Positions 1-64,000 of a DNA stretch of 64,000 nt are shown here, in pieces (position 1 is the first letter of the stretch; each line of letters starts with the position of its first letter). A program made the translations under genes and the position numbers. The notes beneath the pieces were generated by a model. That model had not been told where the DNA came from and made no database searches. It was given only the letters and a program-made list of their open reading frames with translations. The stretch is from Patescibacteria group bacterium (GTDB lineage: Bacteria > Patescibacteriota > Patescibacteriia > Buchananbacterales > GWA2-38-13). The DNA is taken from contig JAQTQO010000002.1 in NCBI GenBank assembly GCA_028712155.1, positions 11,851 through 75,850 of the forward strand, given 5' to 3'.

Positions 1-189
1 GAGAGGTCTAGGAAATGGTCCGTCTTTCGCAGTAGCTGTCGCTACAGCTACGGAGGATTGAGATATCGAGTGGATATTATTGGAAAAATATCTATGGAAA
101 TGACAAAGCGTAGAAAAATATTTGATACTAACTAATTGGAAAAAAATAGACCAGCAATTTAATTCACACAAACATCATTTGTATATTTT

Positions 190-2355
190 GTGTATATGGA
201 AAGAATATATATTATACCAAGGCCAAAAATTTTCGAAGAGAAACATCTAGTAAATATTGTGGAGTATCGAAAATATGTCGCTGAAGGTTGGAGGCCCAAA
301 AATCGGAGAGCGAAAAAAAATCTCATTTTACAAAAGAAACGAAAACCGTGGCAACTCTTCGAAGATCAAGTCTTTTTGTTTTTTAAGGATGCCCTTAAAT
401 TCCCATTTGTTGAAAAGGGGAAACATTATGGACGAAGCCAGGTTGACATTGCGGCAGGGATTGATGACATTCTTCTAATAATTGACTGCAAAACCAAAGA
501 GGAACCGGGTCCAAAAAATTTGCACACCTACATTACTGCGCACGCTGGTAAACAAGGAACAATAAAAAATTATATCCACCAACAGTTTGGAAAAAAATAT
601 AAACACATACAGTTCATATTAGTCGTGAAGGATATTGATTACTCGGAGAGGGATGTTCAATACGCAAAGGAAAGTAATGTATACCTGTGGGGAGAACGAT
701 ATTTTGAAATTATTGAATATTTGTATCAGATCATTGGACCAGAAAGTCGATACTATTTTTTGAAAGAACTTGCGGTTGGTGATATGCCAATAAAAGACGG
801 TTCTGGTAGATATTTTGAGTGCCCATCCCTCATGGTTCAGCATAATAGTATTCGGATCTACAATTTTTTTATCGAGGCAACCAAGCTTCTTAAATTGGCA
901 TATGTAGCCAACTTGGACCGTGGGACTAAATATTTCTATCAAAGACTGGTCAATAAAAGTCGTCTCCAGGAGATCGGGCAATTTATAGAACAAAATGGCA
1001 CGTTTAAAAATTGCATAATCGTTTCATTTGAAAATAGACCCCCTCGACCAAAAATTATTAAATCGTATAAATCAGAAGATGATAATCAAATTAACATCGT
1101 TCATTTAAAAATTAAAAAAATATATCTAAGTCTCTGGATTATTGACGGACAGCATAGACTATACGGTTTCGCCCGCGTCAGCGACATGCTCAAAAAAAAT
1201 TTATTGCCAGTTGTTGCGATTGAGGATGCTGACAAATCCGAACAAGCCAGAACTTTCGTAGATATAAACCAAAAGCAAAAACCAGTTGATTCTAGTTTGC
1301 TCTGGGTGCTATTTGACCAATTGCGATCAGACCGAGAGGAGGGGGCTATATCACGACTAGTTAAGCGCCTAGCGAATTCTGGTATATTTTACGGAAAAAT
1401 TTATATTCCCGGGACTTCAAGAAGGCGGAGAAAAAATTACACAATTTTCTTTAGTAACTTTTGTAAAGGTATTCTCGACCGCAACATTATTGATGCCAAA
1501 GATAATAATAGTCTATATCGCCTATTGGGAAAAAACGGATACAATGGCGGAGATATTGATAAAGTTGCTAATGAGCTTGAAAAATATTTTCGTCTGCTGT
1601 GCGCTGTGTCGAAAAGCACACGTCATCCCAAATGGATCAACGGATTTATCCTTACGAATAATGGATTGAACGTATTTTTAAGGGTCTTCGCACGCTGCTT
1701 GATTCATTGTCGTGGGGTAATTCATCTCAAAGAATGGAATACATTATTGAGGGCACCCCTAAAGCAATTTTTTTATGAAAATTATGAAAAAATTGACGAA
1801 CTTCGGCGCAAAACAAGTAGTGAGGGCACTCGTGAAGATTTGGCATACACGATTATCGGGCTCATAAATAGATCCGACCCGTCAGGATTATTCGCGCAAG
1901 AGTACATTTTGCGAAAGAACCACAACGTCACAGAAACCGACACATACAAGGTTTACGAATCTCTAGAAAAAAACTTGAGAAAACTATTAAAAGTACATTT
2001 AGGGAAAATATCCACAAACTGGTGGAAGGAACGGCTACCTGAAGACGTCCGAGAGCGCGCCGAGGAAGCACATCGCAAGGGTAATAATCCTAACCCCTTT
2101 ATCATTACGCAACCGAGAAATGTAATAGAATGCCTTGATTTCATGGATTACCCAAAAATATTTACAAGAGGAGATAATTGGCGCGATATCTTCAAAGAAA
2201 TTTTTTGTGACGAAGAAGTGCTGCGGACGTGGTTTAAAGAGTTGAAACCAATTCGCAATAAAATTGCACACCCAGCTAATATGAGCACTGATGAAAAATC
2301 TAAGTTCTTAGAAAACTGTGAAAAACTGAATAAAATCATCGAGCAAAAAATATAG
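190..2355 (+). CDS. Multidomain defence-like protein: N-terminal Mrr-cat-like PD-(D/E)xK nuclease motif, central DGQHR (DndB-like, ParB-fold) domain, C-terminal HEPN-like RNxxxH motif
   Basis: 721-aa ORF; the tool start at 190 is GTG and the first ATG is at 196. The gene is ~30% GC against ~62% GC flanks. Motifs seen: VDIAAGIDDILLIIDCKTK (D..GID..x11..DCK, as in Mrr catalytic domains); IIDGQHRLYGF and FVDINQKQKPV (DGQHR/DndB signature); IRNKIAHP near the C-terminus (Rx4H HEPN motif). A strong GC-rich terminator follows. Confidence 0.55.
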   Translation: MYMERIYIIPRPKIFEEKHLVNIVEYRKYVAEGWRPKNRRAKKNLILQKKRKPWQLFEDQVFLFFKDALKFPFVEKGKHYGRSQVDIAAGIDDILLIIDCKTKEEPGPKNLHTYITAHAGKQGTIKNYIHQQFGKKYKHIQFILVVKDIDYSERDVQYAKESNVYLWGERYFEIIEYLYQIIGPESRYYFLKELAVGDMPIKDGSGRYFECPSLMVQHNSIRIYNFFIEATKLLKLAYVANLDRGTKYFYQRLVNKSRLQEIGQFIEQNGTFKNCIIVSFENRPPRPKIIKSYKSEDDNQINIVHLKIKKIYLSLWIIDGQHRLYGFARVSDMLKKNLLPVVAIEDADKSEQARTFVDINQKQKPVDSSLLWVLFDQLRSDREEGAISRLVKRLANSGIFYGKIYIPGTSRRRRKNYTIFFSNFCKGILDRNIIDAKDNNSLYRLLGKNGYNGGDIDKVANELEKYFRLLCAVSKSTRHPKWINGFILTNNGLNVFLRVFARCLIHCRGVIHLKEWNTLLRAPLKQFFYENYEKIDELRRKTSSEGTREDLAYTIIGLINRSDPSGLFAQEYILRKNHNVTETDTYKVYESLEKNLRKLLKVHLGKISTNWWKERLPEDVRERAEEAHRKGNNPNPFIITQPRNVIECLDFMDYPKIFTRGDNWRDIFKEIFCDEEVLRTWFKELKPIRNKIAHPANMSTDEKSKFLENCEKLNKIIEQKI

Positions 2356-2393
2356 CTTTTACCTTCCCATAACAGTACAATAAAGTTACTACG

Positions 2394-2422
2394 ACGCCCG
2401 GCTAACGAACCGGGCGTTTTTA
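2394..2422 (+). terminator. Rho-independent terminator after the AT-rich island gene
   Basis: Perfect 8-bp stem ACGCCCGG/CCGGGCGT at 2394-2401 and 2410-2417, 8-nt loop, followed by TTTTTAT. Confidence 0.7.
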
Positions 2423-2500
2423 TATCTTCACAAAAACTTCACAAAAAAAGTGCACACTGGGATTACCGAAATTTCAAAAAACCATTAGTCTGGGCGAAGT

Positions 2501-2899
2501 ATGAAAAAAACAAGGAAAGGCGCCGCTCCCCGCCAACCAAAACCTCGTCCGCGCGCCAACGAAGCGGAGGGGGAAAGCGCCGTACTCGCGGCGATCGCCA
2601 CGATGCCGGAACCGGATCGCACCATAGGCGTGCGGCTACATACTATCATCAGGGCCAGTGCGCCGGCTCTCTTGCCAAGACTGTGGTACAGCATGCCCGC
2701 GTATGCCAACAAGGACGGCAAGATCGTTTGCTTCTTCCAGAGCACGCAGAGGTTTCATACGAGGTACGCGACTCTGGGCTTCATGCACGAAGCGAATCTC
2801 GACGAAGGAGCCATGTGGCCGGTCGCCTTTGCGCTGAAGGATTTGACCGCCGCCGAAGGGGTAACGATAGCCGCGCTCGTGAAGAAGGCGGTGAGCTGA
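2501..2899 (+). CDS. DUF1801 (YdhG-like) domain protein
   Basis: 132 aa. Basic N-terminus, then ...[32 protein letters not shown]...[11 protein letters not shown]..., which resembles YdhG/DUF1801 family proteins. High GC (host-like). Confidence 0.45.
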
Positions 2900-2970
2900 T
2901 TACCAAGCCTTGCTGAGGAAAGATACTTTGTCTTTCTGCTAATGAGTAGGTATAATATTTCTAGAAGTGT

Positions 2971-3537
2971 ATGAACACTACCAATAAAATCGTTACTGTT
3001 CTTGTTGTCGCGGCCATTGCCGTCGCTACAATGGTGATTGCACTCAACATCCAGAACGGACCAGCGATGCAACCGCAGCCGAGCCCGACACCGACGGCGT
3101 CAGTAACGCCAATTTCATCACCAACACCGACACCAGCCACCGGCGTGGAATACCGCAACACCGAGTATGGTTTCAGTTTCCCGCTGCCGGAGAGCTGGCG
3201 CGGGCACACCATTGTCGAAGAAACCTGGCAGGGAGCCACATCCACAGATAGTGGCGAAAAGGTAGTCGAGCACGGCCCGCAGTTGAGCATCCGGCATCCG
3301 CTGTGGACGGATGAAAACCCGCGGCAGGATATCCCGATTATGATTTTCACGCTCGCGCAATGGGACGCCCTGCAGCAGGATAAATTCCACATCGGCGCGG
3401 CGCCGATCGGTCCCAGCGAACTTGGCCGCAACGCGACGTACGTGTTTGCACTTCCGGCGCGGTACAACTACGCGTACCCGACCGGATACGAAGAGGTAGA
3501 CCAGATTCTCCAGAGCAAACCGCTTCACGCGTTCTGA
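2971..3537 (+). CDS. Membrane-anchored or secreted hypothetical protein with Pro/Thr-rich linker
   Basis: 188 aa. N-terminal hydrophobic segment IVTVLVVAAIAVATMVIAL, then PQPSPTPTASVTPISSPTPTPA linker and a globular domain. No recognised family. Confidence 0.5.
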   Translation: MNTTNKIVTVLVVAAIAVATMVIALNIQNGPAMQPQPSPTPTASVTPISSPTPTPATGVEYRNTEYGFSFPLPESWRGHTIVEETWQGATSTDSGEKVVEHGPQLSIRHPLWTDENPRQDIPIMIFTLAQWDALQQDKFHIGAAPIGPSELGRNATYVFALPARYNYAYPTGYEEVDQILQSKPLHAF

Positions 3538-3568
3538 CAAGGTAACAAGCCTACACAAAACTCTTCGT

Positions 3569-4063
3569 ATGTATCCAGCTTCTAGTAAAGGATTGAACCG
3601 AGAAACGGACGAGGCCGTTTACTTTTTTACCCCCACCTTTGCGCCATTGGATAATTTTTCTGCACATACGGTTCGCGTTTGGGGCAAAACATTCCCTACA
3701 GCGGAACACGCGTTCCAGTGGAAAAAATTTTCATCTTCGCATGATGACGTGGCTGAAAAAATTCTGCTGGCGGAAAGTCCGCATGCAGTAAAAAGAATTT
3801 CCGACCAATACAAAAGTGCCGTACCTTTTTCCTGGATCGACGAACGAACTGTCGTAATGGAACAAATACTTCGATCCAAAGCCGAACAGCACGAAGATGT
3901 CCGCGACGCGCTGAAAAGAACTGGAATAAGGACAATTATTGAAAATTCTCCAGTCGACAATTTTTGGGGCATCGGACCGGATAAAAAAGGAGAAAACGCG
4001 GTGGGAAAAATCTGGATGAAAATACGCGATGAGATTCTATCAAATCGTCATATTAATTTGTAA
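3569..4063 (+). CDS. NADAR family protein (YbiA-like, DUF1768)
   Basis: 164 aa. ...FFTPTFAPLDNFSAHTVRVWGKTFPTAEHAFQWKKF...NFWGIGPDKKGENAVGKIWMKIRDE is typical of NADAR/YbiA N-glycosidase-like proteins. Confidence 0.7.
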   Translation: MYPASSKGLNRETDEAVYFFTPTFAPLDNFSAHTVRVWGKTFPTAEHAFQWKKFSSSHDDVAEKILLAESPHAVKRISDQYKSAVPFSWIDERTVVMEQILRSKAEQHEDVRDALKRTGIRTIIENSPVDNFWGIGPDKKGENAVGKIWMKIRDEILSNRHINL

Positions 4064-4080
4064 TTTATGGAGGTGATTTT

Positions 4081-4368
4081 ATGTTGCACGAAGACCGTGA
4101 AAATTTATCCGACCGCACCCAAAACCTCAAGCGGGCGATCGACTCCCTGACGGAAGAACTGACCGCCGTGGACTGGTACAACCAGCGCGCGGACGCCACC
4201 ACCGACGACAATTTGAAAAAAATTCTCCTGCATAACGCCAACGAGGAGAAAGAACACGCCGCCATGCTGCTCGAATGGATTCGCCAACACGACGAGGGTT
4301 TTGCCAAGGAACTCAAACAATACCTTTTTGCCAAAGGCGCTGACATCGCCAATCTGGAAAAGGTCTAG
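4081..4368 (+). CDS. Ferritin-like protein, encapsulated-ferritin (EncFtn)-like
   Basis: 95 aa. ...LTAVDWYNQRADATTDDNLKKILLHNANEEKEHAAMLLEWIRQHDE... matches the EncFtn pattern (AVDWY.QR.DA...HN..EEKEHAAM.LEW.R). No encapsulin shell gene is nearby. Confidence 0.5.
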   Translation: MLHEDRENLSDRTQNLKRAIDSLTEELTAVDWYNQRADATTDDNLKKILLHNANEEKEHAAMLLEWIRQHDEGFAKELKQYLFAKGADIANLEKV

Positions 4369-5432
4369 TGCGTATGCCGCGCGGTCAAACACACAGCGTC
4401 GAGTGCCGGCTTTACCGGAAACTGGACGACAATTTTGTGCAGTGCCAAACCTGCCGTCATGCCTGTAAAATCAGGGATGGCAGCGTCGGTGTGTGCGGCG
4501 TGCGCCAGAACATCGGCGGCCGGCTGCAGCTTTTGGTGTACGGTAAAGTCGCCGCTATGCACGTTGACCCGATCGAGAAAAAACCGCTGTTTCATTTTCT
4601 CCCCGGCAGTTCGACATTTTCATTCGGGACGCTGGGCTGCAATTTCCGCTGCGACAACTGCCACAACGCCGAACTTTCGCAGATGTCCAACGCGAAAGGC
4701 CGCGTCAAGGATTACGCCAAGCTGTCTTGGGGCGAGTCAGTCTCGCCGGCAGAAATCGTCGCCAGCGCCCAGGCGACGCAGTGCCAGAGTATCGCCTATA
4801 CCTACAACGAGCCGACGGTTTTTTTCGAGTACGCCCTCGACACCATGCAGCTGGCCCGGAAAGCGGGTTTGAAAAATGTCTGGGTGTCCAACGGCTACAT
4901 GTCGTCGCAAACGCTTGATGCGATCATCCCCTACCTGGACGCCGTCAACGTGGACATCAAATCCGGGGACGAATCGTTCTACCAAAAAAGCTGCGGCGGC
5001 AAACTCCAAGCGATCCTGGAAAACTGCCAACACCTGGTCAGAGAGAAAATCTGGCTTGAGATCACCACCCTGGTGATCCCGACGCTCTCGGACGGCGCGG
5101 AAACGCTTGCCAAAGTCGCCGCGTTCATCGCCAAAGAGCTTGGCGATTTCGTACCCTGGCACGTGAGCGCGTTCTCCGGCGCCATCTCATGGAAACTACA
5201 GGACCTGCCGGATACGCCGGTCAAAACGATTCAGCGCGCCTACCGCATCGGCCAGGACGCGGGACTCGAATACGTCTACGCCGGCAATGTGTGGGACCGC
5301 GATACCGAGAGCACCCGCTGCCCGCAGTGCGGTAAGATGGTCATCGAGCGCTCCGGCTATCAGGTCACGCGGCACGACCGCGACGGCGCGTGCCCGGGCT
5401 GCAAGACCGTACTTGCCGGTGTCTACCATTGA
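4368..5432 (+). CDS. AmmeMemoRadiSam-system-type radical SAM enzyme (PflA-like activating enzyme)
   Basis: 354 aa. N-terminal Cys cluster CQTCRHAC...VCGV, then FGTLGCNFRCDNCHN (radical SAM CxxxCxxC context typical of AmmeMemoRadiSam proteins) and a C-terminal CPQCG...CPGC motif. Start overlaps the upstream stop. Confidence 0.75.
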   Translation: MRMPRGQTHSVECRLYRKLDDNFVQCQTCRHACKIRDGSVGVCGVRQNIGGRLQLLVYGKVAAMHVDPIEKKPLFHFLPGSSTFSFGTLGCNFRCDNCHNAELSQMSNAKGRVKDYAKLSWGESVSPAEIVASAQATQCQSIAYTYNEPTVFFEYALDTMQLARKAGLKNVWVSNGYMSSQTLDAIIPYLDAVNVDIKSGDESFYQKSCGGKLQAILENCQHLVREKIWLEITTLVIPTLSDGAETLAKVAAFIAKELGDFVPWHVSAFSGAISWKLQDLPDTPVKTIQRAYRIGQDAGLEYVYAGNVWDRDTESTRCPQCGKMVIERSGYQVTRHDRDGACPGCKTVLAGVYH

Positions 5433-5462
5433 TTGTCTCGCGCCGCACTCTGCCCGCACCCG

Positions 5463-5491
5463 CCGCATCCCTTCGATGAGATGCGGTTTTG
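5463..5491 (+). terminator. Rho-independent terminator after the radical SAM gene
   Basis: Stem CCGCATC/GATGCGG at 5463-5469 and 5480-5486, 10-nt loop, then TTTTG. Confidence 0.55.
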
Positions 5492-5524
5492 TATCCTGTG
5501 CCGTTTCTCCCACGGTGCAAAAGA

Positions 5525-5533
5525 TGGTACAAT
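5525..5533 (+). promoter_or_regulatory. Candidate extended -10 promoter element (TGgTACAAT) for mgtA
   Basis: TG at 5525-5526 and TACAAT at 5528-5533, ~25 nt upstream of the ATG at 5558. No convincing -35 element. Confidence 0.3.
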
Positions 5534-5557
5534 CTCAGTGTTAAATTAGGCGTGTGT

Positions 5558-8125
5558 ATGAAAGGTAAAACGAAACCGCGCGGGGAAAATATCGAGGAAC
5601 TGTTGCGCTCCTTCAATGAGCTGGCCGTCGAAAAGGCGCTCGCGAAACTGGAGACGACGGCCACCGGCTTGACGGAAAAAGAAGTCAAACGGCGCCGCGC
5701 GATATGGGGTGAGAATGAAGTAATTTCCCGCAAACGCGCCGGCATTTTCCGCGAGCTCGCCGGGCGTTTCGCCAGCCCGCTGGTCATCACGCTATTGGTG
5801 GTGGCCGGCTTGTCGTTTTTTTTGGGTGAAAAAATCAGCGCCGTCATCGTCATCATGATGGCGGTCTTGAGCGTCATCCTAACCTTTGTGCAGGAGCACA
5901 AAGCCGAACGGAACGCCGAGAAACTGAAAGAAATGGTGCACATCACCACCCACGTGCTGCGCGACGGTGCGCTGCGCGAGGTGAAGCTGAGCGAGCTGGT
6001 GCCCGGCGACCTCGTGGAGCTGTCCGCCGGCGACATGGTGCCCTCAGACCTGCGGGTGATCGTGGCCAAAGACTTGACCGTCAACCAATCGGCGCTCAAC
6101 GGCGAATCGCTGCCCGTTGACAAACATGCGGTGCGCACAAACACGTCGGCCAGCTCCCTTTACGACCTCGACGCCATCGCCTGCATGGGATCGAGCGTAG
6201 TGAGCGGAACCGCGCACGGCGTGATCATCCGCACCGGCCAGCATACGCATTTCGGCCAGCTGTCGCAGGCGATAACCGCCGGCGAACCGGAAACCGCTTT
6301 CGACCGCGGCATCCGCCAGTTCACGTGGATGATGATCTCGCTCATCCTCGTGCTCACCATCACCATTTTTATCATCAATGCGCTGCTCAAGAACGCATTC
6401 GTCGAGTCGCTGCTGTTTTCGCTGGCGGTGGCCGTCGGGCTGGCACCGGAAATGCTGCCGATGATCGTGACGGTCAACCTGTCCAAAGGCGCCATCGCCA
6501 TGGCCAAAAAGCAGGTCATCATCAAGCGGCTCGATGCGATCCAGAACTTCGGCGCCATGGACGTGCTGTGCACCGACAAAACCGGCACGCTGACGCTGGA
6601 TCAAATCGCCCTGGTGAAATTCTGCGATACCGCCGGCCGCGACAACGAACACGTGCTGCGGGAAGCGTTCATCAACAGCTCGTTTCAGACCGGTTTGAAT
6701 AATCTGCTTGACCGGGCGGTGCTCCACCACCGGAATTTCGACCTGCACGGCGTGGCCAAAATCGACGAAATCCCGTTCGATTTTTCGCGCAAGATCATGT
6801 CGGTGGTAGTCCGCGACGGCGCGCAGGCAATGCTCATCGCGAAAGGCGCGCCTGAGGAAATATTTACCCGCAGCAACCGCTACCGTAACGGAAATTCCCT
6901 CCAACCCTTAACGCCGGCCGCCCGCGACCAGATCAGCCGGTTGTACGCCGCGCTGAGTTCCGACGGTTTTCGCGTCCTAGCCGTCGCTTCGAAAAGCATC
7001 GCCCAGCCGAAAACCGACTACGAGCCGGAAGACGAGGTTGATCTGGCGATCGACGGATTCGTGGCATTTTTGGATCCGCCCAAACCCACCGCCAAAGACG
7101 CCATTCATGACCTGCGAAAACTCGGCGTGCAGCTGAAAATTCTTTCCGGCGACAACGAGATGGTGAACCAGAAAATTTGTTCCGAAGTGGGCCTGGGCGG
7201 CGCCAAAGTATTGTCCGGGCGCGAAGTGGAAGCGATGAACGACGACGCGCTTGGCCGGGCAGTGGAAACCACTACGGTGTTTGCACGCGTACTGCCGATG
7301 CAAAAAGAGCGCATCATCCGGGCGCTGCAGCACAACTGCCACATCGTGGGGTTTTTGGGTGACGGCATCAACGACGCGCCGGCGCTCAAATCCGCCGATG
7401 TCGGCATTTCCGTGGATAACGCCGTGGACATCGCCCGTGAAACCGCCGACATCATCGTGCTGCAAAAGGGCCTGCGGGTGCTCGCCGACTGCGTCCGCGA
7501 AGGCCGAAAGACGTTTGCCAACACGCTCAAGTACATCAAAATGGGCGCCAGCTCCAATTTCGGCAACATGGTGAGCATGACCGGTGCCAGCCTGTTTTTG
7601 CCGTTCTTGCCGATGCTGCCGACCCAGATCTTGCTCAATAATTTTCTCTACGACCTATCGCAGGTGACCATCCCCTCCGACTCCGTCGACGATGACTACC
7701 TGATCAAGCCAAGGCCCTGGGACATCAAGTACATTCGCGAGTTTATCCTGACCATCGGGCCGGTCAGCTCGCTGTTCGACTTCGTCACGTTTTTTGTGAT
7801 GTGGAAAATTTTTAACGCCGCACCGGAGATGTTTCGCACCGGCTGGTTTGTGGAATCGCTGTTTACCCAGACGCTGGTCATCCACATCATCCGCACCAAC
7901 AAAATTCCGTTTATCGGCAGCCGGCCCAGCCGCCTGCTGCTCTGGTCGACGCTCGCGGTGGTTGCCGCCGGATGCGTCATCCCGTATTCGCCGCTGTCGG
8001 CATGGTTCGGGTTCACCCCGCTCCCGCTCCGATTCTTCGGCATTCTAGCCGGCATCGCCTTCACCTACCTGTTGCTGACGCAATTTGTCAAGAGCTGGTT
8101 TATCAAAAAATTCGGTTTTGAATAG
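5558..8125 (+). CDS. mgtA: Magnesium-translocating P-type ATPase MgtA
   Basis: 855 aa from the ATG at 5558; the tool ORF starts earlier at 5489. P-type ATPase motifs: CTDKTGTLT, NGESLPV and GDGINDAPALKSADVGISVDNAVDIARETADIIVL. The 10-TM MgtA-like architecture and length are consistent. Confidence 0.85.
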   Translation: MKGKTKPRGENIEELLRSFNELAVEKALAKLETTATGLTEKEVKRRRAIWGENEVISRKRAGIFRELAGRFASPLVITLLVVAGLSFFLGEKISAVIVIMMAVLSVILTFVQEHKAERNAEKLKEMVHITTHVLRDGALREVKLSELVPGDLVELSAGDMVPSDLRVIVAKDLTVNQSALNGESLPVDKHAVRTNTSASSLYDLDAIACMGSSVVSGTAHGVIIRTGQHTHFGQLSQAITAGEPETAFDRGIRQFTWMMISLILVLTITIFIINALLKNAFVESLLFSLAVAVGLAPEMLPMIVTVNLSKGAIAMAKKQVIIKRLDAIQNFGAMDVLCTDKTGTLTLDQIALVKFCDTAGRDNEHVLREAFINSSFQTGLNNLLDRAVLHHRNFDLHGVAKIDEIPFDFSRKIMSVVVRDGAQAMLIAKGAPEEIFTRSNRYRNGNSLQPLTPAARDQISRLYAALSSDGFRVLAVASKSIAQPKTDYEPEDEVDLAIDGFVAFLDPPKPTAKDAIHDLRKLGVQLKILSGDNEMVNQKICSEVGLGGAKVLSGREVEAMNDDALGRAVETTTVFARVLPMQKERIIRALQHNCHIVGFLGDGINDAPALKSADVGISVDNAVDIARETADIIVLQKGLRVLADCVREGRKTFANTLKYIKMGASSNFGNMVSMTGASLFLPFLPMLPTQILLNNFLYDLSQVTIPSDSVDDDYLIKPRPWDIKYIREFILTIGPVSSLFDFVTFFVMWKIFNAAPEMFRTGWFVESLFTQTLVIHIIRTNKIPFIGSRPSRLLLWSTLAVVAAGCVIPYSPLSAWFGFTPLPLRFFGILAGIAFTYLLLTQFVKSWFIKKFGFE

Positions 8126-8146
8126 AACGGGTGCACGGTTTCTGTG

Positions 8147-8174
8147 CCCGGGAGTTGTTCTCCCGGGTATTTTC
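8147..8174 (+). terminator. Rho-independent terminator after mgtA
   Basis: Stem CCCGGGAG/CTCCCGGG, loop TTGTT, then TATTTTC. It overlaps the tool-predicted 5' extension of the next ORF, so that ORF's true start lies downstream. Confidence 0.55.
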
Positions 8175-8236
8175 ATGTACGGGAGTCAACCGCAGGCGGT
8201 CTAGAAATTTGGCGGCAAATACGCTACAGTGAAGCC

Positions 8237-9682
8237 ATGGCGCACACCCATTCCGGGGCGACGCAGGCCCATCAAAAGAAAAGTGTCGCTCTCAGCTCGG
8301 TCTTCGCGAGCGTATTTTTAACGCTGATAAAACTGGTCGTCGGGATCACCACGGGCAGCTTGGGCATCATTTCCGAAGCGGCACACTCGGCGCTGGATTT
8401 TGTCGCGGCGCTCCTGACGTTCTTTGCCGTCCGGGTCGGCGATAAACCGGCCGACAAGGACCATCCGTACGGCCACACCAAAATGGAGAGCGTCTCGGCG
8501 TTGATCGAGACCGGCCTGCTGTTCTTGACCAGCGCCTGGATCATCTACGAAGCGGTCAAACGGCTGTTCTTCAAAAACGTCCACGTAGAAACTGCCTGGT
8601 ACGCTCTAGTGATCATCGTCATTTCCATTGTTGTTGATATTTCCCGTTCACGCGCGCTGCGCAAAGTGGCAACCGCTACGCACAGCCAGGCGCTGGAAGC
8701 CGATGCCCTGCATTTCAGTTCGGATATCTGGAGTTCACTGGCGGTGCTGGTCGGTTTGCTGGCGGTGCAGTTTGGCATCGGCAGCAATGCGGACTCCATC
8801 GCGGCCCTGGTTGTTGCCGGCCTGGTACTGGTCACCGGTTATAAGCTCGGCAAACGAACCATCGATGTGTTGGTGGACGCGGCACCGGAAGGCATTACCG
8901 ACCGCATCACCCACCTGGCCAAAGGCATTGACGGCGTGCTCGGCGTGGCCAAAGTCCGCGTCCGCCATGCCGGCGCATTTTTCTTCGCTGATCTGACCGT
9001 CCACGTTCACCGGAAATTATCGCTTGAAAAAGTGCAGGAAATCTGCAACCGGATCGAACAGCAGATCGAGCGGGCGCTGCCCGGCGTAGATCTGACCGTG
9101 CATGCCGTTCCGCTCTCGCAGGATAACGAAACCATTATTGAGCGCGTGCAATTGATCGCCGCGCGCCATAATCTCGCCGTCCACGACATCGTGGCGCACT
9201 CCCAGGCCGGCCGGACCTTCGTCAGTTTCGATCTGGAGGTGACCGCGAACCTCACGATCGGCGAAGCCCATGCGACGGCCACCCAGCTGGAAACCGCGAT
9301 CCAGAACGAACTGGGCAGCGACCTGGTCATCAATACGCACATCGAACCGCTGCGCAACGCCGTGATGCCCAGCGCCAGCGCTCCTCCCGAGGAAACTGCC
9401 GCGGTCAACGACGCCATTGGCGCGATTGCCGCAACGCTACCCGGGGTACGCGGGACCCACGATGTCCGTGTGCGCCAATCCGACCGACAGCTGTTCGTCA
9501 CGCTGCACTGCTACTTCGACGCGGAAACTCCGCTGGAGGACGCCCATAATCTCGCCAGCCGGTTCGAATACCGGTTGAAAGAAAAAATTCCCCACATGCA
9601 ACGCGCTGTAGTGCATGTGGAGCCGGCTGCCGCCGGCGGCGCGCATCAGGCGCACCATCGTACCGTACGAAAGATTGATTAA
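8237..9682 (+). CDS. Cation diffusion facilitator (CDF) family metal efflux transporter with extended/duplicated C-terminal cytoplasmic domain
   Basis: Start taken at the MAHTHSG Met, after the terminator. CDF signature: ...AAHSALDFVAALLTFFAVRVGDKPADKDHPYGHTKMESVSALIETG.... Two consecutive CTD-like segments each contain ...VHV/HVEP.... Confidence 0.75.
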   Translation: MAHTHSGATQAHQKKSVALSSVFASVFLTLIKLVVGITTGSLGIISEAAHSALDFVAALLTFFAVRVGDKPADKDHPYGHTKMESVSALIETGLLFLTSAWIIYEAVKRLFFKNVHVETAWYALVIIVISIVVDISRSRALRKVATATHSQALEADALHFSSDIWSSLAVLVGLLAVQFGIGSNADSIAALVVAGLVLVTGYKLGKRTIDVLVDAAPEGITDRITHLAKGIDGVLGVAKVRVRHAGAFFFADLTVHVHRKLSLEKVQEICNRIEQQIERALPGVDLTVHAVPLSQDNETIIERVQLIAARHNLAVHDIVAHSQAGRTFVSFDLEVTANLTIGEAHATATQLETAIQNELGSDLVINTHIEPLRNAVMPSASAPPEETAAVNDAIGAIAATLPGVRGTHDVRVRQSDRQLFVTLHCYFDAETPLEDAHNLASRFEYRLKEKIPHMQRAVVHVEPAAAGGAHQAHHRTVRKID

Positions 9683-9694
9683 CCCATTAAACCT

Positions 9695-10366
9695 ATGAAG
9701 ATAAAACCCGGCGAAATCATTGCGGCCGTCATCATCGTGGTCGCGTCGTACGCCACCTGGCTGGTTTACCCGCGCCTGCCCGACCGCCTCGCCTCCCACT
9801 GGGGGATAAACGGACAAGTGGACGGCTACCTGCCTAAATTCTGGGGAGCGGCGATCATGCCGCTCATCGCCGTGGCGCTCCTCATTTTGCTGGCGGTCCT
9901 GCCGCGCATCGATCCCCAGAAAGAAAACATCAAAAAAATTCGCGGATACTTTGACGGATTTCTCGTCACCATTTTTCTTTTTTTGGCCTACCTGCAATTT
10001 CTGGTCATCGCTTGGAATCTCAACTACCATCTCAATATCGTCCGTTGGATGATCCCGGCGATGGCGGTACTCTTCGGCGTCACCGGCCTGCTGATCGGCC
10101 ATGTTGAACCTAACTGGACGATCGGTATCCGTACCCCGTGGTCATTGTCCAGCGCAACGGTCTGGCGAAAAACGCACGCACTGGGCGGTCGCTTGTTCTA
10201 CGTTGCCGCCGTCGTAATGCTCGGCGGAATGATCTACCCGGCACTGGCGATTTGGTTCATCATCATACCGGCGGTGGCCGCAGCGCTTGTGGCCATGGTA
10301 TATTCGTATATTCTCTACCGCGGTGAAAGCAAAAATCCTAATCACCCGGCTCCAACGGCACGTTAG
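9695..10366 (+). CDS. DUF1648/SdpI-family membrane protein
   Basis: 223 aa, multi-TM. N-terminus ...YPRLPDRLASHWGINGQVDGY... is DUF1648-like; C-terminal half ...NWTIGIRTPWSLSSATVWRKTHALGGRLF... is SdpI/YhfL-like. Confidence 0.55.
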   Translation: MKIKPGEIIAAVIIVVASYATWLVYPRLPDRLASHWGINGQVDGYLPKFWGAAIMPLIAVALLILLAVLPRIDPQKENIKKIRGYFDGFLVTIFLFLAYLQFLVIAWNLNYHLNIVRWMIPAMAVLFGVTGLLIGHVEPNWTIGIRTPWSLSSATVWRKTHALGGRLFYVAAVVMLGGMIYPALAIWFIIIPAVAAALVAMVYSYILYRGESKNPNHPAPTAR

Positions 10367-10410
10367 TCAGCGCAACGTTGCCGGCATGGCTTGGTCTCGC
10401 ATCAGTACTC

Positions 10411-11028
10411 ATGCGTTTCATTGATCTTACCCGGACGTTGACCGACCATATCGCAGTCTACCCCGGCGATCCGGCCGTCCACCTGGCTGACGTTGCGACC
10501 CTAGCCAAAGACGGCTACCGCGGCAGCCGCATCGATGCGGGCGTGCATGCCGGCACACACCTTGATGCACCGGCGCATTTTATTGAAAATGGAAAACGGG
10601 TGGATGAAATGGATGCCGCCCGGCTGATCGGCCGGGGCCGTTTGGTTGATGCCCGCAAATTCCGCACGATCGATGCACACCTGCTCGAAGAACTGACCGT
10701 GGAGCCGGGTGACATCGTGCTGATCTGGACCGGCTGGAGTAAAAAATTCGGCGATCCGAAATATTTTACTGATTTTCCGGAGCTCACCGCGGAGCTCGCC
10801 AAACGCATCATTGCCGCCGGCGCGGTGATGGTCGGATTGGACAGCCCCAGCCCCGACCGGCCGCCGCACGCAGTCCACCGGCTGCTCATGCAAGCGGACA
10901 TTGCCATTGTTGAAAACCTCACCGGCCTGGAATTACTGGCCTCCGCAACGCCGTTTGAGGTCGTTGCGCTGCCGGCAAAATGGCACACGGAAGCAGCGCC
11001 GGTGCGCGTGGTGGCACGAATTTTCTGA
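10411..11028 (+). CDS. Cyclase family protein / kynurenine formamidase (KynB)-like
   Basis: HAGTHLDAPAHF motif (HxGTHxDxPxH) and an overall fold-family match. Start placed at the MRFIDLTR Met. Confidence 0.7.
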   Translation: MRFIDLTRTLTDHIAVYPGDPAVHLADVATLAKDGYRGSRIDAGVHAGTHLDAPAHFIENGKRVDEMDAARLIGRGRLVDARKFRTIDAHLLEELTVEPGDIVLIWTGWSKKFGDPKYFTDFPELTAELAKRIIAAGAVMVGLDSPSPDRPPHAVHRLLMQADIAIVENLTGLELLASATPFEVVALPAKWHTEAAPVRVVARIF

Positions 11029-11038
11029 ACCGTAATGT

Positions 11039-11584
11039 ATGGCGACCGAACACGTTGTTTTAGTTGACGAAAACGATCACGTCCTTGGTACCGCGCCGAA
11101 AGCGACGGTACACGAAAAAACCACACCGCTGCATCGCGGATTTTCGCTGTTCATTTTCAGCCCGCGCGGCGAATTGCTGCTGCAGCAGCGGGCGCTCACC
11201 AAAGTCACCTGGCCGGGCGTGTGGTCAAACAGCTGCTGCGGACACCCGGCGCTCGAGGAGAAGAATGTCGAAGCGGCGAAACGACGCGCCCACGACGAGC
11301 TTGGTTTGACGCTGACGGAAATTATTGAAATGTCCCCGTACCGCTACCGCTTCACTCGTGCGGGTGTGCAAGAGAATGAAATTTGCCCGATTCTCGTTGC
11401 CGCTACAGCGCAAACGCCAAACATCAATCCGCAAGAAGTCGCTGCCATCCGCTGGATCGCGTGGGGAAAATTCGTTGAAGAAATCAGCACCACACCAGGC
11501 CGCTACTCGGAATGGTGCGAAGAAGAGGTGTTGATTCTGCAACACAGCAAAAAATTCCAGGATTGGTACGGAAAAATTGGATAG
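11039..11584 (+). CDS. idi: Isopentenyl-diphosphate delta-isomerase, type 1 (Nudix)
   Basis: 181 aa. ...HRGFSLFIFSPRGELLLQQRALTKVTWPGVWSNSCCGHPALEE... carries the IDI-1 signature (W.G.W..SCCGHP). Confidence 0.8.
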   Translation: MATEHVVLVDENDHVLGTAPKATVHEKTTPLHRGFSLFIFSPRGELLLQQRALTKVTWPGVWSNSCCGHPALEEKNVEAAKRRAHDELGLTLTEIIEMSPYRYRFTRAGVQENEICPILVAATAQTPNINPQEVAAIRWIAWGKFVEEISTTPGRYSEWCEEEVLILQHSKKFQDWYGKIG

Positions 11585-11596
11585 AGAGTCAGACAA

Positions 11597-11620
11597 TAAA
11601 ATCGGCCGCAGCCGATTTTA
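11597..11620. terminator. Bidirectional rho-independent terminator between idi (+) and gatA (-)
   Basis: AAAATCGGC cgca GCCGATTTT: a 9-bp stem flanked by an A-run and a T-run, sitting between convergent genes. Confidence 0.6.
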
Positions 11621-11639
11621 TTATTGCCCAACGGTCCGA

Positions 11640-13121
11640 TTACAATTTCGGGTCGCAGGAGAACTTCACCGCCTGCTCCAAATGATGACCGGCGCGTAAA
11701 ATCGTCTCTTCGTCAAAAGGTTTGCCAATCAGCTGCAGTCCCACCGGCAGTTTTACTCCGCCTTCGGGCGGTTCGGCCAGACCAACCGGTAACGAGAGGC
11801 CGGGCACTCCGGCGACATTGCCGGCGACGGTGTAGACATCAGCGAGGTACATGCTCAACGGATCATCTGCTTTGGCGCCGATCTTGAACGCGACAGTCGG
11901 CGACGTCGGTGTCACCAAGCAGTCAACTTTTTTGAACGCCTGTTCGAAATCTTGGCGCACCAGCGTCCGCACGGCCAGCGCTTTCTTGTAGTAGGCATCG
12001 TAGTACCCGGCCGACAGCGCGTAGGTGCCAAGCATAATGCGGCGACGGATTTCGGCGCCAAAGCCCGCACCGCGGGTTTCGGCATACTGCGCGATCAGCG
12101 TCGGCGCTTCCCGGCGGCTCAAACCGTAACGGATGCCGTCGTAGCGGGCGAGGTTGGCGGACAATTCGGCCGGCATGATCACGTAGTAGGCCGCCAAGGC
12201 GTAATCGGTATGCGGCAGGCTGATATCGGTCACGATTTTTGCCCCCAGGGTTTCCAGAATTTTCAGCGCGGCGGAAAAACTCTTCCGCACGCCGTCTTCC
12301 AGCCCCGCGGTGGAGTCGGAAAAATATTCTTTCGGAACGCCGATGCGTAAACCCTTGATGGATTTCCTGAGCGCGGCCGCATAGTCGGGTACCGGTTGCG
12401 GCGACGTGGTCGAATCCTTCGGGTCAAGGCCGGCGATCGCCCGCAACACAATAGCGGTATCCTCGACGGTCCGGGTGAACGGTCCGATCTGGTCGAGCGA
12501 CGACGCCATGGCCATCAGTCCGTACCGCGACACGCGGCCATACGTCGGTTTCAGCCCGACGATCCCGCACAGGCTGGCCGGCTGGCGGATCGAACCGCCG
12601 GTATCCGAGCCCATCGCGAAACACGACATGCCTGCGGCCACGGCCGCCGCCGAACCGCCGCTGGAACCGCCGGGAACTCGCGTCGCATCCCACGGATTTT
12701 TGGTCGGGCCGAACGCCGAATGCTCGGTCGAGGAACCGCAGGCGAACTCGTCCATATTCGACTTCCCGAGCAGTATCGAGTCCTGCTGCTTGAGTTTTTC
12801 AACCACGGTACCGTCGTACGTGGCCGTATAATTTTCCAAAATTTTAGAACCGGCGGTGGTTTTTGTTCCGGCCGCCAGAAAAATATCTTTCAGCACCATG
12901 GGAATGCCCGCGAGCGGATGCGCGAACTTTTTTCGGCGATCCAACTGATCCGCGTGCGCTAACGCATCGTCGCCATAGACTGCCAGCAGCGCGTGGAGAC
13001 GGCCGTTATCCTTTTGGATGCGATCCAAATACGCCTGCGTCAGCTCGCGGCAGGAAAACTTTTTTTGATCCAAACCGGCGCGCGCGGCCGTCAGGCTCGA
13101 TGGCGGCAGTGTGTTTGCCAT
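11640..13121 (-). CDS. gatA: Glutamyl-tRNA(Gln) amidotransferase subunit A
   Basis: 493 aa with the amidase signature GGSSGGSAAAVAAG. Start overlaps the gatC stop. Confidence 0.9.
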   Translation of the reverse strand: MANTLPPSSLTAARAGLDQKKFSCRELTQAYLDRIQKDNGRLHALLAVYGDDALAHADQLDRRKKFAHPLAGIPMVLKDIFLAAGTKTTAGSKILENYTATYDGTVVEKLKQQDSILLGKSNMDEFACGSSTEHSAFGPTKNPWDATRVPGGSSGGSAAAVAAGMSCFAMGSDTGGSIRQPASLCGIVGLKPTYGRVSRYGLMAMASSLDQIGPFTRTVEDTAIVLRAIAGLDPKDSTTSPQPVPDYAAALRKSIKGLRIGVPKEYFSDSTAGLEDGVRKSFSAALKILETLGAKIVTDISLPHTDYALAAYYVIMPAELSANLARYDGIRYGLSRREAPTLIAQYAETRGAGFGAEIRRRIMLGTYALSAGYYDAYYKKALAVRTLVRQDFEQAFKKVDCLVTPTSPTVAFKIGAKADDPLSMYLADVYTVAGNVAGVPGLSLPVGLAEPPEGGVKLPVGLQLIGKPFDEETILRAGHHLEQAVKFSCDPKL

Positions 13122-13122
13122 A

Positions 13123-13419
13123 CTAGGCGAATACCCCGGTGGTTTTCAGTAAATCACCTTCGCGTTCGGGCATTTCTTTCAGCAAGCGCTCGCGAGTTTC
13201 GGGCGGACACGCAGCCACAACATCGGCCCGCGCCACGTTCGACAGACCGCTGACCTGGGCGGTAACCGGAACGTCGCGGGTATCCAATTGCTGCAGTTTT
13301 CCGACGTACTCAAGAATTTTTTCCAGCTGGGCAGTGTAGCGGACGATCTCTTTCTCCGACAGAGACAGCCGCGCCAAATGCGCCACGTGTTCGACTTCTT
13401 TGCGGGTAATTTTAGCCAT
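13123..13419 (-). CDS. gatC: Glutamyl-tRNA(Gln) amidotransferase subunit C
   Basis: MAKITRKEVEHVAHLARLSLSEKE... is a typical GatC N-terminus. Start placed at the MAKIT Met rather than the tool start at 13452. Confidence 0.8.
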   Translation of the reverse strand: MAKITRKEVEHVAHLARLSLSEKEIVRYTAQLEKILEYVGKLQQLDTRDVPVTAQVSGLSNVARADVVAACPPETRERLLKEMPEREGDLLKTTGVFA

Positions 13420-13467
13420 AGGAATACCACGCCAGTGTAAATGAAAATGCACGGTCTGGCAAGCCCC

Positions 13468-15585
<2,118 letters not shown>

Positions 15586-15592
15586 TTACCTG

Positions 15593-16633
15593 CTACGGAC
15601 AGGTTTGATCACCGGCGACCAGCGGAGTTTTCTTGTTGATGCCGCACTCCGAGTACAGCACGTAATCAGCCAGGCCCGACGTCGGCGCACGGCCCGGCAG
15701 CAAAACCATTACCCGCTGCGTGGAAAAGAAATCCCGCGCTTCGCCGGTGAGCTTCAGGCGGGAAGATAACGCCATCGGCGTGCTCCCCCGGTACGCCCTC
15801 ACCCACGTAACGTTCACCGGCGCCCGTACGGCCCGCAGCTTCACCACGTAACTGCTCGACGGGTCGAGCGTGATGCTGAACGTCGACCCGCACGTGCGCG
15901 CTTGCTGCACCGGGGCTTGTGTATCCACCTGTGGCCCCCACCCCGATTGATTGGCAATCTGCCAATACGAGACGGCCAGCGACCCGAGCGAATATCCGGG
16001 AATACTGTCACACCGGATCCTCACATTGTCGACGCACGACGCCGTGCCAAGCGCGGTCGTTGCACCCCCGCCGCAATCGTGCAGCTCGTCCAAATCGATG
16101 ATATCCACCTGGGCCGACTGCTCCTGCAACAGCGGCATAAATTTCGGCTGGCCCTCGGTGACCCCGGTCGTGGGATATTCGGAAACGACGGAGCAGCCGC
16201 TCAGACTGTTGCTCACGCTGTATGACGTGTCGCTGGTGGGAGCATTCACGGTCAACCCCGTCTTGCACCCGCTGCTCATCCCTAGCTCAGCCGGCTGCAA
16301 TTCGAGCCGGCGCATTTTGAACAACGCCCGCTCCATCCCGCTCTCGGCGCGATAAAATTTTGTCAACGTGATGCTGCTGACCCCCGATATCCGAATCCCG
16401 GTAATGATCATGGCAGCCAAATTTATGGCAATGGCCAACGTCAGCGACGTGATCATCAATGTCAAAAGCAGCGTCGCTCCGCGCCGCGATCGCCCTAAAT
16501 ATCCAGGCCTAATTCGGTGAGCCGGAGAAATCATACATGTCATGCGACCAGCGTGTGTGGGAAATGAGCATCGTGCATCGGGGGCAATGACGGCGTACAT
16601 CTTCGATCTCCCGATTCCCAACTCATATTTCAC
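15593..16633 (-). CDS. Membrane-anchored protein of the pseudopilin operon (no canonical prepilin motif)
   Basis: 346 aa with an N-terminal TM helix (TLLLTLMITSLTLAIAINLAAMII). Start overlaps the upstream pseudopilin stop (ATGA coupling). Confidence 0.4.
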   Translation of the reverse strand: MKYELGIGRSKMYAVIAPDARCSFPTHAGRMTCMISPAHRIRPGYLGRSRRGATLLLTLMITSLTLAIAINLAAMIITGIRISGVSSITLTKFYRAESGMERALFKMRRLELQPAELGMSSGCKTGLTVNAPTSDTSYSVSNSLSGCSVVSEYPTTGVTEGQPKFMPLLQEQSAQVDIIDLDELHDCGGGATTALGTASCVDNVRIRCDSIPGYSLGSLAVSYWQIANQSGWGPQVDTQAPVQQARTCGSTFSITLDPSSSYVVKLRAVRAPVNVTWVRAYRGSTPMALSSRLKLTGEARDFFSTQRVMVLLPGRAPTSGLADYVLYSECGINKKTPLVAGDQTCP

Positions 16634-17574
16634 CGCTTATATACCCGCTGGGTGGCGGTGGTCTGAAACGTCATCCGGGTACCGGGGTTATTTGCATCCT
16701 GCACCGTGAAATAAAACGTCACCATCGGCTGGAAATTCTGCAGCTCGCATCTTCCGCCGGTGGTCGTGTTGCACTGCTTAGTGAAACACGCCGTCGCCTG
16801 GTTCGCCGCGGTACACTTACAGAACGTCCCGTTCGAGAACTCGGCGCCCGTGCCGCTGCCGCAGTCGGCATCGAGGTTTGGACCGGTGCCACTCCGGAAA
16901 TCCGTCGTCGGGTCAAAGATGTCCGGATAGGGGTTGGTGGAACTCGAAAAAAAGAAGCCGGCGCCGATAACCTGCACGCTGGACTCATTGGGAGTGCCGC
17001 TGGGGAAGTCGAACAAACGTTCGCAGGTGATAACCGTCTGGTCGTTCACCGTATCGTAGGATTGGTAGAAACGGAAAAAGCCCGGCGTATCGCCGGAATC
17101 ATCGGCGCACTTATGCGTACCGGATGGCCAAAAAGCATACGCAATGACCGTATCATTCGTCGGATCATTGTCCCCCAGGTTGTCGTACAGAACCAACTCG
17201 TTCTCCACCTGGTAAATATTCGACACGATGGTAGCGGGCTTGCCCGCATCCGAACCGTCCAGCGTATAGAGCGTCTCGGCAGGCGCGATACCGTCATAGT
17301 CCAGCGTGCCGTAGAAGGCCAGCTCATACGTCCGAATTTCACGGCTGATCTGATCCAGCAAAATGTTGGCCTCGGCAGTGATTTTCTGCCGCTGGACGCT
17401 GACCCGCTCCTGCCGCGTGCTGCTCAACCAAATATTGACGACCGTGATGACCACGATCGCGAACAAGCCGACCACCACCACCGTCTCCAGAAGGGTGAAC
17501 CCGCGCCGGTGGCCCCGATGACCGCGCCCAAGCGCATGCCACGGATGGTAATCCTGCCGGTTACTTCCAGGCAT
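16630..17574 (-). CDS. Prepilin-type N-terminal cleavage/methylation domain protein (minor pilin/pseudopilin)
   Basis: ...RRGFTLLETVVVVGLFAIVVITV contains the class III signal motif G|FTLLE. Confidence 0.6.
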   Translation of the reverse strand: MPGSNRQDYHPWHALGRGHRGHRRGFTLLETVVVVGLFAIVVITVVNIWLSSTRQERVSVQRQKITAEANILLDQISREIRTYELAFYGTLDYDGIAPAETLYTLDGSDAGKPATIVSNIYQVENELVLYDNLGDNDPTNDTVIAYAFWPSGTHKCADDSGDTPGFFRFYQSYDTVNDQTVITCERLFDFPSGTPNESSVQVIGAGFFFSSSTNPYPDIFDPTTDFRSGTGPNLDADCGSGTGAEFSNGTFCKCTAANQATACFTKQCNTTTGGRCELQNFQPMVTFYFTVQDANNPGTRMTFQTTATQRVYKR

Positions 17575-18313
17575 ACAAATAATCTTCCAGGTTCACGCAC
17601 CCCCAGACGCTGCTGGTCGTACCGCATCCGCGATCCGGCATCCAAACGCGGGCGATCACGCGGTGGCCGATAAACTGGGAATAACCTGCCGCGCAGTTTC
17701 CCGGGCAACCGGCTCCACTGTTCGCGATGCATTCCGTATTATTGCTTGGATTGAGACAGATGAAATCAACGGTTACCCGCCGCCGGTAATTTTTAAAGGT
17801 GTGGCTGTCACCGGCATCGCATGCGCTGTTCCGCTGGTAGTACGCGCCGGTGGCGCCATCCTGGCATATCTCATTACCATTAACCTTGTCGAATTTATTG
17901 TCCGAACCTCCGTAGTCGAAGACCCATTGGCCGGAGGTTGGGTTAAATGCGGTAATCCCATTATGGTCACCGCCGGACTGCCCGCTCGGCAGCGTCACAC
18001 AGGTCGTACAGTTCGTCGGCCGCGTACCGGTAAACGCATTATCGCGCAAGCCGCGCATCACCTCGAGGCTCTCCCGCGCCAGACTGTACATCATGATGCG
18101 CTCTTCAATGCTCATCTGGCGGCGTACCGCGGTGGTTACCAGCGACGCGGCCGCTACCAGCGCGGTGATGATAACGTAGACGGCGACAATGAGATCGACC
18201 ATGCTCTGGCCTGAGCGCGCGCGCCAACGCCGCCCGTCCGGACGTTTGGGTTCCCCCGCCTGTCGTGCACTCACGGCGACCATACGGTTAATTTTGCTCC
18301 TGGATACCGGCAC
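17561..18313 (-). CDS. Pilin-like protein with atypical prepilin motif (Asp at +5)
   Basis: ...SGQSMVDLIVAVYVIITALVAAASLV is prepilin-like but has D in place of the usual E at +5. It sits in the pseudopilin operon. Confidence 0.4.
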   Translation of the reverse strand: MPVSRSKINRMVAVSARQAGEPKRPDGRRWRARSGQSMVDLIVAVYVIITALVAAASLVTTAVRRQMSIEERIMMYSLARESLEVMRGLRDNAFTGTRPTNCTTCVTLPSGQSGGDHNGITAFNPTSGQWVFDYGGSDNKFDKVNGNEICQDGATGAYYQRNSACDAGDSHTFKNYRRRVTVDFICLNPSNNTECIANSGAGCPGNCAAGYSQFIGHRVIARVWMPDRGCGTTSSVWGCVNLEDYLYAWK

Positions 18314-19046
18314 CGCCGCCTTTGATGATGAGTTTTACCGACGTGCCGACGGACGGCCCAATCGTCAGCTCTTCGGAAGTCCGATACTCAATGCCGCCAC
18401 CGGCCGAAGAACCCCCGCAGCAGCTGGATGACCCGTCAAGCGTCGCACTGCCGGAATACGCGGTGAAAATTACCTCGCCGTACGTATCGCTTCTTGAGGA
18501 ACTCGGGTATTTCGCCACCAGCGAGCTGACAATCGTCGGGTACTCCATCACCCGCTCACCATTGGAAAGGAGCTCGTCGGGGACCCCGTTATGATCGAGA
18601 TCGCGCGTGAGAGAAAACGTTCCATCGGCATCAAGATCGGCGAAGAGGTAGTACGGACACCGCGTTTTTTGCGCGCAGGTTTTGAAGTACGCCCCAAAAC
18701 CGCCGGACGGCACTTCATTGACGCACGTACAGGAACCGTTCGACGGACAAATGGTTTTGACCGTCGTATTGCAGACGGAAACGGTTTTCCCCGATAACGC
18801 GTACTCCCGCATCAGGCGCAAATCCGCTGCGATACTGCCGCGACTGCGCTGCAGCGTGGAGCGCTTCGTTTTCCCCCGGAACGCCGCCAAGCTCATGCCC
18901 GCAATAAACACCAAAACCAGCATCACCACCCACAGTTCCATAATAGTAAACCCGGCGCGCCGGTGCCGGTGCGGCGAAACCGGCCCCTTCGGCGCGGATG
19001 GCGAGGCATTACCCCCGGCTGCATGGTCTGCGGTCATATGAAGCAC
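18288..19046 (-). CDS. Prepilin-type N-terminal cleavage/methylation domain protein (minor pilin/pseudopilin)
   Basis: ...HRRAGFTIMELWVVMLVLVFIAG contains the G|FTIME prepilin motif. Confidence 0.6.
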   Translation of the reverse strand: MLHMTADHAAGGNASPSAPKGPVSPHRHRRAGFTIMELWVVMLVLVFIAGMSLAAFRGKTKRSTLQRSRGSIAADLRLMREYALSGKTVSVCNTTVKTICPSNGSCTCVNEVPSGGFGAYFKTCAQKTRCPYYLFADLDADGTFSLTRDLDHNGVPDELLSNGERVMEYPTIVSSLVAKYPSSSRSDTYGEVIFTAYSGSATLDGSSSCCGGSSAGGGIEYRTSEELTIGPSVGTSVKLIIKGGGAGIQEQN

Positions 19047-19064
19047 ACAAATTATTCAAAAAAA

Positions 19065-19889
19065 TTAAAAGCCCAGAAGACGGAGATACCAGCGGATCAC
19101 TGCATCGCCATACAGGAGCGAAAACGCACCGCCGGCGGAAAGAAACGTCCCGAACGGTACCGCACTGCCGAACTTTCGGCGGCCGGAAACGATCAGCCCG
19201 AGGCTCACGATCGCGCCCAATGTGTAGGCAAAAACCAGACACACGAGCAGCTTTGGCCAACCCAGCATCAGCCCCAGCAACAGTCCCAGCCGGATGTCGC
19301 CGTCTCCGATCCACCGGCCGGACGAGATCACGTATTGGGCACCGAAAAATCCTGCTCCCAGTATACCACCGATGGCAAGCTCCCAGAAAGATTGCCCCAG
19401 CCACAGGTTTGCGGCCAGCGCCAGCGCGGCCGCGGGGAGCGTGATGATATCCAGGATGAGGTAGTGGCGCAGGTCGATCAGAAAAACGACGACCAGTACG
19501 GCCAAAAAGACCCCGTCGCGGATGGCGAACAGCAGACTGCGCGTGCAGGCGGACAGATCGACGGGTTGACCGCCGACCTGGGCGTACTTAACGGCAACCA
19601 GCAAGTACAGTGCCGCAACGGTCAGCTCGACTGCCGGGTATTGCCAGGAAATGGGCTTGCGGCAGCGGGCACAGCGCCCGGAGAGCCATAGGTACGACAG
19701 CACCGGAACGTTGTGGTACCAGGGAATACGCGCCCGGCATTTGGGGCAACGGGAACGTCCGCTCAACCGCTCATGCGCTGGCAGACGCATCGCAACGACG
19801 TTGATAAAACTGCCGATTGCGAGACCGAGTATCGCGAAATAAATTCCAAAAAAGACTGTCGCCATTGCGAGGTGTGTATGAGTTGCCAA
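19065..19889 (-). CDS. pilD: Prepilin peptidase (A24 family, PilD-like)
   Basis: 274 aa, multi-TM. N-terminal Cys pairs CPKCRARIP...CARCRK, then the A24 peptidase core. Confidence 0.85.
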   Translation of the reverse strand: MATHTHLAMATVFFGIYFAILGLAIGSFINVVAMRLPAHERLSGRSRCPKCRARIPWYHNVPVLSYLWLSGRCARCRKPISWQYPAVELTVAALYLLVAVKYAQVGGQPVDLSACTRSLLFAIRDGVFLAVLVVVFLIDLRHYLILDIITLPAAALALAANLWLGQSFWELAIGGILGAGFFGAQYVISSGRWIGDGDIRLGLLLGLMLGWPKLLVCLVFAYTLGAIVSLGLIVSGRRKFGSAVPFGTFLSAGGAFSLLYGDAVIRWYLRLLGF

Positions 19890-19991
19890 AAAGTGTGGAT
19901 AGTAATTATAATAATAGCACTTTCATGTCGGCATTTCCATCATAAAAATCACACTTTGTCAAAATTTTATCAATATTACAATCCCAATCCC
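19890..19991. promoter_or_regulatory. AT-rich divergent intergenic/promoter region between pilD (-) and sat/cysC (+)
   Basis: ~100 bp at ~30% GC between divergent starts. Contains an AATCCCAATCCC direct repeat. Confidence 0.35.
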
Positions 19992-27907: not shown

Positions 27908-30100
27908 ATGCAACGATCCGAACATCCAACCGCCACCATAGTACTGCTCACCAAAAACGGTGCGCGGTATCTTAAGGAAGTGCTCGCGCAAATTTTTGCG
28001 CAGAGAAGTGATTTTCCGTTCGAATGCATCGCGATCGATTCCGGCTCAACGGATGCGACGCTCGCAATTCTGGCCCGCTACCCGGTGCGCGTGGAGCGAA
28101 TTTCCACCGAAAAATTCAATCACGGAGAAACGCGCAACTTTGGCGCGCGACTCGCCCGCGGAGAATTCATTGTCTTTCTAACCCAGGATGCCACACCGGA
28201 GAATGCACAATGGCTTTACCGCTTAGTCTCCCCGATGCAACAGAACCAGGAAATTACCGCCGTCTGCAGCCGGCAAATACCGCGTGAAACCTGCAATCCG
28301 GTCGTCGCCGGCCACCTGGAATCATCGTACCCCTTGTGCGCCAATGCAGAAGAAATCAAACATTTTTCCGCGGGCACAGTGGACCGACAAACACTGCGCC
28401 GCTGCATCACCCTCTCCAACGTGAGTGCGGCATACCGTACGGCGACGCTGCGACGAAACCCGTTTCCAAAAACCGATTTCGCCGAAGATGCGGCGTGGGA
28501 ATGCTCCGCCCTGCGGCGCGGTGAAACCACTCTGTTCCAACCGCAATCGGTGGTGATACATTCTCACGCATATTCGCTAGGCGGATGGTTGCGGCGGTGC
28601 TACCTGCATGCCTGGGCGATGCAACAAATATATTTCCTTACTGATTCCGCACATCCAGTTTCTGCGTCGCATCGTAAAAGATCAATCCACTCAACCATCA
28701 AAAACGATTGGATCAACCTCGGCAAAAGAAATTTCCGCGGCGTGCGGCGTCTTGGCTGGGTTCTCTACGGGGTGGCCTGGCACGGGACGGCGATGCTGGG
28801 CACTGCGCTGGGTGCACGCGGCGAAAATAATCTCGGTTTGGTGCACCGACTACTCTCCCGGCGGCAGCATCTCTGGAAGACGGAACCCGAAAAAAATGCG
28901 GCGGCAACAATATCCCAAGGCGTTTCCCTCACGATGCCGCCGCAACCGATCACGCGGGTTCTCCATATCGTTGAGGCCACCCAAACCGGTGTTGGCCGGC
29001 ACGTTTTGGATCTTATCACCCATGCGGATCGCAAGCGTTTTCAACCGGCGCTGTGCTATTCGCTGGAACGTTCGGACGCGCATTTTCGCGCCGCGCTGAC
29101 CGCACTCCGCGCGCAGGGCGTACCGCTCTACGCAGTTCCCATGTTTAAAACATTCCGGCCGTTCAAAAATTTTCGGGCGGTCCGGGCGATTCGCGAAATT
29201 TTGCAGCACGGCCAATTCACGGTTATACATACGCACAGCTCGATTGCAGGAATGGTCGGCCGGTTCGCAGCGCGCCGCAGCCGCACGCCGGTAGTCATCT
29301 ACACGCCCAACGGCTGGCCGTTTCTCTCAACGGGCGACCGCGCGCTGGCCGGTGCGTACCGCCAGCTTGAGCGCCGGGCCGCCAAATGGTGCGACCGCAT
29401 TATCTGCGTTTCACGGCATGAACAAGAACTCGGCGTGCGTCTGCACATTGCACCGGCAGAAAAATTCGCCGTTATTCACAACGGCATTGATGCGGCGGCC
29501 ATCACCGGCGACCGCCGGCAGGCGCGTCAAACGCTCGGACTGCCTGATGATGCCATCGCACTCGGGACAATCACCCGATTCGCCTACCAAAAAGACCCCC
29601 TGGGAATGCTCGAAGCGCTCGCACCGCTACTGCGCGAACAACAAAATCTGATGCTCATCGCAATCGGTGAGGGACCGCTCAAGGCGGCCGCCGAATCGAC
29701 CGCCCGACATCTCGGCATTCAGCGCCAGGTTATGCTGACCGGTTTTCGCCAAGATGCGACCGCTCTGCTCTCCGGCTTTGACATGTTCCTGCTTCCCTCG
29801 CGCTATGAAGGCCTTTCCTATGCTATGCTGGAAGCAATGGCCGCCGGCCTGCCGATTATCACGACTGCGGGAGGAAATTCCGAAGCCGTTTCCGACGACG
29901 ACAACGGGTTCATTGTCCCCGTGGGCGACCACTCCGCCCTGCGCACTGCGGTAAGCCGGCTCGTACAAGACCCGGCGCTGCGATCGCGCCTGGGTCGTCG
30001 CAGCCGCCAGAAAATTGAAAATTTCACGGTCCAACGGCAGGTCCAACTGACCGAATCGCTCTACGACCAGCGGTTGAAAGAATATCAAAACAAAGGATGA
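27908..30100 (+). CDS. Bifunctional glycosyltransferase: N-terminal GT2 domain plus C-terminal GT4 (GT-B) domain
   Basis: N-terminal TIVLLTKNGARYLKEVL...IDSGSTDAT (GT2). C-terminal RVLHIVEATQTGVGRHV...EGLSYAMLEAMAAGLPIITT (GT4 E-x7-E motif). Confidence 0.75.
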   Translation: MQRSEHPTATIVLLTKNGARYLKEVLAQIFAQRSDFPFECIAIDSGSTDATLAILARYPVRVERISTEKFNHGETRNFGARLARGEFIVFLTQDATPENAQWLYRLVSPMQQNQEITAVCSRQIPRETCNPVVAGHLESSYPLCANAEEIKHFSAGTVDRQTLRRCITLSNVSAAYRTATLRRNPFPKTDFAEDAAWECSALRRGETTLFQPQSVVIHSHAYSLGGWLRRCYLHAWAMQQIYFLTDSAHPVSASHRKRSIHSTIKNDWINLGKRNFRGVRRLGWVLYGVAWHGTAMLGTALGARGENNLGLVHRLLSRRQHLWKTEPEKNAAATISQGVSLTMPPQPITRVLHIVEATQTGVGRHVLDLITHADRKRFQPALCYSLERSDAHFRAALTALRAQGVPLYAVPMFKTFRPFKNFRAVRAIREILQHGQFTVIHTHSSIAGMVGRFAARRSRTPVVIYTPNGWPFLSTGDRALAGAYRQLERRAAKWCDRIICVSRHEQELGVRLHIAPAEKFAVIHNGIDAAAITGDRRQARQTLGLPDDAIALGTITRFAYQKDPLGMLEALAPLLREQQNLMLIAIGEGPLKAAAESTARHLGIQRQVMLTGFRQDATALLSGFDMFLLPSRYEGLSYAMLEAMAAGLPIITTAGGNSEAVSDDDNGFIVPVGDHSALRTAVSRLVQDPALRSRLGRRSRQKIENFTVQRQVQLTESLYDQRLKEYQNKG

Positions 30101-30134
30101 TGACCTTGAATTTATTGATGACGATCGCAACCGT

Positions 30135-31478
30135 ATGATATTTCTCCTGGTACTCAGCGATGCTCTCGGAATCGGATTAGCGTTCACCGCAAGTTATGCG
30201 GCGCGTCGCTGGGGGCCGCTGTCGCAATCGCTAGAAATTCTGCTGCCGTTCTCCGCATACCAGAAGGCTTTGCCGTTCGCCGTCGCGCTGTTTTTGCTGA
30301 TCGCCTACCTGCGCGGATTGTACCGGCCCCACCGCCGCCTCAACCAGTTGAGTGAATCGTACGAGCTGGTAAAAGCAGTTACCGGCTGGGCGCTGTTGAT
30401 CATGGCGGGCTCCTACCTGTCGAAGCAGGATTACTCGCGCATCATTGTCGTGAGCACGTGGGTGCTGAGCATCGGCACCATCACTATCGGCCGGTTGATT
30501 GCCGGCCGAACAATCCGGGTATTGGCGCAGCGCGGCATCGGCACCATCCGCGTCCTGGTCGTCGGTTCCGGCAAACCGGCACGCATCGTCGCGCAGGAAC
30601 TCAAGCGGTACGAACGGCTTGGCTACCGCATCGTCGGCTGCGTCGGTGAGGGTGACTGCAACGGCGTTCCCTTACTGGGAGCAATCGGAGAAGCGCCGCC
30701 GCTGATCGCGCGGCACCGCATCAACCAAGTCTACGTGGCCGACCCGAGTCTTTCCTACGACGCGATCTTGAACCTCGTACACCGGTGCCCAAAATCCGAC
30801 GTCGAGTTCCGCGTCGCGGCAAACATTTTTCCGCGGCTTCACGAACCGCACGCCCTCAACGAATTGGAGGGATTGCCGTCGCTTGACCTGCGAAAAATCC
30901 AGCCCAATGCGCTGCACCGTACCGTCAAACGCCTGCTGGACCTGGGACTTGGCGGAGTCATGCTCGTGGTCAGCGCTCCCCTCTGGCTGGCGATCACCTA
31001 CCTGATCCGGCGTGACTCGGCCGGGCCGGCCGTCATCCGACAAACCCGCGTCGGGTACAAAGGCCACCGGTTCACATTGTATAAATTCCGTTCGATGTCA
31101 GCGTCGACCGACCGCGACGGCCCGCCGCCCACCGGCGAAGAAGACCCCCGCGTCACCCGCCTGGGCAAATTCCTCCGCCGCACCAGCCTCGACGAGCTGC
31201 CCCAGCTCCTCAACGTCCTGAAAGGCGACATGAGCCTGGTGGGACCGCGGCCCGAACTCGTGTCGCTTGCGGCCACGTACCGCGACTGGCAGTTCCGCCG
31301 GTTTGACGCCAAACCCGGCATGACCGGCCTCTGGCAAGTGCTCGGACGCAAAGACTTAAACCTCGAACAAAAACTCGAGTACGATTTTTACTACGTCAAC
31401 AACCAGTCGCTACTGCTGGACCTCGTCATCCTCGTGCGCACGATCCCCGTCACCCTGTTTGGCCGCGGCGCGTATTAA
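30135..31478 (+). CDS. Polyprenyl-phosphate glycosyl-1-phosphate transferase (WbaP/bacterial sugar transferase family) #1
   Basis: 447 aa. N-terminal TM helices, then the C-terminal catalytic domain ...LDELPQLLNVLKGDMSLVGPRPE...KPGMTGLWQV. Confidence 0.8.
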   Translation: MIFLLVLSDALGIGLAFTASYAARRWGPLSQSLEILLPFSAYQKALPFAVALFLLIAYLRGLYRPHRRLNQLSESYELVKAVTGWALLIMAGSYLSKQDYSRIIVVSTWVLSIGTITIGRLIAGRTIRVLAQRGIGTIRVLVVGSGKPARIVAQELKRYERLGYRIVGCVGEGDCNGVPLLGAIGEAPPLIARHRINQVYVADPSLSYDAILNLVHRCPKSDVEFRVAANIFPRLHEPHALNELEGLPSLDLRKIQPNALHRTVKRLLDLGLGGVMLVVSAPLWLAITYLIRRDSAGPAVIRQTRVGYKGHRFTLYKFRSMSASTDRDGPPPTGEEDPRVTRLGKFLRRTSLDELPQLLNVLKGDMSLVGPRPELVSLAATYRDWQFRRFDAKPGMTGLWQVLGRKDLNLEQKLEYDFYYVNNQSLLLDLVILVRTIPVTLFGRGAY

Positions 31479-31489
31479 AACCCGAATTT

Positions 31490-33031
31490 TCATTGCCGCA
31501 AATCGGGTGGATGAGAAGACGAGAACAATAAGGCGAGATCGTCGCGTCCAATGGACCGAAAAATGAAAAGGGATGACCCGATATACACCGCCGCTCCAAT
31601 CGCAATGAGCAGGAAAAGCGGCAACTGATAACATGCGAAGAGCAGCAGCCACAGCAGCATACCGTTGGCTGCAATATACGGCCAGAACGTAAAGTCAACC
31701 GCGAAGGGGATCGCGCCATACATCAACAAGAAATAAACGATCTCAGCGATCAGCGTCGCCGCTGCCGCGCCGGAAATCGACCAGCGGGGAATAAAAAACA
31801 GGTTCAAAACGATATTCAGCACCATCGTCGATGCGATGATTTTGCTTGCGATCCTTTCCTTGTCCAAACAAACCAGGAGCGTCCCGCACACCGCATTGAG
31901 AAAAACGAAAACCTCGGCGACGATCAAAATCGCCAGCGGAGAAACCGCGGGCGAAAATTCGGCGGGGTAGATCAGGGCAATAATCCGCGGGGACAGCACG
32001 GCAATTCCGATCGCCATCGGAACTCCAGCCACCAGGAGGAATTTTACGGTCTTATTGTACAGTCGGACGAGCTTCGGCGGATCATGGTGGTACAGCTGCC
32101 GTAGGGACGGGAACATCGCCATAAAAATAACGGCAGGAAAAAAGTTGAATACATTGACGATCGCGTACGCCGCATTGTACCAACCGACGGGCCGGTAACC
32201 GGAAAAAAATTGGATCATCACTGTATCGATTTTCGTGTACACGGCATACGAAATGGCAAAGAACAAAAACGGCATAGCGCGCCTGCCCAAGGCGGCATAC
32301 TTTCCCCATCCCCGGGGGAAATGGAACTTTAACTGCAGGTGCCGGAATTGATACAGGTACGAACACAGAATCGCCAGTAAATATCCGCCCAGATAGGCGC
32401 GCAGCGAACACCCCAGCGCGAGGAGTATGAACCCCAAAACCACCGAAATACCCCGTTCCAAAATGAGGGCGACTGATTTGTACCTAAATCTGTTCTGGGA
32501 GGTGAAATAGACGTTGTTTGACTCGCGCAGCGAGTTGACAAACAGGATAAGGAAAAACAGAACGAGCTCAGGGACGATATCGCCATGCACCGCAAACCCG
32601 TACAGCAACACGCCGCCAAAAAGCAACGCTGACAACGCGCATTTTATCGCATTCAACAAATTCCATTCTTCCTCCAGATTGGTCACGTCGGTCGACCACC
32701 GCCGGGCAAAATACATCCCCGCCCCGATTTCCGTGAAGGTGAACAGAATGCTTTCAAAAGATTTCGCAAAATTGTATATCCCGTACTGGTAGTCACCGAT
32801 TTTGCGGACAAAATAGATGATGAACAAAAAACCGACCAAATAATTAAACAGGTCGGCCACAATGATCCATGATACGTTACCGAAAATTATCTTCCGATAG
32901 CTGGTGCGTCTCATATACTTCGATGGATGATCCGCGTACGAAACCAATGTGAGAAAGAGAGGCCAACGTTTCCGGAGCGGCCCGATCAAAAATTTTCCGC
33001 CACTCGTTGTGCGTTTCAAACCGCGGGGCAA
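31490..33031 (-). CDS. wzx: Oligosaccharide flippase (Wzx/MOP superfamily)
   Basis: Polytopic membrane protein with ~12-14 TM segments. ...NVSWIIVADLFNYLVGFLFIIYFVRKIGDYQYGIYNFAKSFESI is typical of the polysaccharide biosynthesis protein family. The true start may be the internal Met at ~32914. Confidence 0.7.
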   Translation of the reverse strand: MPRGLKRTTSGGKFLIGPLRKRWPLFLTLVSYADHPSKYMRRTSYRKIIFGNVSWIIVADLFNYLVGFLFIIYFVRKIGDYQYGIYNFAKSFESILFTFTEIGAGMYFARRWSTDVTNLEEEWNLLNAIKCALSALLFGGVLLYGFAVHGDIVPELVLFFLILFVNSLRESNNVYFTSQNRFRYKSVALILERGISVVLGFILLALGCSLRAYLGGYLLAILCSYLYQFRHLQLKFHFPRGWGKYAALGRRAMPFLFFAISYAVYTKIDTVMIQFFSGYRPVGWYNAAYAIVNVFNFFPAVIFMAMFPSLRQLYHHDPPKLVRLYNKTVKFLLVAGVPMAIGIAVLSPRIIALIYPAEFSPAVSPLAILIVAEVFVFLNAVCGTLLVCLDKERIASKIIASTMVLNIVLNLFFIPRWSISGAAAATLIAEIVYFLLMYGAIPFAVDFTFWPYIAANGMLLWLLLFACYQLPLFLLIAIGAAVYIGSSLFIFRSIGRDDLALLFSSSHPPDLRQ

Positions 33032-33348
33032 AAGCGAACTTGCCTAGATGCAACGGCATGCCCGTTCCATATTTCTGGCACTGGGCAAGGATCACCTCCA
33101 TATCCGACATACTGCAAAGACCCGACCATCCGGTTCACGGATCCTGAACAAATTTTTGCATCCCCGGATACGATACCAACAATTCCGCACATAAAGCGCT
33201 CCATTGACGATACAAGTAGATTGTGGTAATTTTAGCATAAATATCGCCAAAATCAAACGTTCGAACAACCAAATTTAACTCATGTATTTGCCGAGCGGTA
33301 AAATTTCATCCACTGCCGGATTCACCCTCATGAAACTTCGAAAAAAGT

Positions 33349-34098
33349 ATGGCTCCGAGAATGGCATCCGTGGGGCGCAAAATTCTGCATTCCGGCCGGC
33401 GATTCGTCCGGTACGGAAGTTTTCTTAAGGATTACCGGATCTTCAAACAACTCGCTGGGGATAGCAGCCGATTCCCCGTGCATTGGCAAAATCGCAGTCC
33501 CAGGCTGGGAGAAAAAACTGGAGCGACCGACTTTGACCGCCACTACATCTATCACACCGCCTGGGCAGCCCGCACGCTGAAAAAGATCAACCCCGATTAT
33601 CACGTTGATATCTCTTCAACGCTCTATTTTTGCGCCATCGCGTCGGCGTTCGTTCCAATACGCTACTATGAATACCGACCACCGGATTTGTCGTTGCCCA
33701 ATCTCGATGTCGCCCACGCCGATTTGCTCCATCTCCCATTCGCTGACCACACCGTTGCGTCGCTCTCGTGCCTCCACGTGATCGAGCATGTCGGATTGGG
33801 CCGATACGGCGATTTGCTTGATCCGGAGGGCGACATGAAAGCCATACGGGAGTTGCAGCGCGTAGTCGCGCCCGGCGGTTCTCTGCTGGTCGTCGTACCC
33901 GTCGGCCGTCCGATGCTGCACTTCAACGCCCATCGCGTGTACCGGTACGACCAGTTCCGCACGTACTTCAAGCAAATGAAATTAAAGGAATTTGTTTTCA
34001 TCTCAGAACGCGGCGGCCCGTTGATGGTGAACGCTGCGCCACAAGCAACCGAACAGGAAGCATACGGCTGCGGCTGTTTTTGGTTCACAAAATTATGA
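33349..34098 (+). CDS. SAM-methyltransferase-like protein (DUF268-like)
   Basis: ...LHLPFADHTVASLSCLHVIEHVGLGRYGDLLDPEGD...VAPGGSLLVVVP is methyltransferase type 11/DUF268-like. Start uncertain. Confidence 0.4.
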   Translation: MAPRMASVGRKILHSGRRFVRYGSFLKDYRIFKQLAGDSSRFPVHWQNRSPRLGEKTGATDFDRHYIYHTAWAARTLKKINPDYHVDISSTLYFCAIASAFVPIRYYEYRPPDLSLPNLDVAHADLLHLPFADHTVASLSCLHVIEHVGLGRYGDLLDPEGDMKAIRELQRVVAPGGSLLVVVPVGRPMLHFNAHRVYRYDQFRTYFKQMKLKEFVFISERGGPLMVNAAPQATEQEAYGCGCFWFTKL

Positions 34099-34105
34099 AA
34101 AGCAT

Positions 34106-34963
34106 ATGATTTTTGTCAAACTGATCGGTGGATTAGGAAACCAACTCTTTCAGTACGCTGCCGGTCGGCGGCTCGCTCATCACCACCAGACCGAGCTCAA
34201 GCTGGACATTTCCGCTTACGAGACCTATGCGCTCAGACAGTATGCGCTAAAAAATTTTAACATTATTGAAAATATCGCCTCGTCGAAAGAAATGCAAAGA
34301 TACCACCAACCGCCGTGGAAAAGATTGGCGGACGGATTGAAGAAATACTCACGGAGAAGCGTGATTCGAGAACGAACACTCCGTTTCGATCCGCGGGTAT
34401 TGGAACTCCCTGATAATGTCTGTCTCCAGGGGTACTGGGCGAGTGAGCGCTATTTCAAGGACATTGAAAGTATCGTTCACCGCGAATTCACGCTCCGTTT
34501 TCCTATGAGCGCGACCGCGCAGGCGATCACCCGTGCCATTACCCAAAGCAACGCCGTTTCCATTCATATCCGACGCGGCGATTACGCACAGAACGAACAC
34601 ACCCGGGAAGTACACGGCCTCTGTCCGTTGGAGTATTACCGAACCGCGAGTGACCTGATGGCCCGTCAGGTCGGCAATTTTTCCCTGTTCGTATTCACGG
34701 ATGACATCGCATGGGCGAAGGAGCACTTCATACTCCCATACCCCACAACCTTCGTTTCCGGCCAGCCAGGTCTAACGGACCACGAGGAGCTCATCCTGCA
34801 CAGCAACTGCCAACACCACATTATCGCCAACAGCACGTTCAGCTGGTGGGGAGCGTGGCTGTCAGGGAATCCGAATAAAATCGTAATTGCTCCGAAGCGA
34901 TGGTTCCGTGATCCCTCGCTGAGTGCAGCCGACTTATTGCCTCCCTCTTGGATTACCTTATGA
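34106..34963 (+). CDS. futC: Alpha-1,2-fucosyltransferase (GT11 family)
   Basis: N-terminal GGLGNQLFQYA and internal HIRRGDY are hallmark GT11 motifs. Local GC (~48%) is lower than the window average. Confidence 0.8.
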   Translation: MIFVKLIGGLGNQLFQYAAGRRLAHHHQTELKLDISAYETYALRQYALKNFNIIENIASSKEMQRYHQPPWKRLADGLKKYSRRSVIRERTLRFDPRVLELPDNVCLQGYWASERYFKDIESIVHREFTLRFPMSATAQAITRAITQSNAVSIHIRRGDYAQNEHTREVHGLCPLEYYRTASDLMARQVGNFSLFVFTDDIAWAKEHFILPYPTTFVSGQPGLTDHEELILHSNCQHHIIANSTFSWWGAWLSGNPNKIVIAPKRWFRDPSLSAADLLPPSWITL

Positions 34964-35877
34964 GGGGATATTTTTTTCGCTGGTATTTGAGAAGCGTAAA
35001 ATTCCTCTCGCGATACCGGTTCAGTAATCTGCGGCCAGTCAAAACTACCCATCGAGTGATAAAACGATTACTGAAACCAAATACAATCTCAGCGCAAGGG
35101 CACCGATTTCACTTTAATCCATCCGATAAGTCCGTCGCCCAGGAGCTCGTGCTCCATCGAACATTTGAGCCGCTCACGACGAAAGTTTTTGAAGGCGTGA
35201 TCAAACCGGGAATGACGGTCGTGGATCTTGGGGCCAACATCGGCTACTTCACGTTACTGGCTGCACGCCTGGTCGGCCATGAAGGGAAGGTCTTCGCCTT
35301 TGAGCCGGAACCGAAAAATTTTTCGCTTCTGCAGAAAAATATTTCTGATAATCACTACCGCAATATTGTCGCGGTACAAAGTGCGGTGACCGACAAAATT
35401 GCCACAGTAAAATTATTTTTAAGCCGTACGAATAAAGGCGGTCACAGTTTACTGCCGCCGCAAGATTCGGAAGGCGCGGTACTGGTACCGTCAATGTCCA
35501 TCAATTCCTACTTCGCGAATTCCCCCTCCCACATCGATCTGATCAAAATGGACATCGAGGGCGCCGAGCCGTTAGCGCTGAACGGTATGGAAGAAGTCCT
35601 CAAAAAGAACCCAAACATCATCCTGATCACGGAGTTCAATCCAACCGTGATACGCAAGGGTGGCTGCCGGCCGGAATTGTTTCTCCAAATGCTGCAACGC
35701 CACTTCCCCACGATCATTGAAATTGATGAAGAGAATAGCCAATTCCACACCATCGGCGACGCTCGAACACTCCAACCGATCTTTAACGACGCCAACTACT
35801 ACCATAACCTCATCTGCCTGCGCAACACCGTCGACTTTGGCTGGCTGATGGCCTCGGTATCTCATGCCCGCACCTAG
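34948..35877 (+). CDS. FkbM family methyltransferase
   Basis: ...VVDLGANIGYFTLLAARLVGHEGKVFAFEPEPKNFSLLQKNI... is the FkbM signature. Confidence 0.75.
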   Translation: MDYLMRGYFFRWYLRSVKFLSRYRFSNLRPVKTTHRVIKRLLKPNTISAQGHRFHFNPSDKSVAQELVLHRTFEPLTTKVFEGVIKPGMTVVDLGANIGYFTLLAARLVGHEGKVFAFEPEPKNFSLLQKNISDNHYRNIVAVQSAVTDKIATVKLFLSRTNKGGHSLLPPQDSEGAVLVPSMSINSYFANSPSHIDLIKMDIEGAEPLALNGMEEVLKKNPNIILITEFNPTVIRKGGCRPELFLQMLQRHFPTIIEIDEENSQFHTIGDARTLQPIFNDANYYHNLICLRNTVDFGWLMASVSHART

Positions 35878-36844
35878 CACCCATCCCCTGGTTTCCGTTA
35901 TCATACCGACACGAAACCGTGCTGAAATGCTTGCATCATGTGTCGGAAACATTTTTAAGCAAACATACCCCAACTATGAACTTATCATTGTTGATGATGG
36001 CAGTACCGACAATTCCAAAGAGGTGATCAACCGTATCCGCGTCAGCCAACCGACGGGAAAAATTGACTATCGGCGGCAACCACACAGCGGTCCGTCGGCG
36101 GCGCGCAATACCGGAATCGCTTGCGCCCGCGGTGAATACATCGCCTTCTGCGATGATGACGATGCCTGGCATCCCCAAAAACTCTCTGACCAAATTGCGT
36201 TTCTACTGGCGCACCAAGAGATAAAAATTTGTTTCACCAATGGTTATTACGCGAGCGGAAAAAAAACCCTGCGGCATCTCATTTTCCCGCATCCGCCGCG
36301 ATTAGACCTCAAAGATTTCCTGCTCCAAAACCCCGTTCCCCTTTCTAGTGTTGTCATGCACCGCGCGTGTTTCCGGGAAGTCGGCGGATTTGATGAAACC
36401 CTGCGCGTCTGTGAGGATTACGACTTGTGGTTACGGATGCGGACGCGTTATTCATTTTCTATGATTGACGTCCCGCTGTTCACCTATCAATGCCATACCG
36501 AGAACGCAACGAATGATTTCGAGCGATTAGCCCGAACTAGACTCCGGCTTATCCAGCGCACGTACGCTGCGTGGGTGGCGGAAAATCCCGGTATATTCAG
36601 CACCGCCGAAAAACGGCAGATTGAAAGCACCATCGCGTTGCGAGAAGGGAAGTGCTGCTTCTTTTTTGACAAACAACGGCGGCCGGCCATCAAACAATGC
36701 ATCCGGGCATTAAGAATCTCTCCCGGGAACCGACGAGCATATTTGTATTTTGTCTTATACCTCATGGGGAACGGATTTTTTTCCGCCATCTACATACCGG
36801 CGTACGAGAAACTGTTTCACCGACCATACCTACGGAGCGCCTAA
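35864..36844 (+). CDS. Glycosyltransferase family 2
   Basis: VSVIIPTRNRAEMLASCVGNIFKQTYPNYELIIVDDGSTDNS and a DDDD motif. Confidence 0.75.
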   Translation: MPAPSTHPLVSVIIPTRNRAEMLASCVGNIFKQTYPNYELIIVDDGSTDNSKEVINRIRVSQPTGKIDYRRQPHSGPSAARNTGIACARGEYIAFCDDDDAWHPQKLSDQIAFLLAHQEIKICFTNGYYASGKKTLRHLIFPHPPRLDLKDFLLQNPVPLSSVVMHRACFREVGGFDETLRVCEDYDLWLRMRTRYSFSMIDVPLFTYQCHTENATNDFERLARTRLRLIQRTYAAWVAENPGIFSTAEKRQIESTIALREGKCCFFFDKQRRPAIKQCIRALRISPGNRRAYLYFVLYLMGNGFFSAIYIPAYEKLFHRPYLRSA

Positions 36845-36868
36845 ATTTTACGTGCATCTACCCACGGT

Positions 36869-37732
36869 ATGCAATCTCATCCTTCTCCCCTCGTCAGCGT
36901 CATTCTGCCTACCTACAACCGTGCGGACTTCGTGGGACGCGCGATAACGAGTATCGTTGGCCAGACCTACCGTAACCTCGAACTCATTATCGTCAACGAC
37001 GGCGGGACCGACCACACGGACGAAATTATCGCTCAGTACCGCGACGCGAGAATCCATTATGTCAAAAAATCAAACGGAGGCCTGGCCTCGGCCCGAAACT
37101 TCGGCCTCCAGCACGCCCGGGGCGAATATATTGTATTCTGTGATGACGATGACTGGTTTTTGCCGGAAAAACTGATGCGCCAGGTTGAGTTTATGATTTC
37201 GCGCGATCTTTTGATTTCTTACACCAACGTTTGGGTTCAATCCGAAGACGGACGGCGAACGCTAGCTTTTCGCAAACCGCCGAAATACCCGGCCGCTGCT
37301 GCCCTCACGCGCAATCTCGCTCCTGTGATGGCATTCATGGTGCAACGGAAATGTTTCGCAGTTATCGGCGGATTTGATGAAAGTTTGCCCGCCTGCGAAG
37401 ATTACGATTTCTGGTTACGCGCACTGCGCCGTTACGACTGCGTTCCCCTCAACATCCCCCTGGCCGTTTACTGGCACCATCTCGACAATATGGTGAGTGA
37501 TAAGCAGCTCATGTCTCGATACATGAATATCGTGGCCCAAAAAAATTTGGACGCCTTGATCCTGGCGCGGCCGAAAGAAATTTCGCCGTCAATTGAACGT
37601 CGTGCGATGAGACACTACCGGCTGCGCGACGCCAAACGGGAATTCCGCGACCATCGCTACGGCCGTGCACTCTTTGCCATGTTTTCCGCCGTTTCGCAGC
37701 GAGCCCGTCCCAGACAACCACCGACGCGATAA
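36869..37732 (+). CDS. Glycosyltransferase family 2
   Basis: VSVILPTYNRADFVGRAITSIVGQTYRNLELIIVNDGGTDHT and CDDDDW. Confidence 0.75.
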   Translation: MQSHPSPLVSVILPTYNRADFVGRAITSIVGQTYRNLELIIVNDGGTDHTDEIIAQYRDARIHYVKKSNGGLASARNFGLQHARGEYIVFCDDDDWFLPEKLMRQVEFMISRDLLISYTNVWVQSEDGRRTLAFRKPPKYPAAAALTRNLAPVMAFMVQRKCFAVIGGFDESLPACEDYDFWLRALRRYDCVPLNIPLAVYWHHLDNMVSDKQLMSRYMNIVAQKNLDALILARPKEISPSIERRAMRHYRLRDAKREFRDHRYGRALFAMFSAVSQRARPRQPPTR

Positions 37733-37747
37733 TAATACAAGCAAACC

Positions 37748-38623
37748 ATGGTTTCCGTAATTATTGTCACATACAATTCGGGCTTGCACATCCGGCGCTG
37801 CCTGAATGCATTGCATGAGTCGGCAGCCCTATTGGGCGAGATCATCGTCGTTGACAACGCCTCGACCGACGATAGCGCCACCCTTGTCCGGCAGCATTTC
37901 CCGCAGGTACACCTCATCGTGAACGTCGAAAACCGCGGATTTGCCGCAGCGGCAAACCTTGGATTTCGCGCCAGCCAGGGCTCGACGATATTTTTGCTCA
38001 ACCCGGACACGGTCGCCAATGCAGCAGCGGTACGGCACATGGCGGACCTGCTCATCCACGATACAAAAATTGCCGCCGTCGGCTGCCAACTCCGCAATCT
38101 CGACGATACAATCCAGCCTTCAGCTGGCCGCTTTCCGACTATCGCAAATCTCACGGTCAACCGCACGCCGATCCTCAAGTATCTGCTGCCGTCGTATTGT
38201 GATTTTCGCCGTTCATACTACCGCCGACCGCAGACGCCGGATTGGCTTTCCGGCGCGTGCCTGATGGTGCAGCGACGCGCGTTTCAAAGCGTCGGCGGAT
38301 TCGACGAAAAATATTTCATGTACGGTGAGGACGTGGATCTCTGCTACCGCCTCCGCCGTACCGGCTGGCACATCGCGTACACGCCAACAGCTCACGTCAT
38401 GCATGCCGACGAAGGGAAAACTGCGGCAAAAAAAATCGACAAATTCATCAACCTCCGCCGCGGTTTGTTGCGATTTTACCGCCAGCACTACCCTCCATCC
38501 GCGCTCACGCGCTTCCGAGTGGTACTGCACACCGAGCTCTTTTTCAGACGGCTGACCTCAACCCAACCAGCGCACAGACAAGCCTATCGAGATCTCATCG
38601 CAGAACTCTCGTCCACCCCATGA
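37748..38623 (+). CDS. Glycosyltransferase family 2 (rhamnosyltransferase-like)
   Basis: MVSVIIVTYNSGLHIRRCLNAL...VVDNASTDDS...GEDVDLCYRL. Confidence 0.7.
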   Translation: MVSVIIVTYNSGLHIRRCLNALHESAALLGEIIVVDNASTDDSATLVRQHFPQVHLIVNVENRGFAAAANLGFRASQGSTIFLLNPDTVANAAAVRHMADLLIHDTKIAAVGCQLRNLDDTIQPSAGRFPTIANLTVNRTPILKYLLPSYCDFRRSYYRRPQTPDWLSGACLMVQRRAFQSVGGFDEKYFMYGEDVDLCYRLRRTGWHIAYTPTAHVMHADEGKTAAKKIDKFINLRRGLLRFYRQHYPPSALTRFRVVLHTELFFRRLTSTQPAHRQAYRDLIAELSSTP

Positions 38624-39807
38624 ATATCCTCTTTATCACCGCGCCGGAGCCGCCCAATCTTTTCCACCGCATCCGGGCGCTGAATTTGATCAAGTATCTC
38701 GGCCGCGACCACGCGGTGCACCTCGTGTCGCTCACGGGCAATCAACATCCCAACAGTGACGGCCTACGGCCCTGGTGCAACGAAAGCCGCCTCGTGTACC
38801 AGCCGAAATGGCGGGCGCTCGTAAATTGCCTGCGTTCCATCGCCACGCTGACGCCGCTGGAAGTCGCGTACTGCACCAGCAAGGGTATGAACGATGCGGT
38901 AAAAACAATTCTGAAAAAATCACCGATCGACCTCATCTACATCAAGCGTTTGCGCAGCATTCAGTTTGTCCCTCCCGATACCACGGTTCCCTGCATTGTA
39001 GACACCACCGACGCGATGAGCTGGTACTACCGCCAAGCCAAGCGCGCCGTGCCGTGGTACCGCAAACCGCTTTTTTATCACGAAGCGCGCACCTACCGCG
39101 ATTACGAACGGCAACTGTTGAAGCGCTTTCCGTATTGGGTGGTGTGCTCGCCGCTTGATGCCGAGTATTTGAAAACGATGGCGCCGCCGGAGGCAAAATT
39201 TTGGGTCATCCCCAACGGCGTTGACACGGAGTATTTCCGGCCGATTACCCGGGTACCCGAAACCAACACGATACTCTTTTCCGGCCTGATGGATAAATTC
39301 GTCAACGTCCAGGCCGCCATCTTCTTGGTTAAAGAAATTCTACCGCACATTACCCGGGCGGTGCCGAATGTTGTCGTCTACCTCGTCGGCCCCAAACCGT
39401 CGGTATCCGTCCGCCGGCTGGCGTCACAAAACGTCAAAGTTATCGGTGTTGCACCCGATTTGCGGGAATACCTTGCCCGCGGTCAAGTGGTCGCTTGCCC
39501 GGTGCAAACCGGCGTGGGGACGCGGAACAAGATCCTGCAGGCCTGGGCCGTCGGGCGTCCGGTCGTGACCACCACCAAAGGATTGGAAGGGCTGGAAGGC
39601 GCCAACGAACGGGACGTCCTTTGCGCCGACACGGCAATGGATTTCGCCCGCCAGACCGTCCGATTGCTGCAGGATGCCGCACTCCGGCAGCGGTTAGCGG
39701 AAAACGGACTTGCGCTCGTGCGGGAACGGTATGCAATGGAAATTATCATTCAACGCGTCAACGAACTGCTCGAAACGGTGCGGCGAATGAAGCCGCGGGC
39801 GGATTGA
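38620..39807 (+). CDS. Glycosyltransferase family 4 (GT-B)
   Basis: N-terminal MNILFITAPEPPNL...; C-terminal ...QVVACPVQTGVGTRNKILQAWAVGRPVVTT is a GT4-like motif. Confidence 0.65.
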   Translation: MNILFITAPEPPNLFHRIRALNLIKYLGRDHAVHLVSLTGNQHPNSDGLRPWCNESRLVYQPKWRALVNCLRSIATLTPLEVAYCTSKGMNDAVKTILKKSPIDLIYIKRLRSIQFVPPDTTVPCIVDTTDAMSWYYRQAKRAVPWYRKPLFYHEARTYRDYERQLLKRFPYWVVCSPLDAEYLKTMAPPEAKFWVIPNGVDTEYFRPITRVPETNTILFSGLMDKFVNVQAAIFLVKEILPHITRAVPNVVVYLVGPKPSVSVRRLASQNVKVIGVAPDLREYLARGQVVACPVQTGVGTRNKILQAWAVGRPVVTTTKGLEGLEGANERDVLCADTAMDFARQTVRLLQDAALRQRLAENGLALVRERYAMEIIIQRVNELLETVRRMKPRAD

Positions 39808-39881
39808 ACCCCGCCGCATGCGGGGCAGCCGGCAGTTGCCGGCCATTGCCCAAAGCGTTACAATAGCCTGGTGCAGCTGTT

Positions 39882-41225
39882 ATGAAAATTCTCCTGTTCG
39901 TCAGCGACATGGTCGCAACGGTAGCGGCCTTTTTCGTAGCGTACGCGATCCGCAATGTCGGCCCGCTGCGAAATACTTTCGACACCATCCACCAGCCGTT
40001 TGGAGTGTACCTGGCCGCCCTGCCGGTCGCCGTCGCCCTACTGCTGCTGATCTTGCGTTTGCGCGGCCTCTACCACCCCCGGAGTCGCATGTACACCGGC
40101 CAGGAAGTGCTGATGGTGATCCAATCCGTCACCCTCTGGGCGCTGCTGATCGCCGCCGGATCGTACTTCGTGAAGTACGACTACTCGCGGGTCATCGTGA
40201 CGTTATTTTGGTTGACGACGATATTCGCCGTAAGTTTCGGCCGGTTCCTGGTCGGACGATTCGCCCTGCACTTAGCCGAGGACAGCGCCCTTTGCACCAA
40301 CGTTATCATTGTCGGTACCGGACGACCCGCCAAAACTATCGCCCGACAGCTGCAGCAATATTTCCGGCATGGCTACCGGCTGATTGGTTTTGTCGGCGGC
40401 AACGGTGGCACGGAACCGACGCTGGGACCGCTGGCTGATCTGCCGCAGCTTTTAAAAACCCACCGGATCTCGCAGGTGTACTGCGTCGAACCGTCGCTGG
40501 CGTACCGGCAGGTCCTTGACCTCATCAACGGCTGTCCCAAATCCGATGTGGAATTTCTCATCACCGCGAATATCTTTCCTCACCTCGGACACACCACGCT
40601 GCCGTACGAACTGGGGACTATCCCGTCCCTCGACCTGAAAAAAGCCCGGCCGACGACGATCTACCGCATGGCCAAACGGGCGATGGACCTTACCGCCGGC
40701 GCCGCCGGGCTGATCGTCAGCTCTCCGTTGTGGCTGGCTATCGCCTGGGCGATAAAATCAGACTCCCCCGGCCCGGTCATCATCCGCCAAACCCGCGTCG
40801 GAAAAGACGGGCACACATTTACGCTCTACAAATTCCGCACTATGGTGGCGGAGACCAACACGTACGCGCCCGCGCCGCAATCCAATAACGACCAGCGGAT
40901 TACCCGGATCGGCCGCATCTTGCGTCGCTTCAGCCTCGACGAGCTGCCGCAATTCTTGAACGTCGTCCGCGGCGAGATGAGCCTGGTCGGACCGCGCCCC
41001 GAAATGCCATTCATCGTACAGCATTATGAGGAATGGCAAAAAAGACGTTTGGCCGTAAAACCGGGACTGACCGGGCTGTGGCAAATCCTCGGCCGCAAGG
41101 ATTTGCCCTTGCATGATAATCTGGAGTACGATTTCTACTACGTCAATAACCAGTCGCTGCTGCTGGATTTGGAAATCTTGGTGCGCACCGTCCCGCAGAT
41201 CATTTTTGGAAAAGGAGCGTACTAA
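39882..41225 (+). CDS. Polyprenyl-phosphate glycosyl-1-phosphate transferase (WbaP/bacterial sugar transferase family) #2
   Basis: 447 aa, paralogous to the 30135-31478 product (same architecture; ...LDELPQFLNVVRGEMSLVGPRPE...KPGLTGLWQI). Confidence 0.8.
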   Translation: MKILLFVSDMVATVAAFFVAYAIRNVGPLRNTFDTIHQPFGVYLAALPVAVALLLLILRLRGLYHPRSRMYTGQEVLMVIQSVTLWALLIAAGSYFVKYDYSRVIVTLFWLTTIFAVSFGRFLVGRFALHLAEDSALCTNVIIVGTGRPAKTIARQLQQYFRHGYRLIGFVGGNGGTEPTLGPLADLPQLLKTHRISQVYCVEPSLAYRQVLDLINGCPKSDVEFLITANIFPHLGHTTLPYELGTIPSLDLKKARPTTIYRMAKRAMDLTAGAAGLIVSSPLWLAIAWAIKSDSPGPVIIRQTRVGKDGHTFTLYKFRTMVAETNTYAPAPQSNNDQRITRIGRILRRFSLDELPQFLNVVRGEMSLVGPRPEMPFIVQHYEEWQKRRLAVKPGLTGLWQILGRKDLPLHDNLEYDFYYVNNQSLLLDLEILVRTVPQIIFGKGAY

Positions 41226-41310
41226 AAAAAATTAAATTTAGGAATTCATCCCGCCCCTGGCGGGACTCCAATATTTTTTGGCTTTGCGCCTAACGTTGTA
41301 AACTAATCCC

Positions 41311-43194
41311 ATGCTTTCCCAGCACTACTCACGATACATTTTTTGGGGGCTTTTCGCTCTGGTGCCGATAACGACGATACTCGGCTGGTCAACCCGGCAA
41401 ATCTGGGGAACCCTGCTGGTTTCCGGCATCGTCTTCACGCTGCTTTTTTTGGACGCCCTGGGCGGCTGGCACGAACCACGCCAACGCCTGCCGCTCCCCC
41501 TGCTCATGTTTGCCGGGTTGCTGCTCACCGCAACCCTGGTTTCCACGTACGCATATGCTTCACTCATCGTCCTGCTCCAGTTCGGGGCAGGCTGCGCCGT
41601 CTTCTCCCTGGCCCAACGCCACGGTCAACCGGCTGCACGACAGCAATGGATCAGCGCCGCGCTCATCGCCGGCGGTGCCGTTTCCGCCGCGTACGCCGTC
41701 GCGCAGACTTTTCAGCTCAAAAACTTAGAAACCGGGGTCGGCGCCACGTTCATTTGGAAAAACACACTGGCCGGCTTTTTGACGCTCGTTGCGCCGCTCG
41801 CGCTCACGGCGTACCTGGGGACGGCGCAGCGTTGGTTAAAAGTACTGCTTGGCATTGCCCTGGCAATGTTTGGCACCGCGCTCTATTTCACCAATTCGCA
41901 GGCGGCATGGCTTGCCACTGCCATCGGGGGCGTGATAGTCATTTGGGGAAATGCCGTCCACGGGCAACGGTCGACTCCTGCGGTTCTCAAGTCGCTGATC
42001 GTTCCCGCGGCGTTGACCCTGACGGCAATCGTTGCCATTTTTCAGGCCAATGCCCGCTTGTACCCCGCGACGAGCGCCACCGCTGCCACGGCAACGGTTA
42101 TCACCACGATCCCCGCCTCTTCAATCCAATCCCGCCTGTCCTACTGGGCGACGAGCTGGGAAATCGTCAAGGATTTTCCGCTGCTGGGCGTCGGCCCGGG
42201 CAACTTTGCGACGTGGTACGCCCACAAATTCACCCAGCCGTGGCTCTATGTCATCAGCCCGCACAATTACCTGGTGTACCTGGCGGTGACCGCCGGAATT
42301 CCCGCGACGATAGTTTTTTTGTGGTTTGTGCTGCAGGCCGCCGTGCAGACGCGGCGGTGGCTTAGGCACGCGCGAACCGAGAAATTCCCCGCACAACGCT
42401 TTGCGCTGGTGCTCGCTTGGGCGGCGGCGGGTACGTGCCTGTTGCTGCACAGCCTGCTCGATTTAAGCCTGGAAGTTCCGGCGATCAGCCTGCTATGGTG
42501 GCTCGTGCTCGGTCTGCTGTACGCCAATCTCGAGGCAGATGCGCCAAGGCAGGCTGCGCGCGCCGGCGGAAACATCGGGCGGCTGGTGCTCGCTTCCGGG
42601 TTCGTGGGGATGGTCATGGCCGCCCTGTTCGCCGACAACTACTACCAACGGGCATTTTCCCTGCAGGGGGGAATCGGCCAGGCCGAGGAACGATTACGGT
42701 TGCTGGAGCAATCGCGACGGCTGATGCCGTGGTCGGCCGACACCATCGAGGCGATTGCCGTTGCTCATTGGGATGCCGTGCTGGAACACGTCGGCGACCG
42801 GCAAACCCACATGGATGCAGCGCTGACTGCGGCACAGTCCGCGGTCGCCCTTGATCCGGCCGCCGCGCATCGTCACTGGGTGCTCGGCAGGATGTATTCC
42901 CAGGTGCACACGCCGCAGCGCCCGTACGGAGCGCTGGCCATCGCCCACCTGCAGCAAGCCATTGCGTACGACTTCCATGACCCGGGCTACTATAGAACAC
43001 TGGCGGAAGCCTACCTGCGTTTTGATCTGCGGCGACAGGCCCGCCAAACCATTGATGCCGGTCTCGCCCTTTACCCGCCGGAGGAAATCTCGCGCATCGT
43101 GGCCGGGGCGGTCGTCTACGAGCAGTTCGGGCTCAGGGAACGACTCGAGCAACTCAAGGAACTCCGGCAGTACACGGAACCAAAACCGAATTGA
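41311..43194 (+). CDS. O-antigen ligase/polymerase family (Wzy_C) membrane protein with C-terminal TPR repeats; candidate PglL/TfpO-like O-oligosaccharyltransferase
   Basis: ~10 TM segments. ...YVISPHNYLVYLAVTAGIPATIVFLWF... is Wzy_C-like. The C-terminal ~200 aa are TPR-like. The gene is convergent on and immediately adjacent to the major pilin gene. Confidence 0.6.
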   Translation: MLSQHYSRYIFWGLFALVPITTILGWSTRQIWGTLLVSGIVFTLLFLDALGGWHEPRQRLPLPLLMFAGLLLTATLVSTYAYASLIVLLQFGAGCAVFSLAQRHGQPAARQQWISAALIAGGAVSAAYAVAQTFQLKNLETGVGATFIWKNTLAGFLTLVAPLALTAYLGTAQRWLKVLLGIALAMFGTALYFTNSQAAWLATAIGGVIVIWGNAVHGQRSTPAVLKSLIVPAALTLTAIVAIFQANARLYPATSATAATATVITTIPASSIQSRLSYWATSWEIVKDFPLLGVGPGNFATWYAHKFTQPWLYVISPHNYLVYLAVTAGIPATIVFLWFVLQAAVQTRRWLRHARTEKFPAQRFALVLAWAAAGTCLLLHSLLDLSLEVPAISLLWWLVLGLLYANLEADAPRQAARAGGNIGRLVLASGFVGMVMAALFADNYYQRAFSLQGGIGQAEERLRLLEQSRRLMPWSADTIEAIAVAHWDAVLEHVGDRQTHMDAALTAAQSAVALDPAAAHRHWVLGRMYSQVHTPQRPYGALAIAHLQQAIAYDFHDPGYYRTLAEAYLRFDLRRQARQTIDAGLALYPPEEISRIVAGAVVYEQFGLRERLEQLKELRQYTEPKPN

Positions 43195-43224
43195 GCAGTA
43201 GGGGCACGGCATTCCCCACATTTA

Positions 43225-43260
43225 CATAAACAACCCCGCTCCGATTTTCATCGGAGCGGG
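43225..43260 (-). terminator. Rho-independent terminator of the major pilin gene
   Basis: Perfect 12-bp stem CCCCGCTCCGAT/ATCGGAGCGGGG at 43233-43244 and 43249-43260 with loop TTTC. A T-rich tract follows on the minus strand (plus AACAAA at 43225-43232). Confidence 0.7.
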
Positions 43261-43288
43261 GGTACCTTATGTAGACCTCAATTTCCTT

Positions 43289-43825
43289 CTAGTGCAGACA
43301 CGTGGCGTAGATCCCGGTTTCGGTCGTGCAGTTAACACCGGCGATCAACGGTCCAGTCGCGCCGTCCGGATCGTTTTCCAGACGGAAATGGATGTTGTAA
43401 TTATTACAGTTGGCGGCACAGGTGCTGCCAGCAGTCATCGTGAAGTACGCGTAGTTGCACTTCGTAGTTGCTGACCCGCCCTGCGCACAGGCAACTCCTG
43501 CAGCGACATTATCCGGATCCCGTGGGGCTGAAGCGAGGTACAGCGGTGAAGCGCAACTCCCCTGAGTCGTCTTCCAGCCACTGGCCGAATCAAGACAGAA
43601 CAGCTGCGAACCAATTTCCGCTGACGCCGCGAGCGGGTAGTACTGTTTGTCGTTGAAGTAGAGCTCCAGTGCGGTCTGGACTTGCTTCATGTCCGAGGTG
43701 CGCTTGGAATCCCGCGCCTTCGACCGCGCCGAACTCAGCGCGACGATCGCGAGCGTCGACAGCAAGCCGATGATGGCAATGACCACCAACAGCTCGATGA
43801 GCGTAAACCCTTTTCGTGCTTTCAT
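43289..43825 (-). CDS. pilA: Type IV major pilin (PilA-like)
   Basis: ATG at 43825, preceded by the SD AAGGGGGTG. MKARKG|FTLIELLVVIAIIGLLSTLAIVAL is a classic type IVa prepilin leader and N-terminal helix. C-terminal Cys pair (C...TC). The tool ORF start at 43858 reads through the RBS. Confidence 0.85.
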   Translation of the reverse strand: MKARKGFTLIELLVVIAIIGLLSTLAIVALSSARSKARDSKRTSDMKQVQTALELYFNDKQYYPLAASAEIGSQLFCLDSASGWKTTQGSCASPLYLASAPRDPDNVAAGVACAQGGSATTKCNYAYFTMTAGSTCAANCNNYNIHFRLENDPDGATGPLIAGVNCTTETGIYATCLH

Positions 43826-43908
43826 TGTGTCACCCCCTTCCCGATTGTTTCCCTTCACTGTTCCACCTGGTATAAAAGGGAAACCGAAAAACCCTTCGAT
43901 TTAATTGA

Positions 43909-43914
43909 ATTATA
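43909..43914 (-). promoter_or_regulatory. Candidate -10 hexamer (TATAAT on minus strand, preceded by TG) in the AT-rich pilA upstream region
   Basis: Minus-strand TGTATAAT lies ~85 nt upstream of the pilA ATG, inside a ~310-bp ~35% GC intergenic region (43859-44171). No convincing -35 element. Confidence 0.25.
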
Positions 43915-44171
43915 CATTATTTTCTGGAACTCCGCCAGGGAATAACTTATCAACAGTTCAATACTGATAAATTTGAATCCACGATGATCTCGCACTGAAT
44001 CAAAAACGATCATTCCCATCCGTATCCGATCAAAGTACACTCGTAAAAAATCAATAATTTAGCTCATAGATTGGCCCGAATCCGCCATCTGGAGCCAAAA
44101 TGACTACAGGCGAAAAAATCTTCAGAAACATATTAGGCCACAAAATAACATAAAAAGCAAAAAAATATCCG

Positions 44172-45377
44172 TCACACCGCTTCCGTAAGTTTATAGAGCG
44201 GCAAGATCACGGCAGCAACCATTAATCCGACGGCCACGGCCATGGTGGCAATCACCATAGGCTCAATCAGGCTGACGAGATTGCGCACCACGTTGTCAAT
44301 CTCACGGGTGTAAAAATCCGTCATTTTCTCCAGCACATGATCAATCCGCCCGGTCTTTTCGCCGACGTTGAGCATCTGCGACACCATGAACGGCACCACC
44401 GGACTGTGCAAAAATACCGAGGCAATGGGATTGCCGTCTTCCACTTCGCGGATGGTGGCTAAAATCACCTTGCGGTAAACTTCGTTGCCCACCACGTCGG
44501 CGGTGATCGCCAGCGCCTGCGGCAAGTTCACGCCGCCGACAATCAGCGTGTGCAGGCTCCGGCTGAAACGCACCAGGGCAATGCGCTGGTACAGCTTGCC
44601 GAACACCGGCACCCGCAGCTTCACGGTATCCCACGCCAGCCTTCCGGCGGGCGTCCGAAGCGAATAGTACCCGCCGACGGCAAGCCCGACGAGCGTGAGC
44701 AGCAAGAGCAGCCACCAGTGCTGTAAAATATCACTCGCAGTAATCAGAATTTTGGTCGAAAGCGGCAGCTCCACGCCGCTTTCGATGAGAATGTCGGTAA
44801 TTTTCGGGATCACATATACCATCATCAGCACGCCCACCACGACCAGGCCGGAGAGGATGAAAATCGGATAAATCATCGCACCTTTGATGCGGGAAGTCAG
44901 GTCGTAATCTTTCTCGAGCTGATTAGCCAGGTACTCGAGCACCTCGTCAAGCTTGCCGGAAGTTTCACCCGAACGGATGATGTTGACGTAAAAGCTGTCA
45001 AAAACACGCCGGTGCCGCCCGAGCGCCACGGACAGCTTGGTACCGGCTTCAACGTCATCGGCGATTTCCGAAACGGCCACCTTGAGGTGTTTGTTCGGCG
45101 TCTGGGCGATGAGGATGCGCAGCGACTGCACGAGCGGAACATTGGCGGATACCAAAACCGCCAGCTGGCGCGAGAATACGACCGTGTCGCGCACTTTGAT
45201 ATGCTTGAGGAACGAGAGGGAAACCCCGAGGATGCCCCCGGATACCGGATGGAGGTACAGGATGGTCAGCCCGCGCTCGCGGAGACTTTCGACGGCCAGG
45301 TCTTCGCTCGCCGCCTGCACCAATCCGGAAATGGTCGTATTCTCGCTGGTTCGCGCTTTGTAGGAAAATTCAGGCAC
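44172..45377 (-). CDS. pilC: Type IV pilus assembly platform protein PilC (GspF family)
   Basis: 401 aa with two GspF repeats and 3 TM segments. ...MPEFSYKARTSENTTISGLVQAASEDLAVESLRERGLTIL.... Confidence 0.85.
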   Translation of the reverse strand: MPEFSYKARTSENTTISGLVQAASEDLAVESLRERGLTILYLHPVSGGILGVSLSFLKHIKVRDTVVFSRQLAVLVSANVPLVQSLRILIAQTPNKHLKVAVSEIADDVEAGTKLSVALGRHRRVFDSFYVNIIRSGETSGKLDEVLEYLANQLEKDYDLTSRIKGAMIYPIFILSGLVVVGVLMMVYVIPKITDILIESGVELPLSTKILITASDILQHWWLLLLLTLVGLAVGGYYSLRTPAGRLAWDTVKLRVPVFGKLYQRIALVRFSRSLHTLIVGGVNLPQALAITADVVGNEVYRKVILATIREVEDGNPIASVFLHSPVVPFMVSQMLNVGEKTGRIDHVLEKMTDFYTREIDNVVRNLVSLIEPMVIATMAVAVGLMVAAVILPLYKLTEAV

Positions 45378-45453
45378 AGAAAAAATTCAAAATTATGGAG
45401 TCCCGCCCAGGACGGGACGGAATAATTACCTCAATTTTGCATTTTGCATTTTC

Positions 45454-46533
45454 TTATCCGTATCCCCGGATCATCATCCGCAGATTCTCCGGATCAATCG
45501 CTTCCGCCAGCGCCGCCGCGCCGGAGATCGTACCGGCCTTCACCAGCGCCGACAACGACTGGTCGAGACTGACCATTCCTTCCTGCTGGGATGTCTGCAG
45601 CACTGACTGCAGCTGTGCCATGCGGCCGTCGCGGAACAACGACCGCGTCGCCGGCGTGGCCGTGAGCACCTCCAGCGCCGCCACCCGTCCGCCGGAGATC
45701 CGCGGGAGCAAGCGCTGGCAGACCACTGCTTCAAGGCATTCCGCCAGCTGCTCCTGGGCCAACCCCCGGTTCTCGCTCGGGTACACGGCGATCATCCGCT
45801 CGATCGCCTGCACGGCCGAAACGGCGTTCATGACCACGTAGACCAGCCGCCCGAACGCGGCCAGTTCGATGGCCGCACGCAGGGTGCCCGGCTCATCATT
45901 CTCGCCGACCAGGATCACCGTCACGTCCTCCTGGTTGCATTCCTCGAGCGCCTGCAGGAAACTCGGCACGTCCCGGCCGACTTCGCGCTGCACCACGATG
46001 CTTTTCGCGCTGGTGATCAAATACTCCACCGGCTGCTCAATCGTCAAAATATTCTCCGAGCGGGTTTCGTTCACCTGCTGCACGATCGCCGCCGCCGTCG
46101 TGCTGCGCCCGGAATTATAGGGACCGGACACGATGACCAAACCGCGGCGAATTTCCACCAAACGGGCAATGGCCTGAGGCAGGCCGAGCTGCTGTAGATT
46201 CGGCACGGTCGTGGGCACCAGCCGCAAGGTGAATGCCAATCCCCCCCGCTGGTAGTACGCCGTCACCCGCAGCCGGAGCTTGCCTTCGAACAGAAAGACG
46301 AAACGCACCAAGCGATGCCGCTCAAGCGCTTCCTGCTGCGCAGCGTCGAGCAGCTCGCCTTTGAGCTCTTCCAAAAAATCCTTGGTCAGCACCTCGGCGT
46401 CGGTCAGTTCGATCAAACCGGAATCCATGCGCAGCACCGGCAATCCGCCGGCGAGCAAGTGGATGTCCGAAGCCTGACGCTTGGACGCCATCCCGATAAT
46501 CTTCCCCAGCAAAAGGTGAATGGCCGTTTTCAT
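45454..46533 (-). CDS. PilT-like retraction ATPase homologue with degenerate catalytic motifs (likely pseudo-ATPase)
   Basis: PilT-like N-terminus (ASDIHLLAGGLPVLRMDSG). The Walker A motif is GPYNSGRST, with K replaced by R. The Asp box is TIEQPVEY, against canonical TIEDPIE. The Walker B region is VILVGENDE. The His box is RLVYVVMNAV, with both His lost. Start overlaps the upstream response-regulator gene. Confidence 0.7.
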   Translation of the reverse strand: MKTAIHLLLGKIIGMASKRQASDIHLLAGGLPVLRMDSGLIELTDAEVLTKDFLEELKGELLDAAQQEALERHRLVRFVFLFEGKLRLRVTAYYQRGGLAFTLRLVPTTVPNLQQLGLPQAIARLVEIRRGLVIVSGPYNSGRSTTAAAIVQQVNETRSENILTIEQPVEYLITSAKSIVVQREVGRDVPSFLQALEECNQEDVTVILVGENDEPGTLRAAIELAAFGRLVYVVMNAVSAVQAIERMIAVYPSENRGLAQEQLAECLEAVVCQRLLPRISGGRVAALEVLTATPATRSLFRDGRMAQLQSVLQTSQQEGMVSLDQSLSALVKAGTISGAAALAEAIDPENLRMMIRGYG

Positions 46534-46910
46534 ACCTTGATGACCGCCTTAATTTTTTTGACTACTTCCGACGGCATAAAATGCGCCTTGATCAGGTAGT
46601 CGGCCGCCCCAAGCTCCAATCCCCGCCGCACTTCGTCCCGCTGGCTCAAGTTGGTCAGTAAGATGACCGGGATGGCTTTACCCGCCGGGTCTTCGCGCAG
46701 TGTTTTGAGCACCTCAAAGCCGTCCATCTTGGGCAGAATGATATCCAGCAGCACCAGATCCGGGTGTTTCTCGCGCGCGAGTTTCAAACCTTTTTTGCCG
46801 TCGGCAGCCGTCACCACCTCAAACCCTTCAAGGTTGAGCTTGGTGGCATACAGTTCGGACAGAAACTCATCGTCTTCGACCAGGAGAATGACGGGTTTTG
46901 ACTTGGGCAT
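46530..46910 (-). CDS. Single-domain CheY-like response regulator (PilH/PilG-like)
   Basis: 126 aa. ...ILLVEDDEFLSELYATKL...DLVLLDIILPKMDGFEVLKTL... contains the receiver-domain residues (DD...D...K). It is embedded between pilB and the pilT-like gene. Confidence 0.8.
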   Translation of the reverse strand: MPKSKPVILLVEDDEFLSELYATKLNLEGFEVVTAADGKKGLKLAREKHPDLVLLDIILPKMDGFEVLKTLREDPAGKAIPVILLTNLSQRDEVRRGLELGAADYLIKAHFMPSEVVKKIKAVIKV

Positions 46911-46999
46911 AGGCTAAAGTTGGCGGGCAAGATAAGCGCAAAACGTAAAAATTGCAGCGTAAATTTCAAAACTTTGTAAATGTTTCTCGCTTAACGCTT

Positions 47000-48730
47000 T
47001 TACAGTTTCGTCACCCGATAGATCTCCTCCAACGTGGTTTTACCTTGCAGCACCTTCACCAGCCCGTCCTGCCGGAGGGTAATATACTCCTGCTTGCCAA
47101 GCTGGGTCTCAACGTCCTTGCCGCGGAATCCGGTCGTAATGAGCTCCTGCAGCTCCGGAGTGAACTCCACGACTTCCGCCACCGCGATCCGTCCGAGGTA
47201 ACCGGTGTTCCCGCACCGCGAGCATCCCTTACCCTTCCAGAACTGAAATTTCTCCCGCGACAGATCGGTCGGCCAGTGTTTGTTGGGGACCGCCGCAATT
47301 TCGGCCGCCAGGCCCTTTTCCATTACGGCCGGCATCTTCAAGGGTTCGCGGCAATGCTCGCAGATCCGCCGCGCCAGCCGCTGCGCCACGACCGCGTTGA
47401 CCGTCGAGGACAGCAGGAACGGTTCCACTCCCATATCCAGCAACCGCGGCACCGCGCCGATCGCATCATTGGTGTGCAGCGTCGAGAGTACCAGGTGGCC
47501 GGTGAGGCTGGCGTGCGTCACCAGCTCCGCCGATTCCTGGTCGCGGATCTCCCCCAACATGATAATGTTGGGATCCTGCCGCAGGATCGAGCGCAATCCC
47601 GAGGCGAACGAGTACCCCACGTCCGGATTGATCTGGGATTGGTTGATGCCTTCGACCGAGTACTCGACCGGATCCTCCAGGGTGATGATATTGACTCCCT
47701 CCTTGTTGAGCAGCGTCAGCACGGTGTAAAGCGTCGTGGTCTTGCCGGATCCCGTCGGGCCGGTCAGGAGCAGCAACCCGTGGGGCTTGGCAATACTGGC
47801 TACGATCGCCGCGATATGCGGCTCGGAAAATCCCAGGTCTTGCAGCGTCGGCACCTTGAAGCTGGCATCCAAAACGCGCATCACCACCTTTTCGCCTTCA
47901 AACAGCGGCAGGGTGGAGACGCGGAAATCCACGTCCCGCCCCTCGATCGTCAGGCGGATGCGGCCATCCTGAGGCTTGCGGGTTTCATCCAGCCGGAGAT
48001 TGGCGAGCACCTTGATCCGCGCGACGATCGCCGAATGGATGTAGCGCGGCAGATGCAGGCTGGTGCGCAGCATCCCGTCAATGCGGTAGCGGACCCGCGT
48101 TTCATGCGGCTCCGGCTCGATGTGGATATCGGAGGCGCGGCCGTCAATGGCGTGGCGAATGATCACCAGTACCATTTTGGAGACCGGCGCGGACCGGACG
48201 ACCTCCTGGAGGTCTTTGGGCATCACCCGCAGCTCTTCATCAACCTCTTTCTCCGTGACGCCGGCGAGCGCCTCCTCGGCTTCCTTATTGAGCTCGCCGT
48301 ACTGCCGGCTGACCTGCCGCAAGCCGCTCGCGGAGACAATATAGTAGCGGACCGTCAGGCTTCCCTCTTGCGCCAGGAAATCCACCGCTTCGATCGCCTT
48401 GAAATTCTGCGGGTCAACGAGAGCGACCTTGATTTCATTGCCGCGCCGCTCAAACGCAACCATCTGGTAATTCTCAGCGACCGTCGGGGGCAGCGTATTG
48501 AGTACGGCCGGCGGAATCGTCCGTCCGGCGAGATCAATGTAGGGCACGCCCAGCATTTCCCCCTTCACCTTGGTCAACGTCTCTTCGTCCACCCACCCTT
48601 CTTTCAGCATGGCGGATTCCACGCCGACAGGGTCCTCAGCGCCTTTGGCCCCCAGCTTGGTTGCCTGCTCGGCGGTGATCAATTTTCGCTCCACCAAGGC
48701 AGCGATGAGTTTTCCCGTTTCAACCGGCAT
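47000..48730 (-). CDS. pilB: Type IV pilus assembly ATPase PilB (GspE family)
   Basis: Intact Walker A GPTGSGKTTTLYT, Asp box TLEDPVEY, Walker B IIMLGEIRDQESA and His box GHLVLSTLHTNDA. Tetracysteine motif CEHC...CSRCGNTG. Confidence 0.9.
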   Translation of the reverse strand: MPVETGKLIAALVERKLITAEQATKLGAKGAEDPVGVESAMLKEGWVDEETLTKVKGEMLGVPYIDLAGRTIPPAVLNTLPPTVAENYQMVAFERRGNEIKVALVDPQNFKAIEAVDFLAQEGSLTVRYYIVSASGLRQVSRQYGELNKEAEEALAGVTEKEVDEELRVMPKDLQEVVRSAPVSKMVLVIIRHAIDGRASDIHIEPEPHETRVRYRIDGMLRTSLHLPRYIHSAIVARIKVLANLRLDETRKPQDGRIRLTIEGRDVDFRVSTLPLFEGEKVVMRVLDASFKVPTLQDLGFSEPHIAAIVASIAKPHGLLLLTGPTGSGKTTTLYTVLTLLNKEGVNIITLEDPVEYSVEGINQSQINPDVGYSFASGLRSILRQDPNIIMLGEIRDQESAELVTHASLTGHLVLSTLHTNDAIGAVPRLLDMGVEPFLLSSTVNAVVAQRLARRICEHCREPLKMPAVMEKGLAAEIAAVPNKHWPTDLSREKFQFWKGKGCSRCGNTGYLGRIAVAEVVEFTPELQELITTGFRGKDVETQLGKQEYITLRQDGLVKVLQGKTTLEEIYRVTKL

Positions 48731-48839
48731 AGTAAAAAAATTTCGAATTTTGAGTTTCGAATGAACCTGAAATGACCGGATGTTGCAGATCTTGCATCAT
48801 GGAATTTGTATGTTGCCGCGGCGAAATTATGAATGGTCG

Positions 48840-49178
48840 TTATTCGGCGGGTGTCGTGGTTGCGCCGGCAAACGCAGGCGGAGCAAAGGGATTCTCTTTT
48901 CCGGTCGCACCGGCCAGCACGGGCAGCGTGACGAACGTCCGCAGTCCCGTGTACTGCGGGCTCGTGAACAGCGGGTGATCCCCCCGAAACTGCGGCACCG
49001 AGGGGTAGCGCAGCTGATTTTGGCGGCTGAATTCCTCACTCCATTGCTTTGGGACTTGCTGCCGGTCGACTTGCAGAAAATTACCCAGCACCACCCACCC
49101 CATCCACCCGAGCGCGCCAAAGAGCACCAGAGCGAGCACAATGAGCTTCATTGGATTAATGGGTTTCGGCGCAAGCAT
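48840..49178 (-). CDS. Small membrane protein in pilus operon (PilP-like?)
   Basis: 112 aa with a single N-terminal TM (LIVLALVLFGALGWMGWVVL) and a Pro-rich tail. No family recognised. Confidence 0.35.
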   Translation of the reverse strand: MLAPKPINPMKLIVLALVLFGALGWMGWVVLGNFLQVDRQQVPKQWSEEFSRQNQLRYPSVPQFRGDHPLFTSPQYTGLRTFVTLPVLAGATGKENPFAPPAFAGATTTPAE

Positions 49179-49299
49179 AGGTGAGGAAATCGGTTACCGC
49201 GGCATACCCCGTTGGAGATACTGAGAAAATCCTCCAAATCGCGTATGCATAAACATTATTTTTGACTTCGGGCGTACGGGAATAAAGAAAACGGAATCT

Positions 49300-49920
49300 C
49301 TACCGGGGCATATAGTACGCCCGCAGCGTAATCTGGTACGGTCCCCCGTTGGCCGAGGCAAAATTCACGCTCTCCACATCCAGCAGCCGCATATTCGCCT
49401 CCAGGCTATCCAAAAACCCGTTGAGTTGGAAATAATCGCCGCCGCTCACAGAAGCGACGATCCCGACGCTCGCAATGGCGGAAATCTTTGGCACTGCCCC
49501 GACGACCTGCTCGGACGCAACGGTGGCGGGATTGTCCGTCTTATTTTCGGCGAACTGGACGTTGTGCAGGAGAAAACCGCTTTGCTTGGCAATCGCTTCC
49601 ATCTGCACGAACAGCCCGGGCAGATCGGGCTCGACGGGCAGGATCGCCGTAAATTTATCCATGGCCGAACGGTTAAATTGGCTGTACTTATCATTGAGCA
49701 GCTGCAGGTCGCGCAGGTGCCCGTCGAGGTAGTCGGCATCAGCCTTAATGGACTCAAGATTGTAATGCTCCTGGGTCAAAATCTGCTGGAATCCGGTCTG
49801 CAGGAACCAGAAGTATCCGACCGCGAGCACCGTAATAATGCTCCCGATGACCAGCTCCGGATAAAAGCGCGTGAACAAGCGCAGGAAGAAGAGGCGAATT
49901 TTTGAGCCGCTAATGATCAT
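49300..49920 (-). CDS. pilO: PilO-like pilus assembly protein
   Basis: 206 aa. N-terminal TM, then a coiled-coil and a periplasmic domain. Sits between pilN and pilB. Start overlaps the pilN stop. Confidence 0.5.
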   Translation of the reverse strand: MIISGSKIRLFFLRLFTRFYPELVIGSIITVLAVGYFWFLQTGFQQILTQEHYNLESIKADADYLDGHLRDLQLLNDKYSQFNRSAMDKFTAILPVEPDLPGLFVQMEAIAKQSGFLLHNVQFAENKTDNPATVASEQVVGAVPKISAIASVGIVASVSGGDYFQLNGFLDSLEANMRLLDVESVNFASANGGPYQITLRAYYMPR

Positions 49921-51767
49921 GGCTGTGCGGTCAAGGGCTTAAAGAATACTTCCGGGCGGAGCGTCAACGATACGGAGAAATTCACCCCGAGAACCTGATC
50001 CGACTCGACATCCACCACGGCCGTTGCGCCGGTAATGGATACCCCCGCGAACAGATCGGACGCCTGCCGGAATGCCACCAATTGCCGTGCGACGCTCGAA
50101 TAATCCTTGCCGTGGGCAGCCAGCTGGAGCTTACCGTCACTCGCGGAAGCGAACGAGGCGAAGTACACGTCGTCAATGGTGGTGCGCTCCAGCGCGTTGA
50201 ACACCTGCGTCCAGTAGTAGTGGTGGGACAGCAGATTTCCCATCGAATCGAGTTCCTGCTGCAGCGTCTGGCTGCGGGCGACGATTTCCTGGTACTGGTC
50301 GATCTGCTCCTGATACAGTTTGATCCGGTTGGCATAGACGGCAATCTCGTTGCCGATGCGGTACTGGTACCAACCGATAATCTGGCTGATCACCACGATC
50401 ACAAACGTGCTCAACCCGACGGCCACCAGATACAGGAGAAACTTCCGCGACAAATACAGTTCCGGATGCCGCGCGAATTCTTCCGGAATCAAGTTGATCG
50501 CGATGGTCTTGGGTGGACGATGCACGGCGTGGCCGGCGACCGGTTTCGGCGGTACCGGCGGGGGCGTTTCCGTTTTTCCGGTTGGCGGCCGCAGTGGTGG
50601 CGGTGGAGGCGGCGGAGGAGCTGACTTGAGCGGCGGGGGCGGCAGCGGCGCGGGTTTAGGCAAAGCCGGCTTCACTTCGGCAACCATTGGCTGCGGTTTT
50701 GGTGGCGGGGGCGGCAAGGGTAAAGTTGAATATTTGACCGCTGCCACCACCGGCTGCGGTTTTACCGGTGGAACTGGCAGGGAAGGTTGCGGGACTATCG
50801 GGGGTTTTGCCGGTTTCGGCTTGCGCCGAAACAATCCGAGCAGCCACTGCCAAAGAGATCGGCGGGGACGCCGCGGCATGGCCGGTTTTGGCGCGGGTTT
50901 CAGCGGAGTTTTCACCGCAACCACCACGGGCGGCAGCGGTTTTACCGGCGGGGACGGCAGGGGCACGGACGGTTTTGGCAGGGGCGGTTTTACCACCGGT
51001 TTCGGTTTGGACGCAAACCAGCTGGAAAGCCACTGCCAGAAACTCCGGCGGTGCGGCTTGGGTACCGGCAGCACCGGTTTTTGCGCCGTCTTGATTTCCA
51101 CCGTGACGGTCCGCGTGGGAAGCGGGCGCGGTGCCGGAGGGAGAACCGGTGCGGGCTTTTGCGGCATGACTTTCGGCGCAGGTTTCGGCGGACGGGAAAA
51201 CCAGCTCGCGAGCCACTGCCCGAAACTCCGCCGGTGGGGTTTAGGGTGAACGGCTGCCGCGCGCAGGGCCAACTGATCGCGCTCGACAGCATGCACCTCC
51301 CGCTTGACGATCTCCGCCAGCTTCGCGGCTTCGGCTGCTTCCAAATGGCGGCTGGGTGGCGCGGTGACCGGCGGCGGGGCGGGTACTTTCTCCGGTAATT
51401 TATGCGGCGGGGCCGGCGGTTGGCGCTTCGGTATCGGCACCGAAAGGCCGCCGAAAATTCCGTGCGGACGTACGATGCGAATACGTTCCGACGGCGGGGG
51501 CGGCGGGGCAACCGGCGCCGGCGGCAATGCCTCGGGTAACGGCGTGAGCGGACGTTTCTGCGGCTCCGGCCGGCCGGCTCCCGAGCCGCCATGCTGAAGT
51601 TTCGCCTCTTCCGGACGGGGAGGGTTGGTGAGCGTGTATTCCACCACCTTCGGCGTCTTGCTCAAACGCCGGCGCTCCGCGGCTTCCCGTCCGCGCAGTT
51701 CGTCCGGTAAAAGATTAACGTCGGCCATGGAAATTTTGCTTGATGGTCGTGGCAAGTAGCTGGGCAT
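49917..51767 (-). CDS. pilN: PilN-like protein with ~420-aa Pro-rich repetitive N-terminal insertion
   Basis: The PilM-binding-type motif occurs twice: MADVNLLPDELR at the N-terminus and IAINLIPEEF just before the TM helix (LLYLVAVGLSTFVIVVI). The C-terminal periplasmic domain is PilN-like. Between the two motifs lies PxxP/KPxP-rich low-complexity sequence with three ~61-aa repeats. Confidence 0.6.
   Translation of the reverse strand: MPSYLPRPSSKISMADVNLLPDELRGREAAERRRLSKTPKVVEYTLTNPPRPEEAKLQHGGSGAGRPEPQKRPLTPLPEALPPAPVAPPPPPSERIRIVRPHGIFGGLSVPIPKRQPPAPPHKLPEKVPAPPPVTAPPSRHLEAAEAAKLAEIVKREVHAVERDQLALRAAAVHPKPHRRSFGQWLASWFSRPPKPAPKVMPQKPAPVLPPAPRPLPTRTVTVEIKTAQKPVLPVPKPHRRSFWQWLSSWFASKPKPVVKPPLPKPSVPLPSPPVKPLPPVVVAVKTPLKPAPKPAMPRRPRRSLWQWLLGLFRRKPKPAKPPIVPQPSLPVPPVKPQPVVAAVKYSTLPLPPPPPKPQPMVAEVKPALPKPAPLPPPPLKSAPPPPPPPPLRPPTGKTETPPPVPPKPVAGHAVHRPPKTIAINLIPEEFARHPELYLSRKFLLYLVAVGLSTFVIVVISQIIGWYQYRIGNEIAVYANRIKLYQEQIDQYQEIVARSQTLQQELDSMGNLLSHHYYWTQVFNALERTTIDDVYFASFASASDGKLQLAAHGKDYSSVARQLVAFRQASDLFAGVSITGATAVVDVESDQVLGVNFSVSLTLRPEVFFKPLTAQP
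50810..51245 (-). repeat. Three tandem ~185-nt coding repeats inside pilN (encode HRRSFxQWLxSWF-KPKP units)
   Basis: DNA-level near-repeats: aaccagctNgNNagccactgccNgaaactccgNcggtg at ~50835, ~51011 and ~51195. Protein repeats: KPHRRSFGQWLASWFSRPPKP, KPHRRSFWQWLSSWFASKPKP and RPRRSLWQWLLGLFRRKPKP. Confidence 0.6.
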
Positions 51768-51807
51768 TCCCGCTCCACGGTACCTACTGCCGAAGCACGA
51801 CCTTCCT

Positions 51808-52998
51808 TTATGCGATTTCTTTCATACCTAACCCGATCGCCACGGAAAACCGCGGCCCGATTTCGTCCAGTGCGGGTTTCAACTCTTCGGGGTACACCAC
51901 CCGTGCCCACGGATCGCCCAAAAAGACGCGGGTTTGCAGCAGATTGGTGAGATATGCCGGAAGGTTGGAAAGCAGCGAAGAACCGCCGGTCAGCACCACC
52001 CGTTCGATCGGCGGACGGCCCTGGCTCTTGTAGAGGTTGAGGCTATAGCGAATCTCATCCACAATCGGAGCGATGGCTTGCGCCACGGTGGCCGGAATGC
52101 CGCCCCCCACTTCGGCCGAACCGGACGCCTGCAGCCCGATGTCATACTTGAGCTGTTCGGCCCGGTCAAGGTTGACGTTCAAGGCGCTCGCGATCGCTTT
52201 CGTGATCGTCAGCCCGCCGACGGAAATGCTCCGGTTGAGGTAGGGAATGCCGGCCTGCACGATCATAATGTTGGTGACCGTAAAATCGAGATCCACCAGC
52301 ATGACCGTGGCCGGGTCCACCCCGACCAGACTGCGGATGAGGGCGAACGCTTCCGTGTCCAGGGCCAAGAGCGTTATACCGGCTTCGCGGAACAGAGACA
52401 GGTAGCGCCGCACCAGCGCCTTCGGCGCGGCCGTCAGCAAAATCCGGGTGTTGTGCCCGGTCTTGTGCCGGACGATCTTCAACAGCCGCATCCCGTCGAA
52501 GGAAAGGCGGTCACGCTTTTCGCCCTCGGTTTTGGCCGGCTGATCCGCCGCTTCCGACGGATCCGGCGGCAGGACGTCCCAGTGCAGGTTCATTTCATCC
52601 ATCGGCAGCGGGATGACTTTTTTGGCCTCCCACCGCACGGCCGCGGCGAGTTCCTTGGCGGAGAGTACGGGCAGCGTGATGACCGACGAGAAGACGGAAA
52701 AAGCCGGCAACGCGGAGATCGCCACGCGGCTGGAAATTTTTGCCTTGCGGCAGGTCTCCCGCAACAGCGCCGCCGTCAATTTCAAATCCTCCGGGTTTTC
52801 ATCTTTGGCCTGGAAATCAAGCGGATGGTCGAAGTACCCGTACGTGGACAAACGCGGTCTGCCCTTGTCATTTTTCAGCTCAACCACCTTGATGCTGTGG
52901 TTATCTACGTCAATGCCAAGGTAGTTTGCGGCGGCGGAAAACATGGCCATGGTAAAAATTGGTTCAATTTTGATGGCGGACAAATAATTTTCCCTCAA
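51808..52998 (-). CDS. pilM: Type IV pilus assembly protein PilM (actin-like ATPase fold)
   Basis: ...MAMFSAAANYLGIDVDNHSIKVVELK... is a PilM N-terminus, followed by actin/FtsA-like domains. The true start is probably the internal Met at ~52950. Confidence 0.8.
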   Translation of the reverse strand: MRENYLSAIKIEPIFTMAMFSAAANYLGIDVDNHSIKVVELKNDKGRPRLSTYGYFDHPLDFQAKDENPEDLKLTAALLRETCRKAKISSRVAISALPAFSVFSSVITLPVLSAKELAAAVRWEAKKVIPLPMDEMNLHWDVLPPDPSEAADQPAKTEGEKRDRLSFDGMRLLKIVRHKTGHNTRILLTAAPKALVRRYLSLFREAGITLLALDTEAFALIRSLVGVDPATVMLVDLDFTVTNIMIVQAGIPYLNRSISVGGLTITKAIASALNVNLDRAEQLKYDIGLQASGSAEVGGGIPATVAQAIAPIVDEIRYSLNLYKSQGRPPIERVVLTGGSSLLSNLPAYLTNLLQTRVFLGDPWARVVYPEELKPALDEIGPRFSVAIGLGMKEIA

Positions 52999-53147
52999 CC
53001 ATCGAGCTTTTTAACTACACAAAACCCTTAGTACTTGGCGCTAAATACCGAGAACTGGGTGCTGAAATTATACCACAAAACATCCAGCCGCCGGTGTGGA
53101 TAGTTTTCCCATGCGCGGCGGCCTTCTCAACGTCTGCCCGTGGGGGG

Positions 53148-53185
53148 ATAAAAAAAGACCCGGGCCCATGGGGAATGGGACCGGG
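53148..53185 (-). terminator. Rho-independent terminator downstream of the secreted repeat protein gene
   Basis: 11-bp stem CCCGGGCCCAT/ATGGGACCGGG with one mismatch, loop GGGGA. Plus A-run 53148-53156 gives the T-run on the minus strand. Confidence 0.5.
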
Positions 53186-53214
53186 ACAAGAAACGTTCGG
53201 AAAAACTCGACGCG

Positions 53215-54732
53215 CTAGCTGGAATCGTCCAGCGAGTAGTACCGGCAATCCAGTGCATCGTCGCTGGGATCGAAACCGGCTTCGGGGTACGGCAGCGGCG
53301 GCGAATCACCGTCGCGGAAAAGGAACGTCAGGAGATAAATGGCGTCGGAAACGCCGGCCCGGCCGGAATCGTCGGCGTCCGCGGCATCCCAACATGAGAC
53401 GACCGAACCATCCATGAACACGCCCCACAGCACGCCGATCACATCCCCCAGGTCAATGAAACAGTCGCCGTTCACATCACCGCGAAGGAACGGGATCAGT
53501 GGAGGCCTGGTCTTGAACGCCGTCAGGAGCGCTGGATCCGGCCACCCGCCGGATGATCCGGTAACCACATAGCTGTGGTCGGCAGCGACGCACACCGCGT
53601 AGGGACCGGAAGTGATGTCCTCACCGTACCGCTGTTGCCACAGCACCGCGCCTTGCGCGTCGGTTTTTGCCAGCGAGAACGCGCTGGTAAGGCCGTTATT
53701 GGTCGTCGCATTGCTGGCCAGGACATACCCACCGTCAGCGTCCGGGGTGAACGCCACCGGAAACGCCGACCATTCGTCCCACGCCGCCGGGTCCATCTCG
53801 CGCTGCCAGCGCAAATCGCCGTCACGGCCGATCTCCATCATCATGGGGTAAGCATTCGGCTGATGCCACGTGTGACCAAATACGACATAGCGGTCGGGCA
53901 GAGGAAGCCAGCAGACTGGCGTATGATCCAACGGCGTGCCGTCACTATTCGTCAGGCTGCCGTACGAAGACCGGGAAACCACTTGGCCGCCGGTGTCGGT
54001 TTGCACCAACAGCACCTGCCGCGGATTCCCCGCTGCAGCCGCGCCGGCCGTCGCTCCACACAACAGATAGCCGTCCGGACCGCCGCCGTCCGCAAACGTC
54101 TCGGCCACGCCGATCGCACCCGACTCACAGTCATCGAGTACGATAATTTGGCACCACTCCAGCAGGCCAGCGGCATCGGTTTTCACCAGGAAAATATCGT
54201 GGAGCCGCGCCATCCCGACCCCGATGGCGCCGCCGTCGCTGGTTTCCCGGACTTCGAGAATACACAACGTGGGCGCACCCTCCCACTCGACGTCGAGCAC
54301 CGAAACACTCTGCCACGCCAACACGCCGACTGCGCCGACCTTCAGTACCGTATACTCCGGAGGATCCGAATCGTGCGAAACAGTACCGGCGAGAACAAAG
54401 CCGCCGTCGGCTGTCGCTTGCGCCGCAGTGACGAATTCGTGCGTCCCGCCGCCAAAGACTTCCTGAGACACCAGGGCGCCGTCCGGACCGACCCGCACGA
54501 AGAATGCGTCGGACACGGAACTCGAGTCCGGCAGCATTTCGCAGACGGATCCGACGATGGCGTAACCGCCATCGGCTGTCGGCTGAACTGCGCGGGGGCA
54601 CGTGCTGAAGTACGCACTGTCGTAGGTGGAAATCCACGAAAGCGCGGGCGGCTCCCCTTCGGCTCCCGGCACATGCGGAAGCGACAGCAGGAATCCGACA
54701 ACTGCGGCGACCATCAATCGTGACGTAGCCAT
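53215..54732 (-). CDS. Secreted repeat protein (beta-propeller-like ADGG repeats) with C-terminal dockerin-like module
   Basis: ATG at 54732 with SD AAGGAGGT. Signal peptide MATSRLMVAAVVGFLLSLPHVPGAEG. Recurring ...ADGGYAIVGS / ADGGFVLAGT / SDGGAIGVGM / ADGGYVLAS... units. The C-terminal DVNGDCFIDLGDVIGVL...DADDSGRAGVSDAIYLLTFLF resembles the duplicated Ca-binding loop plus helix of type I dockerins. Confidence 0.5.
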   Translation of the reverse strand: MATSRLMVAAVVGFLLSLPHVPGAEGEPPALSWISTYDSAYFSTCPRAVQPTADGGYAIVGSVCEMLPDSSSVSDAFFVRVGPDGALVSQEVFGGGTHEFVTAAQATADGGFVLAGTVSHDSDPPEYTVLKVGAVGVLAWQSVSVLDVEWEGAPTLCILEVRETSDGGAIGVGMARLHDIFLVKTDAAGLLEWCQIIVLDDCESGAIGVAETFADGGGPDGYLLCGATAGAAAAGNPRQVLLVQTDTGGQVVSRSSYGSLTNSDGTPLDHTPVCWLPLPDRYVVFGHTWHQPNAYPMMMEIGRDGDLRWQREMDPAAWDEWSAFPVAFTPDADGGYVLASNATTNNGLTSAFSLAKTDAQGAVLWQQRYGEDITSGPYAVCVAADHSYVVTGSSGGWPDPALLTAFKTRPPLIPFLRGDVNGDCFIDLGDVIGVLWGVFMDGSVVSCWDAADADDSGRAGVSDAIYLLTFLFRDGDSPPLPYPEAGFDPSDDALDCRYYSLDDSS

Positions 54733-54794
54733 GACCGACCTCCTTTCCAAGGGTTTCCATTCGGTCAACCAGGTTTGCACCGAAGCGTGCGAAC

Positions 54795-54820
54795 GTAAAA
54801 AATCACCGCACCATGCGGTG
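54795..54820 (-). terminator. Rho-independent terminator after the giant beta-helix protein gene
   Basis: Stem TCACCGCA/TGCGGTGA at 54802-54809 and 54813-54820, 3-nt loop. Plus A-run 54795-54801 gives the T-run on the minus strand. Confidence 0.45.
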
Positions 54821-55035
54821 AAATGTTTTCAAAGGACTTGAAAACTTTCATCTGCCGCGCCTCAGCATCACCGCACGATTTCCACGGGGCGCAACAGAAT
54901 GAAATGTACCAATCAATACCGTATCAAAAAAATCGCGCCGTGTCAATAGGAGACCGGCGCAGCGTTTCTTGCCGTTACTGGCGCGTCTATTTTTTTTCGT
55001 TGCGATGTACTGCACGCCCAAAATCGAGGACTCAC

Positions 55036-58000
55036 CTACTCCCACACCGGCAGGGCGCCGATCACCGCCTCCAAACCGGGCGGCGGGTTGGTCAAAATCC
55101 TCCCGTCATAGATGATTTGTTCCGCCGGATCGGAAATGTTGTTATATGTGCGCTGGAAGAGATATTTGCGCGCCACCATAATGCCGTGCACAGTCAACTT
55201 GGATGAGCCGACCAAGGTATCAATGGCGCCGCAATCAACCAATAACGACCCCGTCGAATCGCACCTCATGTTCGCATACGCCGGCCGGCCCAGCGCGATC
55301 AGGCTGCTGTCCAGTTGGCTCACGGCCGGAGCGATGTTGATGCCGCCGAGCGCAATCCACGTGGCCGAAGCAACATGACTGGGCTTGGCCGGAGTTGTCA
55401 TCCCATAAATTGTCCCAGCGTTGAACGTCAAATTTCCCTTGATGAGGAAGAGTCCGGCGCCGTTCCTATTGATGCTCGCCGAACCGCTATTAAACGTCCA
55501 CGGCTTGGAAATCGTGCAATTACCGTCGTAGTAATAAATGGCCCCATTCAGGACACTATCGGTGGCCACCCATGGCGGGGTAGTGGCATTGGGATCCGTA
55601 CAGATCGTACCAAGATTTATAACCTTATTGCTGCCGTAACGCTGCCGCAGCTTTCCGATGACCGTCCCGGGGTCGTCGGCGTTGCTCGAATTGTAGAACT
55701 TCTTCGCTTCGTCATTGTATCCCTGCAAGAACCACAGGCTGCCACCGGGCGTGGTGAAGTCATTCTTGTAGCTGGGGAACGCCATTGCGGTATAGCCGGG
55801 CAGTTGGCCGGTGCCTCCGAAGGCGGTGGAATCGCTCGTCCATTTCGTGATCGTACCGCCGCTCTTAATCAGAAACGTCGCGTTGTTCAAACCGGACTGG
55901 AACTGGGCATTGAGACTGCCGCCAACGAACACATCGCCAAATTTGGTTTGCAGCCACGGTTTTGACTCGGAGAACAGCGGATCACTCTCGTTGCCGAAAT
56001 CATCCACGGCAATAATGTTGTACAACAGGCCGTTCTGTATTCTCGAATACAGCACCGTCGTGCACGTGCCGCTCCCGCAGTTGATCTGGCCAAGGTTGGC
56101 GTCAAAGGTCGGATATAACGTCTGCCAGTCGCAACTCTCGTGGGGCAAACCGCTCGCCAAAATGCACTTCCCGGTTCCGCACGCGGCATTCAGCGCTTTC
56201 CCGTAGCAATTTTGCCCGCTGACCGTACAGCGGTAACGGTGGATATCCTCCCATGCCCACGGCCCGTTGGTGGCGTCGCCGTCGCCTAATGAACCGCCCC
56301 GCCGGCAGGTGCCTTCCGTGCCCGGGCACACCGCGCCATCAACGTAACAAGGGTTGTCGCTCACGCTGCAGTAGAGCAGCGGATTTCTGACCTCATCGGC
56401 ATTGGTGCCGTACCAAATCTCATAGTGGGCGCCATACCGGTTGCCGCTGACGGTATTGTACGGGGTCCACGAACGGATTTCCGGATCGGCACTGCTGGTT
56501 TCTTCATCCGTTGATTCGACCGGCGTAAACGTAATGGTCCGGCTGTAGATGTTGATATTACCGCACAAACTGATGGGAATCGCCGCAGAGGGCATCCCCC
56601 AGCTCGGTGACTGATCAGGGAAGCTGGGCGACTGCAGGTCCATCATCACCCGCTGCCGCCGGGTCCAGTTGTTGTACCACGGTTTCGTCGAATCTTTGGC
56701 GCACGCGAAGTTGCATACACCGCCGTACGCGGCGCAATTGGTCGCCGGGTTGCTGCACAGGTCAACCGACGACGTCCGGACCCCGGCCGACCAGCACGGC
56801 AAATCTCCCGAGCACTTCACGCTGTCATTGGCGAACAGTTCCAGCCAGAACGGGGTCCGTATATTCTGGTTGCGGATATAGGTCGCGGATTGGCCCAAGC
56901 TGTCATATGCGTCCCAGTAGAAATCAATCGTGCTGACGTAACCCAAGTTCCAGTTTGGAGTGAACAGTGTGGTGACGTTATTCCAGTCCCGCGCCAAGAC
57001 GGGAGTGGTCACGCCAATTTGCGGGAAAAGGGTATCTGAACCGGGAATATGGTCATCCGGATTATCCACGGACGGCTGCGCCCAGCTGCACGGCTGGGTA
57101 CACCAGGGATAACCATACGGGTTGCCCATGGCGTTGGTCGTCGTGGCGGTGGGCAAGGAACCGTACGCTCCGATACCGGGTTGAACGGGCAGCTGGGCAT
57201 GGTTGTAGGTGCCAACCCGGGCGATGCTGTAGAAATAATTCCAAGCCCAATACGTGCCTTTCCAGCCACGCACAATCGGGTCGGTCCACTCCGGCTGCGG
57301 GGATTCCCTGGCAAACATCAAACCCACCGAAAGGTTGCTGCCCTCGAAATCCCCGAACTGTGCCTTGATTTTAAACTTGCCGCGGGCGTTTTCGCGCTGC
57401 TCCAGCGTCCAGGAGCGCAGCGGCTGCAGCTGTGTGGTAAATGAGGTCGGAACTCCGCTGGCATTGGCGGAAAACCGCGCATACGGTGCCACGCAGCTTT
57501 CCGCGCTGTTCGGCACACCTTTCTCATACGGGTAGTTGGTGTTCAGCTTGAGCGACGTGCCGGCGGCAAACGCGAAATCATTGGCTCCCGCAAACGACCG
57601 GTTGCCGCAATAGCTCAAGTCAACGCTGCAGTCGGGGTCAGATCCAGTGGGACAGTCCGCATCACACACGCTGTCGGAGACTGGCAGGCAGCAGTCGTTG
57701 ACGGCGTTCGTGCAAATGTGCCCGATCAGTTTCGACCAGCAATCTTCGCCATCAACAGGGCCACCATCAGTTCTCGTCGCGCAATCCGGATCGCACTGCT
57801 GATCGTTGACTGCCAGACAGCAATTATCCTTGCGGCCGGTACAGGTGGCGGTGCAGTCCGGATCCTGATAATTGTAGCTATGATCTTTGCAATCAAGGTC
57901 GCACATCCCGTCAGCAGTTGTGCTGCACACACCACAATCAGGATCAAGGCCGGCGGCGCACTGCTGGTCGCAGATGCCGTTCACCGACGGGTCGCACACC

Positions 58001-61000
58001 GCGTTCCGGGTATCGGCCGTAGGCGGCGGGCAATCGGGGTCTTTGCCCGGCGGACAACCATAGTCGCACGCGCCGTCCTGCCAAGGCTGGCATCCCGCCA
58101 CGACGGGACGCTGCCCGGGCGCGATGCAGTCCGGATCCAGGCCGTTAGGACAGTCGGGGTCACAAATACCGTCCACGGCCGGATAGCAACAGTCGATCGC
58201 CGTGCAGTCCGCGTCTACCTGCGGGCCAAGCCCAATCGGTCCGCAGTCTGCATCGCAGAAATAATCGCGCGGCGGCTGGTTGGTCACCGGATCAAGAAAA
58301 CAGAGACCGTTGGAATTTATCCTATTTCCCGGCTCAAATGCTGCGCGCGCTGTGCACAATGCCGCTTCGCAATCAACATCGGCGGAACCGTACATGCCGC
58401 TCCCGATGCAGTCCGGATCACAATAAGTATCGGCCGCACCGTTGCAGATGCCGTCAGCGCGCGTGGGTGCGCTTGCATTCTGGGTGCAGTTACTGCCGGC
58501 ATTGCATGCATCGCCCGGCCCAACCGCAGTCGCAGTCATCTGGCAATCCGCCCCGTTGCACACGCCACAGTCCGAGTCAACCCCGGCGGGACAATCGGAA
58601 TCGCACGCAGGCGAGCCCCCAACCACCGGCCAGCAGCCGTCATTCGTTCCGGTACCCATCTCGCAATCCGCATCAACAATTCCGCCCGCTAAACTACTGT
58701 ATGCGCAATCCGGATCACACACCCCTGGATCTGGCTCGGCTGCGGGATAGCAATACCCATCCTTGGCCGGACTGACGGTCGGACGGCAGTCTTTGTCGAA
58801 GATATAGCTCGATCCTTGCGCCGTGCCGCACCAATACTCACATCCATCACCGGTCACCGTGCAATCGCTCGATCCCGTGGCGCCTTTGACCCGGCAATCC
58901 GGATCAACTCCGTTGGGACAGTCGGGATCGCACCGGCCGTCCACCATCGGCAGGCAGCAGTCCCCCCCCGCGGACTGGCAATACCCGGTCGGGTTAACCG
59001 TGCCCTTATTACAGTCAGGGTCAACTGTGACCGTGTCGTCGACAATGCCGCAATCCCGGTCGCACCGGCCGTCCTCTGCCGCATTGCAGCAGCCGTCCTT
59101 GGCGGGCTGGCAGACTACCTCGAACGCCCCGCGGTTGTTGAATTTCGTGCCCGAAACCGCGCCGGTGGAGAGGCCGGAGGCCTGGAACTCCCACGCCTGG
59201 TTGTTGCCGGAGGTATTGTGCAGCAAATCATTTTTTCCAGGCAGCGCAATGCCATAGCCGGGACCGCGCGGCGGGTAGTCGCAAGCACCGCTGTGACTGT
59301 CGCACGAGATATTCACGTCGGCGTTCTGTAAGTGGATATCATCGCCCTCGACCACTTGCGCCACGCAGGTGCCCGGCGCACAGTACGACGTCGACGGATC
59401 GCACGTATCGCCGAATTTTGCCCCGCTGTTTTTGTCACACATCGCACCCGGCTGGATGCGAAAATTCTTCAACACGACGTCGGCTCCATTCTCCGCCACT
59501 ACGCCGTGTCCGTTGGGATTCCATATCTCAAAATCGGACACGGTCGCGCCGGAATTATTGAGTACCACGCACGGGCCGTTGCAGTTTTTGAACCAAGCCC
59601 TCTGGATCGTACTGTTGGTCGTGAAATCCAGCTCCAGCGGGTCGGCGCCGTTGATAGTGTAGACGAGATCAGGAAAATCTTTGACGGTGAAGCCGTCGCT
59701 GACTGCCAGCTGCACATGATAGGATTTCAGCGCATAGCACCCGTTACGCGAACAATCAGACGGCTGCGTACACAGCTTGCCGGCTTCAAGATCGTCAATC
59801 CCGCACGCTTTCTCGATGACACGCTTGTCCGCCGGCATTGGCTGCTCCCAGGTCCCGTTCGGATGGTATTCATAATTCTGTGAAATGAAATACACGTTCG
59901 GGTTCATCTCGCAGGTCACAGTCAGCGCGGGGTGGCGGTATGTATACCCGGCGGCCGCATCGGCTTCGTTTCTCATCTGTAACTCGGCGGTATCAGCCGG
60001 GTCAATCACACTGATGACAAAACCGTAATTACTGCGCTGCCCATTAATCCAGTCCTGAACGACTTTCCGCCCGTCCGCGTCCAACGTTTTTTCATATATG
60101 ACAGCTTGTCCGAAACTCTGCGGAGAAAAACTGCCATCCGGGTCGGTCAAATCGTAAATGCCGGGGTCGCCGGGCGTTGTACGCCACTGCCCACACGGCC
60201 AGTAGCCACTGCTGCACGACAAGTTCCACGTGGCTTCGGAATCCACCCAATACTGCCCTACGGCACGGACGGAATACTTGGACGACGCGGAACCGGCGAA
60301 GGTATTGAATGCAATCTTGACATTTTTGACGAGGCAGTTGCCGGGAATTTCGAACATCGGCTGCGACCCGTATGCCAAGATGTCCTGGTACCCCCAACGC
60401 ACCAGAGTGCGCTTTTCCGTTCCGGCGCCTCCTTTTACGCTCAGATTTGAACTATTGTAATTCGTGCTCGGATTTGCTTGGTTGAGGTAGACGTCGTACG
60501 TATTGTTATACGCGCCACCCTGGGAAACGACGGACAGGTCCTGCAGAATATACTCAATCGTTTGCTGATCCTTGGCCTGTCCGGCTGCGTTACTTTCTCC
60601 GATGCGGATGTATTTATACGCGTCAACAGGAAACGAGTACGCCGGATGCGGGTAGCTGCGCAAAGAAGAATCATACGCAACGCGCAGGTACGGATTCTTC
60701 AGCATGACATCGGTGCTGGTCACCGTATTGTGCTGCACCCATGCCCCGACGGTATTGAGGATCTCCAAACCGGCCGGGTTGCCGGTATCCAGGTGCTTGA
60801 TCCCGATGGAATTGCCGATCACCCACAGATTCTCGTAACCGACGATCCGCATGCCCGGGCCCTTGTTGTCGAACATGGTGTTACCGATGAACGTGTTGTA
60901 ATCCACCTCCCGCAGCCAAGCGGATGCCAGGAAACCGCCCGACGCGTTATCTTCGATCGTATTGTAATAAGCATACACATGCGGAGCATCCTGCAGGTGG

Positions 61001-64000
61001 ATACCCCAGCCGGTATTGCCATACACCCTGTTGGTGTACACGTAATTTTGCGCGTACCCGTTTTCCAGATAGATGCCGTTGCTGCCGCGTCCTGATGGTT
61101 TCAAATCCTCCCGCGTTCCCCGGGCGCGACCGTTATCATATACGTTGTTCTTGTACAGTATGTTATCCCAGCTGCCGAGCAGTTGCATGCCGCCGGCAAA
61201 ATTATTGGCAATGACATTGTTGTATTGGCCCCCCAGGCCGTACGGGATGGCTCCAACCTGGCCGGCCGGTACGTTCTGGCACGGCTTGTATTCTTCGTCA
61301 ATATCCGGGCGGCAGACGTATTCTCCGCGGTATTCACCAAATAAATTTCCTCCGGTTTGTAAATTTGTGGACGAGTACGTATGGCCAAGCACGCTGTCGC
61401 CGTATACCCCCCACCCGTTCACGCTGTCGGTAATCTGGTTGGATATGAAATAATTTTTTTGGGTGGAGGCTTCGCGCATCTGGGAATCCAGCAATTCCAC
61501 ATTATCGCCCTGGCTGCCGGTGATGCTGTTGTTCGCAAACCATCCGCTCTGCGAGCCGGACAGGTAGAGGCCAACGGCATCCTTGCTGCCGCCAGCGCCA
61601 TTGCCGGAATCTTGAATCCAATTGCCATCCACGGTCGCCCCATTCGTATCGTACAGCAGCAATCCTGCTTGATCGTTTTGGATAATCGTGTTCCGCCACA
61701 CCAGGAACTTTTCCGCCATGCCCTGGGAACGGATGCCCTCGGTGTTGCCGTTGAAAGAATTGCACGCCTGATCGCAGGCGGGGGTTGTGCAGCAGCCGAT
61801 CGTCGTGCTCGAGGTTCGGAACATCAGAGCGCCGTACTTGTTGCCGAACGCGGTGGTCTTGGTAATCTGAAGGTTCGCGGAGTTTTCCGTGTAGACCCCG
61901 GCGAACTGGTTGGTGAAATCAACGGCCTGGACGGCCAGATACAGCGACGGCTCAATCAACACCGGAAACACCATCGGCTGGCTGCAGGTGGATTCTTCCA
62001 GAACCGCGGCTTCCTGCATGCCAACGCACGCCAGCTGTAGCGGATCGACGGCAGAAAACGGGTTAGCATGAGCCGTATCGAAATTTTTAATGGTGCCGTA
62101 CGGGACCCCGGCCACAGTCAGGTGGCCGATTTTCTCATACGTTGAGCCGCCGTACCAGGGATCGCTGCCGTCCAGCACAAAACCTTTGGTCGAGGTGCCG
62201 TACAAATAGAGCACCTGCTTGCGGCTGCTGACATTATAGTCGTTCGTCCAGTTCTGCGATGACGTATAACCCGTGCTAGGACCGGCCGAAGGACGGAATG
62301 CCGGGTTGTAAATGTGGTGGTCAAAATCCAGCAGCCGCGCACCGTACGGGAAGTCCGGGTCCACGTCGGAGATACCGTCGCCGTCCACCTTCAGGTTATC
62401 CGCGCCCACGATACCCGGCTCGCACGGGAAACCATCACCGTCATTATCCGGATCATCAGGATTTAAGCCCCACTGTTTGTAGCAGTCCTGCAGGTGGTCG
62501 GATTTGATATTGTAGAAAAATCCCTGCTTGACGTCCGTCACGCTCTTGACGGTGTTCCACCGCAGCAAGAAATCCTCGCTGTTCTCAAGGAGAATACCGG
62601 TGCCAAAACTTTCCAGCCGGCACCCGATAATGGTGCCGCGCTTACGCGATATGTATGCGCCGCCGTTGTCATACTCATGCAGACGCACGCCCTTCGCTTC
62701 AATGCCGATGCCGGCCTGCGCGTCGGCATTGCCGGCGACGATTTTGCCTACCGCCAGGGTAACATTGTTATCCCAGTTGCAGTCCAAAACAACGTTGTCT
62801 GCCTTGAACGAAATGGCCGGCGGCACCGGCGAGTCTGCGAGTTTGGTCGGCGTGAATGCGGTCAACGCAGGAGAAGTCTCGGCATGCAAATTGAAGCACG
62901 TATTTTCCGTGATTTCCTTCGTGACCGTGGTCGGAGGCTCCACACAGGCTTTGAGCTTTTCATCGGCGTCGTATGGCGCAAGCTCGGGCAAGCCGGCGCA
63001 ATCGGTATCGACTGCCAGGGTGCAATCCGGATCGCACGTGTTGGCAGGAGCAGAAGAGGTGCAGCCGCCGCCGCGGGTACCCAACGGCTTGACGCTCGGG
63101 AATAGGTTGTACTGCGAGGTAAGATTCGGATCCGGGCTGGGCGCGAACGAAATGCCCTGGGTCGTGGCGCACGTTGCGTAGGAACCGGTACATTCCATCT
63201 TTACCCCCTTGCCGGAAAATACATTATTGAAAACGCTCACACCGACGAATTTCTTGGCGGCACTATCAATTTCGGACCAGAAATACAGGTCTCCTTTCGC
63301 ACAGCTCAGTCCCGGGCCAATGGAGCTTCGCACGCCGCAATCAATGAAGTTATCCTTAATCGTCACCGGGCTGTCGTGGGTCCCATTTGTACTATTTCTC
63401 CGCGACAGGTAAACCCCCGCCTCTGCCGATCCGTTGGTCGCATACGCCGTAATCCGGTTGCCGGAAATTTCATTGCTCCCGGCCGTTATCAGCCCCCACA
63501 GGGAAACTCCGCGCTGGGTAACTTCAAGGATGTCGTTTTTGCGGATGAGTATCCCCGATCCGCTGTCGATATCGTCGCCGAACGTGCCGGCAATGCCGAT
63601 TTTTGTCGGCGCAACCACACCGGCCGGGCTCAGCTGCCCGCCGATGACATTGTCTTCGATCAGCCAGTTCTTTGATGTCGTCGCGTTGATGCCGTACTCG
63701 AAACCTTTAATGGTGCAATTTTTTATCGTGACGTTGCTCCGGCAGTACCGCCAGGTGGAGTACACATCAGGGTTTTTGCATAATTTTACGCAGTCCGTGG
63801 TATACCATTCGAATTTCCCGGTATGACACTGGGGACCGCCGACGGAACACGGCACCTCCCCCAATGCAATGCAGCCGGTATGGTCGTACACGTAAGCATT
63901 TGTAATGCCGTAGCTGCTGGTATGCGGCGTGTTCGTGTAGATGGTATGGCCGTTACAGTCAATGGTAATAGGCGTCGGGTTGCTGTGGTCACCGCTGGAA
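55036..64000 (-). CDS. Giant extracellular parallel beta-helix (PbH1/pectate-lyase-fold) repeat protein with Cys-rich CDPDC repeat array; 5'-partial (runs off window)
   Basis: >=2987 aa. The reading frame stays open from the tool start (GTG at 63891) to the window edge. Multiple PbH1-like repeats are present (NNVIANNFAGG, NTIEDNASGG, IGNTMFDN, VIGNSIG, NDILEV, ISGNRITA). There is a ~510-aa Cys-rich tandem array. No in-window signal peptide. Confidence 0.7.
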   Translation of the reverse strand, partial: SSGDHSNPTPITIDCNGHTIYTNTPHTSSYGITNAYVYDHTGCIALGEVPCSVGGPQCHTGKFEWYTTDCVKLCKNPDVYSTWRYCRSNVTIKNCTIKGFEYGINATTSKNWLIEDNVIGGQLSPAGVVAPTKIGIAGTFGDDIDSGSGILIRKNDILEVTQRGVSLWGLITAGSNEISGNRITAYATNGSAEAGVYLSRRNSTNGTHDSPVTIKDNFIDCGVRSSIGPGLSCAKGDLYFWSEIDSAAKKFVGVSVFNNVFSGKGVKMECTGSYATCATTQGISFAPSPDPNLTSQYNLFPSVKPLGTRGGGCTSSAPANTCDPDCTLAVDTDCAGLPELAPYDADEKLKACVEPPTTVTKEITENTCFNLHAETSPALTAFTPTKLADSPVPPAISFKADNVVLDCNWDNNVTLAVGKIVAGNADAQAGIGIEAKGVRLHEYDNGGAYISRKRGTIIGCRLESFGTGILLENSEDFLLRWNTVKSVTDVKQGFFYNIKSDHLQDCYKQWGLNPDDPDNDGDGFPCEPGIVGADNLKVDGDGISDVDPDFPYGARLLDFDHHIYNPAFRPSAGPSTGYTSSQNWTNDYNVSSRKQVLYLYGTSTKGFVLDGSDPWYGGSTYEKIGHLTVAGVPYGTIKNFDTAHANPFSAVDPLQLACVGMQEAAVLEESTCSQPMVFPVLIEPSLYLAVQAVDFTNQFAGVYTENSANLQITKTTAFGNKYGALMFRTSSTTIGCCTTPACDQACNSFNGNTEGIRSQGMAEKFLVWRNTIIQNDQAGLLLYDTNGATVDGNWIQDSGNGAGGSKDAVGLYLSGSQSGWFANNSITGSQGDNVELLDSQMREASTQKNYFISNQITDSVNGWGVYGDSVLGHTYSSTNLQTGGNLFGEYRGEYVCRPDIDEEYKPCQNVPAGQVGAIPYGLGGQYNNVIANNFAGGMQLLGSWDNILYKNNVYDNGRARGTREDLKPSGRGSNGIYLENGYAQNYVYTNRVYGNTGWGIHLQDAPHVYAYYNTIEDNASGGFLASAWLREVDYNTFIGNTMFDNKGPGMRIVGYENLWVIGNSIGIKHLDTGNPAGLEILNTVGAWVQHNTVTSTDVMLKNPYLRVAYDSSLRSYPHPAYSFPVDAYKYIRIGESNAAGQAKDQQTIEYILQDLSVVSQGGAYNNTYDVYLNQANPSTNYNSSNLSVKGGAGTEKRTLVRWGYQDILAYGSQPMFEIPGNCLVKNVKIAFNTFAGSASSKYSVRAVGQYWVDSEATWNLSCSSGYWPCGQWRTTPGDPGIYDLTDPDGSFSPQSFGQAVIYEKTLDADGRKVVQDWINGQRSNYGFVISVIDPADTAELQMRNEADAAAGYTYRHPALTVTCEMNPNVYFISQNYEYHPNGTWEQPMPADKRVIEKACGIDDLEAGKLCTQPSDCSRNGCYALKSYHVQLAVSDGFTVKDFPDLVYTINGADPLELDFTTNSTIQRAWFKNCNGPCVVLNNSGATVSDFEIWNPNGHGVVAENGADVVLKNFRIQPGAMCDKNSGAKFGDTCDPSTSYCAPGTCVAQVVEGDDIHLQNADVNISCDSHSGACDYPPRGPGYGIALPGKNDLLHNTSGNNQAWEFQASGLSTGAVSGTKFNNRGAFEVVCQPAKDGCCNAAEDGRCDRDCGIVDDTVTVDPDCNKGTVNPTGYCQSAGGDCCLPMVDGRCDPDCPNGVDPDCRVKGATGSSDCTVTGDGCEYWCGTAQGSSYIFDKDCRPTVSPAKDGYCYPAAEPDPGVCDPDCAYSSLAGGIVDADCEMGTGTNDGCWPVVGGSPACDSDCPAGVDSDCGVCNGADCQMTATAVGPGDACNAGSNCTQNASAPTRADGICNGAADTYCDPDCIGSGMYGSADVDCEAALCTARAAFEPGNRINSNGLCFLDPVTNQPPRDYFCDADCGPIGLGPQVDADCTAIDCCYPAVDGICDPDCPNGLDPDCIAPGQRPVVAGCQPWQDGACDYGCPPGKDPDCPPPTADTRNAVCDPSVNGICDQQCAAGLDPDCGVCSTTADGMCDLDCKDHSYNYQDPDCTATCTGRKDNCCLAVNDQQCDPDCATRTDGGPVDGEDCWSKLIGHICTNAVNDCCLPVSDSVCDADCPTGSDPDCSVDLSYCGNRSFAGANDFAFAAGTSLKLNTNYPYEKGVPNSAESCVAPYARFSANASGVPTSFTTQLQPLRSWTLEQRENARGKFKIKAQFGDFEGSNLSVGLMFARESPQPEWTDPIVRGWKGTYWAWNYFYSIARVGTYNHAQLPVQPGIGAYGSLPTATTTNAMGNPYGYPWCTQPCSWAQPSVDNPDDHIPGSDTLFPQIGVTTPVLARDWNNVTTLFTPNWNLGYVSTIDFYWDAYDSLGQSATYIRNQNIRTPFWLELFANDSVKCSGDLPCWSAGVRTSSVDLCSNPATNCAAYGGVCNFACAKDSTKPWYNNWTRRQRVMMDLQSPSFPDQSPSWGMPSAAIPISLCGNINIYSRTITFTPVESTDEETSSADPEIRSWTPYNTVSGNRYGAHYEIWYGTNADEVRNPLLYCSVSDNPCYVDGAVCPGTEGTCRRGGSLGDGDATNGPWAWEDIHRYRCTVSGQNCYGKALNAACGTGKCILASGLPHESCDWQTLYPTFDANLGQINCGSGTCTTVLYSRIQNGLLYNIIAVDDFGNESDPLFSESKPWLQTKFGDVFVGGSLNAQFQSGLNNATFLIKSGGTITKWTSDSTAFGGTGQLPGYTAMAFPSYKNDFTTPGGSLWFLQGYNDEAKKFYNSSNADDPGTVIGKLRQRYGSNKVINLGTICTDPNATTPPWVATDSVLNGAIYYYDGNCTISKPWTFNSGSASINRNGAGLFLIKGNLTFNAGTIYGMTTPAKPSHVASATWIALGGINIAPAVSQLDSSLIALGRPAYANMRCDSTGSLLVDCGAIDTLVGSSKLTVHGIMVARKYLFQRTYNNISDPAEQIIYDGRILTNPPPGLEAVIGALPVWE
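57600..59130 (-). repeat. Tandem Cys-rich repeat array (~14 units of D-G-x-C-D-P-D-C-P-x-G-x-D-P-D-C) inside the giant gene
   Basis: Units include DGRCDPDCPNGVDPDCR, DGICDPDCPNGLDPDCI, DGACDYGCPPGKDPDCP, NGICDQQCAAGLDPDCG, DGMCDLDCKDHSYNYQDPDC, DQQCDPDCATRTDGG and DSVCDADCPTGSDPDCS. The array runs from ...VVCQPAKDGCCNAAEDGRCDRDC to ...DPDCSVDLSYCGN. Confidence 0.65.

Follow-up and report, generated by a model that had tools for sequence, protein, structure and literature searches.

The locus and its boundaries

The 64-kb window, that is, the whole stretch of DNA analysed here, opens inside an AT-rich block that carries a single long open reading frame. At its longest, this ORF extends on the forward strand from a GTG codon at position 190 to position 2355 and encodes the 721 aa of the originally predicted single gene, and residues are numbered from this 721-aa ORF throughout. 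An ATG start at position 196, giving a coding sequence of 196–2355 (forward strand) and a three-domain protein of 719 aa, is favoured by the alignment with homologues and is also the one called in an independent assembly. The NCBI record (P0001) begins at GTG 259 and has 698 aa, in which case a conserved and confidently modelled N-terminal strand would be lost. The leader or promoter region (1–195, forward strand) is AT-rich, with 34% GC over positions 1–189, and contains one weak sigma-70-like site at 100–129, upstream of the gene. At the other end, the gene is closed by an intrinsic terminator (2393–2427, forward strand) made of a GC-rich hairpin and a T-run; the stem at 2393–2418 has nine pairs, seven of which are G-C, with an 8-nt loop, and is followed by a TTTTATATCTT tail. 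A GC-rich terminator had been predicted to close the AT-rich block and is indeed present, and the first host-type gene downstream begins at 2501.

The GC content of the region 60–2422 is 37.1%, compared with 57.2% in the rest of the window; no other 2.3-kb segment of the window has so little GC, and this one falls about 5 SD short of the mean. The predicted contrast is therefore real, although its size had been overstated as about 30% against about 62%. Third codon positions give the same picture, with a GC3 of 36.6% in the three-domain gene and of 63–78% in eight of the nine other window genes checked, the exception being a NADAR gene with 40%.

The left edge of the block lies outside the window. 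A Logan contig (L083), which is 100% identical to positions 1–3390, reaches 95 nt further upstream, and its nucleotides 1–27 correspond to the 3′ end of a tRNA/tmRNA gene (27 nt comprising T-arm and 3′ strand of the acceptor), located 69–95 nt upstream of position 1. Rfam gives a truncated match of the tmRNA/tRNA clan to L083 1–30 with an E-value of 7.5e-5. A tRNA-type gene at one edge, as in tRNA-targeted islands, is thus found here. Among the contigs searched, L083 is the only one found to carry the three-domain gene, and it stops inside the tRNA gene; pattern scans of metagenomes recovered no sequence further upstream than L083. A minus-strand tRNA, considered because an inverted fragment of a T-loop lies immediately before position 1, was rejected, with none found by ARAGORN and an unremarkable fold (z-score −1.5). 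Near 2.4 kb, at the right edge of the block, no direct repeat of at least 10 nt copies the tRNA 3′ end as an att site would, and no integrase is encoded among the ten downstream genes (13 kb annotated). Since the window opens inside the AT-rich block, it demonstrates by itself only one half of an insertion. Of the predicted recent horizontal acquisition, the foreign composition is borne out by both GC and GC3, and the insertion itself is left without an integrase or att repeats to mark it.

Domain architecture of the protein

All the motifs quoted in the original prediction are found in the translation, namely VDIAAGIDD (residues 85–93), IIDCK (97–101), IIDGQHRLYGF (317–327), FVDINQKQKPV (356–366) and IRNKIAHP (688–695). 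The AlphaFold2 (AF2) models have a pLDDT of 87 for the full length and of 90 for the N-terminal domain. The first 50 residues (190–339, forward strand) form a small β-α-β-β subdomain, as judged from the AF2 secondary structure and alignment A1, which is present in the clade of this protein and in several others, and is missing from the shorter members of the family.

Residues 51–200 (340–789, forward strand) follow as a domain with the PD-(D/E)xK, or restriction-endonuclease (REase), fold. Its catalytic candidates are Glu58 (nt 361–363), Asp86 (445–447) and Asp99-Cys100-Lys101 (484–492). In the AF2 models, these residues sit on the expected elements of an α-β-β-β-α-β core, consisting of helix 53–68, strands 73–80, 83–91 and 94–102, helix 111–133 and strand 139–147. 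In A1, Gln84 and Asp86 are invariant, and Glu58 and Cys100 are kept in at least 90% of the sequences. The domain also resembles solved REase-fold nucleases in structure, its closest neighbours being AF1548, the BspD6I subunits, the cleavage domain of FokI and the nuclease domains of Can2/Card1. These neighbours differ from it in having only 10–17% identity, no relation at the profile level and wholly different partner domains. On the grounds of conserved residues and the structural model, the N-terminal domain is a predicted DNase of the PD-(D/E)xK superfamily. The original prediction had called it Mrr-cat-like, which holds only at the level of the fold; AF1548, the best structural neighbour, is Mrr-like. 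Membership in the Mrr_cat family (PF04471) is ruled out at the sequence level, since the N-terminal 215–217 aa have no Pfam match even at E ≤ 10. Sequence searches against solved structures, whether with the single protein, the full-family profile or the N-terminal profile, returned nothing significant; the N-terminal-domain profile did reach Hjc in the PDB, on the D...ECK motif, but not significantly (E = 0.35).

The middle of the protein (residues ~213–575; 826–1914, forward strand) is a DGQHR domain of the DndB type, putatively of the ParB/Srx superfamily, together with a helical extension. As predicted, both family profiles match above their cut-offs, with 115.5 bits for TIGR03187 over residues 216–500 (cut-off 58.85) and 54.2 bits for PF14072 (DndB; cut-off 29.1). 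The three motifs Tyr250-Gln-Arg252, Asp319-Gly-Gln-His-Arg323 (nt 1144–1158) and Phe356..Asn360 are all invariant among 46 homologues in A1, and correspond to the QR, DGQHR-type and FxxxN motifs described for DGQHR/GmrS domains (PMC4619093). In Foldseek, ParB matches to this domain are weak (Noc, probability 0.75; PadC, 0.54), and the full model has no match in the PDB at E ≤ 0.001.

The C-terminal residues ~583–720 (1936–2349, forward strand) form a HEPN domain, which had likewise been anticipated, and one of the Swt1/Abi2 type. It scores above the cut-off of the Swt1-like HEPN profile (PF18731) and has the Rx4–6H signature in its Rx4H form, Arg689-Asn-Lys-Ile-Ala-His694 (nt 2254–2271). The REase catalytic residues are conserved as strongly in A1 as those of HEPN, and the intact 2.16-kb ORF keeps every residue that is invariant in the family. 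No sequence-recognition domain was identified in the protein. PADLOC-DB v2.0 has no full-length system-specific model for it and yields domain-level matches only, to DpdB on the DGQHR core (52 bits) and to PDC-M34B and CARF_HEPN on the C-terminus.

The family and its genomic context

The original prediction knew of no described system that combines these three domains. The combination is no isolated case, as the protein belongs to a populated family, and related fusions were catalogued in silico in 2013. A word-indexed search found 672 relatives, and the N-terminal-domain profile matches 1,140 cluster representatives (clustered at 50% identity) at E ≤ 1e-3, of which 220 reach E ≤ 1e-30; most are of 640–890 aa. 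All three domains are present in 101 of the 120 nearest relatives. In 15 of the 120, HEPN is wholly missing with REase and DGQHR kept, which makes HEPN a dispensable module. The family spans bacteria and archaea, is prominent in the small-genome CPR and DPANN lineages, and its members are currently labelled only as 'DGQHR domain-containing protein' or 'DndB'. No full-length homologue was found in phage genomes, and the plasmid records matching at least 80% of the protein are three, all from Agrobacterium/Rhizobium, so that neither a phage-borne function nor one in plasmid maintenance is supported.

In the searchable literature, the family appears in in-silico catalogues only, with no experimental characterisation. 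Fusions of ParB with a Swt1-type HEPN, and of DGQHR with PD-(D/E)xK or HEPN, are listed in two such catalogues from 2013 (PMC3710099, PMC3632139). That of Anantharaman et al. includes a Swt1/Abi2-type HEPN fused to ParB, for example 'Saro_3948', and MAE_28990, a HEPN whose operons also encode a ParB nuclease and a DNA methylase (PMC3710099). Our protein is like these restriction components in its Swt1-type HEPN and ParB-like domain, in the R-M context and in the PrrC-like backup-RNase logic proposed for them. It differs in that the catalogued fusion, in the part of the source available, has two domains, with the N-terminal REase domain not described and no experiments reported. Nor does that part describe a systematic pairing with three classes of methyltransferase or with a radical-SAM cassette.

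Such pairing is usual in the family. We surveyed the context of homologues in 77 species genomes, with neighbour genes called by a crude longest-ORF method, and found about 40% of them to be operonic with a DNA methyltransferase of the D12 (15 cases), MT-A70 (9) or N6_N4 (8) class, mostly in the same orientation and separated by −55 to +51 nt. PADLOC classifies these adjoining methyltransferases as Type II or orphan. A B12-binding radical-SAM gene stands in this position at another 10–11 loci (~14%), many of which also have a gene for a GHKL-type ATPase, and the cassette on the two annotated plasmids is made complete by a small-DGQHR gene. Taken together, over half of the homologues share an operon with either a methyltransferase or a radical-SAM cassette. 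In a neighbour-joining (NJ) tree of the protein, the type of partner is coherent within clades, which suggests that these partners co-evolved with the nuclease.

The defence context that the original prediction expected of homologues is evident, along with mobile surroundings, at the loci of the closest relatives. A relative with 58% identity (P0002) lies directly downstream of an MmeI-type RM gene; another (P0005) sits between an N6_N4 methyltransferase and DpnI in one operon, inside a toxin-antitoxin island; a third (P0008) shares its island with an AlwI RM system and with GmrSD_N+HEPN genes; a fourth (L004) has an IS110 transposase on one side and a SIR2_2 gene on the other. The GC content of the family gene is below that of its flanks in nearly all loci surveyed.

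At our locus the gene stands alone. No D12, N6_N4 or MT-A70 methyltransferase is encoded in the 64-kb window, including the ten downstream genes, and the window has neither a radical-SAM cassette nor another defence gene. The adjacent cognate methyltransferase expected of a Type II RM system, found at about 40% of the 77 family loci, is thus absent here within the window. The gene's own clade is mostly solitary, with an N6_N4 methyltransferase at two and an MmeI-type gene at one of ten relatives, and an adjacent methyltransferase is missing at all CPR (Patescibacteria) loci surveyed. Hence the predicted "single-gene determinant" is an apt description of this locus, but not of the family.

Proposed function and its alternatives

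The gene has a foreign composition, encodes three domains with intact catalytic motifs, and belongs to a family linked to methyltransferases. We consider it probable that it is a horizontally acquired, solitary member of a family whose proteins act as the restriction arm of RM-like defence modules. The operonic methyltransferases and cassettes of more than half of the homologues speak more for a restriction arm that is tied to modification by the host than for an enzyme that depends on modified DNA. The modification-dependent restriction originally proposed is accordingly retained as restriction-type defence, with its modification-dependent mode less favoured. In the mechanism that we propose, the DGQHR module with its helical extension would bind DNA and a nucleotide triphosphate and serve as a switch reading the modification state of the DNA; ParB-like DndB/DpdB proteins bind or hydrolyse ATP/GTP. 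The PD-(D/E)xK domain would cut DNA that does not carry the host mark. HEPN, probably as a dimer, may be a second, RNA-directed effector that is released if DNA restriction fails, following the abortive-infection logic of PrrC. For HEPN domains in fusions with R-M nucleases, such a role as PrrC-like backup RNases has been put forward (PMC3710099).

With no partner in the window, a classical REase blocked by modification would be toxic to its own host, unless the partner is encoded on the far side of the tRNA gene or at another place in the genome. The host DNA of a copy like this one might be protected by an unlinked methyltransferase, by NTP-gated activation or by recognition of modified foreign DNA. 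A different explanation, and the one favoured by the original prediction, is a stand-alone Type IV enzyme like GmrSD, BrxU or SspE, in which a ParB-like NTPase domain would detect the modification of foreign DNA and thereby license the fused nuclease. The target being modified foreign DNA, no cognate methyltransferase would be needed, in keeping with the solitary state of this copy, of most of its clade and of all CPR homologues; moreover, the relative in the N6_N4 operon is accompanied by the methyl-dependent DpnI. GmrSD, BrxU and SspE combine a ParB-like NTPase (DUF262) with an HNH nuclease (DUF1524) in a fusion and act in Type IV or phosphorothioate-sensing restriction. They resemble our protein, with its putative ParB/Srx-superfamily domain, in joining a domain of this kind (DGQxR, QR and FxxxN motifs) and a DNA nuclease in one polypeptide, the QR, DGQHR and FxxxN motifs paralleling the DGQQR motifs of GmrS/DUF262, and in being laterally transferred and found in defence islands (PMC4619093). 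However, our protein has its nuclease at the N-terminus and of the PD-(D/E)xK type rather than at the C-terminus and of the HNH type, its ParB-type domain is of the DGQHR/DndB branch and matched neither GmrSD_N/DUF262 nor DUF1524 in a Pfam scan at E ≤ 10, it has an additional predicted HEPN RNase domain, and many members of its family are operonic with methyltransferases. That more than half of the family lies translationally close to a methyltransferase or putative modification cassette, with the partner type tracking phylogeny, is hard to reconcile with an enzyme directed against modified DNA, unless specificities differ. We therefore regard this explanation as unlikely.

Less likely still is a single-protein abortive-infection toxin, in which HEPN would be the main effector, cleaving tRNA, rRNA or mRNA, with DGQHR and REase as sensors or regulators, and the outcome would be growth arrest rather than restriction. 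The dispensability of HEPN among the nearest relatives and the equally strong conservation of the REase residues both speak against it, and the linkage to methyltransferases would be left unexplained.

That the protein assists or regulates DNA modification in the manner of DndB/DpdB, either as a transcriptional repressor or as an ATPase helper and not as a defence nuclease, appears very improbable. Both DndB, a regulator of phosphorothioation, and DpdB, an ATPase of 7-deazaguanine insertion, share the DGQHR family (TIGR03187/PF14072) with our protein, as well as the family-wide association with DNA-modification genes, which adjoin many homologues. Our protein is about twice as long, however, and has a nuclease domain on either side of DGQHR; these two domains, whose catalytic residues are conserved, would have no role in a regulator. 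Its equivalog scores are far under the cut-offs for DndB proper (TIGR03233, 17.4 versus 328), DpdB (NF041060, 48.5 versus 300) and DGQHR_dnd_1 (66 versus 450), no dnd, dpd or methyltransferase genes are found among its neighbours or in the window, and the radical-SAM cassette already has a small DGQHR protein of its own. Finally, it is scarcely credible that a decayed island has left the gene behind as an inactive relic: the gene is an isolated islet beside a tRNA-type gene with no partner gene, integrase or att repeat, but it keeps an intact ORF with all family-invariant residues and its own terminator, and a second read set yielded an identical copy of the locus in an assembly of its own.

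Returning to the restriction arm of an RM-like module, its function, if correct, would add about 1,000 protein clusters to the restriction-type defence repertoire. It would also provide a natural fusion of DNase and RNase under one ParB-like nucleotide switch, in which the logic of restriction first and a suicide RNase as backup could be tested within one polypeptide. A broader interpretation, which we offer only tentatively, is that REase-DGQHR-HEPN might be a modular reader-effector paired repeatedly with differing DNA-marking modules, its NTP-gated ParB-like switch driving both DNase and RNase, with solitary copies acting as self-sufficient sensors. These modules would be the three methyltransferase classes and, in one clade, the cassette of small DGQHR, B12-binding radical-SAM and GHKL-ATPase genes, which could then install an undescribed DNA modification. 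If so, the family would represent a new and widespread class of restriction-modification-like immunity, and its radical-SAM/B12-linked clade could point to new DNA-modification chemistry. The family is experimentally accessible through cultured organisms and plasmids, its representatives including the Agrobacterium and Rhizobium plasmids, Mesorhizobium sp. L2C084A000 and Undibacterium sp., both with D12-linked loci, and the four-gene locus on plasmid pNL1 of N. aromaticivorans, whose tblastn match covers 67% of the protein and yet encodes all three domains.

A foreign gene encoding two nuclease folds around a DGQHR domain

The gene is foreign, and its product has a nuclease fold on either side of a DGQHR domain: an N-terminal PD-(D/E)xK restriction endonuclease (REase) domain and a C-terminal Swt1-type HEPN domain, both with their catalytic signatures intact. 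The longest open reading frame runs on the forward strand over 190..2355 (721 aa from GTG 190), and every peptide motif quoted in the original prediction was found in its translation. The homologue alignment and the gene call on an independent assembly make ATG 196 the likelier start (719 aa). The NCBI entry for an identical protein (P0001, 'MAG: DGQHR domain-containing protein [Patescibacteria group bacterium]', on a contig of 85,996 bp) has its start at GTG 259 and a length of 698 aa; this start probably cuts off 21 conserved N-terminal residues relative to ATG 196.

The middle domain passes the cut-offs of both TIGR03187 (115.5 versus 58.85) and PF14072 (54.2 versus 29.1), as predicted, and its QR, DGQHR and FxxxN motifs are invariant among the aligned homologues. 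Its ParB fold is assigned from sequence profiles and the literature, with no significant structural match. The query lies far below each of the DndB, DpdB and DGQHR_dnd_1 equivalog thresholds, and PADLOC has no whole-protein model for it, giving domain-level matches only, to DpdB and PDC-M34B. AF1548, the best structural neighbour of the N-terminal domain, is probably Mrr-like.

The GC content is 37.1% in 60-2422 and 57.2% in the remaining window, and this interval is the minimum among the 2.3-kb stretches of the window, about 5 SD under the mean. The GC3 of the gene is 36.6%, against 63-78% in eight of the nine other window genes checked. The figures first given (30% versus 62%) were wrong, but the contrast is large and real, and the composition gives good support to a recent horizontal acquisition. 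At 2393-2418 the gene is ended by a GC-rich hairpin followed by a T-run, matching the predicted terminator, and the downstream neighbour, starting at 2501, has host-type composition.

A family linked to DNA modification and to defence islands

The combination of domains, taken at first to be without a known counterpart, is not unique: 101 of the 120 nearest relatives have all three domains, while 15 lack HEPN and four lack the N-terminal domain. Databases already contain this family, of which the query is a further member. A word-indexed search returned 672 relatives, and a scan of one genome per species gave at least 475, in Patescibacteria, DPANN and methanogenic archaea, Chloroflexota, Acidobacteriota, Proteobacteria and others. 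The N-terminal-domain profile, run over 1.84 billion cluster representatives, matched 1,140 at E<=1e-3 and 220 at E<=1e-30, most of them 640-890 aa long. The GC of the family gene is below that of its flanks in nearly all loci, and source annotations read only 'DGQHR domain-containing protein' or 'DndB'.

Family members show a strong association with genes for DNA modification and with defence islands. Among 141 immediate neighbours scanned with Pfam in 80 loci, where gene calling was crude and relied on the longest ORF, the top families are all DNA methyltransferases, MethyltransfD12 (15), MT-A70 (9) and N6_N4_Mtase (8), counted per protein and not per locus; PADLOC classes these enzymes as Type II or orphan. 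Clustering and cluster-HMM searches, the latter seeing only the partner classes used to build them, place a methyltransferase at +1 or -1 in about 28-30 of 77 loci, mostly co-oriented with the nuclease gene at gaps of -55 to +51 nt. A B12-binding radical-SAM gene stands in place of the methyltransferase in 10-11 of the 77, many of which also have a GHKL-type ATPase gene. Clades of an NJ tree are consistent in their type of partner, which is what co-evolution of the nuclease with its partner would produce. In the query's own clade an adjacent methyltransferase is mostly absent, and none was found at any CPR (Patescibacteria) locus among those examined.

The radical-SAM cassette, conserved in one clade, comprises genes for a small protein with a DGQHR domain (~335 aa), a B12-binding radical-SAM protein (~410-545 aa) and an ATP-binding GHKL/HSP90-like ATPase (~510 aa). 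It is complete on both annotated plasmids, N. aromaticivorans pNL1 (NC_009426; L087 8254-12394) and an Agrobacterium plasmid (CP072139; L088 8128-12351). The large protein beside it, on pNL1 perhaps Saro_3948, has all three domains on both plasmids. Further loci of this clade are L020, L053, L054, L056, L061, L064, L070, L072 and L077. No NCBIfam equivalog names the cassette genes; because the cassette takes the place that a methyltransferase has in other clades, it may be an uncharacterised DNA-modification module.

Inspection of homologue neighbourhoods, proposed originally as a check, placed the closest relatives in defence or mobile contexts. An MmeI-type RM gene lies immediately upstream of the homologue P0002 (58% identity to the query). 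The homologue P0005 belongs to an apparent operon (L084 6666-11041) of an N6_N4 methyltransferase, the three-domain gene and a DpnI-family methyl-dependent endonuclease, within a toxin-antitoxin island with HigB, PIN, MazE and ParE genes; it is unusual for a methyltransferase to be paired with a methyl-dependent REase. The island of P0008 holds an AlwI RM system and GmrSD_N+HEPN genes, and at L004 the three-domain gene is flanked by an IS110 transposase and a SIR2-like gene. A Metallophos gene (calcineurin-like phosphoesterase, ~333-417 aa) recurs one to two genes from the nuclease gene in an N6_N4-methyltransferase-linked Dehalococcoidia clade (L040, L042, L044, L049) and is also present two genes downstream of P0002 (L001 6642-7577); its product may be a third component.

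Proposed role and relation to known systems

We infer that the three-domain protein is the nuclease arm of a restriction-modification-like immunity. The DGQHR module would bind DNA and an NTP, the REase domain would cleave DNA without the host mark, and the HEPN domain would serve as a backup RNase in a PrrC-like manner. ATP/GTP binding or hydrolysis is known from the ParB-like proteins DndB and DpdB, and GmrSD-type enzymes use a related domain to gate their fused nuclease (PMC4619093). Where HEPN domains are fused to nucleases of R-M systems, a PrrC-like backup role has been proposed for them (PMC3710099). The lack of HEPN in some members (15 of the 120 nearest relatives) fits an accessory role for this domain.

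The solitary copy in the window may escape self-damage in one of three ways: its methyltransferase may be unlinked, its activation may depend on an NTP or on infection, or it may recognise foreign DNA that is modified. This third option is the rival Type IV reading favoured by the original prediction.

GmrSD, BrxU and SspE, ParB-like/nuclease fusions among the closest known kinds, differ from the query in the fold of the nuclease, the branch of the ParB-like domain and the order of the domains, and lack a HEPN domain. DndB and DpdB share the DGQHR family with the query but have no nuclease domains, and the query fails their equivalog tests. The literature search turned up no experimental study of the REase-DGQHR-HEPN family, which is uncharacterised overall, nor did we find any description of its systematic pairing with modification modules.

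Edges of the AT-rich block and its surroundings

The AT-rich block is already under way at window position 1, its left edge lying outside the window. L083, a Logan contig of the gene (3,485 bp), covers window 1-3390 at 100% identity and extends 95 nt further upstream. Its positions 1-27, which are 69-95 nt upstream of window position 1, correspond to the end of a tRNA or tmRNA gene, with the T-arm and the 3' strand of the acceptor (truncated Rfam match, E 7.5e-5). This leaves ~260 nt between the tRNA-type gene and the start of the query gene downstream of it, and genes of this type are classical sites of island integration. The predicted insertion thus has such a gene alongside, but neither a direct repeat of the tRNA end at the right edge of the block nor an integrase among the next ten downstream genes (DUF1801-like, NADAR, EncFtn-like, radical SAM, P-type ATPase, CDF transporter, SdpI-like, cyclase, amidase and one without a Pfam match) was found; a mechanistic insertion is only suggested.

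An 11-nt inverted copy of the T-loop (ggattcgaacc) lies at L083 81-91, ~65 nt downstream of the tRNA/tmRNA end and 5-15 nt upstream of window position 1. ARAGORN called no tRNA at this copy, which may be a scar of past integration events or due to chance.

The NADAR-domain gene (3569-4063, forward strand; PF08719, 99.9 bits), with a GC of 43% and a GC3 of 40%, appears to be another gene of foreign origin, lying ~1.2 kb past the downstream edge of the block; the EncFtn-like gene (4081-4368) and the radical-SAM gene (4368-5432) follow it. The remaining window is ordinary chromosome, with NAD-dependent ligase, sulfate activation, glycosyltransferase, O-antigen ligase and giant beta-helix protein genes. 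The last of these, a reverse-strand reading frame of 2,951 aa at 55036-63891 with NosD/right-handed beta-helix repeats, probably encodes a surface or secreted protein with no connection to the three-domain gene.

What the first reader, a model, noticed from the sequence alone, without database searches (positions are those of the whole stretch)
41311..43825. Wzy_C/O-antigen-ligase-like TPR protein adjacent to the major pilin gene: possible pilin O-glycosylation (PglL/TfpO-like)
Pilin O-oligosaccharyltransferases (Neisseria PglL, Pseudomonas TfpO/PilO) belong to the Wzy_C family and are often encoded next to pilA. Here a 627-aa Wzy_C protein with a C-terminal TPR domain ends 95 bp from the end of the convergent major pilin gene. 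It closes a large glycan locus that includes a Wzx flippase, the classic donor-supply route for en bloc O-glycosylation. This suggests the locus builds a glycan transferred to the type IV pilin, possibly fucosylated, methylated or sulfated.
Basis: inference. Interest (0 to 1): 0.6.

Follow-up and report, generated by a model that had tools for sequence, protein, structure and literature searches.

The report
Likely pilin-glycosylating enzyme in a Patescibacterium
A membrane enzyme of the O-antigen-ligase family with an outward-facing protein-binding (TPR) domain sits at the end of a sugar-building gene island inserted inside the type IV pilus gene cluster of an uncultured Patescibacterium, so it most likely attaches sugar chains to a surface protein, probably the pilin, but this is not proven.

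Summary
ORF 41311-43194 (+, 627 aa) is a Wzy_C protein with a real C-terminal TPR domain. It ends 94 bp from the stop of a convergent type IV pilin gene (43289-43825, -) and closes a 23.5-kb glycan island.

New points:
- The organism is a Patescibacteria MAG.
- The island lies exactly between pilA and pilD; a related genome has that pilus cluster uninterrupted.
- Six of seven informative orthologues (40-57% identity) keep the convergent pilin neighbour. Only 2 of 59 distant Wzy_C loci have a prepilin motif within 2.5 kb.
- Arg275 and His318 are conserved.

This Wzy_C + TPR architecture is described for the O-oligosaccharyltransferases PglL and WsfB.

Limits: Pfam PglL_A does not hit. The TfpO/TfpM type is excluded by size, orientation and a pilin ending in His. 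A conserved active-site Arg is replaced by Gln. No acceptor site could be identified.

Verdict: a plausible protein O-oligosaccharyltransferase, with pilin the leading but unproven acceptor. It is a new member of a known kind, in a phylum where pilin glycosylation has only been predicted.

The parts
41311..43194 (+). Wzy_C-TPR protein (627 aa): candidate en bloc glycan transferase / O-oligosaccharyltransferase
41311..42660 (+). Membrane core, about 13 transmembrane helices (aa 1-450). The large outward loop aa 251-320 carries R275, the P290/G293/G295 motif and H318-N319
   Evidence: Secondary structure of the model; hydropathy and positive-inside analysis; conservation across 58 relatives: R275 57/58, H318 53/58, G293/G295/G329 58/58; alignment to CmWaaL R265 and H313
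42682..43176 (+). C-terminal TPR domain (aa 458-622), predicted extracytoplasmic after TM13 (aa 422-440)
   Evidence: Loop 341-360 is rich in K/R (inside), so the extra helix TM13 places the TPR on the side of the catalytic loop
43234..43261 (-). Hairpin terminator after the pilin gene (12-bp stem, 9 G-C pairs, then TTGTTTATGT)
43289..43825 (-). Type IV pilin (178 aa; leader MKARKG, six Cys, C-terminal disulfide-loop motif NC-x-[ST]-E-x-G...C-x-H): candidate acceptor
39882..41225 (+). Initiating phosphoglycosyl transferase (Bac_transf + CoA_binding_3; WbaP/WsaP type), directly upstream of the Wzy_C-TPR gene
   Evidence: 52% identical to the paralogue at 30135-31478
31490..39807 (.). Wzx-type part of the island: Wzx flippase (31490-33031, -), DUF268 methyltransferase, GT11, FkbM methyltransferase, three GT2, GT4
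19713..31478 (.). ABC-transporter-type part of the island: PAPS synthase, Wzm, Wzt-methyltransferase fusion, sulfotransferase-methyltransferase fusion, methyltransferase, WsaF-like GT (-), GT2-GT4 fusion, first Bac_transf
15593..19889 (-). Left flank of the island: prepilin peptidase PilD (19065-19889), then four ORFs that are likely minor pilins. Two show a prepilin-type N-terminus (18288-19046; 16630-17574, which passes Pfam N_methyl). The other two (17561-18313, 15593-16633) are assigned only by position and a hydrophobic N-terminus
44172..52998 (-). Right flank: pilus machinery PilC, PilT-like ATPase, response regulator, PilB, PilO-like and PilN-like (both weak hits), PilM

Best explanation
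The gene encodes a WaaL/PglL-superfamily (Wzy_C) membrane glycosyltransferase whose extra thirteenth helix places a TPR protein-binding domain on the outer face of the membrane, beside the catalytic loop. The adjoining island builds undecaprenyl-pyrophosphate-linked glycans by two routes. One is exported by Wzx. The other is exported by a Wzm/Wzt ABC transporter and may be capped by methyl or sulfate groups. The enzyme then transfers the exported glycan en bloc to Ser/Thr (or Tyr) of an extracytoplasmic protein held by the TPR domain. The type IV pilin encoded next door is the most likely acceptor, possibly together with the tandem or minor pilins. Shown: the family, fold, topology prediction, conserved Arg/His, island content and conserved gene neighbourhood. 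Inferred: the donor, the catalytic activity, a protein acceptor, and the pilin as that acceptor.
For: (2) Architecture. 627 aa, 13 helices and an outward C-terminal TPR. Wzy_C + C-terminal TPR is described for the O-OTases PglL and WsfB (PMC2943079). PglL and PglS are large (520-620 aa) with a C-terminal periplasmic domain thought to recognise internal sequons, whereas WaaL-sized TfpO/TfpM lack it (PMC9829042, PMC12800693). The TPR part resembles peptide-binding HOP/STI1 modules and the OGT TPR.
(3) The motif H380-x3-D384...E388-x-P390 at the outer end of TM11 is invariant in the clade. It resembles the PglL-specific H400/E404/P406 (PMC3643930) and is absent from the aligned WaaL segment.
(4) The organism is a Patescibacteria MAG. 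By established knowledge this group lacks LPS, so the usual WaaL acceptor is missing.
(5) The island contains an ABC-transporter glycan route. That route needs a ligase, not a polymerase. This is the only Wzy_C gene found in the 64-kb window. No Wzz/PCP or LCP gene was seen.
(6) Context. Six distinct orthologues at 40-57% identity (window, L001, L004, L005, L088, L093) have one or two convergent pilin genes followed by pilC immediately after the gene, although the upstream glycan genes differ. Only 2 of 59 distant Wzy_C loci have a prepilin motif within 2.5 kb.
(7) The island lies exactly between pilA and pilD. Related locus L096 has pilC-pilA-pilA-pilD-minor pilins contiguous.
(8) A homologous pilin in L095 follows, co-directionally, a PMT-family GT-C protein and a multi-pass membrane protein with a TPR domain. 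That is a different membrane glycosyltransferase plus TPR set beside the same pilin family.
Against: - No experiment and no glycopeptide data exist.
- The genes are convergent and separated by a terminator, whereas known pilin-specific OTase genes usually lie beside the pilin gene in the same orientation (PMC3643930).
- Orthologue P0005 (L007) is followed by a PaaX-like gene, not a pilin.
- Pfam PglL_A gives no hit even at E<=10. Wzy_C_2 is only sub-threshold, in 3 of 6.
- By sequence and by fold the core is closest to a WaaL, which does not discriminate between ligase and OTase.
- The conserved 'T-x-S-R-G' arginine (CmWaaL R191) is Gln in every clade member.
- Conserved pilin Ser/Thr positions (157, 168, 175) are also conserved in pilins from the island-free locus L096, so no acceptor site is indicated.
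- Adjacency among relatives could be inherited gene order rather than functional coupling.
Confidence: 0.42

Rival explanations
1. It is a protein O-oligosaccharyltransferase, but its acceptor is another surface protein or many proteins: an S-layer protein, the 2951-aa beta-helix protein, or a general glycosylation system like PglL or WsfB. On this view pilin adjacency reflects where the island was inserted and then inherited.
For: The island resembles S-layer glycan (slg) clusters: WsaP-type initiator, Wzm/Wzt, a WsaF homologue, methyltransferases and a Wzy_C enzyme (PMC2943079). General OTases such as Neisseria PglL are not linked to their targets (PMC3643930). L007 lacks the pilin neighbour. 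The genes are convergent with a terminator between them. A giant beta-helix surface-type protein lies at 55036-63891.
Against: No S-layer gene is recognisable in the window. The neighbour is a pilin in 6 of 7 informative orthologues despite turnover of the upstream genes. The island is flanked on both sides by pilus genes.
Confidence: 0.22
2. It is a ligase that attaches the glycan to a non-protein acceptor, such as a membrane glycolipid anchor or a cell-wall polymer. That would be a WaaL-like role adapted to a cell without an outer membrane.
For: The best structural and sequence match is WaaL. The PglL_A motif is absent. The unusual Q197 active-site change might reflect a different substrate.
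Against: The TPR domain is a protein-peptide binding module and is predicted to face outward. Characterised WaaL proteins are about 400 aa without such a domain (7tpg chain is 413 aa). No lipid-anchor biosynthesis genes were seen in the island.
Confidence: 0.16
3. It is the Wzy-type polymerase of the Wzx-dependent half of the island and joins repeat units into a capsule-like or exopolysaccharide polymer.
For: The Wzx-dependent cassette in the window has no other polymerase candidate. Some polymerases share the Wzy_C Pfam family and fold (my own knowledge of the family, not tested here).
Against: The His-Asn motif and Arg of ligases and OTases are conserved. An outward TPR domain is not expected for a polymerase. 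No Wzz/PCP co-polymerase or export genes are in the window. The co-resident ABC-transporter route needs a ligase. Orthologous locus L001 carries an additional 10-helix, 503-aa membrane protein with no Pfam match that could be the polymerase there.
Confidence: 0.12

Closest known systems
PglL / PglS class O-oligosaccharyltransferases (Neisseria PglL, Acinetobacter PglS)
   Same: Wzy_C core with a WaaL-like fold. About 13 helices. Large size with a C-terminal extracytoplasmic domain (PMC9829042, PMC12800693), described as a TPR motif in PglL (PMC2943079). Catalytic His and Arg conserved. An H-x3-acidic motif after TM11. Many family members are encoded beside pilin genes (21 of 31 in PMC3643930). 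The donor is supplied by a Wzx-type route.
   Different: Pfam PglL_A gives no hit and Wzy_C_2 is only sub-threshold. The gene is convergent to the pilin rather than co-directional. The organism is a Patescibacterium, not a proteobacterium. The R191-equivalent arginine is Gln. Activity is untested.
WsfB / WsaB S-layer protein O-oligosaccharyltransferases of Paenibacillus alvei and Geobacillus stearothermophilus (slg clusters)
   Same: The host has no outer membrane. Wzy_C enzyme with a C-terminal TPR (WsfB), or a separate TPR protein WsaA next to WsaB. The cluster has a WsaP-type initiator, the Wzm/Wzt ABC transporter, a WsaF-type glycosyltransferase and methyltransferase capping (PMC2943079).
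   Different: The neighbouring structural gene here is a type IV pilin, not an S-layer protein. A second, Wzx-dependent cassette and sulfation genes are present.
TfpO (PilO) / TfpM pilin-specific O-oligosaccharyltransferases
   Same: Wzy_C enzyme encoded next to its pilin, with a conserved catalytic His.
   Different: TfpO and TfpM are 420-470 aa without a C-terminal domain. Their genes lie next to the pilin gene: pilO in the same orientation (PMC3643930), and the cognate pilin gene immediately upstream of tfpM (PMC9829042). They modify a C-terminal Ser/Thr (PMC9829042). Here the protein is 627 aa with a TPR, the genes are convergent, and 12 of the 14 aligned pilins end in His or His-Gln and none in Ser/Thr.
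WaaL O-antigen ligase (Cupriavidus metallidurans, PDB 7TPG/7TPJ)
   Different: WaaL is about 400 aa, has no TPR and uses lipid A-core as acceptor. This organism's group lacks LPS (established knowledge, not tested here). The R191 equivalent is Gln.

Membership tests
Wzy_C / WaaL-like GT-C superfamily (PF04932) | Significant match to the Wzy_C profile | tested here: met
   E 8e-15, 55.3 bits against a cutoff of 31.7. All six orthologues match.
Wzy_C / WaaL-like GT-C superfamily (PF04932) | WaaL-like multi-helix fold with a large outward loop before TM10 | tested here: met
Wzy_C / WaaL-like GT-C superfamily (PF04932) | Conserved catalytic His and loop Arg (CmWaaL H313, R265) | tested here: met
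   H318 and R275 align with them and are present in 53/58 and 57/58 relatives.
Wzy_C / WaaL-like GT-C superfamily (PF04932) | Second conserved Arg in the T-x-S-R-G motif (CmWaaL R191) | tested here: not met
   Gln197 in all six clade members and in L093. It is R in 48 and K in 3 of 52 other relatives. K150 is invariant only in the clade.
PglL / PglS O-oligosaccharyltransferases | PglL_A domain (PF15864) | tested here: not met
   No hit in any of six orthologues even at E<=10.
PglL / PglS O-oligosaccharyltransferases | Wzy_C_2 domain (PF11846) | tested here: inconclusive
   Sub-threshold in 3 of 6 (best E 0.005, 17.3 bits against a cutoff of 28.5; P0004 aa 526-590, inside the TPR). Not reported for the window protein itself.
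PglL / PglS O-oligosaccharyltransferases | 520-620 aa with a C-terminal periplasmic domain | tested here: met
   627 aa. The TPR aa 458-622 follows TM13 and is predicted to face outward. Size classes from PMC9829042.
PglL / PglS O-oligosaccharyltransferases | Transfers an Und-PP-linked glycan to Ser/Thr of a protein | not testable with these tools
   Needs biochemistry or glycoproteomics.
TfpO / TfpM pilin-specific O-oligosaccharyltransferases | 420-470 aa, no large C-terminal domain | tested here: not met
   627 aa with a TPR domain.
TfpO / TfpM pilin-specific O-oligosaccharyltransferases | Gene directly downstream of the pilin gene in the same orientation | tested here: not met
   Convergent in all six loci where a pilin is adjacent.
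TfpO / TfpM pilin-specific O-oligosaccharyltransferases | Cognate pilin ends in Ser or Thr | tested here: not met
   12 of the 14 aligned pilins end in His or His-Gln, including all those next to a glycosylation gene; the two L096 pilins end in Pro and Asn. None ends in Ser or Thr.
S-layer glycosylation (slg) cluster O-OTase (WsaB/WsfB) | Wzy_C enzyme with a fused or adjacent TPR, in a cluster with a WsaP-type initiator, Wzm/Wzt and methyl-capping enzymes | tested here: met
   features as listed in PMC2943079.
S-layer glycosylation (slg) cluster O-OTase (WsaB/WsaB-like) | S-layer protein as the linked acceptor | tested here: inconclusive
   No S-layer-type gene was recognised in the 64-kb window. 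The flanking structural genes are pilins. The rest of the genome was not available.
WaaL O-antigen ligase (LPS) | Lipid A-core acceptor in an organism with an outer membrane | not testable with these tools
   The source names the organism as a Patescibacteria group bacterium. That this group lacks LPS rests on established knowledge, not on a test here.
Wzy O-antigen / capsule polymerase | Works with a Wzz/PCP co-polymerase encoded in the same locus | tested here: not met
   No Wzz/PCP family hit among the large ORFs (at least 180 aa) of the island scanned.

The most novel reading that the evidence does not exclude
Type IV pili of Patescibacteria, which are essential for their episymbiotic life, are decorated en bloc with unusual methylated, sulfated or fucosylated glycans by a dedicated Wzy_C-TPR transferase whose glycan island has been inserted between pilA and pilD. 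Relatives carry alternative membrane glycosyltransferase + TPR modules (PMT-type in L095) at the same pilin family. Pilin glycosylation would then be a modular, exchangeable determinant of host recognition or phage evasion in this phylum. The clade's Arg-to-Gln active-site change may reflect an unusual donor.
Probability: 0.3. Interest if true: 0.65.

Novelty: new member of a known kind. Interest (0 to 1): 0.45.

Why it matters
In the one cultivated Saccharibacterium studied genetically, type IV pili drive host binding, competition and twitching motility (PMC11623550). That study only predicted pilin O-glycosylation by software and called for confirmation. No O-oligosaccharyltransferase has been described in this phylum: literature searches found none. 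A recent review lists functional O-OTases only from Gram-negative genera (PMC12645811). This locus gives a concrete, testable enzyme-acceptor-glycan set: one transferase gene, one or two pilins and a defined glycan island. If confirmed, it would extend Wzy_C-type pilin glycosylation to ultrasmall bacteria that lack an outer membrane. It could also add an enzyme with a different active-site make-up to the glycoengineering toolbox.

Tried and rejected
- The genome-contig scan with the seven-member alignment returned only distant relatives (22-31% identity), mostly Verrucomicrobia. I used them only as a background for pilin adjacency.
- The metagenome-contig scan found a single extra fragment, L088.
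- The single sequence and the six-member profile against PDB sequences reached only TPR proteins.
- PDB entry 9rmk ('Oligosaccharyltransferase', 610 aa) matched the broad profile A2 at E 2e-25. It did not match the TM-only profiles A5 and A6, so that hit is probably driven by the TPR. Its identity could not be established and no paper was found. I drew no conclusion from it.
- The afdb50 fold library was unavailable.
- I looked for a pilin Ser/Thr position specific to pilins linked to glycosylation genes. Positions 157, 168 and 175 are conserved, but equally so in island-free L096, so the test does not discriminate.
- Next-nearest relatives P0007, P0009 and P0032 (at most 29% identity) have no pilin neighbours. 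The link is therefore specific to this clade and is not a property of Wzy_C-TPR proteins in general.
- The IctB 'bicarbonate transporter' label (best NCBIfam hit, 68 bits against a cutoff of 366) was rejected as far below threshold.
- The TfpO-type model was rejected (see the membership test).
Full report

SURROUNDINGS. An identical protein in the database is named by NCBI as coming from a 'MAG: Patescibacteria group bacterium'. The minus strand to the right of the finding carries a pilus operon: PilM, weak PilN-like and PilO-like genes, PilB, a response regulator, a PilT-like ATPase, PilC and the pilin. To the left of the glycan island, also on the minus strand, lie the prepilin peptidase PilD (19065-19889) and four likely minor pilin genes (15593-19046). 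Two of these show a prepilin-type N-terminus; the other two are assigned by position only.

The 23.5-kb island on the plus strand (19713-43194) therefore sits exactly between pilA and pilD. In related locus L096, which has a pilin homologue at 48% identity, the order pilC-pilA-pilA-pilD-minor pilins is contiguous with no island. Parts of the island have lower G+C (0.51-0.53 against about 0.58).

The island holds two glycan routes:
- An ABC-transporter route (19713-31478): PAPS synthase, Wzm, a Wzt-methyltransferase fusion, a sulfotransferase-methyltransferase fusion, a WsaF-like GT, a GT2-GT4 fusion and a Bac_transf initiator.
- A Wzx route (31490-41225): Wzx, methyltransferases, GT11, three GT2, GT4 and a second Bac_transf that is 52% identical to the first.

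No second Wzy_C gene, Wzz/PCP gene or LCP gene was found in the window.

THE PROTEIN. AlphaFold with 58 homologues gave pLDDT 91 and pTM 0.90. The model has thirteen long helices, a large loop at aa 251-320 and a helical repeat domain at aa 458-622. Hydropathy and charge place the K/R-rich loop 341-360 inside the cell. The extra helix TM13 (422-440) then puts the TPR domain outside, on the same face as the large loop.

Two clade-specific features stand out:
- The 'T-x-S-R-G' arginine is R in 48 and K in 3 of 52 other relatives. It is Gln in all clade members, while Lys150 is invariant only in the clade. I cannot explain this.
- H380-x3-D384-x3-E388-x-P390 at the outer end of TM11 is invariant in the clade. 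It resembles the PglL-specific H400/E404/P406 (PMC3643930; E404 matters for activity according to PMC12800693). WaaL has no such residues in the aligned segment.

Nevertheless Pfam PglL_A gives no hit at E<=10 in any of six orthologues, and Wzy_C_2 appears only below threshold in three of them.

RELATIVES AND CONTEXT. The word-indexed search found only six close homologues, at 45-50% identity, and then a drop to generic Wzy_C proteins. The exhaustive profile search shows a graded family. Fifty-seven cluster representatives reach E<=1e-30, and most of the top 150 are 600-750 aa and match through both the membrane and TPR parts. The architecture is therefore common and largely uncharacterised.

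Neighbourhoods of the close orthologues:
- P0002 (L001/L002), P0003 (L004), P0006 (L005), the fragment L088 and a 40%-identical orthologue found through its pilin (L093) all show Wzy_C-TPR, then one or two convergent pilins, then pilC.
- The upstream gene differs between loci: a methyltransferase in L005, Bac_transf elsewhere.
- P0005 (L007) is followed instead by a PaaX-like gene.
- P0004 (L006) is uninformative because the contig is too short.

The tally is six of seven informative orthologues with a pilin neighbour. Relatives at 29% identity or less (L003, L089, L092) have no pilin nearby. Among 59 distant Wzy_C loci only 2 carry a prepilin motif within 2.5 kb.

The pilin family itself is much larger than the enzyme clade, with thousands of hits. 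I looked up the contexts of four close pilin homologues:
- L093 has the same Wzy_C-TPR layout.
- L096 has an uninterrupted pilus cluster.
- L094 ends at the contig edge.
- L095 has, co-directionally just upstream of the pilin, a PMT/PMT_2 protein (604 aa) and a 593-aa multi-pass membrane protein with a TPR domain. That is a different membrane glycosyltransferase plus TPR set beside the same kind of pilin.

THE PILIN. Fourteen aligned pilins share six Cys and a C-terminal disulfide loop, NC-x-[ST]-E-x-G...C-x-H. Twelve end in His or His-Gln, including all those next to a glycosylation gene. The two L096 pilins end in Pro and Asn. None ends in Ser or Thr. Ser/Thr at positions 157, 168 and 175 is conserved, but it is conserved also in the island-free L096 pilins, so no acceptor site can be inferred.

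INTERPRETATION. The fold, the conserved Arg/His and the position at the end of a lipid-linked glycan island make an en bloc glycan transferase the best reading. Four points favour a ligase or OTase over a polymerase: the ABC-transporter route needs a ligase, not a polymerase; no co-polymerase gene is present; the TPR faces outward; and L001 carries a separate 10-helix protein of unknown family that could be the polymerase there.

Three points favour a protein acceptor. The TPR domain is of the peptide-binding type. Wzy_C + TPR is the architecture reported for the O-OTases PglL and WsfB, and TPR-less WsaB has a separate TPR protein encoded next to it (PMC2943079). The larger PglL/PglS enzymes with a C-terminal periplasmic domain act on internal sequons (PMC9829042, PMC12800693).

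The pilin as acceptor rests on gene context alone. That context is strong for this clade but convergent, not universal, and open to the explanation of inherited gene order.

I put about 0.42 on 'O-OTase acting on pilin'. The remainder is split as follows: about 0.22 on an O-OTase with other targets, 0.16 on a ligase with a non-protein acceptor and 0.12 on a polymerase, with the small rest unassigned.

COMPARISON AND NOVELTY. As a family member this is securely a Wzy_C/WaaL-superfamily protein. It is not a TfpO/TfpM-type enzyme, since three defining features fail. It does not meet the PglL_A criterion for PglL/PglS. It works most like PglL or WsfB. Pilin glycosylation in Patescibacteria has so far only been predicted by software (PMC11623550), and I found no paper describing an O-OTase from this phylum. 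I therefore rate it a new member of a known kind, of moderate interest, with a clear experimental path.

Noticed in passing
window 19713-26376: PAPS synthase (ATP sulfurylase + APS kinase), Wzm, a Wzt ATPase fused to a methyltransferase, a sulfotransferase-methyltransferase fusion and a further methyltransferase. This suggests an ABC-transporter-exported glycan whose chain end is capped by methyl and perhaps sulfate. Sulfate capping would be unusual in bacteria.
   Followed up: partly
window 19065-43825, compared with L096 6001-10801: The whole glycan island lies between pilA and pilD. A related genome has pilC-pilA-pilA-pilD-minor pilins contiguous, so the island looks like an insertion into the pilus cluster. 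G+C dips to 0.51-0.53 at 24-28 kb and 32-38 kb.
   Followed up: partly
L095 2164-6525: A PMT/PMT_2 protein (604 aa) and a 593-aa multi-pass membrane protein with a C-terminal TPR (N-terminal 'FAWDDPEF' loop) lie co-directionally just upstream of a pilin 52% identical to the window pilin. This is a second, unrelated membrane glycosyltransferase + TPR set beside this pilin family.
   Followed up: partly
window 41311-43194, residues Q197 and K150: The arginine of the conserved T-x-S-R-G motif (CmWaaL R191 equivalent) is Gln in every clade member, while Lys150 is invariant only in the clade. This may be a relocation of an active-site positive charge. Unexplained.
   Followed up: partly
window 55036-63891 (-): A 2951-aa protein with NosD/right-handed beta-helix repeats lies directly upstream of the pilus operon on the same strand. 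It may be a giant surface adhesin and is an alternative glycosylation target.
   Followed up: no
window 190-2355 (+): A DndB-like domain fused to a Swt1-like HEPN domain (721 aa), in a stretch of only 37% G+C at the window start. It looks like a horizontally acquired defence-type gene.
   Followed up: no
L001 2152-3663 (+): A 503-aa protein with about 10 hydrophobic helices and no Pfam match inside the orthologous glycan cluster. It is absent from the window and not homologous to the window Wzx. It may be a divergent Wzy polymerase or another GT-C enzyme.
   Followed up: partly
L001 15395-15610, L002 15395-15769, L094 4122-4475: A small ORF of the '23S rRNA intervening-sequence protein' family sits between pilT and pilC in several related loci but not in the window.
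   Followed up: no
PDB entry 9rmk (no window coordinates): An unpublished 610-aa 'Oligosaccharyltransferase' chain matches the broad Wzy_C-TPR profile at E 2e-25, but it does not match the TM-only profiles. It may be a solved membrane OTase with a TPR domain and is worth checking when its paper appears.
   Followed up: partly

What the first reader, a model, noticed from the sequence alone, without database searches (positions are those of the whole stretch)
45454..46910. PilT-like gene with degenerate ATPase motifs, translationally coupled to a CheY-like response regulator
PilB upstream has intact Walker A/B, Asp and His boxes. The PilT homologue has the Walker A motif GPYNSGRST (Lys to Arg), an altered Asp box (TIEQPVEY) and no His-box histidines (RLVYVVMNAV). 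It is predicted to be catalytically dead. Its start overlaps the stop of a single-domain response regulator, the way PilG/PilH regulators are embedded with pilus ATPases. A pseudo-ATPase could act as a regulator-controlled brake or scaffold on the pilus motor rather than as a retraction motor. No active PilT is present in this window.
Basis: seen in the sequence. Interest (0 to 1): 0.5.

Follow-up and report, generated by a model that had tools for sequence, protein, structure and literature searches.

The report
Dead pilus-retraction motor paired with regulator
In a large group of ultrasmall (CPR/Parcubacteria) bacteria, the gene that normally encodes the ATP-burning motor that pulls type IV pili back in has lost its catalytic residues yet is faithfully kept. 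It always sits directly behind a small phosphorylation-switch protein, so it probably now works as a signal-controlled regulatory part of the pilus machine rather than as a motor.

Summary
Its Walker A is GPYNSGRST (Lys->Arg), its Asp box is TIEQPVEY, the invariant Arg after Walker B is lost (VGENDE), and there are no His-box histidines. Its ATG overlaps the TGA of an intact single-domain response regulator (RR). PilB upstream is fully canonical.

This is not a one-off. The protein belongs to a monophyletic clade of at least 133 distinct sequences, with 138 matching stretches in species-representative genomes of the Parcubacteria group. All clade members lack the second His-box histidine (all but two lack both) and the Arg. 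84% have Lys->Arg, and 58% have also lost the catalytic Glu. The N- and C-terminal regions stay about as constrained as in real PilTs.

All 82 loci with enough upstream sequence read PilB-RR-PilT*-PilC, and the RR phospho-site is invariant. Related Parcubacteria carry an orthologous RR next to a fully canonical PilT, so the RR probably came first and catalysis was lost later.

Best reading: a conserved pseudo-ATPase and phospho-switch module that controls the pilus machine by binding rather than by ATP hydrolysis. The mechanism is inferred, and whether these genomes hold another active PilT is untested. I found no published description.

The parts
51808..52998 (-). pilM (actin-like T4P alignment protein), first gene of the operon
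   Evidence: Pfam PilM_2 7.9e-36. Same position in all related loci.
49917..51767 (-). pilN-like gene (long, 616 aa)
   Evidence: Weak Pfam PilN match at the C-terminus. Positional equivalent in L001, L005 and L173.
49300..49920 (-). pilO-like gene
   Evidence: Weak Pfam PilO match. The position is conserved.
48840..49178 (-). Small conserved ORF (112 aa) between pilO and pilB, function unknown
   Evidence: No Pfam hit. An ORF of 79-115 aa sits at this position in loci with either a degenerate or a canonical PilT.
47000..48730 (-). pilB, extension ATPase with all catalytic motifs intact
   Evidence: T2SSE 3e-128 plus MshEN. TIGR02538 531 bits. Motifs located. PilB motifs are intact in all 79 related loci.
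46530..46910 (-). Single-domain response regulator (REC only, 126 aa) with an intact phospho-acceptor site
   Evidence: PF00072 92.4 bits. Equivalents of CheY D13, D57, T87, Y106 and K109 are conserved in 78-79 of 79 distinct orthologues.
46530..46533 (-). ATGA overlap: RR stop codon TGA within and after the PilT* start ATG (translational coupling)
   Evidence: Sequence read. A -4 overlap occurs in 9 loci. The RR to PilT* gap has a median of 7 nt and is <=20 nt in 62/75 loci.
45454..46533 (-). PilT* : full-length PilT-family protein with a degenerate catalytic site (pseudo-ATPase)
   Evidence: TIGR01420 313.4 bits against a cut-off of 319.1. PDB PilT hits at E~1e-70. AF2 pLDDT 93.5, TM 0.92 to PilT4-ATP. 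Member of a monophyletic degenerate clade.
46099..46125 (-). Variant Walker A GPYNSGRST (canonical GPTGSGKST): Lys143->Arg, Thr139->Tyr
   Evidence: In the clade: Arg 111/132, Lys 21/132, Phe/Tyr at position 139 in 123/132; both glycines and the Ser/Thr are invariant.
46021..46044 (-). Variant Asp box TIEQPVEY (canonical TIEDPIEY): Asp167->Gln, both Glu kept
   Evidence: In the clade Asp is kept in only 16/132, while E166 is kept in 130/132 and E170 in 132/132.
45892..45927 (-). Walker B region DVTVILVGENDE (canonical DPDVILVGEMRD): Asp203 and Glu211 kept here, invariant Arg213->Asp
   Evidence: In the clade Glu211 is kept in 56/132 and Arg213 was not among the six commonest residues listed at that position, so at most a few of 132 keep it, against 137/137 in canonical PilTs. 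R206S at the equivalent position inactivates V. cholerae PilT (PMC6762196).
45820..45855 (-). Degenerate His box FGRLVYVVMNAV (canonical TGHLVFGTLHTN): both histidines lost
   Evidence: In the clade His229 is kept in 2/132 and His236 in 0/132, against 137/137 in canonical PilTs.
45628..45651 (-). AIRNLIRE-like motif ATRSLFRD (partly retained)
   Evidence: Canonical relatives have AV[RK]N[LI]IRE.
44172..45377 (-). pilC, inner-membrane platform protein
   Evidence: T2SSF 2.6e-60. NF052607 PilC 331 bits.
43289..43858 (-). Pilin gene (N-terminal methylation motif)
   Evidence: PF07963 1.2e-08.

Best explanation
PilT* (45454-46533, -) is the positional orthologue of the type IV pilus retraction ATPase PilT. 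It has become a conserved pseudo-ATPase. It keeps the two-domain PilT fold, the glycine frame and Ser/Thr of the P-loop, the two Asp-box glutamates and an N-domain arginine, so nucleotide binding and hexamer or platform contacts may persist. It has lost the residues needed for hydrolysis. It is co-translated with a phosphorylatable single-domain response regulator. The two proteins form a fixed module between pilB and pilC across a whole Parcubacteria lineage.

Most likely mechanism (inferred): the RR's phosphorylation state controls whether PilT* occupies the PilC/PilM platform in place of PilB. That would stop extension and either lock the pilus or permit slow, motor-independent retraction. 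A phospho-switch would thus replace ATP hydrolysis as the input that changes machine state.

Shown: motif loss, clade-wide conservation, fold, synteny, RR phospho-site integrity, and the evolutionary order (RR first, loss of catalysis later).

Inferred: absence of ATPase activity, binding partners, and the brake/clutch action.
For: The motif substitutions sit in a gapless alignment to solved PilTs. The clade is monophyletic: 133 degenerate sequences and no canonical sequence inside it in NJ trees of 272 and 352 sequences. There are 138 matching stretches in GTDB species representatives.

Catalytic positions that are >=90% conserved in 137 canonical PilTs are free to vary in the clade. These include Lys143, Asp167, Gly210, Glu211, Arg213, His229 and His236, 38 positions in all. 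Entropy over residues 211-240 is 2.26 versus 0.68 bits. Residues 1-120 and 301-359 are equally constrained, and 271-300 only modestly relaxed (1.64 versus 1.26 bits).

The AF2 model has pLDDT 93.5 and TM 0.92 to PilT4 bound to ATP. PilT* is the fastest-evolving of the four operon proteins in 70/70 loci, yet its ORF length of 350-368 aa is maintained.

PilB-RR-PilT*-PilC is present in 82/82 loci with >=376 nt of upstream sequence, and the median RR to PilT* gap is 7 nt. RR phospho-site residues are invariant.

Positional orthology with canonical PilT in Saccharibacteria and other Parcubacteria is clear: the operon is the same, and so is the downstream LigA-GatC-GatA block.

Orthologous RR plus canonical PilT occurs in L121, L122, L129, L142 and L173.

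Precedents from the literature: a REC-only regulator, DrdR, binds PilB and PilT (PMC13507683); an ATPase-dead PilT K136A still functions as an adaptor (PMC6762196, PMC9815625); and pili can retract without a motor (abstracts listed).
Against: There is no biochemical evidence. In this particular protein Asp203 and the catalytic Glu211 are still present, and the P-loop frame GxxxxG[RK][ST] is intact, so weak or partner-stimulated hydrolysis cannot be excluded. A distance-correlation (mirror-tree) test on 66 loci shows RR distances tracking PilB (r=0.71; partial r=0.51) better than PilT* (r=0.61; partial r=0.07-0.29). This hints that the RR's direct partner could be PilB. No RR-PilT fusion protein was found that would support direct contact. 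No histidine kinase was found in the window or in four annotated related loci. Whether these genomes carry a second, active PilT could not be tested. The RR/PilT* association is a single ancestral event that has been retained, not many independent co-occurrences.
Confidence: 0.6

Rival explanations
1. PilT* is still a working, highly divergent retraction ATPase. Arg replaces the Walker A Lys, other residues take over catalysis, and the RR stimulates it as DrdR stimulates PilB and PilT.
For: The window protein keeps Asp203, Glu211, Ser144/Thr145, Glu166, Glu170 and Arg87. 21/132 clade members keep the Walker A Lys, and 10 keep both Lys and Glu. The RR also accompanies active PilTs in sister lineages. 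DrdR enhances PilB and PilT ATPase activity.
Against: The catalytic Glu is replaced by Ser, Lys, Asp, Gly, Ala or Val in 58% of the clade. The second His-box histidine is absent in every member and both are absent in all but two, and Arg213 is not among the residues listed at its position. Equivalent single substitutions (K136A, E204A, R206S) inactivate V. cholerae PilT. The catalytic core shows relaxed constraint.
Confidence: 0.1
2. PilT* is an inert adaptor that recruits another active ATPase, such as a PilU-like or second PilT encoded elsewhere in the genome. This would parallel the way ATPase-dead V. cholerae PilT still supports PilU-driven retraction.
For: The PilT K136A + PilU precedent (PMC6762196, PMC9815625). 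PilT* keeps the N- and C-terminal surfaces. Only about 64 kb of the genome was inspected.
Against: No third T2SSE ATPase is present in the window or within +/-5 kb of PilT* in 80 genomes. PilT* occupies the single PilT slot of the CPR pilus operon.
Confidence: 0.15
3. The RR regulates PilB, or the PilB/platform interaction, and PilT* is only a structural subunit needed for machine assembly or stability. The two are neighbours but not partners.
For: RR distances correlate best with PilB. The RR lies between pilB and pilT*. PilT is needed to initiate MSHA pilus assembly in V. cholerae, although that role required retraction-motor ATPase activity.
Against: RR to PilT* spacing is tighter (median 7 nt, ATGA overlaps) than PilB to RR spacing (median 24 nt). 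The RR is absent from most loci where PilB directly abuts a canonical PilT. The correlation test is weak because pairwise distances are not independent and the RR is short.
Confidence: 0.13
4. PilT* is a decaying pseudogene or an assembly artefact with no function.
For: It is the fastest-evolving gene of the operon.
Against: Intact ORFs of constant length occur in 80+ independent genomes spanning 35-74% identity. The N- and C-terminal regions are about as constrained as in active PilTs. The fold prediction is confident. Coupling to neighbouring genes is tight.
Confidence: 0.02

Closest known systems
Canonical PilT retraction ATPase (e.g. Aquifex aeolicus 2EWV, P. aeruginosa 3JVU, G. metallireducens PilT4 6OJX; Saccharibacteria PilT of T4P locus 1)
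   Same: Full-length homology (E~1e-70) and the same two-domain fold (TM 0.92). Same slot between pilB and pilC in the same CPR operon. Retained P-loop glycines, Asp-box glutamates, Walker B Asp and N-domain Arg.
   Different: Walker A Lys->Arg, Asp-box Asp->Gln, Arg213->Asp and both His-box histidines lost. Across the clade the catalytic Glu is also dispensable. It scores just below the TIGR01420 cut-off.
Parcubacteria PilB-RR-PilT(active)-PilC loci (L121, L122, L129, L142, L173; Paceibacterota/Azambacteria-type PilT)
   Same: Orthologous RR (42-53% identity, same GA.xYL[IV]KA[HN][FY]TP.E signature) in the same position. Same operon and same downstream genes.
   Different: There the PilT has all catalytic motifs (GPSGQGKST, TIEDPIEY, DPDVIMVGEMRD, TGHLVFSTLHTN). 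I found no published description of this arrangement either.
Engineered ATPase-dead PilT (K136A/E204A) of Vibrio cholerae acting with PilU
   Same: A PilT that cannot hydrolyse ATP still has a biological role through binding, as an adaptor for PilU.
   Different: That is a laboratory mutant that depends on a second active motor. PilT* is a natural, ancient, clade-wide state with no PilU nearby.
REC-only regulators of pilus motors: DrdR (Xanthomonas), PilG/PilH (Pseudomonas), PixE/PixG-PilB1 (cyanobacteria; the last two from my own knowledge)
   Same: A receiver domain without an output domain that acts on pilus motor ATPases by protein-protein contact.
   Different: The RR here is a single canonical REC encoded inside the pilus operon and coupled to a pseudo-ATPase. 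There is no Che-like cluster, no PATAN domain and no tandem REC.
Non-hydrolysing nucleotide-binding subunits of type IV filament machines: archaellum FlaH/ArlH, and TadZ/CpaE with its atypical receiver domain (own knowledge, not tested here)
   Same: The concept: an ATPase-fold protein that binds but does not turn over nucleotide and regulates or positions a PilB/PilT-superfamily motor. TadZ even combines a receiver-like domain with an inactive ATPase domain.
   Different: Those proteins have unrelated folds (KaiC/RecA-like, MinD/ParA-like) and are not derived from the PilT motor itself.

Membership tests
PilT/PilU family type IVa pilus ATPase (TIGR01420) | Full-length match above the curated family cut-off | tested here: not met
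   313.4 bits against a cut-off of 319.1, aligned over 340 of 343 profile positions. This is a marginal failure.
PilT/PilU family type IVa pilus ATPase (TIGR01420) | Two-domain PilT fold (N-terminal PAS-like domain plus RecA-like ATPase domain) | tested here: met
   AF2 pLDDT 93.5. Foldseek TM 0.92, rmsd 1.9 A to PilT4-ATP 6OJX.
PilT/PilU family type IVa pilus ATPase (TIGR01420) | Walker A GxxxxGK[ST] with the catalytic lysine | tested here: not met
   GPYNSGRST. Lys->Arg in 111/132 clade members, against Lys in 137/137 canonical sequences.
PilT/PilU family type IVa pilus ATPase (TIGR01420) | Asp box acidic residues (TIEDPIEY) | tested here: inconclusive
   Both Glu residues are kept, and Asp167->Gln.
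PilT/PilU family type IVa pilus ATPase (TIGR01420) | Atypical Walker B Dh4GE with catalytic Glu, followed by the invariant Arg (GEMRD) | tested here: not met
   Asp203 and Glu211 are present in this protein, but Arg213->Asp. Glu is kept in only 56/132 clade members, and Arg is not among the six commonest residues listed at position 213.
PilT/PilU family type IVa pilus ATPase (TIGR01420) | His box with two histidines | tested here: not met
   FGRLVYVVMNAV. His229 is kept in 2/132 and His236 in 0/132 clade members.
PilT/PilU family type IVa pilus ATPase (TIGR01420) | AIRNLIRE motif | tested here: inconclusive
   ATRSLFRD, 4 of 8 positions identical.
PilT/PilU family type IVa pilus ATPase (TIGR01420) | Gene located with pilB and pilC in a T4aP operon (positional orthology with PilT) | tested here: met
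   Same slot as canonical PilT in L007, L090, L091, L172 and L173.
PilT/PilU family type IVa pilus ATPase (TIGR01420) | ATP hydrolysis and pilus retraction activity | not testable with these tools
   Requires biochemistry or genetics.
Response regulator receiver domain (PF00072), stand-alone CheY-like | REC domain above the cut-off with no output domain | tested here: met
   92.4 bits against a cut-off of 30.2. The protein is 126 aa and matches profile positions 1-110 of 111.
Response regulator receiver domain (PF00072), stand-alone CheY-like | Phospho-acceptor Asp, acidic pocket, and Thr/Ser, Tyr/Phe and Lys switch residues | tested here: met
   E12, D13, D56, T86, Y105 and K108 in the window protein. 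These are conserved in 78-79 of 79 orthologues.
Response regulator receiver domain (PF00072), stand-alone CheY-like | Cognate histidine kinase encoded nearby | tested here: not met
   No HisKA/HATPase_c in about 50 window ORFs or in L001, L003, L004 and L005.
PilG/PilH (Chp chemosensory CheY-like pilus regulators) | Encoded in a che-like cluster with CheA/ChpA, CheW/PilI and MCP/PilJ | tested here: not met
   No such genes in the window or in related loci.
PilG/PilH (Chp chemosensory CheY-like pilus regulators) | Closest sequence relatives are PilG/PilH | tested here: inconclusive
   The best NCBIfam and PDB matches are the receiver domains of PleD, PhoB/PhoP, RpaA/B and MtrA. No PilG/PilH-specific model was available.
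Pseudoenzyme (pseudo-ATPase derived from an active motor) | Clear homology to an active enzyme family, with catalytic residues missing | tested here: met
Pseudoenzyme (pseudo-ATPase derived from an active motor) | Maintained by selection despite loss of catalysis | tested here: met
   Intact ORFs of constant length occur across at least 133 distinct sequences. The N- and C-terminal regions are about as constrained as in canonical PilT, and the relaxation is confined to the catalytic core.
Pseudoenzyme (pseudo-ATPase derived from an active motor) | Demonstrated non-catalytic function | not testable with these tools
   Requires experiments.

The most novel reading that the evidence does not exclude
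Across a major Parcubacteria lineage the pilus retraction motor has been replaced by a phosphorylation-gated pseudo-motor. The RR~P/PilT* pair would act as a clutch that displaces PilB from the platform, and these organisms would have no ATP-powered retraction at all. Their pili would then either retract passively or be locked on host contact. If so, 'pilT' annotations and the inferences of twitching or forceful retraction drawn from them are wrong for this lineage.
Probability: 0.3. Interest if true: 0.8.

Novelty: new variant of a known kind. Interest (0 to 1): 0.62.

Why it matters
Type IV pili are regarded as central to how CPR/Patescibacteria attach to hosts and take up DNA. Genome papers routinely read a 'pilT' gene as evidence for twitching or retraction (for example PMC5220378; PMC11623550 reports conserved Walker boxes for Saccharibacteria). 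Here a whole lineage, with at least 138 matching stretches in species-representative genomes, carries a PilT that almost certainly cannot hydrolyse ATP.

This gives a natural three-step series: PilB-PilT, then PilB-RR-PilT, then PilB-RR-PilT*. The series can be used to ask what PilT does apart from burning ATP, how a receiver domain talks to pilus motors, and how a motor evolves into a regulator. It also flags an annotation pitfall, and it identifies a previously unremarked response regulator embedded in Parcubacteria pilus operons.

Tried and rejected
(1) I looked for REC-PilT fusion proteins as 'Rosetta stone' evidence of direct contact. The long PilT-like representatives turned out to be MshEN-PilT, tandem PilT-PilT or PATAN-PilT-PilT, and none carried a REC domain.

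(2) A mirror-tree (distance-correlation) test for RR-PilT* co-evolution on 66 loci did not single out PilT*. RR distances track PilB slightly better. I treat the test as weak and inconclusive.

(3) I searched for a cognate histidine kinase by regex and by Pfam on about 50 window ORFs, and in the annotated flanks of four related loci. None was found.

(4) I searched for a second, canonical PilT. There is none in the window or within +/-5 kb of PilT* in 80 genomes. A genome-wide test was impossible because the collection scans and contig look-ups were exhausted.

(5) Six full-text literature searches for a described pseudo-PilT, or for an RR in CPR pilus operons, found nothing. All four Geobacter PilT paralogues keep all motifs.

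(6) Pseudogene or sequencing artefact: rejected on the comparative evidence.

(7) An Rfam scan and a tRNA scan of the window found nothing.

Full report
**1. What is at the coordinates**

The minus strand of window 43.3-53.0 kb carries a type IV pilus operon. Its gene order is:
- pilM (51808-52998)
- a long pilN-like gene (49917-51767)
- a pilO-like gene (49300-49920)
- a small unassigned ORF (48840-49178)
- pilB (47000-48730)
- a 126-aa response regulator (46530-46910)
- the PilT-like gene (45454-46533)
- pilC (44172-45377)
- a pilin gene (43289-43858)

The RR stop and the PilT-like start share the tetranucleotide ATGA.

The PilT-like protein matches the PilT/PilU family model over its whole length, at 313.4 bits against a curated cut-off of 319.1. 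It aligns without gaps in the motif regions to solved PilTs at E~1e-70. Against canonical PilT it reads:
- Walker A: GPYNSGRST, canonical GPTGSGKST
- Asp box: TIEQPVEY, canonical TIEDPIEY
- Walker B region: VGENDE, canonical VGEMRD
- His box: FGRLVYVVMNAV, canonical TGHLVFGTLHTN

Motif coordinates were verified. PilB has all four motifs and its zinc-binding cysteines. tblastn finds no other T2SSE ATPase in the window.

**2. It is a family, not an accident**

The window protein is identical to a GenBank protein from a 'Patescibacteria group bacterium' MAG. Homologues at 74-35% identity share the substitutions.

A scan of one genome per GTDB species found 138 stretches encoding relatives. The 80 loci fetched come from Parcubacteria-group MAGs (Buchananbacteria, Komeilibacteria, Kerfeldbacteria, 'Patescibacteria group'). 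Many are TPA assemblies titled 'uncultured Gammaproteobacteria', which is probably a mislabel.

I counted motifs in 132 distinct clade sequences and 137 canonical PilTs:

| Position (window numbering) | PilT* clade | Canonical PilT |
|---|---|---|
| P-loop Gly137, Gly142 | invariant | invariant |
| Ser/Thr144 | invariant | invariant |
| Lys143 | Arg in 111, Lys in 21 | Lys in 137 |
| Thr139 | Phe or Tyr in 123 | Thr in 130 |
| Asp167 (Asp box) | kept in 16 | Asp in 127 |
| Glu166, Glu170 (Asp box) | 130 and 132 | 137 and 137 |
| Asp203 (Walker B) | 125 | 135 |
| Glu211 (catalytic) | kept in 56 | 137 |
| Arg213 | not among the six commonest residues listed | 137 |
| His229 | kept in 2 | 137 |
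| His236 | kept in 0 | 137 |

Substitution of the residue equivalent to Arg213 (R206S), or of K136 or E204, inactivates V. cholerae PilT (PMC6762196 and PMC9815625).

In neighbour-joining trees of 272 and then 352 PilT-family sequences, all degenerate sequences form one clade with no canonical member inside it.

**3. Signature of a pseudoenzyme under selection**

Thirty-eight positions that are >=90% conserved in canonical PilTs are relaxed in the clade. Column entropy over residues 211-240 is 2.26 bits against 0.68. Residues 1-120 and 301-359 are as constrained as in canonical PilTs, and 271-300 is only modestly relaxed at 1.64 against 1.26 bits.

PilT* is the least conserved of PilB, RR, PilT* and PilC in 70 of 70 complete loci. 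Median identities to the window proteins are 40% for PilT*, 51% for PilB, 59% for RR and 50% for PilC. In a Saccharibacteria locus the canonical PilT is the best conserved of the three.

The ORF nevertheless stays intact at 350-368 aa in every genome. AlphaFold2 models it at pLDDT 93.5. The closest solved structure is ATP-bound PilT4, at TM 0.92 and rmsd 1.9 A.

The residues that remain invariant are the ones that hold Mg-nucleotide: the P-loop frame, the Walker A Ser/Thr, the Walker B Asp, the Asp-box glutamates and Arg87. I therefore infer that nucleotide binding may survive while hydrolysis does not. That is an inference, not a result.

**4. The response regulator**

In every locus with at least 376 nt upstream of PilT* (82 of 82, counting L001-L006), tblastn and ORF extraction show PilB-RR-PilT*-PilC. 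The six loci without an RR all end within 201 nt of the PilT* start. The RR to PilT* spacing has a median of 7 nt, with nine ATGA-type overlaps. The PilB to RR spacing has a median of 24 nt.

Across 79 distinct RR orthologues, the equivalents of CheY D13, D57, T87, Y106 and K109 are present in 78-79. A signature GA.DYLIKAHFxPSEV is conserved. The RR is a generic canonical receiver, with its closest matches in PleD, PhoB/PhoP and RpaA/B. It has no output domain.

No histidine kinase, Che-like gene or prepilin peptidase is present among about 50 window ORFs, nor in the annotated flanks of four related loci. PilB keeps all catalytic motifs in all 79 related loci.

**5. Controls and evolutionary order**

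Canonical CPR loci have the same operon without an RR. These are Saccharibacteria L007 and two further canonical loci, L090 and L091, from metagenome assemblies without organism names, and Magasanikbacteria L172.

A metagenome scan with canonical CPR PilTs returned 80 loci. Where PilB lies directly upstream, the PilB to PilT gap is mostly 15-200 nt with no RR.

Four loci are different. L121 (on a 649-kb contig), L122, L129 and L142 carry an RR between PilB and PilT. So does L173 from GCA_003056085.1. That RR is 42-53% identical to the window RR and has the same signature. Their PilT is fully canonical: GPSGQGKST, TIEDPIEY, DPDVIMVGEMRD, TGHLVFSTLHTN.

The 120 nearest homologues of that PilT are all canonical. 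They carry names such as Paceibacterota, Azambacteria, Parcubacteria and Magasanikbacteria. In the NJ tree this group lies in the first split above the PilT* clade.

The most parsimonious series is PilB-PilT-PilC, then PilB-RR-PilT(active)-PilC, then PilB-RR-PilT*(dead)-PilC. The least diverged PilT* sequences (L019, L023, L027, L030, L033) still have the Walker A Lys. Some of them also keep Glu211. All have already lost both histidines. The trees are unbootstrapped NJ trees, so this order is an inference.

**6. Mechanism**

Shown:
- a conserved, folded PilT-derived protein that lacks the catalytic residues;
- fixed, translationally coupled pairing with a phosphorylatable REC protein inside the pilus operon;
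- positional orthology with the retraction ATPase.

Inferred:
- PilT* still hexamerises and docks on the PilC/PilM platform;
- RR phosphorylation controls that docking, or the exchange with PilB;
- occupancy by an inert PilT* stops extension and either locks the pilus or permits slow motor-independent retraction.

Literature precedents make each step plausible. REC-only DrdR binds PilB and PilT (PMC13507683). ATPase-dead PilT retains an adaptor role. Pili can retract without a dedicated motor (abstracts listed).

Several things count against certainty. There is no biochemistry. The window protein still has Asp203 and Glu211. The mirror-tree test favours PilB slightly over PilT* as the RR's co-evolving partner. 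No REC-PilT fusion was found. I could not test whether these genomes hold a second, active PilT.

**7. Comparison with what is known**

By descent the protein belongs to the PilT lineage, but it fails the family's catalytic definition: Walker A Lys, His box, the Arg after Walker B, and marginally the HMM cut-off. I therefore file it as a PilT-derived pseudo-ATPase and not as a PilT. The RR is a bona fide stand-alone receiver, but it is not demonstrably a PilG/PilH.

Six full-text searches found no description of a naturally degenerate PilT clade or of an RR embedded in CPR pilus operons. The Saccharibacteria pilus paper reports conserved Walker boxes there. A Parcubacteria genome paper takes pilT as conferring twitching. 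All four Geobacter PilT paralogues keep their motifs.

Functional analogues from my own knowledge are FlaH/ArlH and TadZ/CpaE, which are non-hydrolysing subunits of related machines. They have unrelated folds.

**8. Verdict**

This is a new variant of a known kind: a pseudoenzyme derived from the pilus retraction motor, fixed in a module with a response regulator. It is distributed across a large uncultivated lineage. The interest is moderate to high, because it changes how 'pilT' should be read in Parcubacteria and offers a natural system for separating PilT's binding roles from its motor role. The specific mechanism remains to be tested.

Noticed in passing
window:190-2355 (+), within the low-GC segment 1-2400: The first 2 kb has 37% GC against about 58% elsewhere. 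It encodes a 721-aa protein with DndB (DNA-sulfur-modification-associated) and Swt1-like HEPN domains. It looks like a horizontally acquired defence-type gene.
   Followed up: partly
window:41311-43194 (+): A Wzy_C/O-antigen-ligase-like protein with C-terminal TPR repeats lies convergent to the pilin gene, and the same arrangement is conserved in L001. It resembles the PglL/TfpO pilin O-oligosaccharyltransferase arrangement, so it is a candidate pilin glycosylase.
   Followed up: partly
window:19713-41225: A large glycan-synthesis cluster separates the pilus operon from the minor-pilin/LigA block. It includes a fused ATP sulfurylase/APS kinase, a sulfotransferase-methyltransferase, an ABC-2 permease, many GT2, GT4 and GT11 glycosyltransferases, a WsaF-like rhamnosyltransferase, two Bac_transf priming transferases and a flippase. 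This suggests a sulfated surface or pilin glycan.
   Followed up: partly
window:55036-63891 (-): A 2951-aa protein with NosD and right-handed beta-helix repeats lies two genes upstream of pilM. A 2840-aa equivalent sits at the same place in L001. It may be a giant surface adhesin linked to the pilus locus.
   Followed up: no
window:15593-19046 (-), next to ligA (13468-15585), gatC (13123-13452) and gatA (11640-13121): This is a second block of pilin-like genes, with an N_methyl motif in 16630-17574 and neighbours that have no Pfam hit. In L005, L172 and L173 the minor pilins, PilD and LigA-GatC-GatA directly follow the pilus operon. In the window they are about 25 kb away, and no prepilin peptidase was detected.
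   Followed up: partly
proteins P0121-P0127, P0130, P0138: These are tandem PilT-PilT fusion proteins of 700-1000 aa with two T2SSE domains. P0121 also carries an N-terminal DUF4388/PATAN domain, which is the domain found in cyanobacterial PatA-type pilus regulators.
   Followed up: partly
L121, L122, L129, L142, L173 and proteins P0268-P0387: Canonical Parcubacteria PilTs have an unusual but Lys-containing Walker A, GPSGQGKST, GPSGHGKST or GPAGHGKST, with Gln or His where most PilTs have Ser. Some of these loci carry the same operon-embedded RR as the window.
   Followed up: partly
L003 / L011: 9105-9458 in L003: In one 61%-identical relative, a gene for a 23S-rRNA-intervening-sequence protein (PF05635) is inserted between PilT* and pilC.
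   Followed up: no
L011, L013-L015, L022, L023 and many others: Many species-representative MAGs that carry this typical CPR pilus locus are titled 'uncultured Gammaproteobacteria bacterium'. This is almost certainly a default or mistaken organism label.
   Followed up: no
window:48840-49178 (-): A small ORF (79-115 aa) without any Pfam match is conserved between pilO and pilB in all CPR pilus operons examined, whether the PilT is degenerate or canonical.
   Followed up: no
window:4081-5432 (+): An encapsulated-ferritin-like (EncFtn) gene is followed by a radical-SAM protein. Nearby are a P-type cation ATPase and a CDF transporter with triplicated ZT_dimer domains. This looks like a metal-handling cluster and is unrelated to the finding.
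   Followed up: no

What the first reader, a model, noticed from the sequence alone, without database searches (positions are those of the whole stretch)
49917..51767. PilN with duplicated PilM-binding-type motif separated by a 420-aa Pro-rich spacer containing three HRRSFxQWLxSWF repeats
Canonical PilN has a short cytoplasmic N-terminus (INLLP motif bound by PilM) directly followed by the TM helix. Here MADVNLLP sits at the N-terminus and IAINLIP sits next to the TM. Between them is a long PxxP/KPxP-rich segment with three ~61-aa repeats. Each repeat carries a basic-aromatic amphipathic element (RRSFGQWLASWF, RRSFWQWLSSWF, RRSLWQWLLGLF).

This could tether a second PilM, bind the membrane, or recruit SH3-like or peptidoglycan-associated partners. 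The insertion is also visible as ~185-nt DNA repeats.
Basis: seen in the sequence. Interest (0 to 1): 0.55.

Follow-up and report, generated by a model that had tools for sequence, protein, structure and literature searches.

The report
PilN with two PilM-docking motifs
In this candidate-phyla-radiation bacterium, the pilus-assembly protein PilN is a complete normal PilN preceded by a ~400-residue floppy, positively charged cytoplasmic arm that carries three probable membrane-gripping helices and ends in a second copy of the peptide that docks the actin-like protein PilM; over a hundred related protein clusters share this layout and I found no description of it in the literature I could search.

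Summary
ORF 49917-51767 (-) lies between pilM and pilO. It has VNLLP at the N-terminus, INLIP 19 residues before the only TM helix, and about 400 residues (28% Pro) between them. The spacer holds three diverged 61/62-aa repeats with W/F-rich basic amphipathic cores.

It is not an artefact or a one-off. A profile of the C-terminal domain retrieves relatives that nearly all carry extensions of 40-570 aa. These begin M-x-D-I-N-L-L-P-E-E-L-R and have D-V-N-L-I-P-E-E-L 14-24 aa before the TM. The lineages are Parcubacteria-type Patescibacteria (Buchanan-, Komeili-, Kerfeld-, Portnoybacteria). MinD-MTS-like helices are about 40-fold enriched in the linkers.

The proximal motif aligns with the N-terminal motif of Myxococcus PilN, so the last ~200 aa form a complete canonical PilN. 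The likely start is ATG 51728 (603 aa).

Pro-richness is not conserved, so SH3- or peptidoglycan-type readings are unsupported.

Best explanation (inferred, untested): a PilN with two PilM-docking sites, whose disordered arm is pinned to the membrane by the amphipathic helices. It is a new variant of a known kind.

The parts
49917..51767 (-). Longest ORF of the long-form pilN (616 aa from ATG 51767). The most likely CDS is 49917..51728 (603 aa).
   Evidence: An identical 603-aa NCBI protein, 'PilN domain-containing protein [Patescibacteria group bacterium]', was found. Start-codon reasoning rests.
51693..51728 (-). Distal (N-terminal) PilM-binding-type motif MADVNLLPDELR (aa 14-25 in 616-aa numbering).
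   Evidence: Family consensus is M-x-D-I-N-L-L-P-E-E-L-R-K-K-E. The same motif forms the N-terminus of short canonical PilNs next to pilM in Omnitrophota and Planctomycetota MAGs. Coordinates.
51621..51650 (-). Conserved short strand-like element KVVEYTLTNP (aa 40-49), part of the N-terminal module.
   Evidence: It recurs as IEMTGP, VEYTNP, IELTAP or FDIxLxxP in distant family members. AF2 confidence here is low. Its function is unknown.
51423..51464 (-). Degenerate amphipathic element HGIFGGLSVPIPKR (aa 102-115).
   Evidence: It aligns with SFFSRLFGRK (P0007), GIFGSLFSRP (P0009) and IWERLFGAPKK (P0006) in alignment A1. Its hydrophobic moment is only 0.47.
51249..51347 (-). Predicted charged alpha-helix HLEAAEAAKLAEIVKREVHAVERDQLALRAAAV (aa 141-173).
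   Evidence: AF2 predicts a helix at residues 131-158 of the 603-aa form, pLDDT about 71-74. It is conserved in the close relatives P0002-P0005.
51066..51248 (-). Repeat unit 1 (aa 174-234). Amphipathic core HRRSFGQWLASWFSRPPKP lies at 51180-51236.
   Evidence: Hydrophobic moment 0.75. AF2 predicts a helix at 169-177 of the 603-aa form.
50880..51065 (-). Repeat unit 2 (aa 235-296). Amphipathic core HRRSFWQWLSSWFASKPKP lies at 50997-51053.
   Evidence: Hydrophobic moment 0.72. AF2 predicts a helix at 230-238.
50694..50879 (-). Repeat unit 3 (aa 297-358). Amphipathic core PRRSLWQWLLGLFRRKPKP lies at 50811-50867.
   Evidence: Hydrophobic moment 0.67. AF2 predicts a helix at 292-298. This unit is absent from an 87%-identical relative, L050.
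50469..50507 (-). TM-proximal PilM-binding-type motif TIAINLIPEEFAR (aa 421-433), 19 residues before the TM segment.
   Evidence: Family consensus is L-D-V-N-L-I-P-E-E-L, 14-24 aa before the TM. N412, L413, I414 and P415 are invariant in alignment A3. The motif aligns with IRINLLP at residue 3 of M. xanthus PilN, 3jc8_Na.
50370..50441 (-). Single transmembrane helix FLLYLVAVGLSTFVIVVISQIIGW (aa 443-466).
   Evidence: It contains the highest Kyte-Doolittle 19-mer, score 2.56 at aa 443. AF2 models it as part of a continuous helix, pLDDT 90 or above.
49920..50369 (-). Extracytoplasmic PilN region: coiled-coil helix followed by a ferredoxin-like domain (aa 467-616).
   Evidence: AF2 pLDDT is 85-96. 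Foldseek matches the EpsL, PulL and XcpY periplasmic domains with target TM-scores of 0.70-0.80, and also PilO. Pfam PilN scores 19.4 bits, E 1e-3, below the 22.8 cutoff. Ten of 18 relatives match PF05137.
51808..52998 (-). pilM (actin/FtsA-like), the presumed partner of both motifs. The likely start is ATG 52950 (380 aa).
   Evidence: Pfam PilM_2 E 8e-36. PDB matches are M. xanthus PilM (3jc8) and T. thermophilus PilM (2ych), E about 7e-23. It is the only PilM homologue in the window, and one lies directly upstream of the long pilN in every locus with enough upstream DNA.
49300..49920 (-). pilO-like gene. Its ATG overlaps the pilN stop codon (ATGA).
   Evidence: Pfam PilO is weak, E 0.0086. 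Synteny is seen in L001, L003 and L004. The overlap is read from the sequence.

Best explanation
**What it is.** The gene encodes the PilN of a type IVa-like pilus machine in a Patescibacteria (Parcubacteria-type) bacterium. Its last ~200 residues form a complete, ordinary PilN: a juxtamembrane PilM-docking peptide, one TM helix, a coiled coil and a ferredoxin-like domain. In front of this sits a ~400-residue, strongly basic, intrinsically disordered cytoplasmic arm. The tip of that arm is a second copy of the PilM-docking peptide.

**Proposed mechanism.**
1. Both peptides can occupy the PilN-binding cleft of the single PilM encoded just upstream. Each PilN would then be bivalent for PilM. The two sites may differ in affinity (distal NLLP versus proximal NLIP).
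2. The three W/F-rich basic amphipathic helices lie on the inner leaflet like MinD/FtsA membrane-targeting sequences. They would keep the arm, and the PilM it carries, at the membrane surface instead of free in the cytoplasm.
3. The net effect would be to capture and concentrate PilM around the PilN-PilO platform, by higher stoichiometry or avidity, or by reaching across or between machines.

**Shown versus inferred.**
- Shown here: the architecture, its conservation, the collinearity of the C-terminal part with canonical PilN, the predicted helices and the predicted disorder.
- Inferred: PilM binding by either motif, membrane binding by the repeats, and the functional consequence.
For: **Operon.** The order pilM-pilN-pilO-(112 aa)-pilB-receiver-pilT-pilC-pilin is present in the window and is syntenic in a relative.

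**Family-wide extension.** A profile of the proximal motif, TM and PilN domain, run against 1.84 billion cluster representatives, gave 499 hits at E<=1e-30. In nearly all of the top 150, the match starts at residue 100-570 of the protein.
- Of 141 sequences with an extension, 119 have a strict or relaxed N-terminal motif.
- Of the same 141, 138 have a strict or relaxed proximal motif.
- Most that lack the N-terminal motif have visibly truncated N-termini.

**Genome scan.** All 43 CPR-type genome loci found with the N-terminal pattern have the long form (42 of them with a recognisable proximal motif); pilM lies directly upstream in all 41 with enough upstream DNA. The two non-CPR loci have short canonical PilNs that begin MIEINLLP[DE]E.

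**The two motifs resemble each other.** They share [DE]-[IV]-N-L-[LI]-P-[ED]-[ED]-L at positions the search did not constrain.

**The two motifs co-vary.**
- ISLLP pairs with VSLIP in 3 clusters.
- IELLP pairs with [VI]TL[MI]P in 3 clusters.
- When the distal motif is canonical NLLP, the proximal is NLLP in 2 of 85. When it is not, the proximal is NLLP in 15 of 38 (Fisher p = 2e-7, uncorrected for phylogeny).

**Positional homology.** The profile aligns the proximal motif with residue 3 onward of M. xanthus PilN, 3jc8_Na.

**An internal motif can plausibly bind.** PDB entry 5eou is a PilM-PilN chimera whose 15 extra residues lie at the C-terminal end of PilM, as inferred from the shared alignment numbering. 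My recollection is that these are PilN residues 1-12. The PilN peptide therefore should not need a free N-terminus.

**Amphipathic repeats.**
- The repeat cores have the highest hydrophobic moments in the protein.
- Their 10-residue moments of 0.67-0.75 fall between MinD MTS (0.55) and FtsA MTS (0.89), with net charge +4 to +6.
- AF2 predicts helices exactly at the three cores and disorder elsewhere in the arm.
- MTS-like elements number 145 in 183 family linkers, against 3.6 +/- 1.7 in shuffles.
- The E. coli MinD MTS sequence KGFLKRLFGG is taken from PMC5471200.

**Established knowledge.** PilM binds the N-terminus of PilN in the IA-IC cleft (PMC7613929, PMC13039148).
Against: - No binding was tested.
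- The two motifs are not identical: the distal is NLLP and the proximal is NLIP. In several subfamilies the distal motif has lost Pro (INLLK, IDFLK, VDFVK), so bivalency may not hold everywhere.
- About half of the family linkers, mostly the shorter ones, have no element that passes my strict MTS pattern. Membrane pinning may therefore not be universal.
- The co-variation statistics are not corrected for shared ancestry. Including the genome-scan loci weakens the NLLP complementarity to 10 of 128 versus 15 of 38.
- The AF2 alignment had only 18 sequences.
- Amphipathic W/F-rich helices can also be protein-binding motifs.
Confidence: 0.5

Rival explanations
1. Only one motif is a working PilM site, and the other is vestigial or structural. 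In one version the distal canonical NLLP is the real site and the arm is merely a long leash. In the other version the proximal site is the real one and the distal copy is a decoy or autoinhibitory pseudo-ligand.
For: The motifs differ systematically, NLLP against NLIP or NLVP. A canonical NLLP tends to be kept at only one of the two positions. The distal motif degenerates in whole subfamilies while the proximal stays intact.
Against: Both motifs are among the few invariant positions in the family: N5, L6, L7, P8 and N412, L413, I414, P415 in alignment A3. A vestigial site should drift. The Asn position changes in parallel in both motifs in two subfamilies.
Confidence: 0.25
2. The amphipathic W/F-rich repeats are protein-docking motifs, for PilB, PilT, PilC, PilM or the adjacent receiver protein. 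They would not be membrane anchors. The arm would then be a multivalent scaffold.
For: Short amphipathic helices inside disordered regions often act as linear binding motifs. The operon encodes several cytoplasmic partners. Repeat number varies between 2 and 3 among close relatives.
Against: The sequence pattern is two bulky hydrophobic residues, two other residues, then two more bulky hydrophobics, flanked by K/R. The E. coli MinD MTS fits the same pattern. The core sequence is very loosely conserved across the family, with only its physico-chemical character kept. That fits lipid binding better than a specific protein interface.
Confidence: 0.15
3. The distal motif recruits a different actin-like protein, such as FtsA, MreB or a second PilM paralogue elsewhere in the genome. 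This would couple the pilus machine to another system.
For: FtsA binds the N-terminal cytoplasmic peptide of bitopic FtsN in the equivalent cleft (PMC7613929). Some Patescibacteria carry two PilMNO sets (PMC12206443).
Against: The distal motif is identical to the N-terminus of ordinary short PilNs that sit next to pilM. The 64-kb window contains only one PilM homologue. The rest of the genome was not available.
Confidence: 0.07
4. The Pro-rich PxxP/KPxP spacer recruits SH3-like or cell-wall-associated partners.
For: The window's spacer is 28% Pro and has many KPxP runs.
Against: Pro content in family linkers ranges from 0 to 29% with a median of 12%, and many relatives have K/E-rich linkers instead. 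The spacer lies N-terminal to the single TM of an N-in bitopic protein and is strongly basic, so it should be cytoplasmic.
Confidence: 0.02
5. It is an artefact: an assembly-generated repeat, a frameshifted fusion of two genes, or a mis-called start with the real protein beginning near the proximal motif.
For: Several database entries are short forms of 199-229 aa that begin just before the proximal motif. ATG 51767 has a GGAG five bases upstream, whereas ATG 51728 has none.
Against: The short entry that was traced (P0158) is an internal-start gene call on a contig where the long frame stays open up to the contig edge; the other short entries begin at matching positions and probably have the same cause. 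The DNA repeats are only 52-71% identical. The long ORF with both motifs recurs in more than 100 clusters at 50% identity and in 43 CPR-type genome loci. Most genes in the window have no Shine-Dalgarno sequence.
Confidence: 0.01

Closest known systems
Canonical PilN of type IVa pilus machines (Pfam PF05137; e.g. M. xanthus, T. thermophilus, P. aeruginosa)
   Same: It has the same pilM-pilN-pilO gene order and an INLLP-type PilM-docking peptide about 20 residues before a single TM helix. A coiled coil and a ferredoxin-like extracytoplasmic domain follow. The family profile aligns collinearly with M. xanthus PilN from residue 3.
   Different: Canonical PilN has a cytoplasmic tail of about 30 residues (PMC7613929). 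This protein adds roughly 400 residues (40-570 across the family). The added arm is disordered, basic, carries amphipathic helices and begins with a second copy of the docking peptide. The Pfam score for this protein is below the gathering threshold.
MinD and FtsA C-terminal membrane-targeting sequences (amphipathic helices)
   Same: The repeat cores are short, basic and amphipathic, with two pairs of bulky hydrophobic residues separated by two other residues. E. coli MinD KGFLKRLFGG (PMC5471200) fits the same pattern. The hydrophobic moments are comparable. As with FtsA, the helix would serve an actin-like protein at the membrane.
   Different: Here the helices are internal, repeated and located on the membrane protein's own tail. 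In MinD and FtsA the helix is at the C-terminus of the soluble partner. Membrane binding was not tested, and there is no evidence of homology.
FtsN-FtsA interaction, and ZipA or FtsZ linker-plus-peptide designs
   Same: A bitopic membrane protein presents a short N-terminal cytoplasmic peptide to the IA-IC cleft of an actin-like protein (FtsN-FtsA, PMC7613929). From my own knowledge, ZipA and FtsZ also use a long disordered linker that ends in a short docking element.
   Different: These belong to a different machine (the divisome) with different peptides. None is known to carry two copies of the docking peptide or internal amphipathic helices.
GspL of type II secretion, and the PilM-PilN fusion of Clostridioides difficile
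   Same: These are alternative ways of securing the actin-like module to the PilN-like TM protein. The periplasmic domain here matches the EpsL, PulL and XcpY folds. The C. difficile PilM-PilN fusion is noted in PMC6916266.
   Different: Those are covalent fusions of a folded actin-like domain. Here pilM remains a separate gene, and the extra cytoplasmic sequence is disordered with no folded domain.
PilN of Firmicutes and of Saccharibacteria TM7x
   Same: These are monoderm-type T4P systems with PilM, PilN and PilO and no secretin (PMC6916266, PMC6744442, PMC12206443).
   Different: S. sanguinis PilN is about 22 kDa, and Firmicute PilNs are reported to use a different motif. TM7x PilN1 is 245 aa with the PilN profile match starting at residue 4, so it has no long arm. 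The long form is therefore lineage-specific within Patescibacteria.

Membership tests
PilN (T4aP assembly/alignment subcomplex, PF05137) | Encoded between pilM and pilO in a T4P gene cluster | tested here: met
   PilM_2 scores E 8e-36 for the upstream gene. A weak PilO match lies downstream, followed by PilB, PilT, PilC and a pilin. The order is syntenic in L001. pilM lies upstream in every locus with enough upstream DNA.
PilN (T4aP assembly/alignment subcomplex, PF05137) | Cytoplasmic INLLP-type peptide about 15-30 residues before a single N-in TM helix | tested here: met
   The proximal INLIP is 19 residues before the only hydrophobic segment. Across the family the distance is 14-24 residues. 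The motif aligns with IRINLLP of 3jc8_Na. Topology is inferred from the charge bias.
PilN (T4aP assembly/alignment subcomplex, PF05137) | Extracytoplasmic coiled coil plus ferredoxin-like domain | tested here: met
   AF2 pLDDT is 85-96 with a helix-strand-strand pattern occurring twice. Foldseek target TM-scores are 0.70-0.80 to EpsL, PulL and XcpY, with PilO matches as well.
PilN (T4aP assembly/alignment subcomplex, PF05137) | Pfam PF05137 score above the gathering threshold | tested here: inconclusive
   This protein scores 19.4 bits against a cutoff of 22.8. Ten of 18 family members match at E<=0.01, the best at 1e-6. NCBIfam gave no hit.
PilN (T4aP assembly/alignment subcomplex, PF05137) | Short cytoplasmic tail (about 30 residues) with the motif at the extreme N-terminus | tested here: not met
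   The cytoplasmic part is about 430 residues. The motif next to the TM is internal, and a second copy occupies the N-terminus.
PilN (T4aP assembly/alignment subcomplex, PF05137) | Physical binding of the peptide to the PilM IA-IC cleft | not testable with these tools
MinD/FtsA-type membrane-targeting amphipathic helix | Short helix with one hydrophobic face rich in F, W and L, flanked by basic residues | tested here: met
   Hydrophobic moments are 0.67-0.75, against 0.55 for MinD and 0.89 for FtsA, with net charge +4 to +6. AF2 places helices at the three cores. Family enrichment is 145 observed against 3.6 expected.
MinD/FtsA-type membrane-targeting amphipathic helix | Located at the C-terminus of a peripheral protein | tested here: not met
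   The helices here are internal and repeated, within the tail of an integral membrane protein.
MinD/FtsA-type membrane-targeting amphipathic helix | Demonstrated lipid binding | not testable with these tools
   This needs liposome co-sedimentation or GFP-fusion localisation.
GspL-like protein or PilM-PilN fusion | Folded actin-like cytoplasmic domain covalently joined to the TM and ferredoxin-like domain | tested here: not met
   No Pfam domain is found in residues 1-430. AF2 predicts disorder there, apart from short helices. pilM is a separate gene.

The most novel reading that the evidence does not exclude
The bivalent PilN arm does more than raise PilM occupancy. Two docking peptides are separated by a long, membrane-pinned, polycationic disordered linker. 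This could cross-link PilM molecules from neighbouring PilN-PilO units, or from neighbouring machines. The result would be an extended PilM lattice or condensate-like layer under the membrane, a cytoplasmic organisation of the pilus base not seen in any studied T4P system. It might compensate for the missing secretin/PilP scaffold in these ultra-small monoderm cells. A variant of this idea is that internal initiation at the GTG (Val418) a few codons upstream of the proximal motif yields long and short isoforms that tune the network.
Probability: 0.15. Interest if true: 0.75.

Novelty: new variant of a known kind. Interest (0 to 1): 0.56.

Why it matters
- **Relevance to CPR biology.** Type IV pili are among the few conserved surface machines of CPR/Patescibacteria and are thought to be central to their host-dependent lifestyle (PMC6744442, PMC12206443). 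What PilM, PilN and PilO actually do in monoderm-type machines without a secretin is an open question (PMC6916266).
- **What a bivalent PilN would imply.** A clade-wide PilN with two PilM-docking peptides and MinD-like amphipathic helices suggests that the cytoplasmic face of these machines is built differently from the textbook 1:1 PilM:PilN ring.
- **Testable experiments.** The layout suggests peptide-PilM binding assays, stoichiometry measurements, membrane-targeting assays and cryo-ET of the basal body.
- **Annotation.** These proteins fall below Pfam and NCBIfam thresholds and are often labelled 'hypothetical' (the hits with source names). The repetitive arm also gives rise to truncated internal-start gene calls.

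Tried and rejected
- **AF2 chimera.** The docking of either motif could not be modelled.
- **Genome scan with the C-terminal profile (A2).** The scan that did run used only the N-terminal pattern, so it is biased towards sequences that have that motif.
- **Word-indexed homologue searches with profiles A2 and A4.** They returned only 8 and 14 hits with few names. The only taxonomic gain was Kerfeldbacteria.
- **Cluster look-up of 10 representatives.** It gave only one name.
- **The two motif peptides against PDB sequences.** Only chance hits were returned.
- **NCBIfam on PilN, PilO, the 112-aa protein and the 521-aa protein.** No hits.
- **Tandem Repeats Finder.** It did not see the 183/186-nt array because the repeats are too diverged.
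- **The Karuppiah & Derrick 2011 paper.** It is not held in the library, so PilM cleft residues were not compared.
- **'Short orthologues lack the insertion'.** Rejected. P0158 is an internal-start call on a contig whose long frame is open to the edge, and P0157 and P0012 begin at matching positions.
- **'SD supports ATG 51767'.** Considered and down-weighted. Most genes in the window lack a Shine-Dalgarno sequence. The region upstream of 51728 resembles the A/T-rich leaders of pilB and pilM. The 13 extra codons are not conserved in relatives.
- **Literature searches.** Searches combining PilN with Patescibacteria, CPR, INLLP, disordered/linker and amphipathic/proline-rich terms found no description of this architecture. 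Most subscription-journal papers are outside that library.

Full report
**1. What is in the sequence**

The minus-strand ORF 49917..51767 encodes 616 aa from its first ATG. It lies in a compact minus-strand pilus cluster:
- pilM (51808..52998; Pfam PilM_2 E 8e-36)
- this gene
- a pilO-like gene (49300..49920), whose ATG overlaps the stop codon of this gene
- a 112-aa single-TM gene
- pilB
- a receiver-only response regulator
- a pilT-like ATPase
- pilC (T2SSF)
- a pilin gene with an N_methyl motif

- VNLLP is at aa 17-21.
- INLIP is at aa 424-428, which is 19 residues before the only strongly hydrophobic segment (aa 443-466).
- The spacer between them is about 400 residues and 28.5% Pro.
- The cores RRSFGQWLASWF, RRSFWQWLSSWF and RRSLWQWLLGLF start at aa 179, 240 and 302.

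These features are not chance.
- Two matches to [IVLM]N[LF][LIV]P occur in 0.01% of shuffles of the protein.
- The three repeat units (aa 174-234, 235-296, 297-358) are 37-52% identical. Their alignment scores are 5-10 SD above shuffles.
- The DNA repeat has a 56-nt core at spacings of 186 and 183 nt and 63-71% identity. Whole units are 52-62% identical. This is old, diverged duplication and not an assembly artefact.
- All but one of the 13 W/F residues in the first 410 residues of the 603-aa form fall inside the three cores.

**2. Start codon**

NCBI annotates an identical protein of 603 aa starting at MADVNLLP, named 'PilN domain-containing protein [Patescibacteria group bacterium]'. Relatives begin at the equivalent M-[AV]-[DE]-[IV]-N-L-L-P.
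- In L001 this ATG lies 5 nt after the pilM stop codon.
- The DNA upstream of it is unrelated in L001, L003 and L004.

ATG 51767 does have a GGAG five bases upstream. However, most genes in the window have no Shine-Dalgarno sequence and instead have A/T-rich leaders. The leader of ATG 51728 (caagcaaaatttcc) resembles those of pilB and pilM. I therefore take 51728 as the start. In either case the motif is at or near the N-terminus.

No Met codon lies near the proximal motif. A GTG (Val418) a few codons upstream of it cannot be excluded as a minor internal start.

**3. It is a family trait and not a one-off**

The closest homologues (P0002-P0005, 494-599 aa) keep both motifs and two or three repeats. 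Homologues at 24-31% identity (P0006, P0007, P0009, P0011) also keep the plan:
- They begin M-x-INLLP.
- They have VNL[IV]PE[ED] just before the TM.
- They carry W/F-rich basic helices such as SAWQRFSAWFKKLF and SFFSRLFGRKK.

I built a profile of the proximal motif, TM and PilN domain (alignment A2) and ran it with HMMER against 1.84 billion cluster representatives.
- It gave 7,470 hits at E<=1e-3 and 499 at E<=1e-30.
- In nearly all of the 150 best hits, the match starts at residue 100-570 of the protein. A long N-terminal extension is therefore the norm.

Counts across the whole protein set fetched by then:
- 141 sequences have an extension (TM start at residue 80 or later).
- 119 of these have a strict or relaxed N-terminal motif.
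- 138 of these have a strict or relaxed proximal motif.
- Most that lack the N-terminal motif are visibly truncated, for example MLPDDLRQKE or sequences starting at a contig edge.

The apparent short forms of 199-229 aa are gene-calling artefacts where checked. In L050 the long frame is open from the contig edge through two repeats into the 'short' gene. That relative is 87% identical in the C-terminal part yet has two repeats instead of three, so repeat number is evolutionarily labile.

A genome scan with the N-terminal pattern gave 45 loci.
- 43 loci carry the long form; 42 of them also have a recognisable proximal motif. Their record titles include Parcubacteria group, Candidatus Buchananbacteria, Komeilibacteria, Portnoybacteria and 'Patescibacteria group'. 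Some carry placeholder titles such as 'uncultured Gammaproteobacteria' or simply 'bacterium', which I could not verify.
- The other two are an Omnitrophota MAG and a Planctomycetota MAG. Both encode ordinary short PilNs, MIEINLLPDEF... and MIEINLLPEEL..., with the TM at residue 22-32.

A pilM homologue lies directly upstream in every locus with enough upstream DNA. The 64-kb window has only one pilM.

The divergent MAVDFVKSDGG subfamily belongs to Candidatus Kerfeldbacteria.

The trait is not universal in Patescibacteria. Saccharibacteria TM7x PilN1 is 245 aa, and the PilN profile match starts at residue 4 (supplement of PMC12206443).

**4. Anatomy**

The AF2 model used an 18-sequence alignment and 603-aa numbering. 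It shows:
- a confident TM helix continuing into a long coiled-coil helix (423-502)
- a ferredoxin-like domain (506-595) at pLDDT 85-96
- short helices exactly at the three repeat cores (169-177, 230-238, 292-298)
- a helix after the distal motif (10-23)
- a charged helix (131-158)
- disorder elsewhere in the arm

Foldseek matches the C-terminal domain to the periplasmic domains of EpsL, PulL and XcpY with target TM-scores of 0.70-0.80, and to PilO.

The family profile aligns collinearly with M. xanthus PilN (3jc8_Na, E 0.014). The proximal motif falls on IRINLLP at residue 3. So the last ~200 residues are a complete canonical PilN, and the proximal motif is positionally homologous to the known PilM-docking peptide. 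The arm is an addition whose tip repeats that peptide.

Residue-frequency tables for 108 family members give these consensus sequences:
- distal: M-x-D-I-N-L-L-P-E-E-L-R-K-K-E
- proximal: L-D-V-N-L-I-P-E-E-L

The similarity extends to positions -1, +5, +6 and +7, which my search pattern did not constrain.

**5. Evidence that the two motifs are functionally linked**

All counts here are unless stated.
- Where the Asn is replaced in the distal motif, it is replaced in the proximal motif too. ISLLP pairs with VSLIP in three clusters. IELLP pairs with [VI]TL[MI]P in three clusters.
- A canonical NLLP tends to be kept at one position only. When the distal motif is NLLP, the proximal is NLLP in 2 of 85. 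When the distal is degenerate (INLLK, IDFLK, VDFVK and others), the proximal is NLLP in 15 of 38 (Fisher p = 2e-7).
- These figures are not corrected for shared ancestry. Adding the genome-scan loci gives 10 of 128 against 15 of 38. I treat this as suggestive.

The pattern fits two sites that read the same PilM cleft but have diverged in role or affinity.

Established knowledge:
- PilM binds the N-terminus of PilN in the IA-IC cleft (Karuppiah & Derrick 2011, as cited in PMC7613929 and PMC13039148).
- PDB entry 5eou is a PilM-PilN chimera whose 15 extra residues lie at the C-terminal end of PilM, inferred from the shared alignment numbering. I recall these being PilN residues 1-12. An internal peptide should therefore be able to bind.

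**6. The repeats**

- The cores are the most amphipathic 11-mers in the protein, with hydrophobic moments of 0.65-0.71.
- Their best 10-mers score 0.67-0.75. E. coli MinD MTS KGFLKRLFGG (sequence from PMC5471200) scores 0.55. The FtsA C-terminal helix, quoted from my own memory, scores 0.89. The repeat cores have net charge +4 to +6.
- I used a pattern that the MinD MTS itself satisfies: two bulky hydrophobic residues, two other residues, two more bulky hydrophobics, at least two W/F, at least two nearby K/R, and no Pro. It finds 145 elements in 183 family linkers, against 3.6 +/- 1.7 in shuffled linkers.
- The elements are most frequent in long linkers. About half of all linkers have none under this strict rule.
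- A degenerate fourth element, HGIFGGLSVP at aa 102-111, aligns with SFFSRLFGRK and GIFGSLFSRP in relatives.

Pro-richness is not conserved. The family median is 12% Pro, with a range of 0-29%, and many relatives have K/E-rich linkers. The conserved properties are the two motifs, the basic charge, the disorder and the amphipathic helices. The PxxP/KPxP texture of this particular gene probably reflects drift in the composition of a disordered region in a 56% GC genome (my inference).

**7. Mechanism proposed**

These steps are inferred.
1. The arm is cytoplasmic. It lies N-terminal to the single TM of an N-in bitopic protein and has 70 K/R against 24 D/E.
2. Both peptides dock the single PilM, making PilN bivalent.
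3. The amphipathic helices lie on the anionic inner leaflet. They keep the arm and its PilM at the membrane plane.

The outcome could be higher PilM occupancy or avidity, a 2:1 PilM:PilN stoichiometry, or cross-linking across or between machines. An arm of 400 residues can in principle span tens of nanometres (my estimate).

Rivals:
- Only one site works, and the other is a leash end or a decoy.
- The helices are protein-docking motifs and not lipid anchors.
- The distal peptide recruits another actin-like protein.
- SH3-like or cell-wall partners bind the Pro-rich spacer (disfavoured).
- It is an artefact (effectively excluded).

**8. Comparison with what is known**

By operon position, topology, fold and profile collinearity it is a PilN. 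It fails the 'short tail' feature, and its Pfam score of 19.4 bits is below the 22.8 gathering threshold, with 10 of 18 relatives matching.

It works like a PilN to which two further designs have been added: a MinD/FtsA-style membrane tether, and a linker-plus-docking-peptide arrangement of the ZipA/FtsZ kind. It is not GspL-like, because the arm contains no folded actin-like domain.

Firmicute PilNs are small and are reported to use a different motif. C. difficile solves the tethering problem with a PilM-PilN fusion (PMC6916266).

Papers on CPR pili list PilM, PilN and PilO without noting this architecture (PMC6744442, PMC12206443). Six full-text searches found no description of it. Most subscription-journal papers are outside that library.

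**9. Verdict**

- It is a new variant of a known kind and is clade-wide in Parcubacteria-type Patescibacteria.
- Interest is moderate to fairly high for pilus and CPR specialists. It offers direct, inexpensive experiments and would change the expected architecture of the cytoplasmic face of these machines.
- The function remains inferred.

Noticed in passing
window 55036-63891 (-): A 2,951-aa Cys-rich protein with right-handed beta-helix and NosD repeats (Pfam Beta_helix E 1e-29, NosD E 5e-25) and many CDPDC-like Cys motifs. It lies in the same orientation, two genes upstream of pilM. A 2,840-aa counterpart occupies the same position in the relative L001, so it may be a pilus-associated surface protein or adhesin.
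   Followed up: partly
window 53215-54780 (-): A 521-aa protein lies between the giant protein and pilM. It has no convincing Pfam or NCBIfam match. By eye, its C-terminus has Asp-rich, dockerin/EF-hand-like repeats (DVNGDCFIDLGDV ... DADDSGRAGVSDAIYLLTFLF). A 490-aa gene sits at the same place in L001 and L002.
   Followed up: partly
window 48840-49178 (-): A 112-aa single-TM protein lies between pilO and pilB. It is conserved in size and position in relatives (112 aa in L001, 118 aa in L004) and has no family match. It is a candidate extra component of this secretin-less pilus machine.
   Followed up: partly
window 46530-46910 (-): A stand-alone response-regulator receiver gene (126 aa) is embedded between pilB and pilT. 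Its last codons overlap the pilT start by 4 nt. The same arrangement occurs in L001. It suggests phospho-control of pilus extension or retraction.
   Followed up: no
window 51621-51650 (-), and within each repeat unit (e.g. TVTVEIKT, VVVAVKT, VVAAVKY, MVAEVKP): Short strand-like elements recur in the arm, alternating hydrophobic with E, K or T residues. The first, KVVEYTLTNP, is conserved family-wide as IEMTGP, VEYTNP or IELTAP about 25-35 residues from the N-terminus. It could be a further binding element, for example by beta-augmentation onto a partner. AF2 gives it low confidence.
   Followed up: partly
upstream regions of genes across the window: Most genes have no Shine-Dalgarno sequence and instead have A/T-rich leaders just before the start codon. 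This affects start-codon calls in this genome.
   Followed up: partly
window 46952-48775 (+) and 50350-51249 (+): Long antisense ORFs lie opposite pilB (607 aa) and opposite the Pro-rich arm of pilN (299 aa, Gly-rich). They look like by-products of composition and codon bias and not like genes.
   Followed up: no
L050 (Logan SRR8426592 contig); proteins P0157, P0158 and P0012: Database entries for relatives are truncated to 199-229 aa. In the contig examined (L050), the gene caller picked an internal start and mistranslated the Pro-rich arm in another frame as a separate Arg-rich 'protein'. Long-form PilNs are probably under-counted and mis-annotated in public catalogues.
   Followed up: yes
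window 41311-43194 (+): A Wzy_C (O-antigen ligase-like) membrane protein lies just beyond the pilin genes. The same neighbour appears in L001.
   Followed up: no
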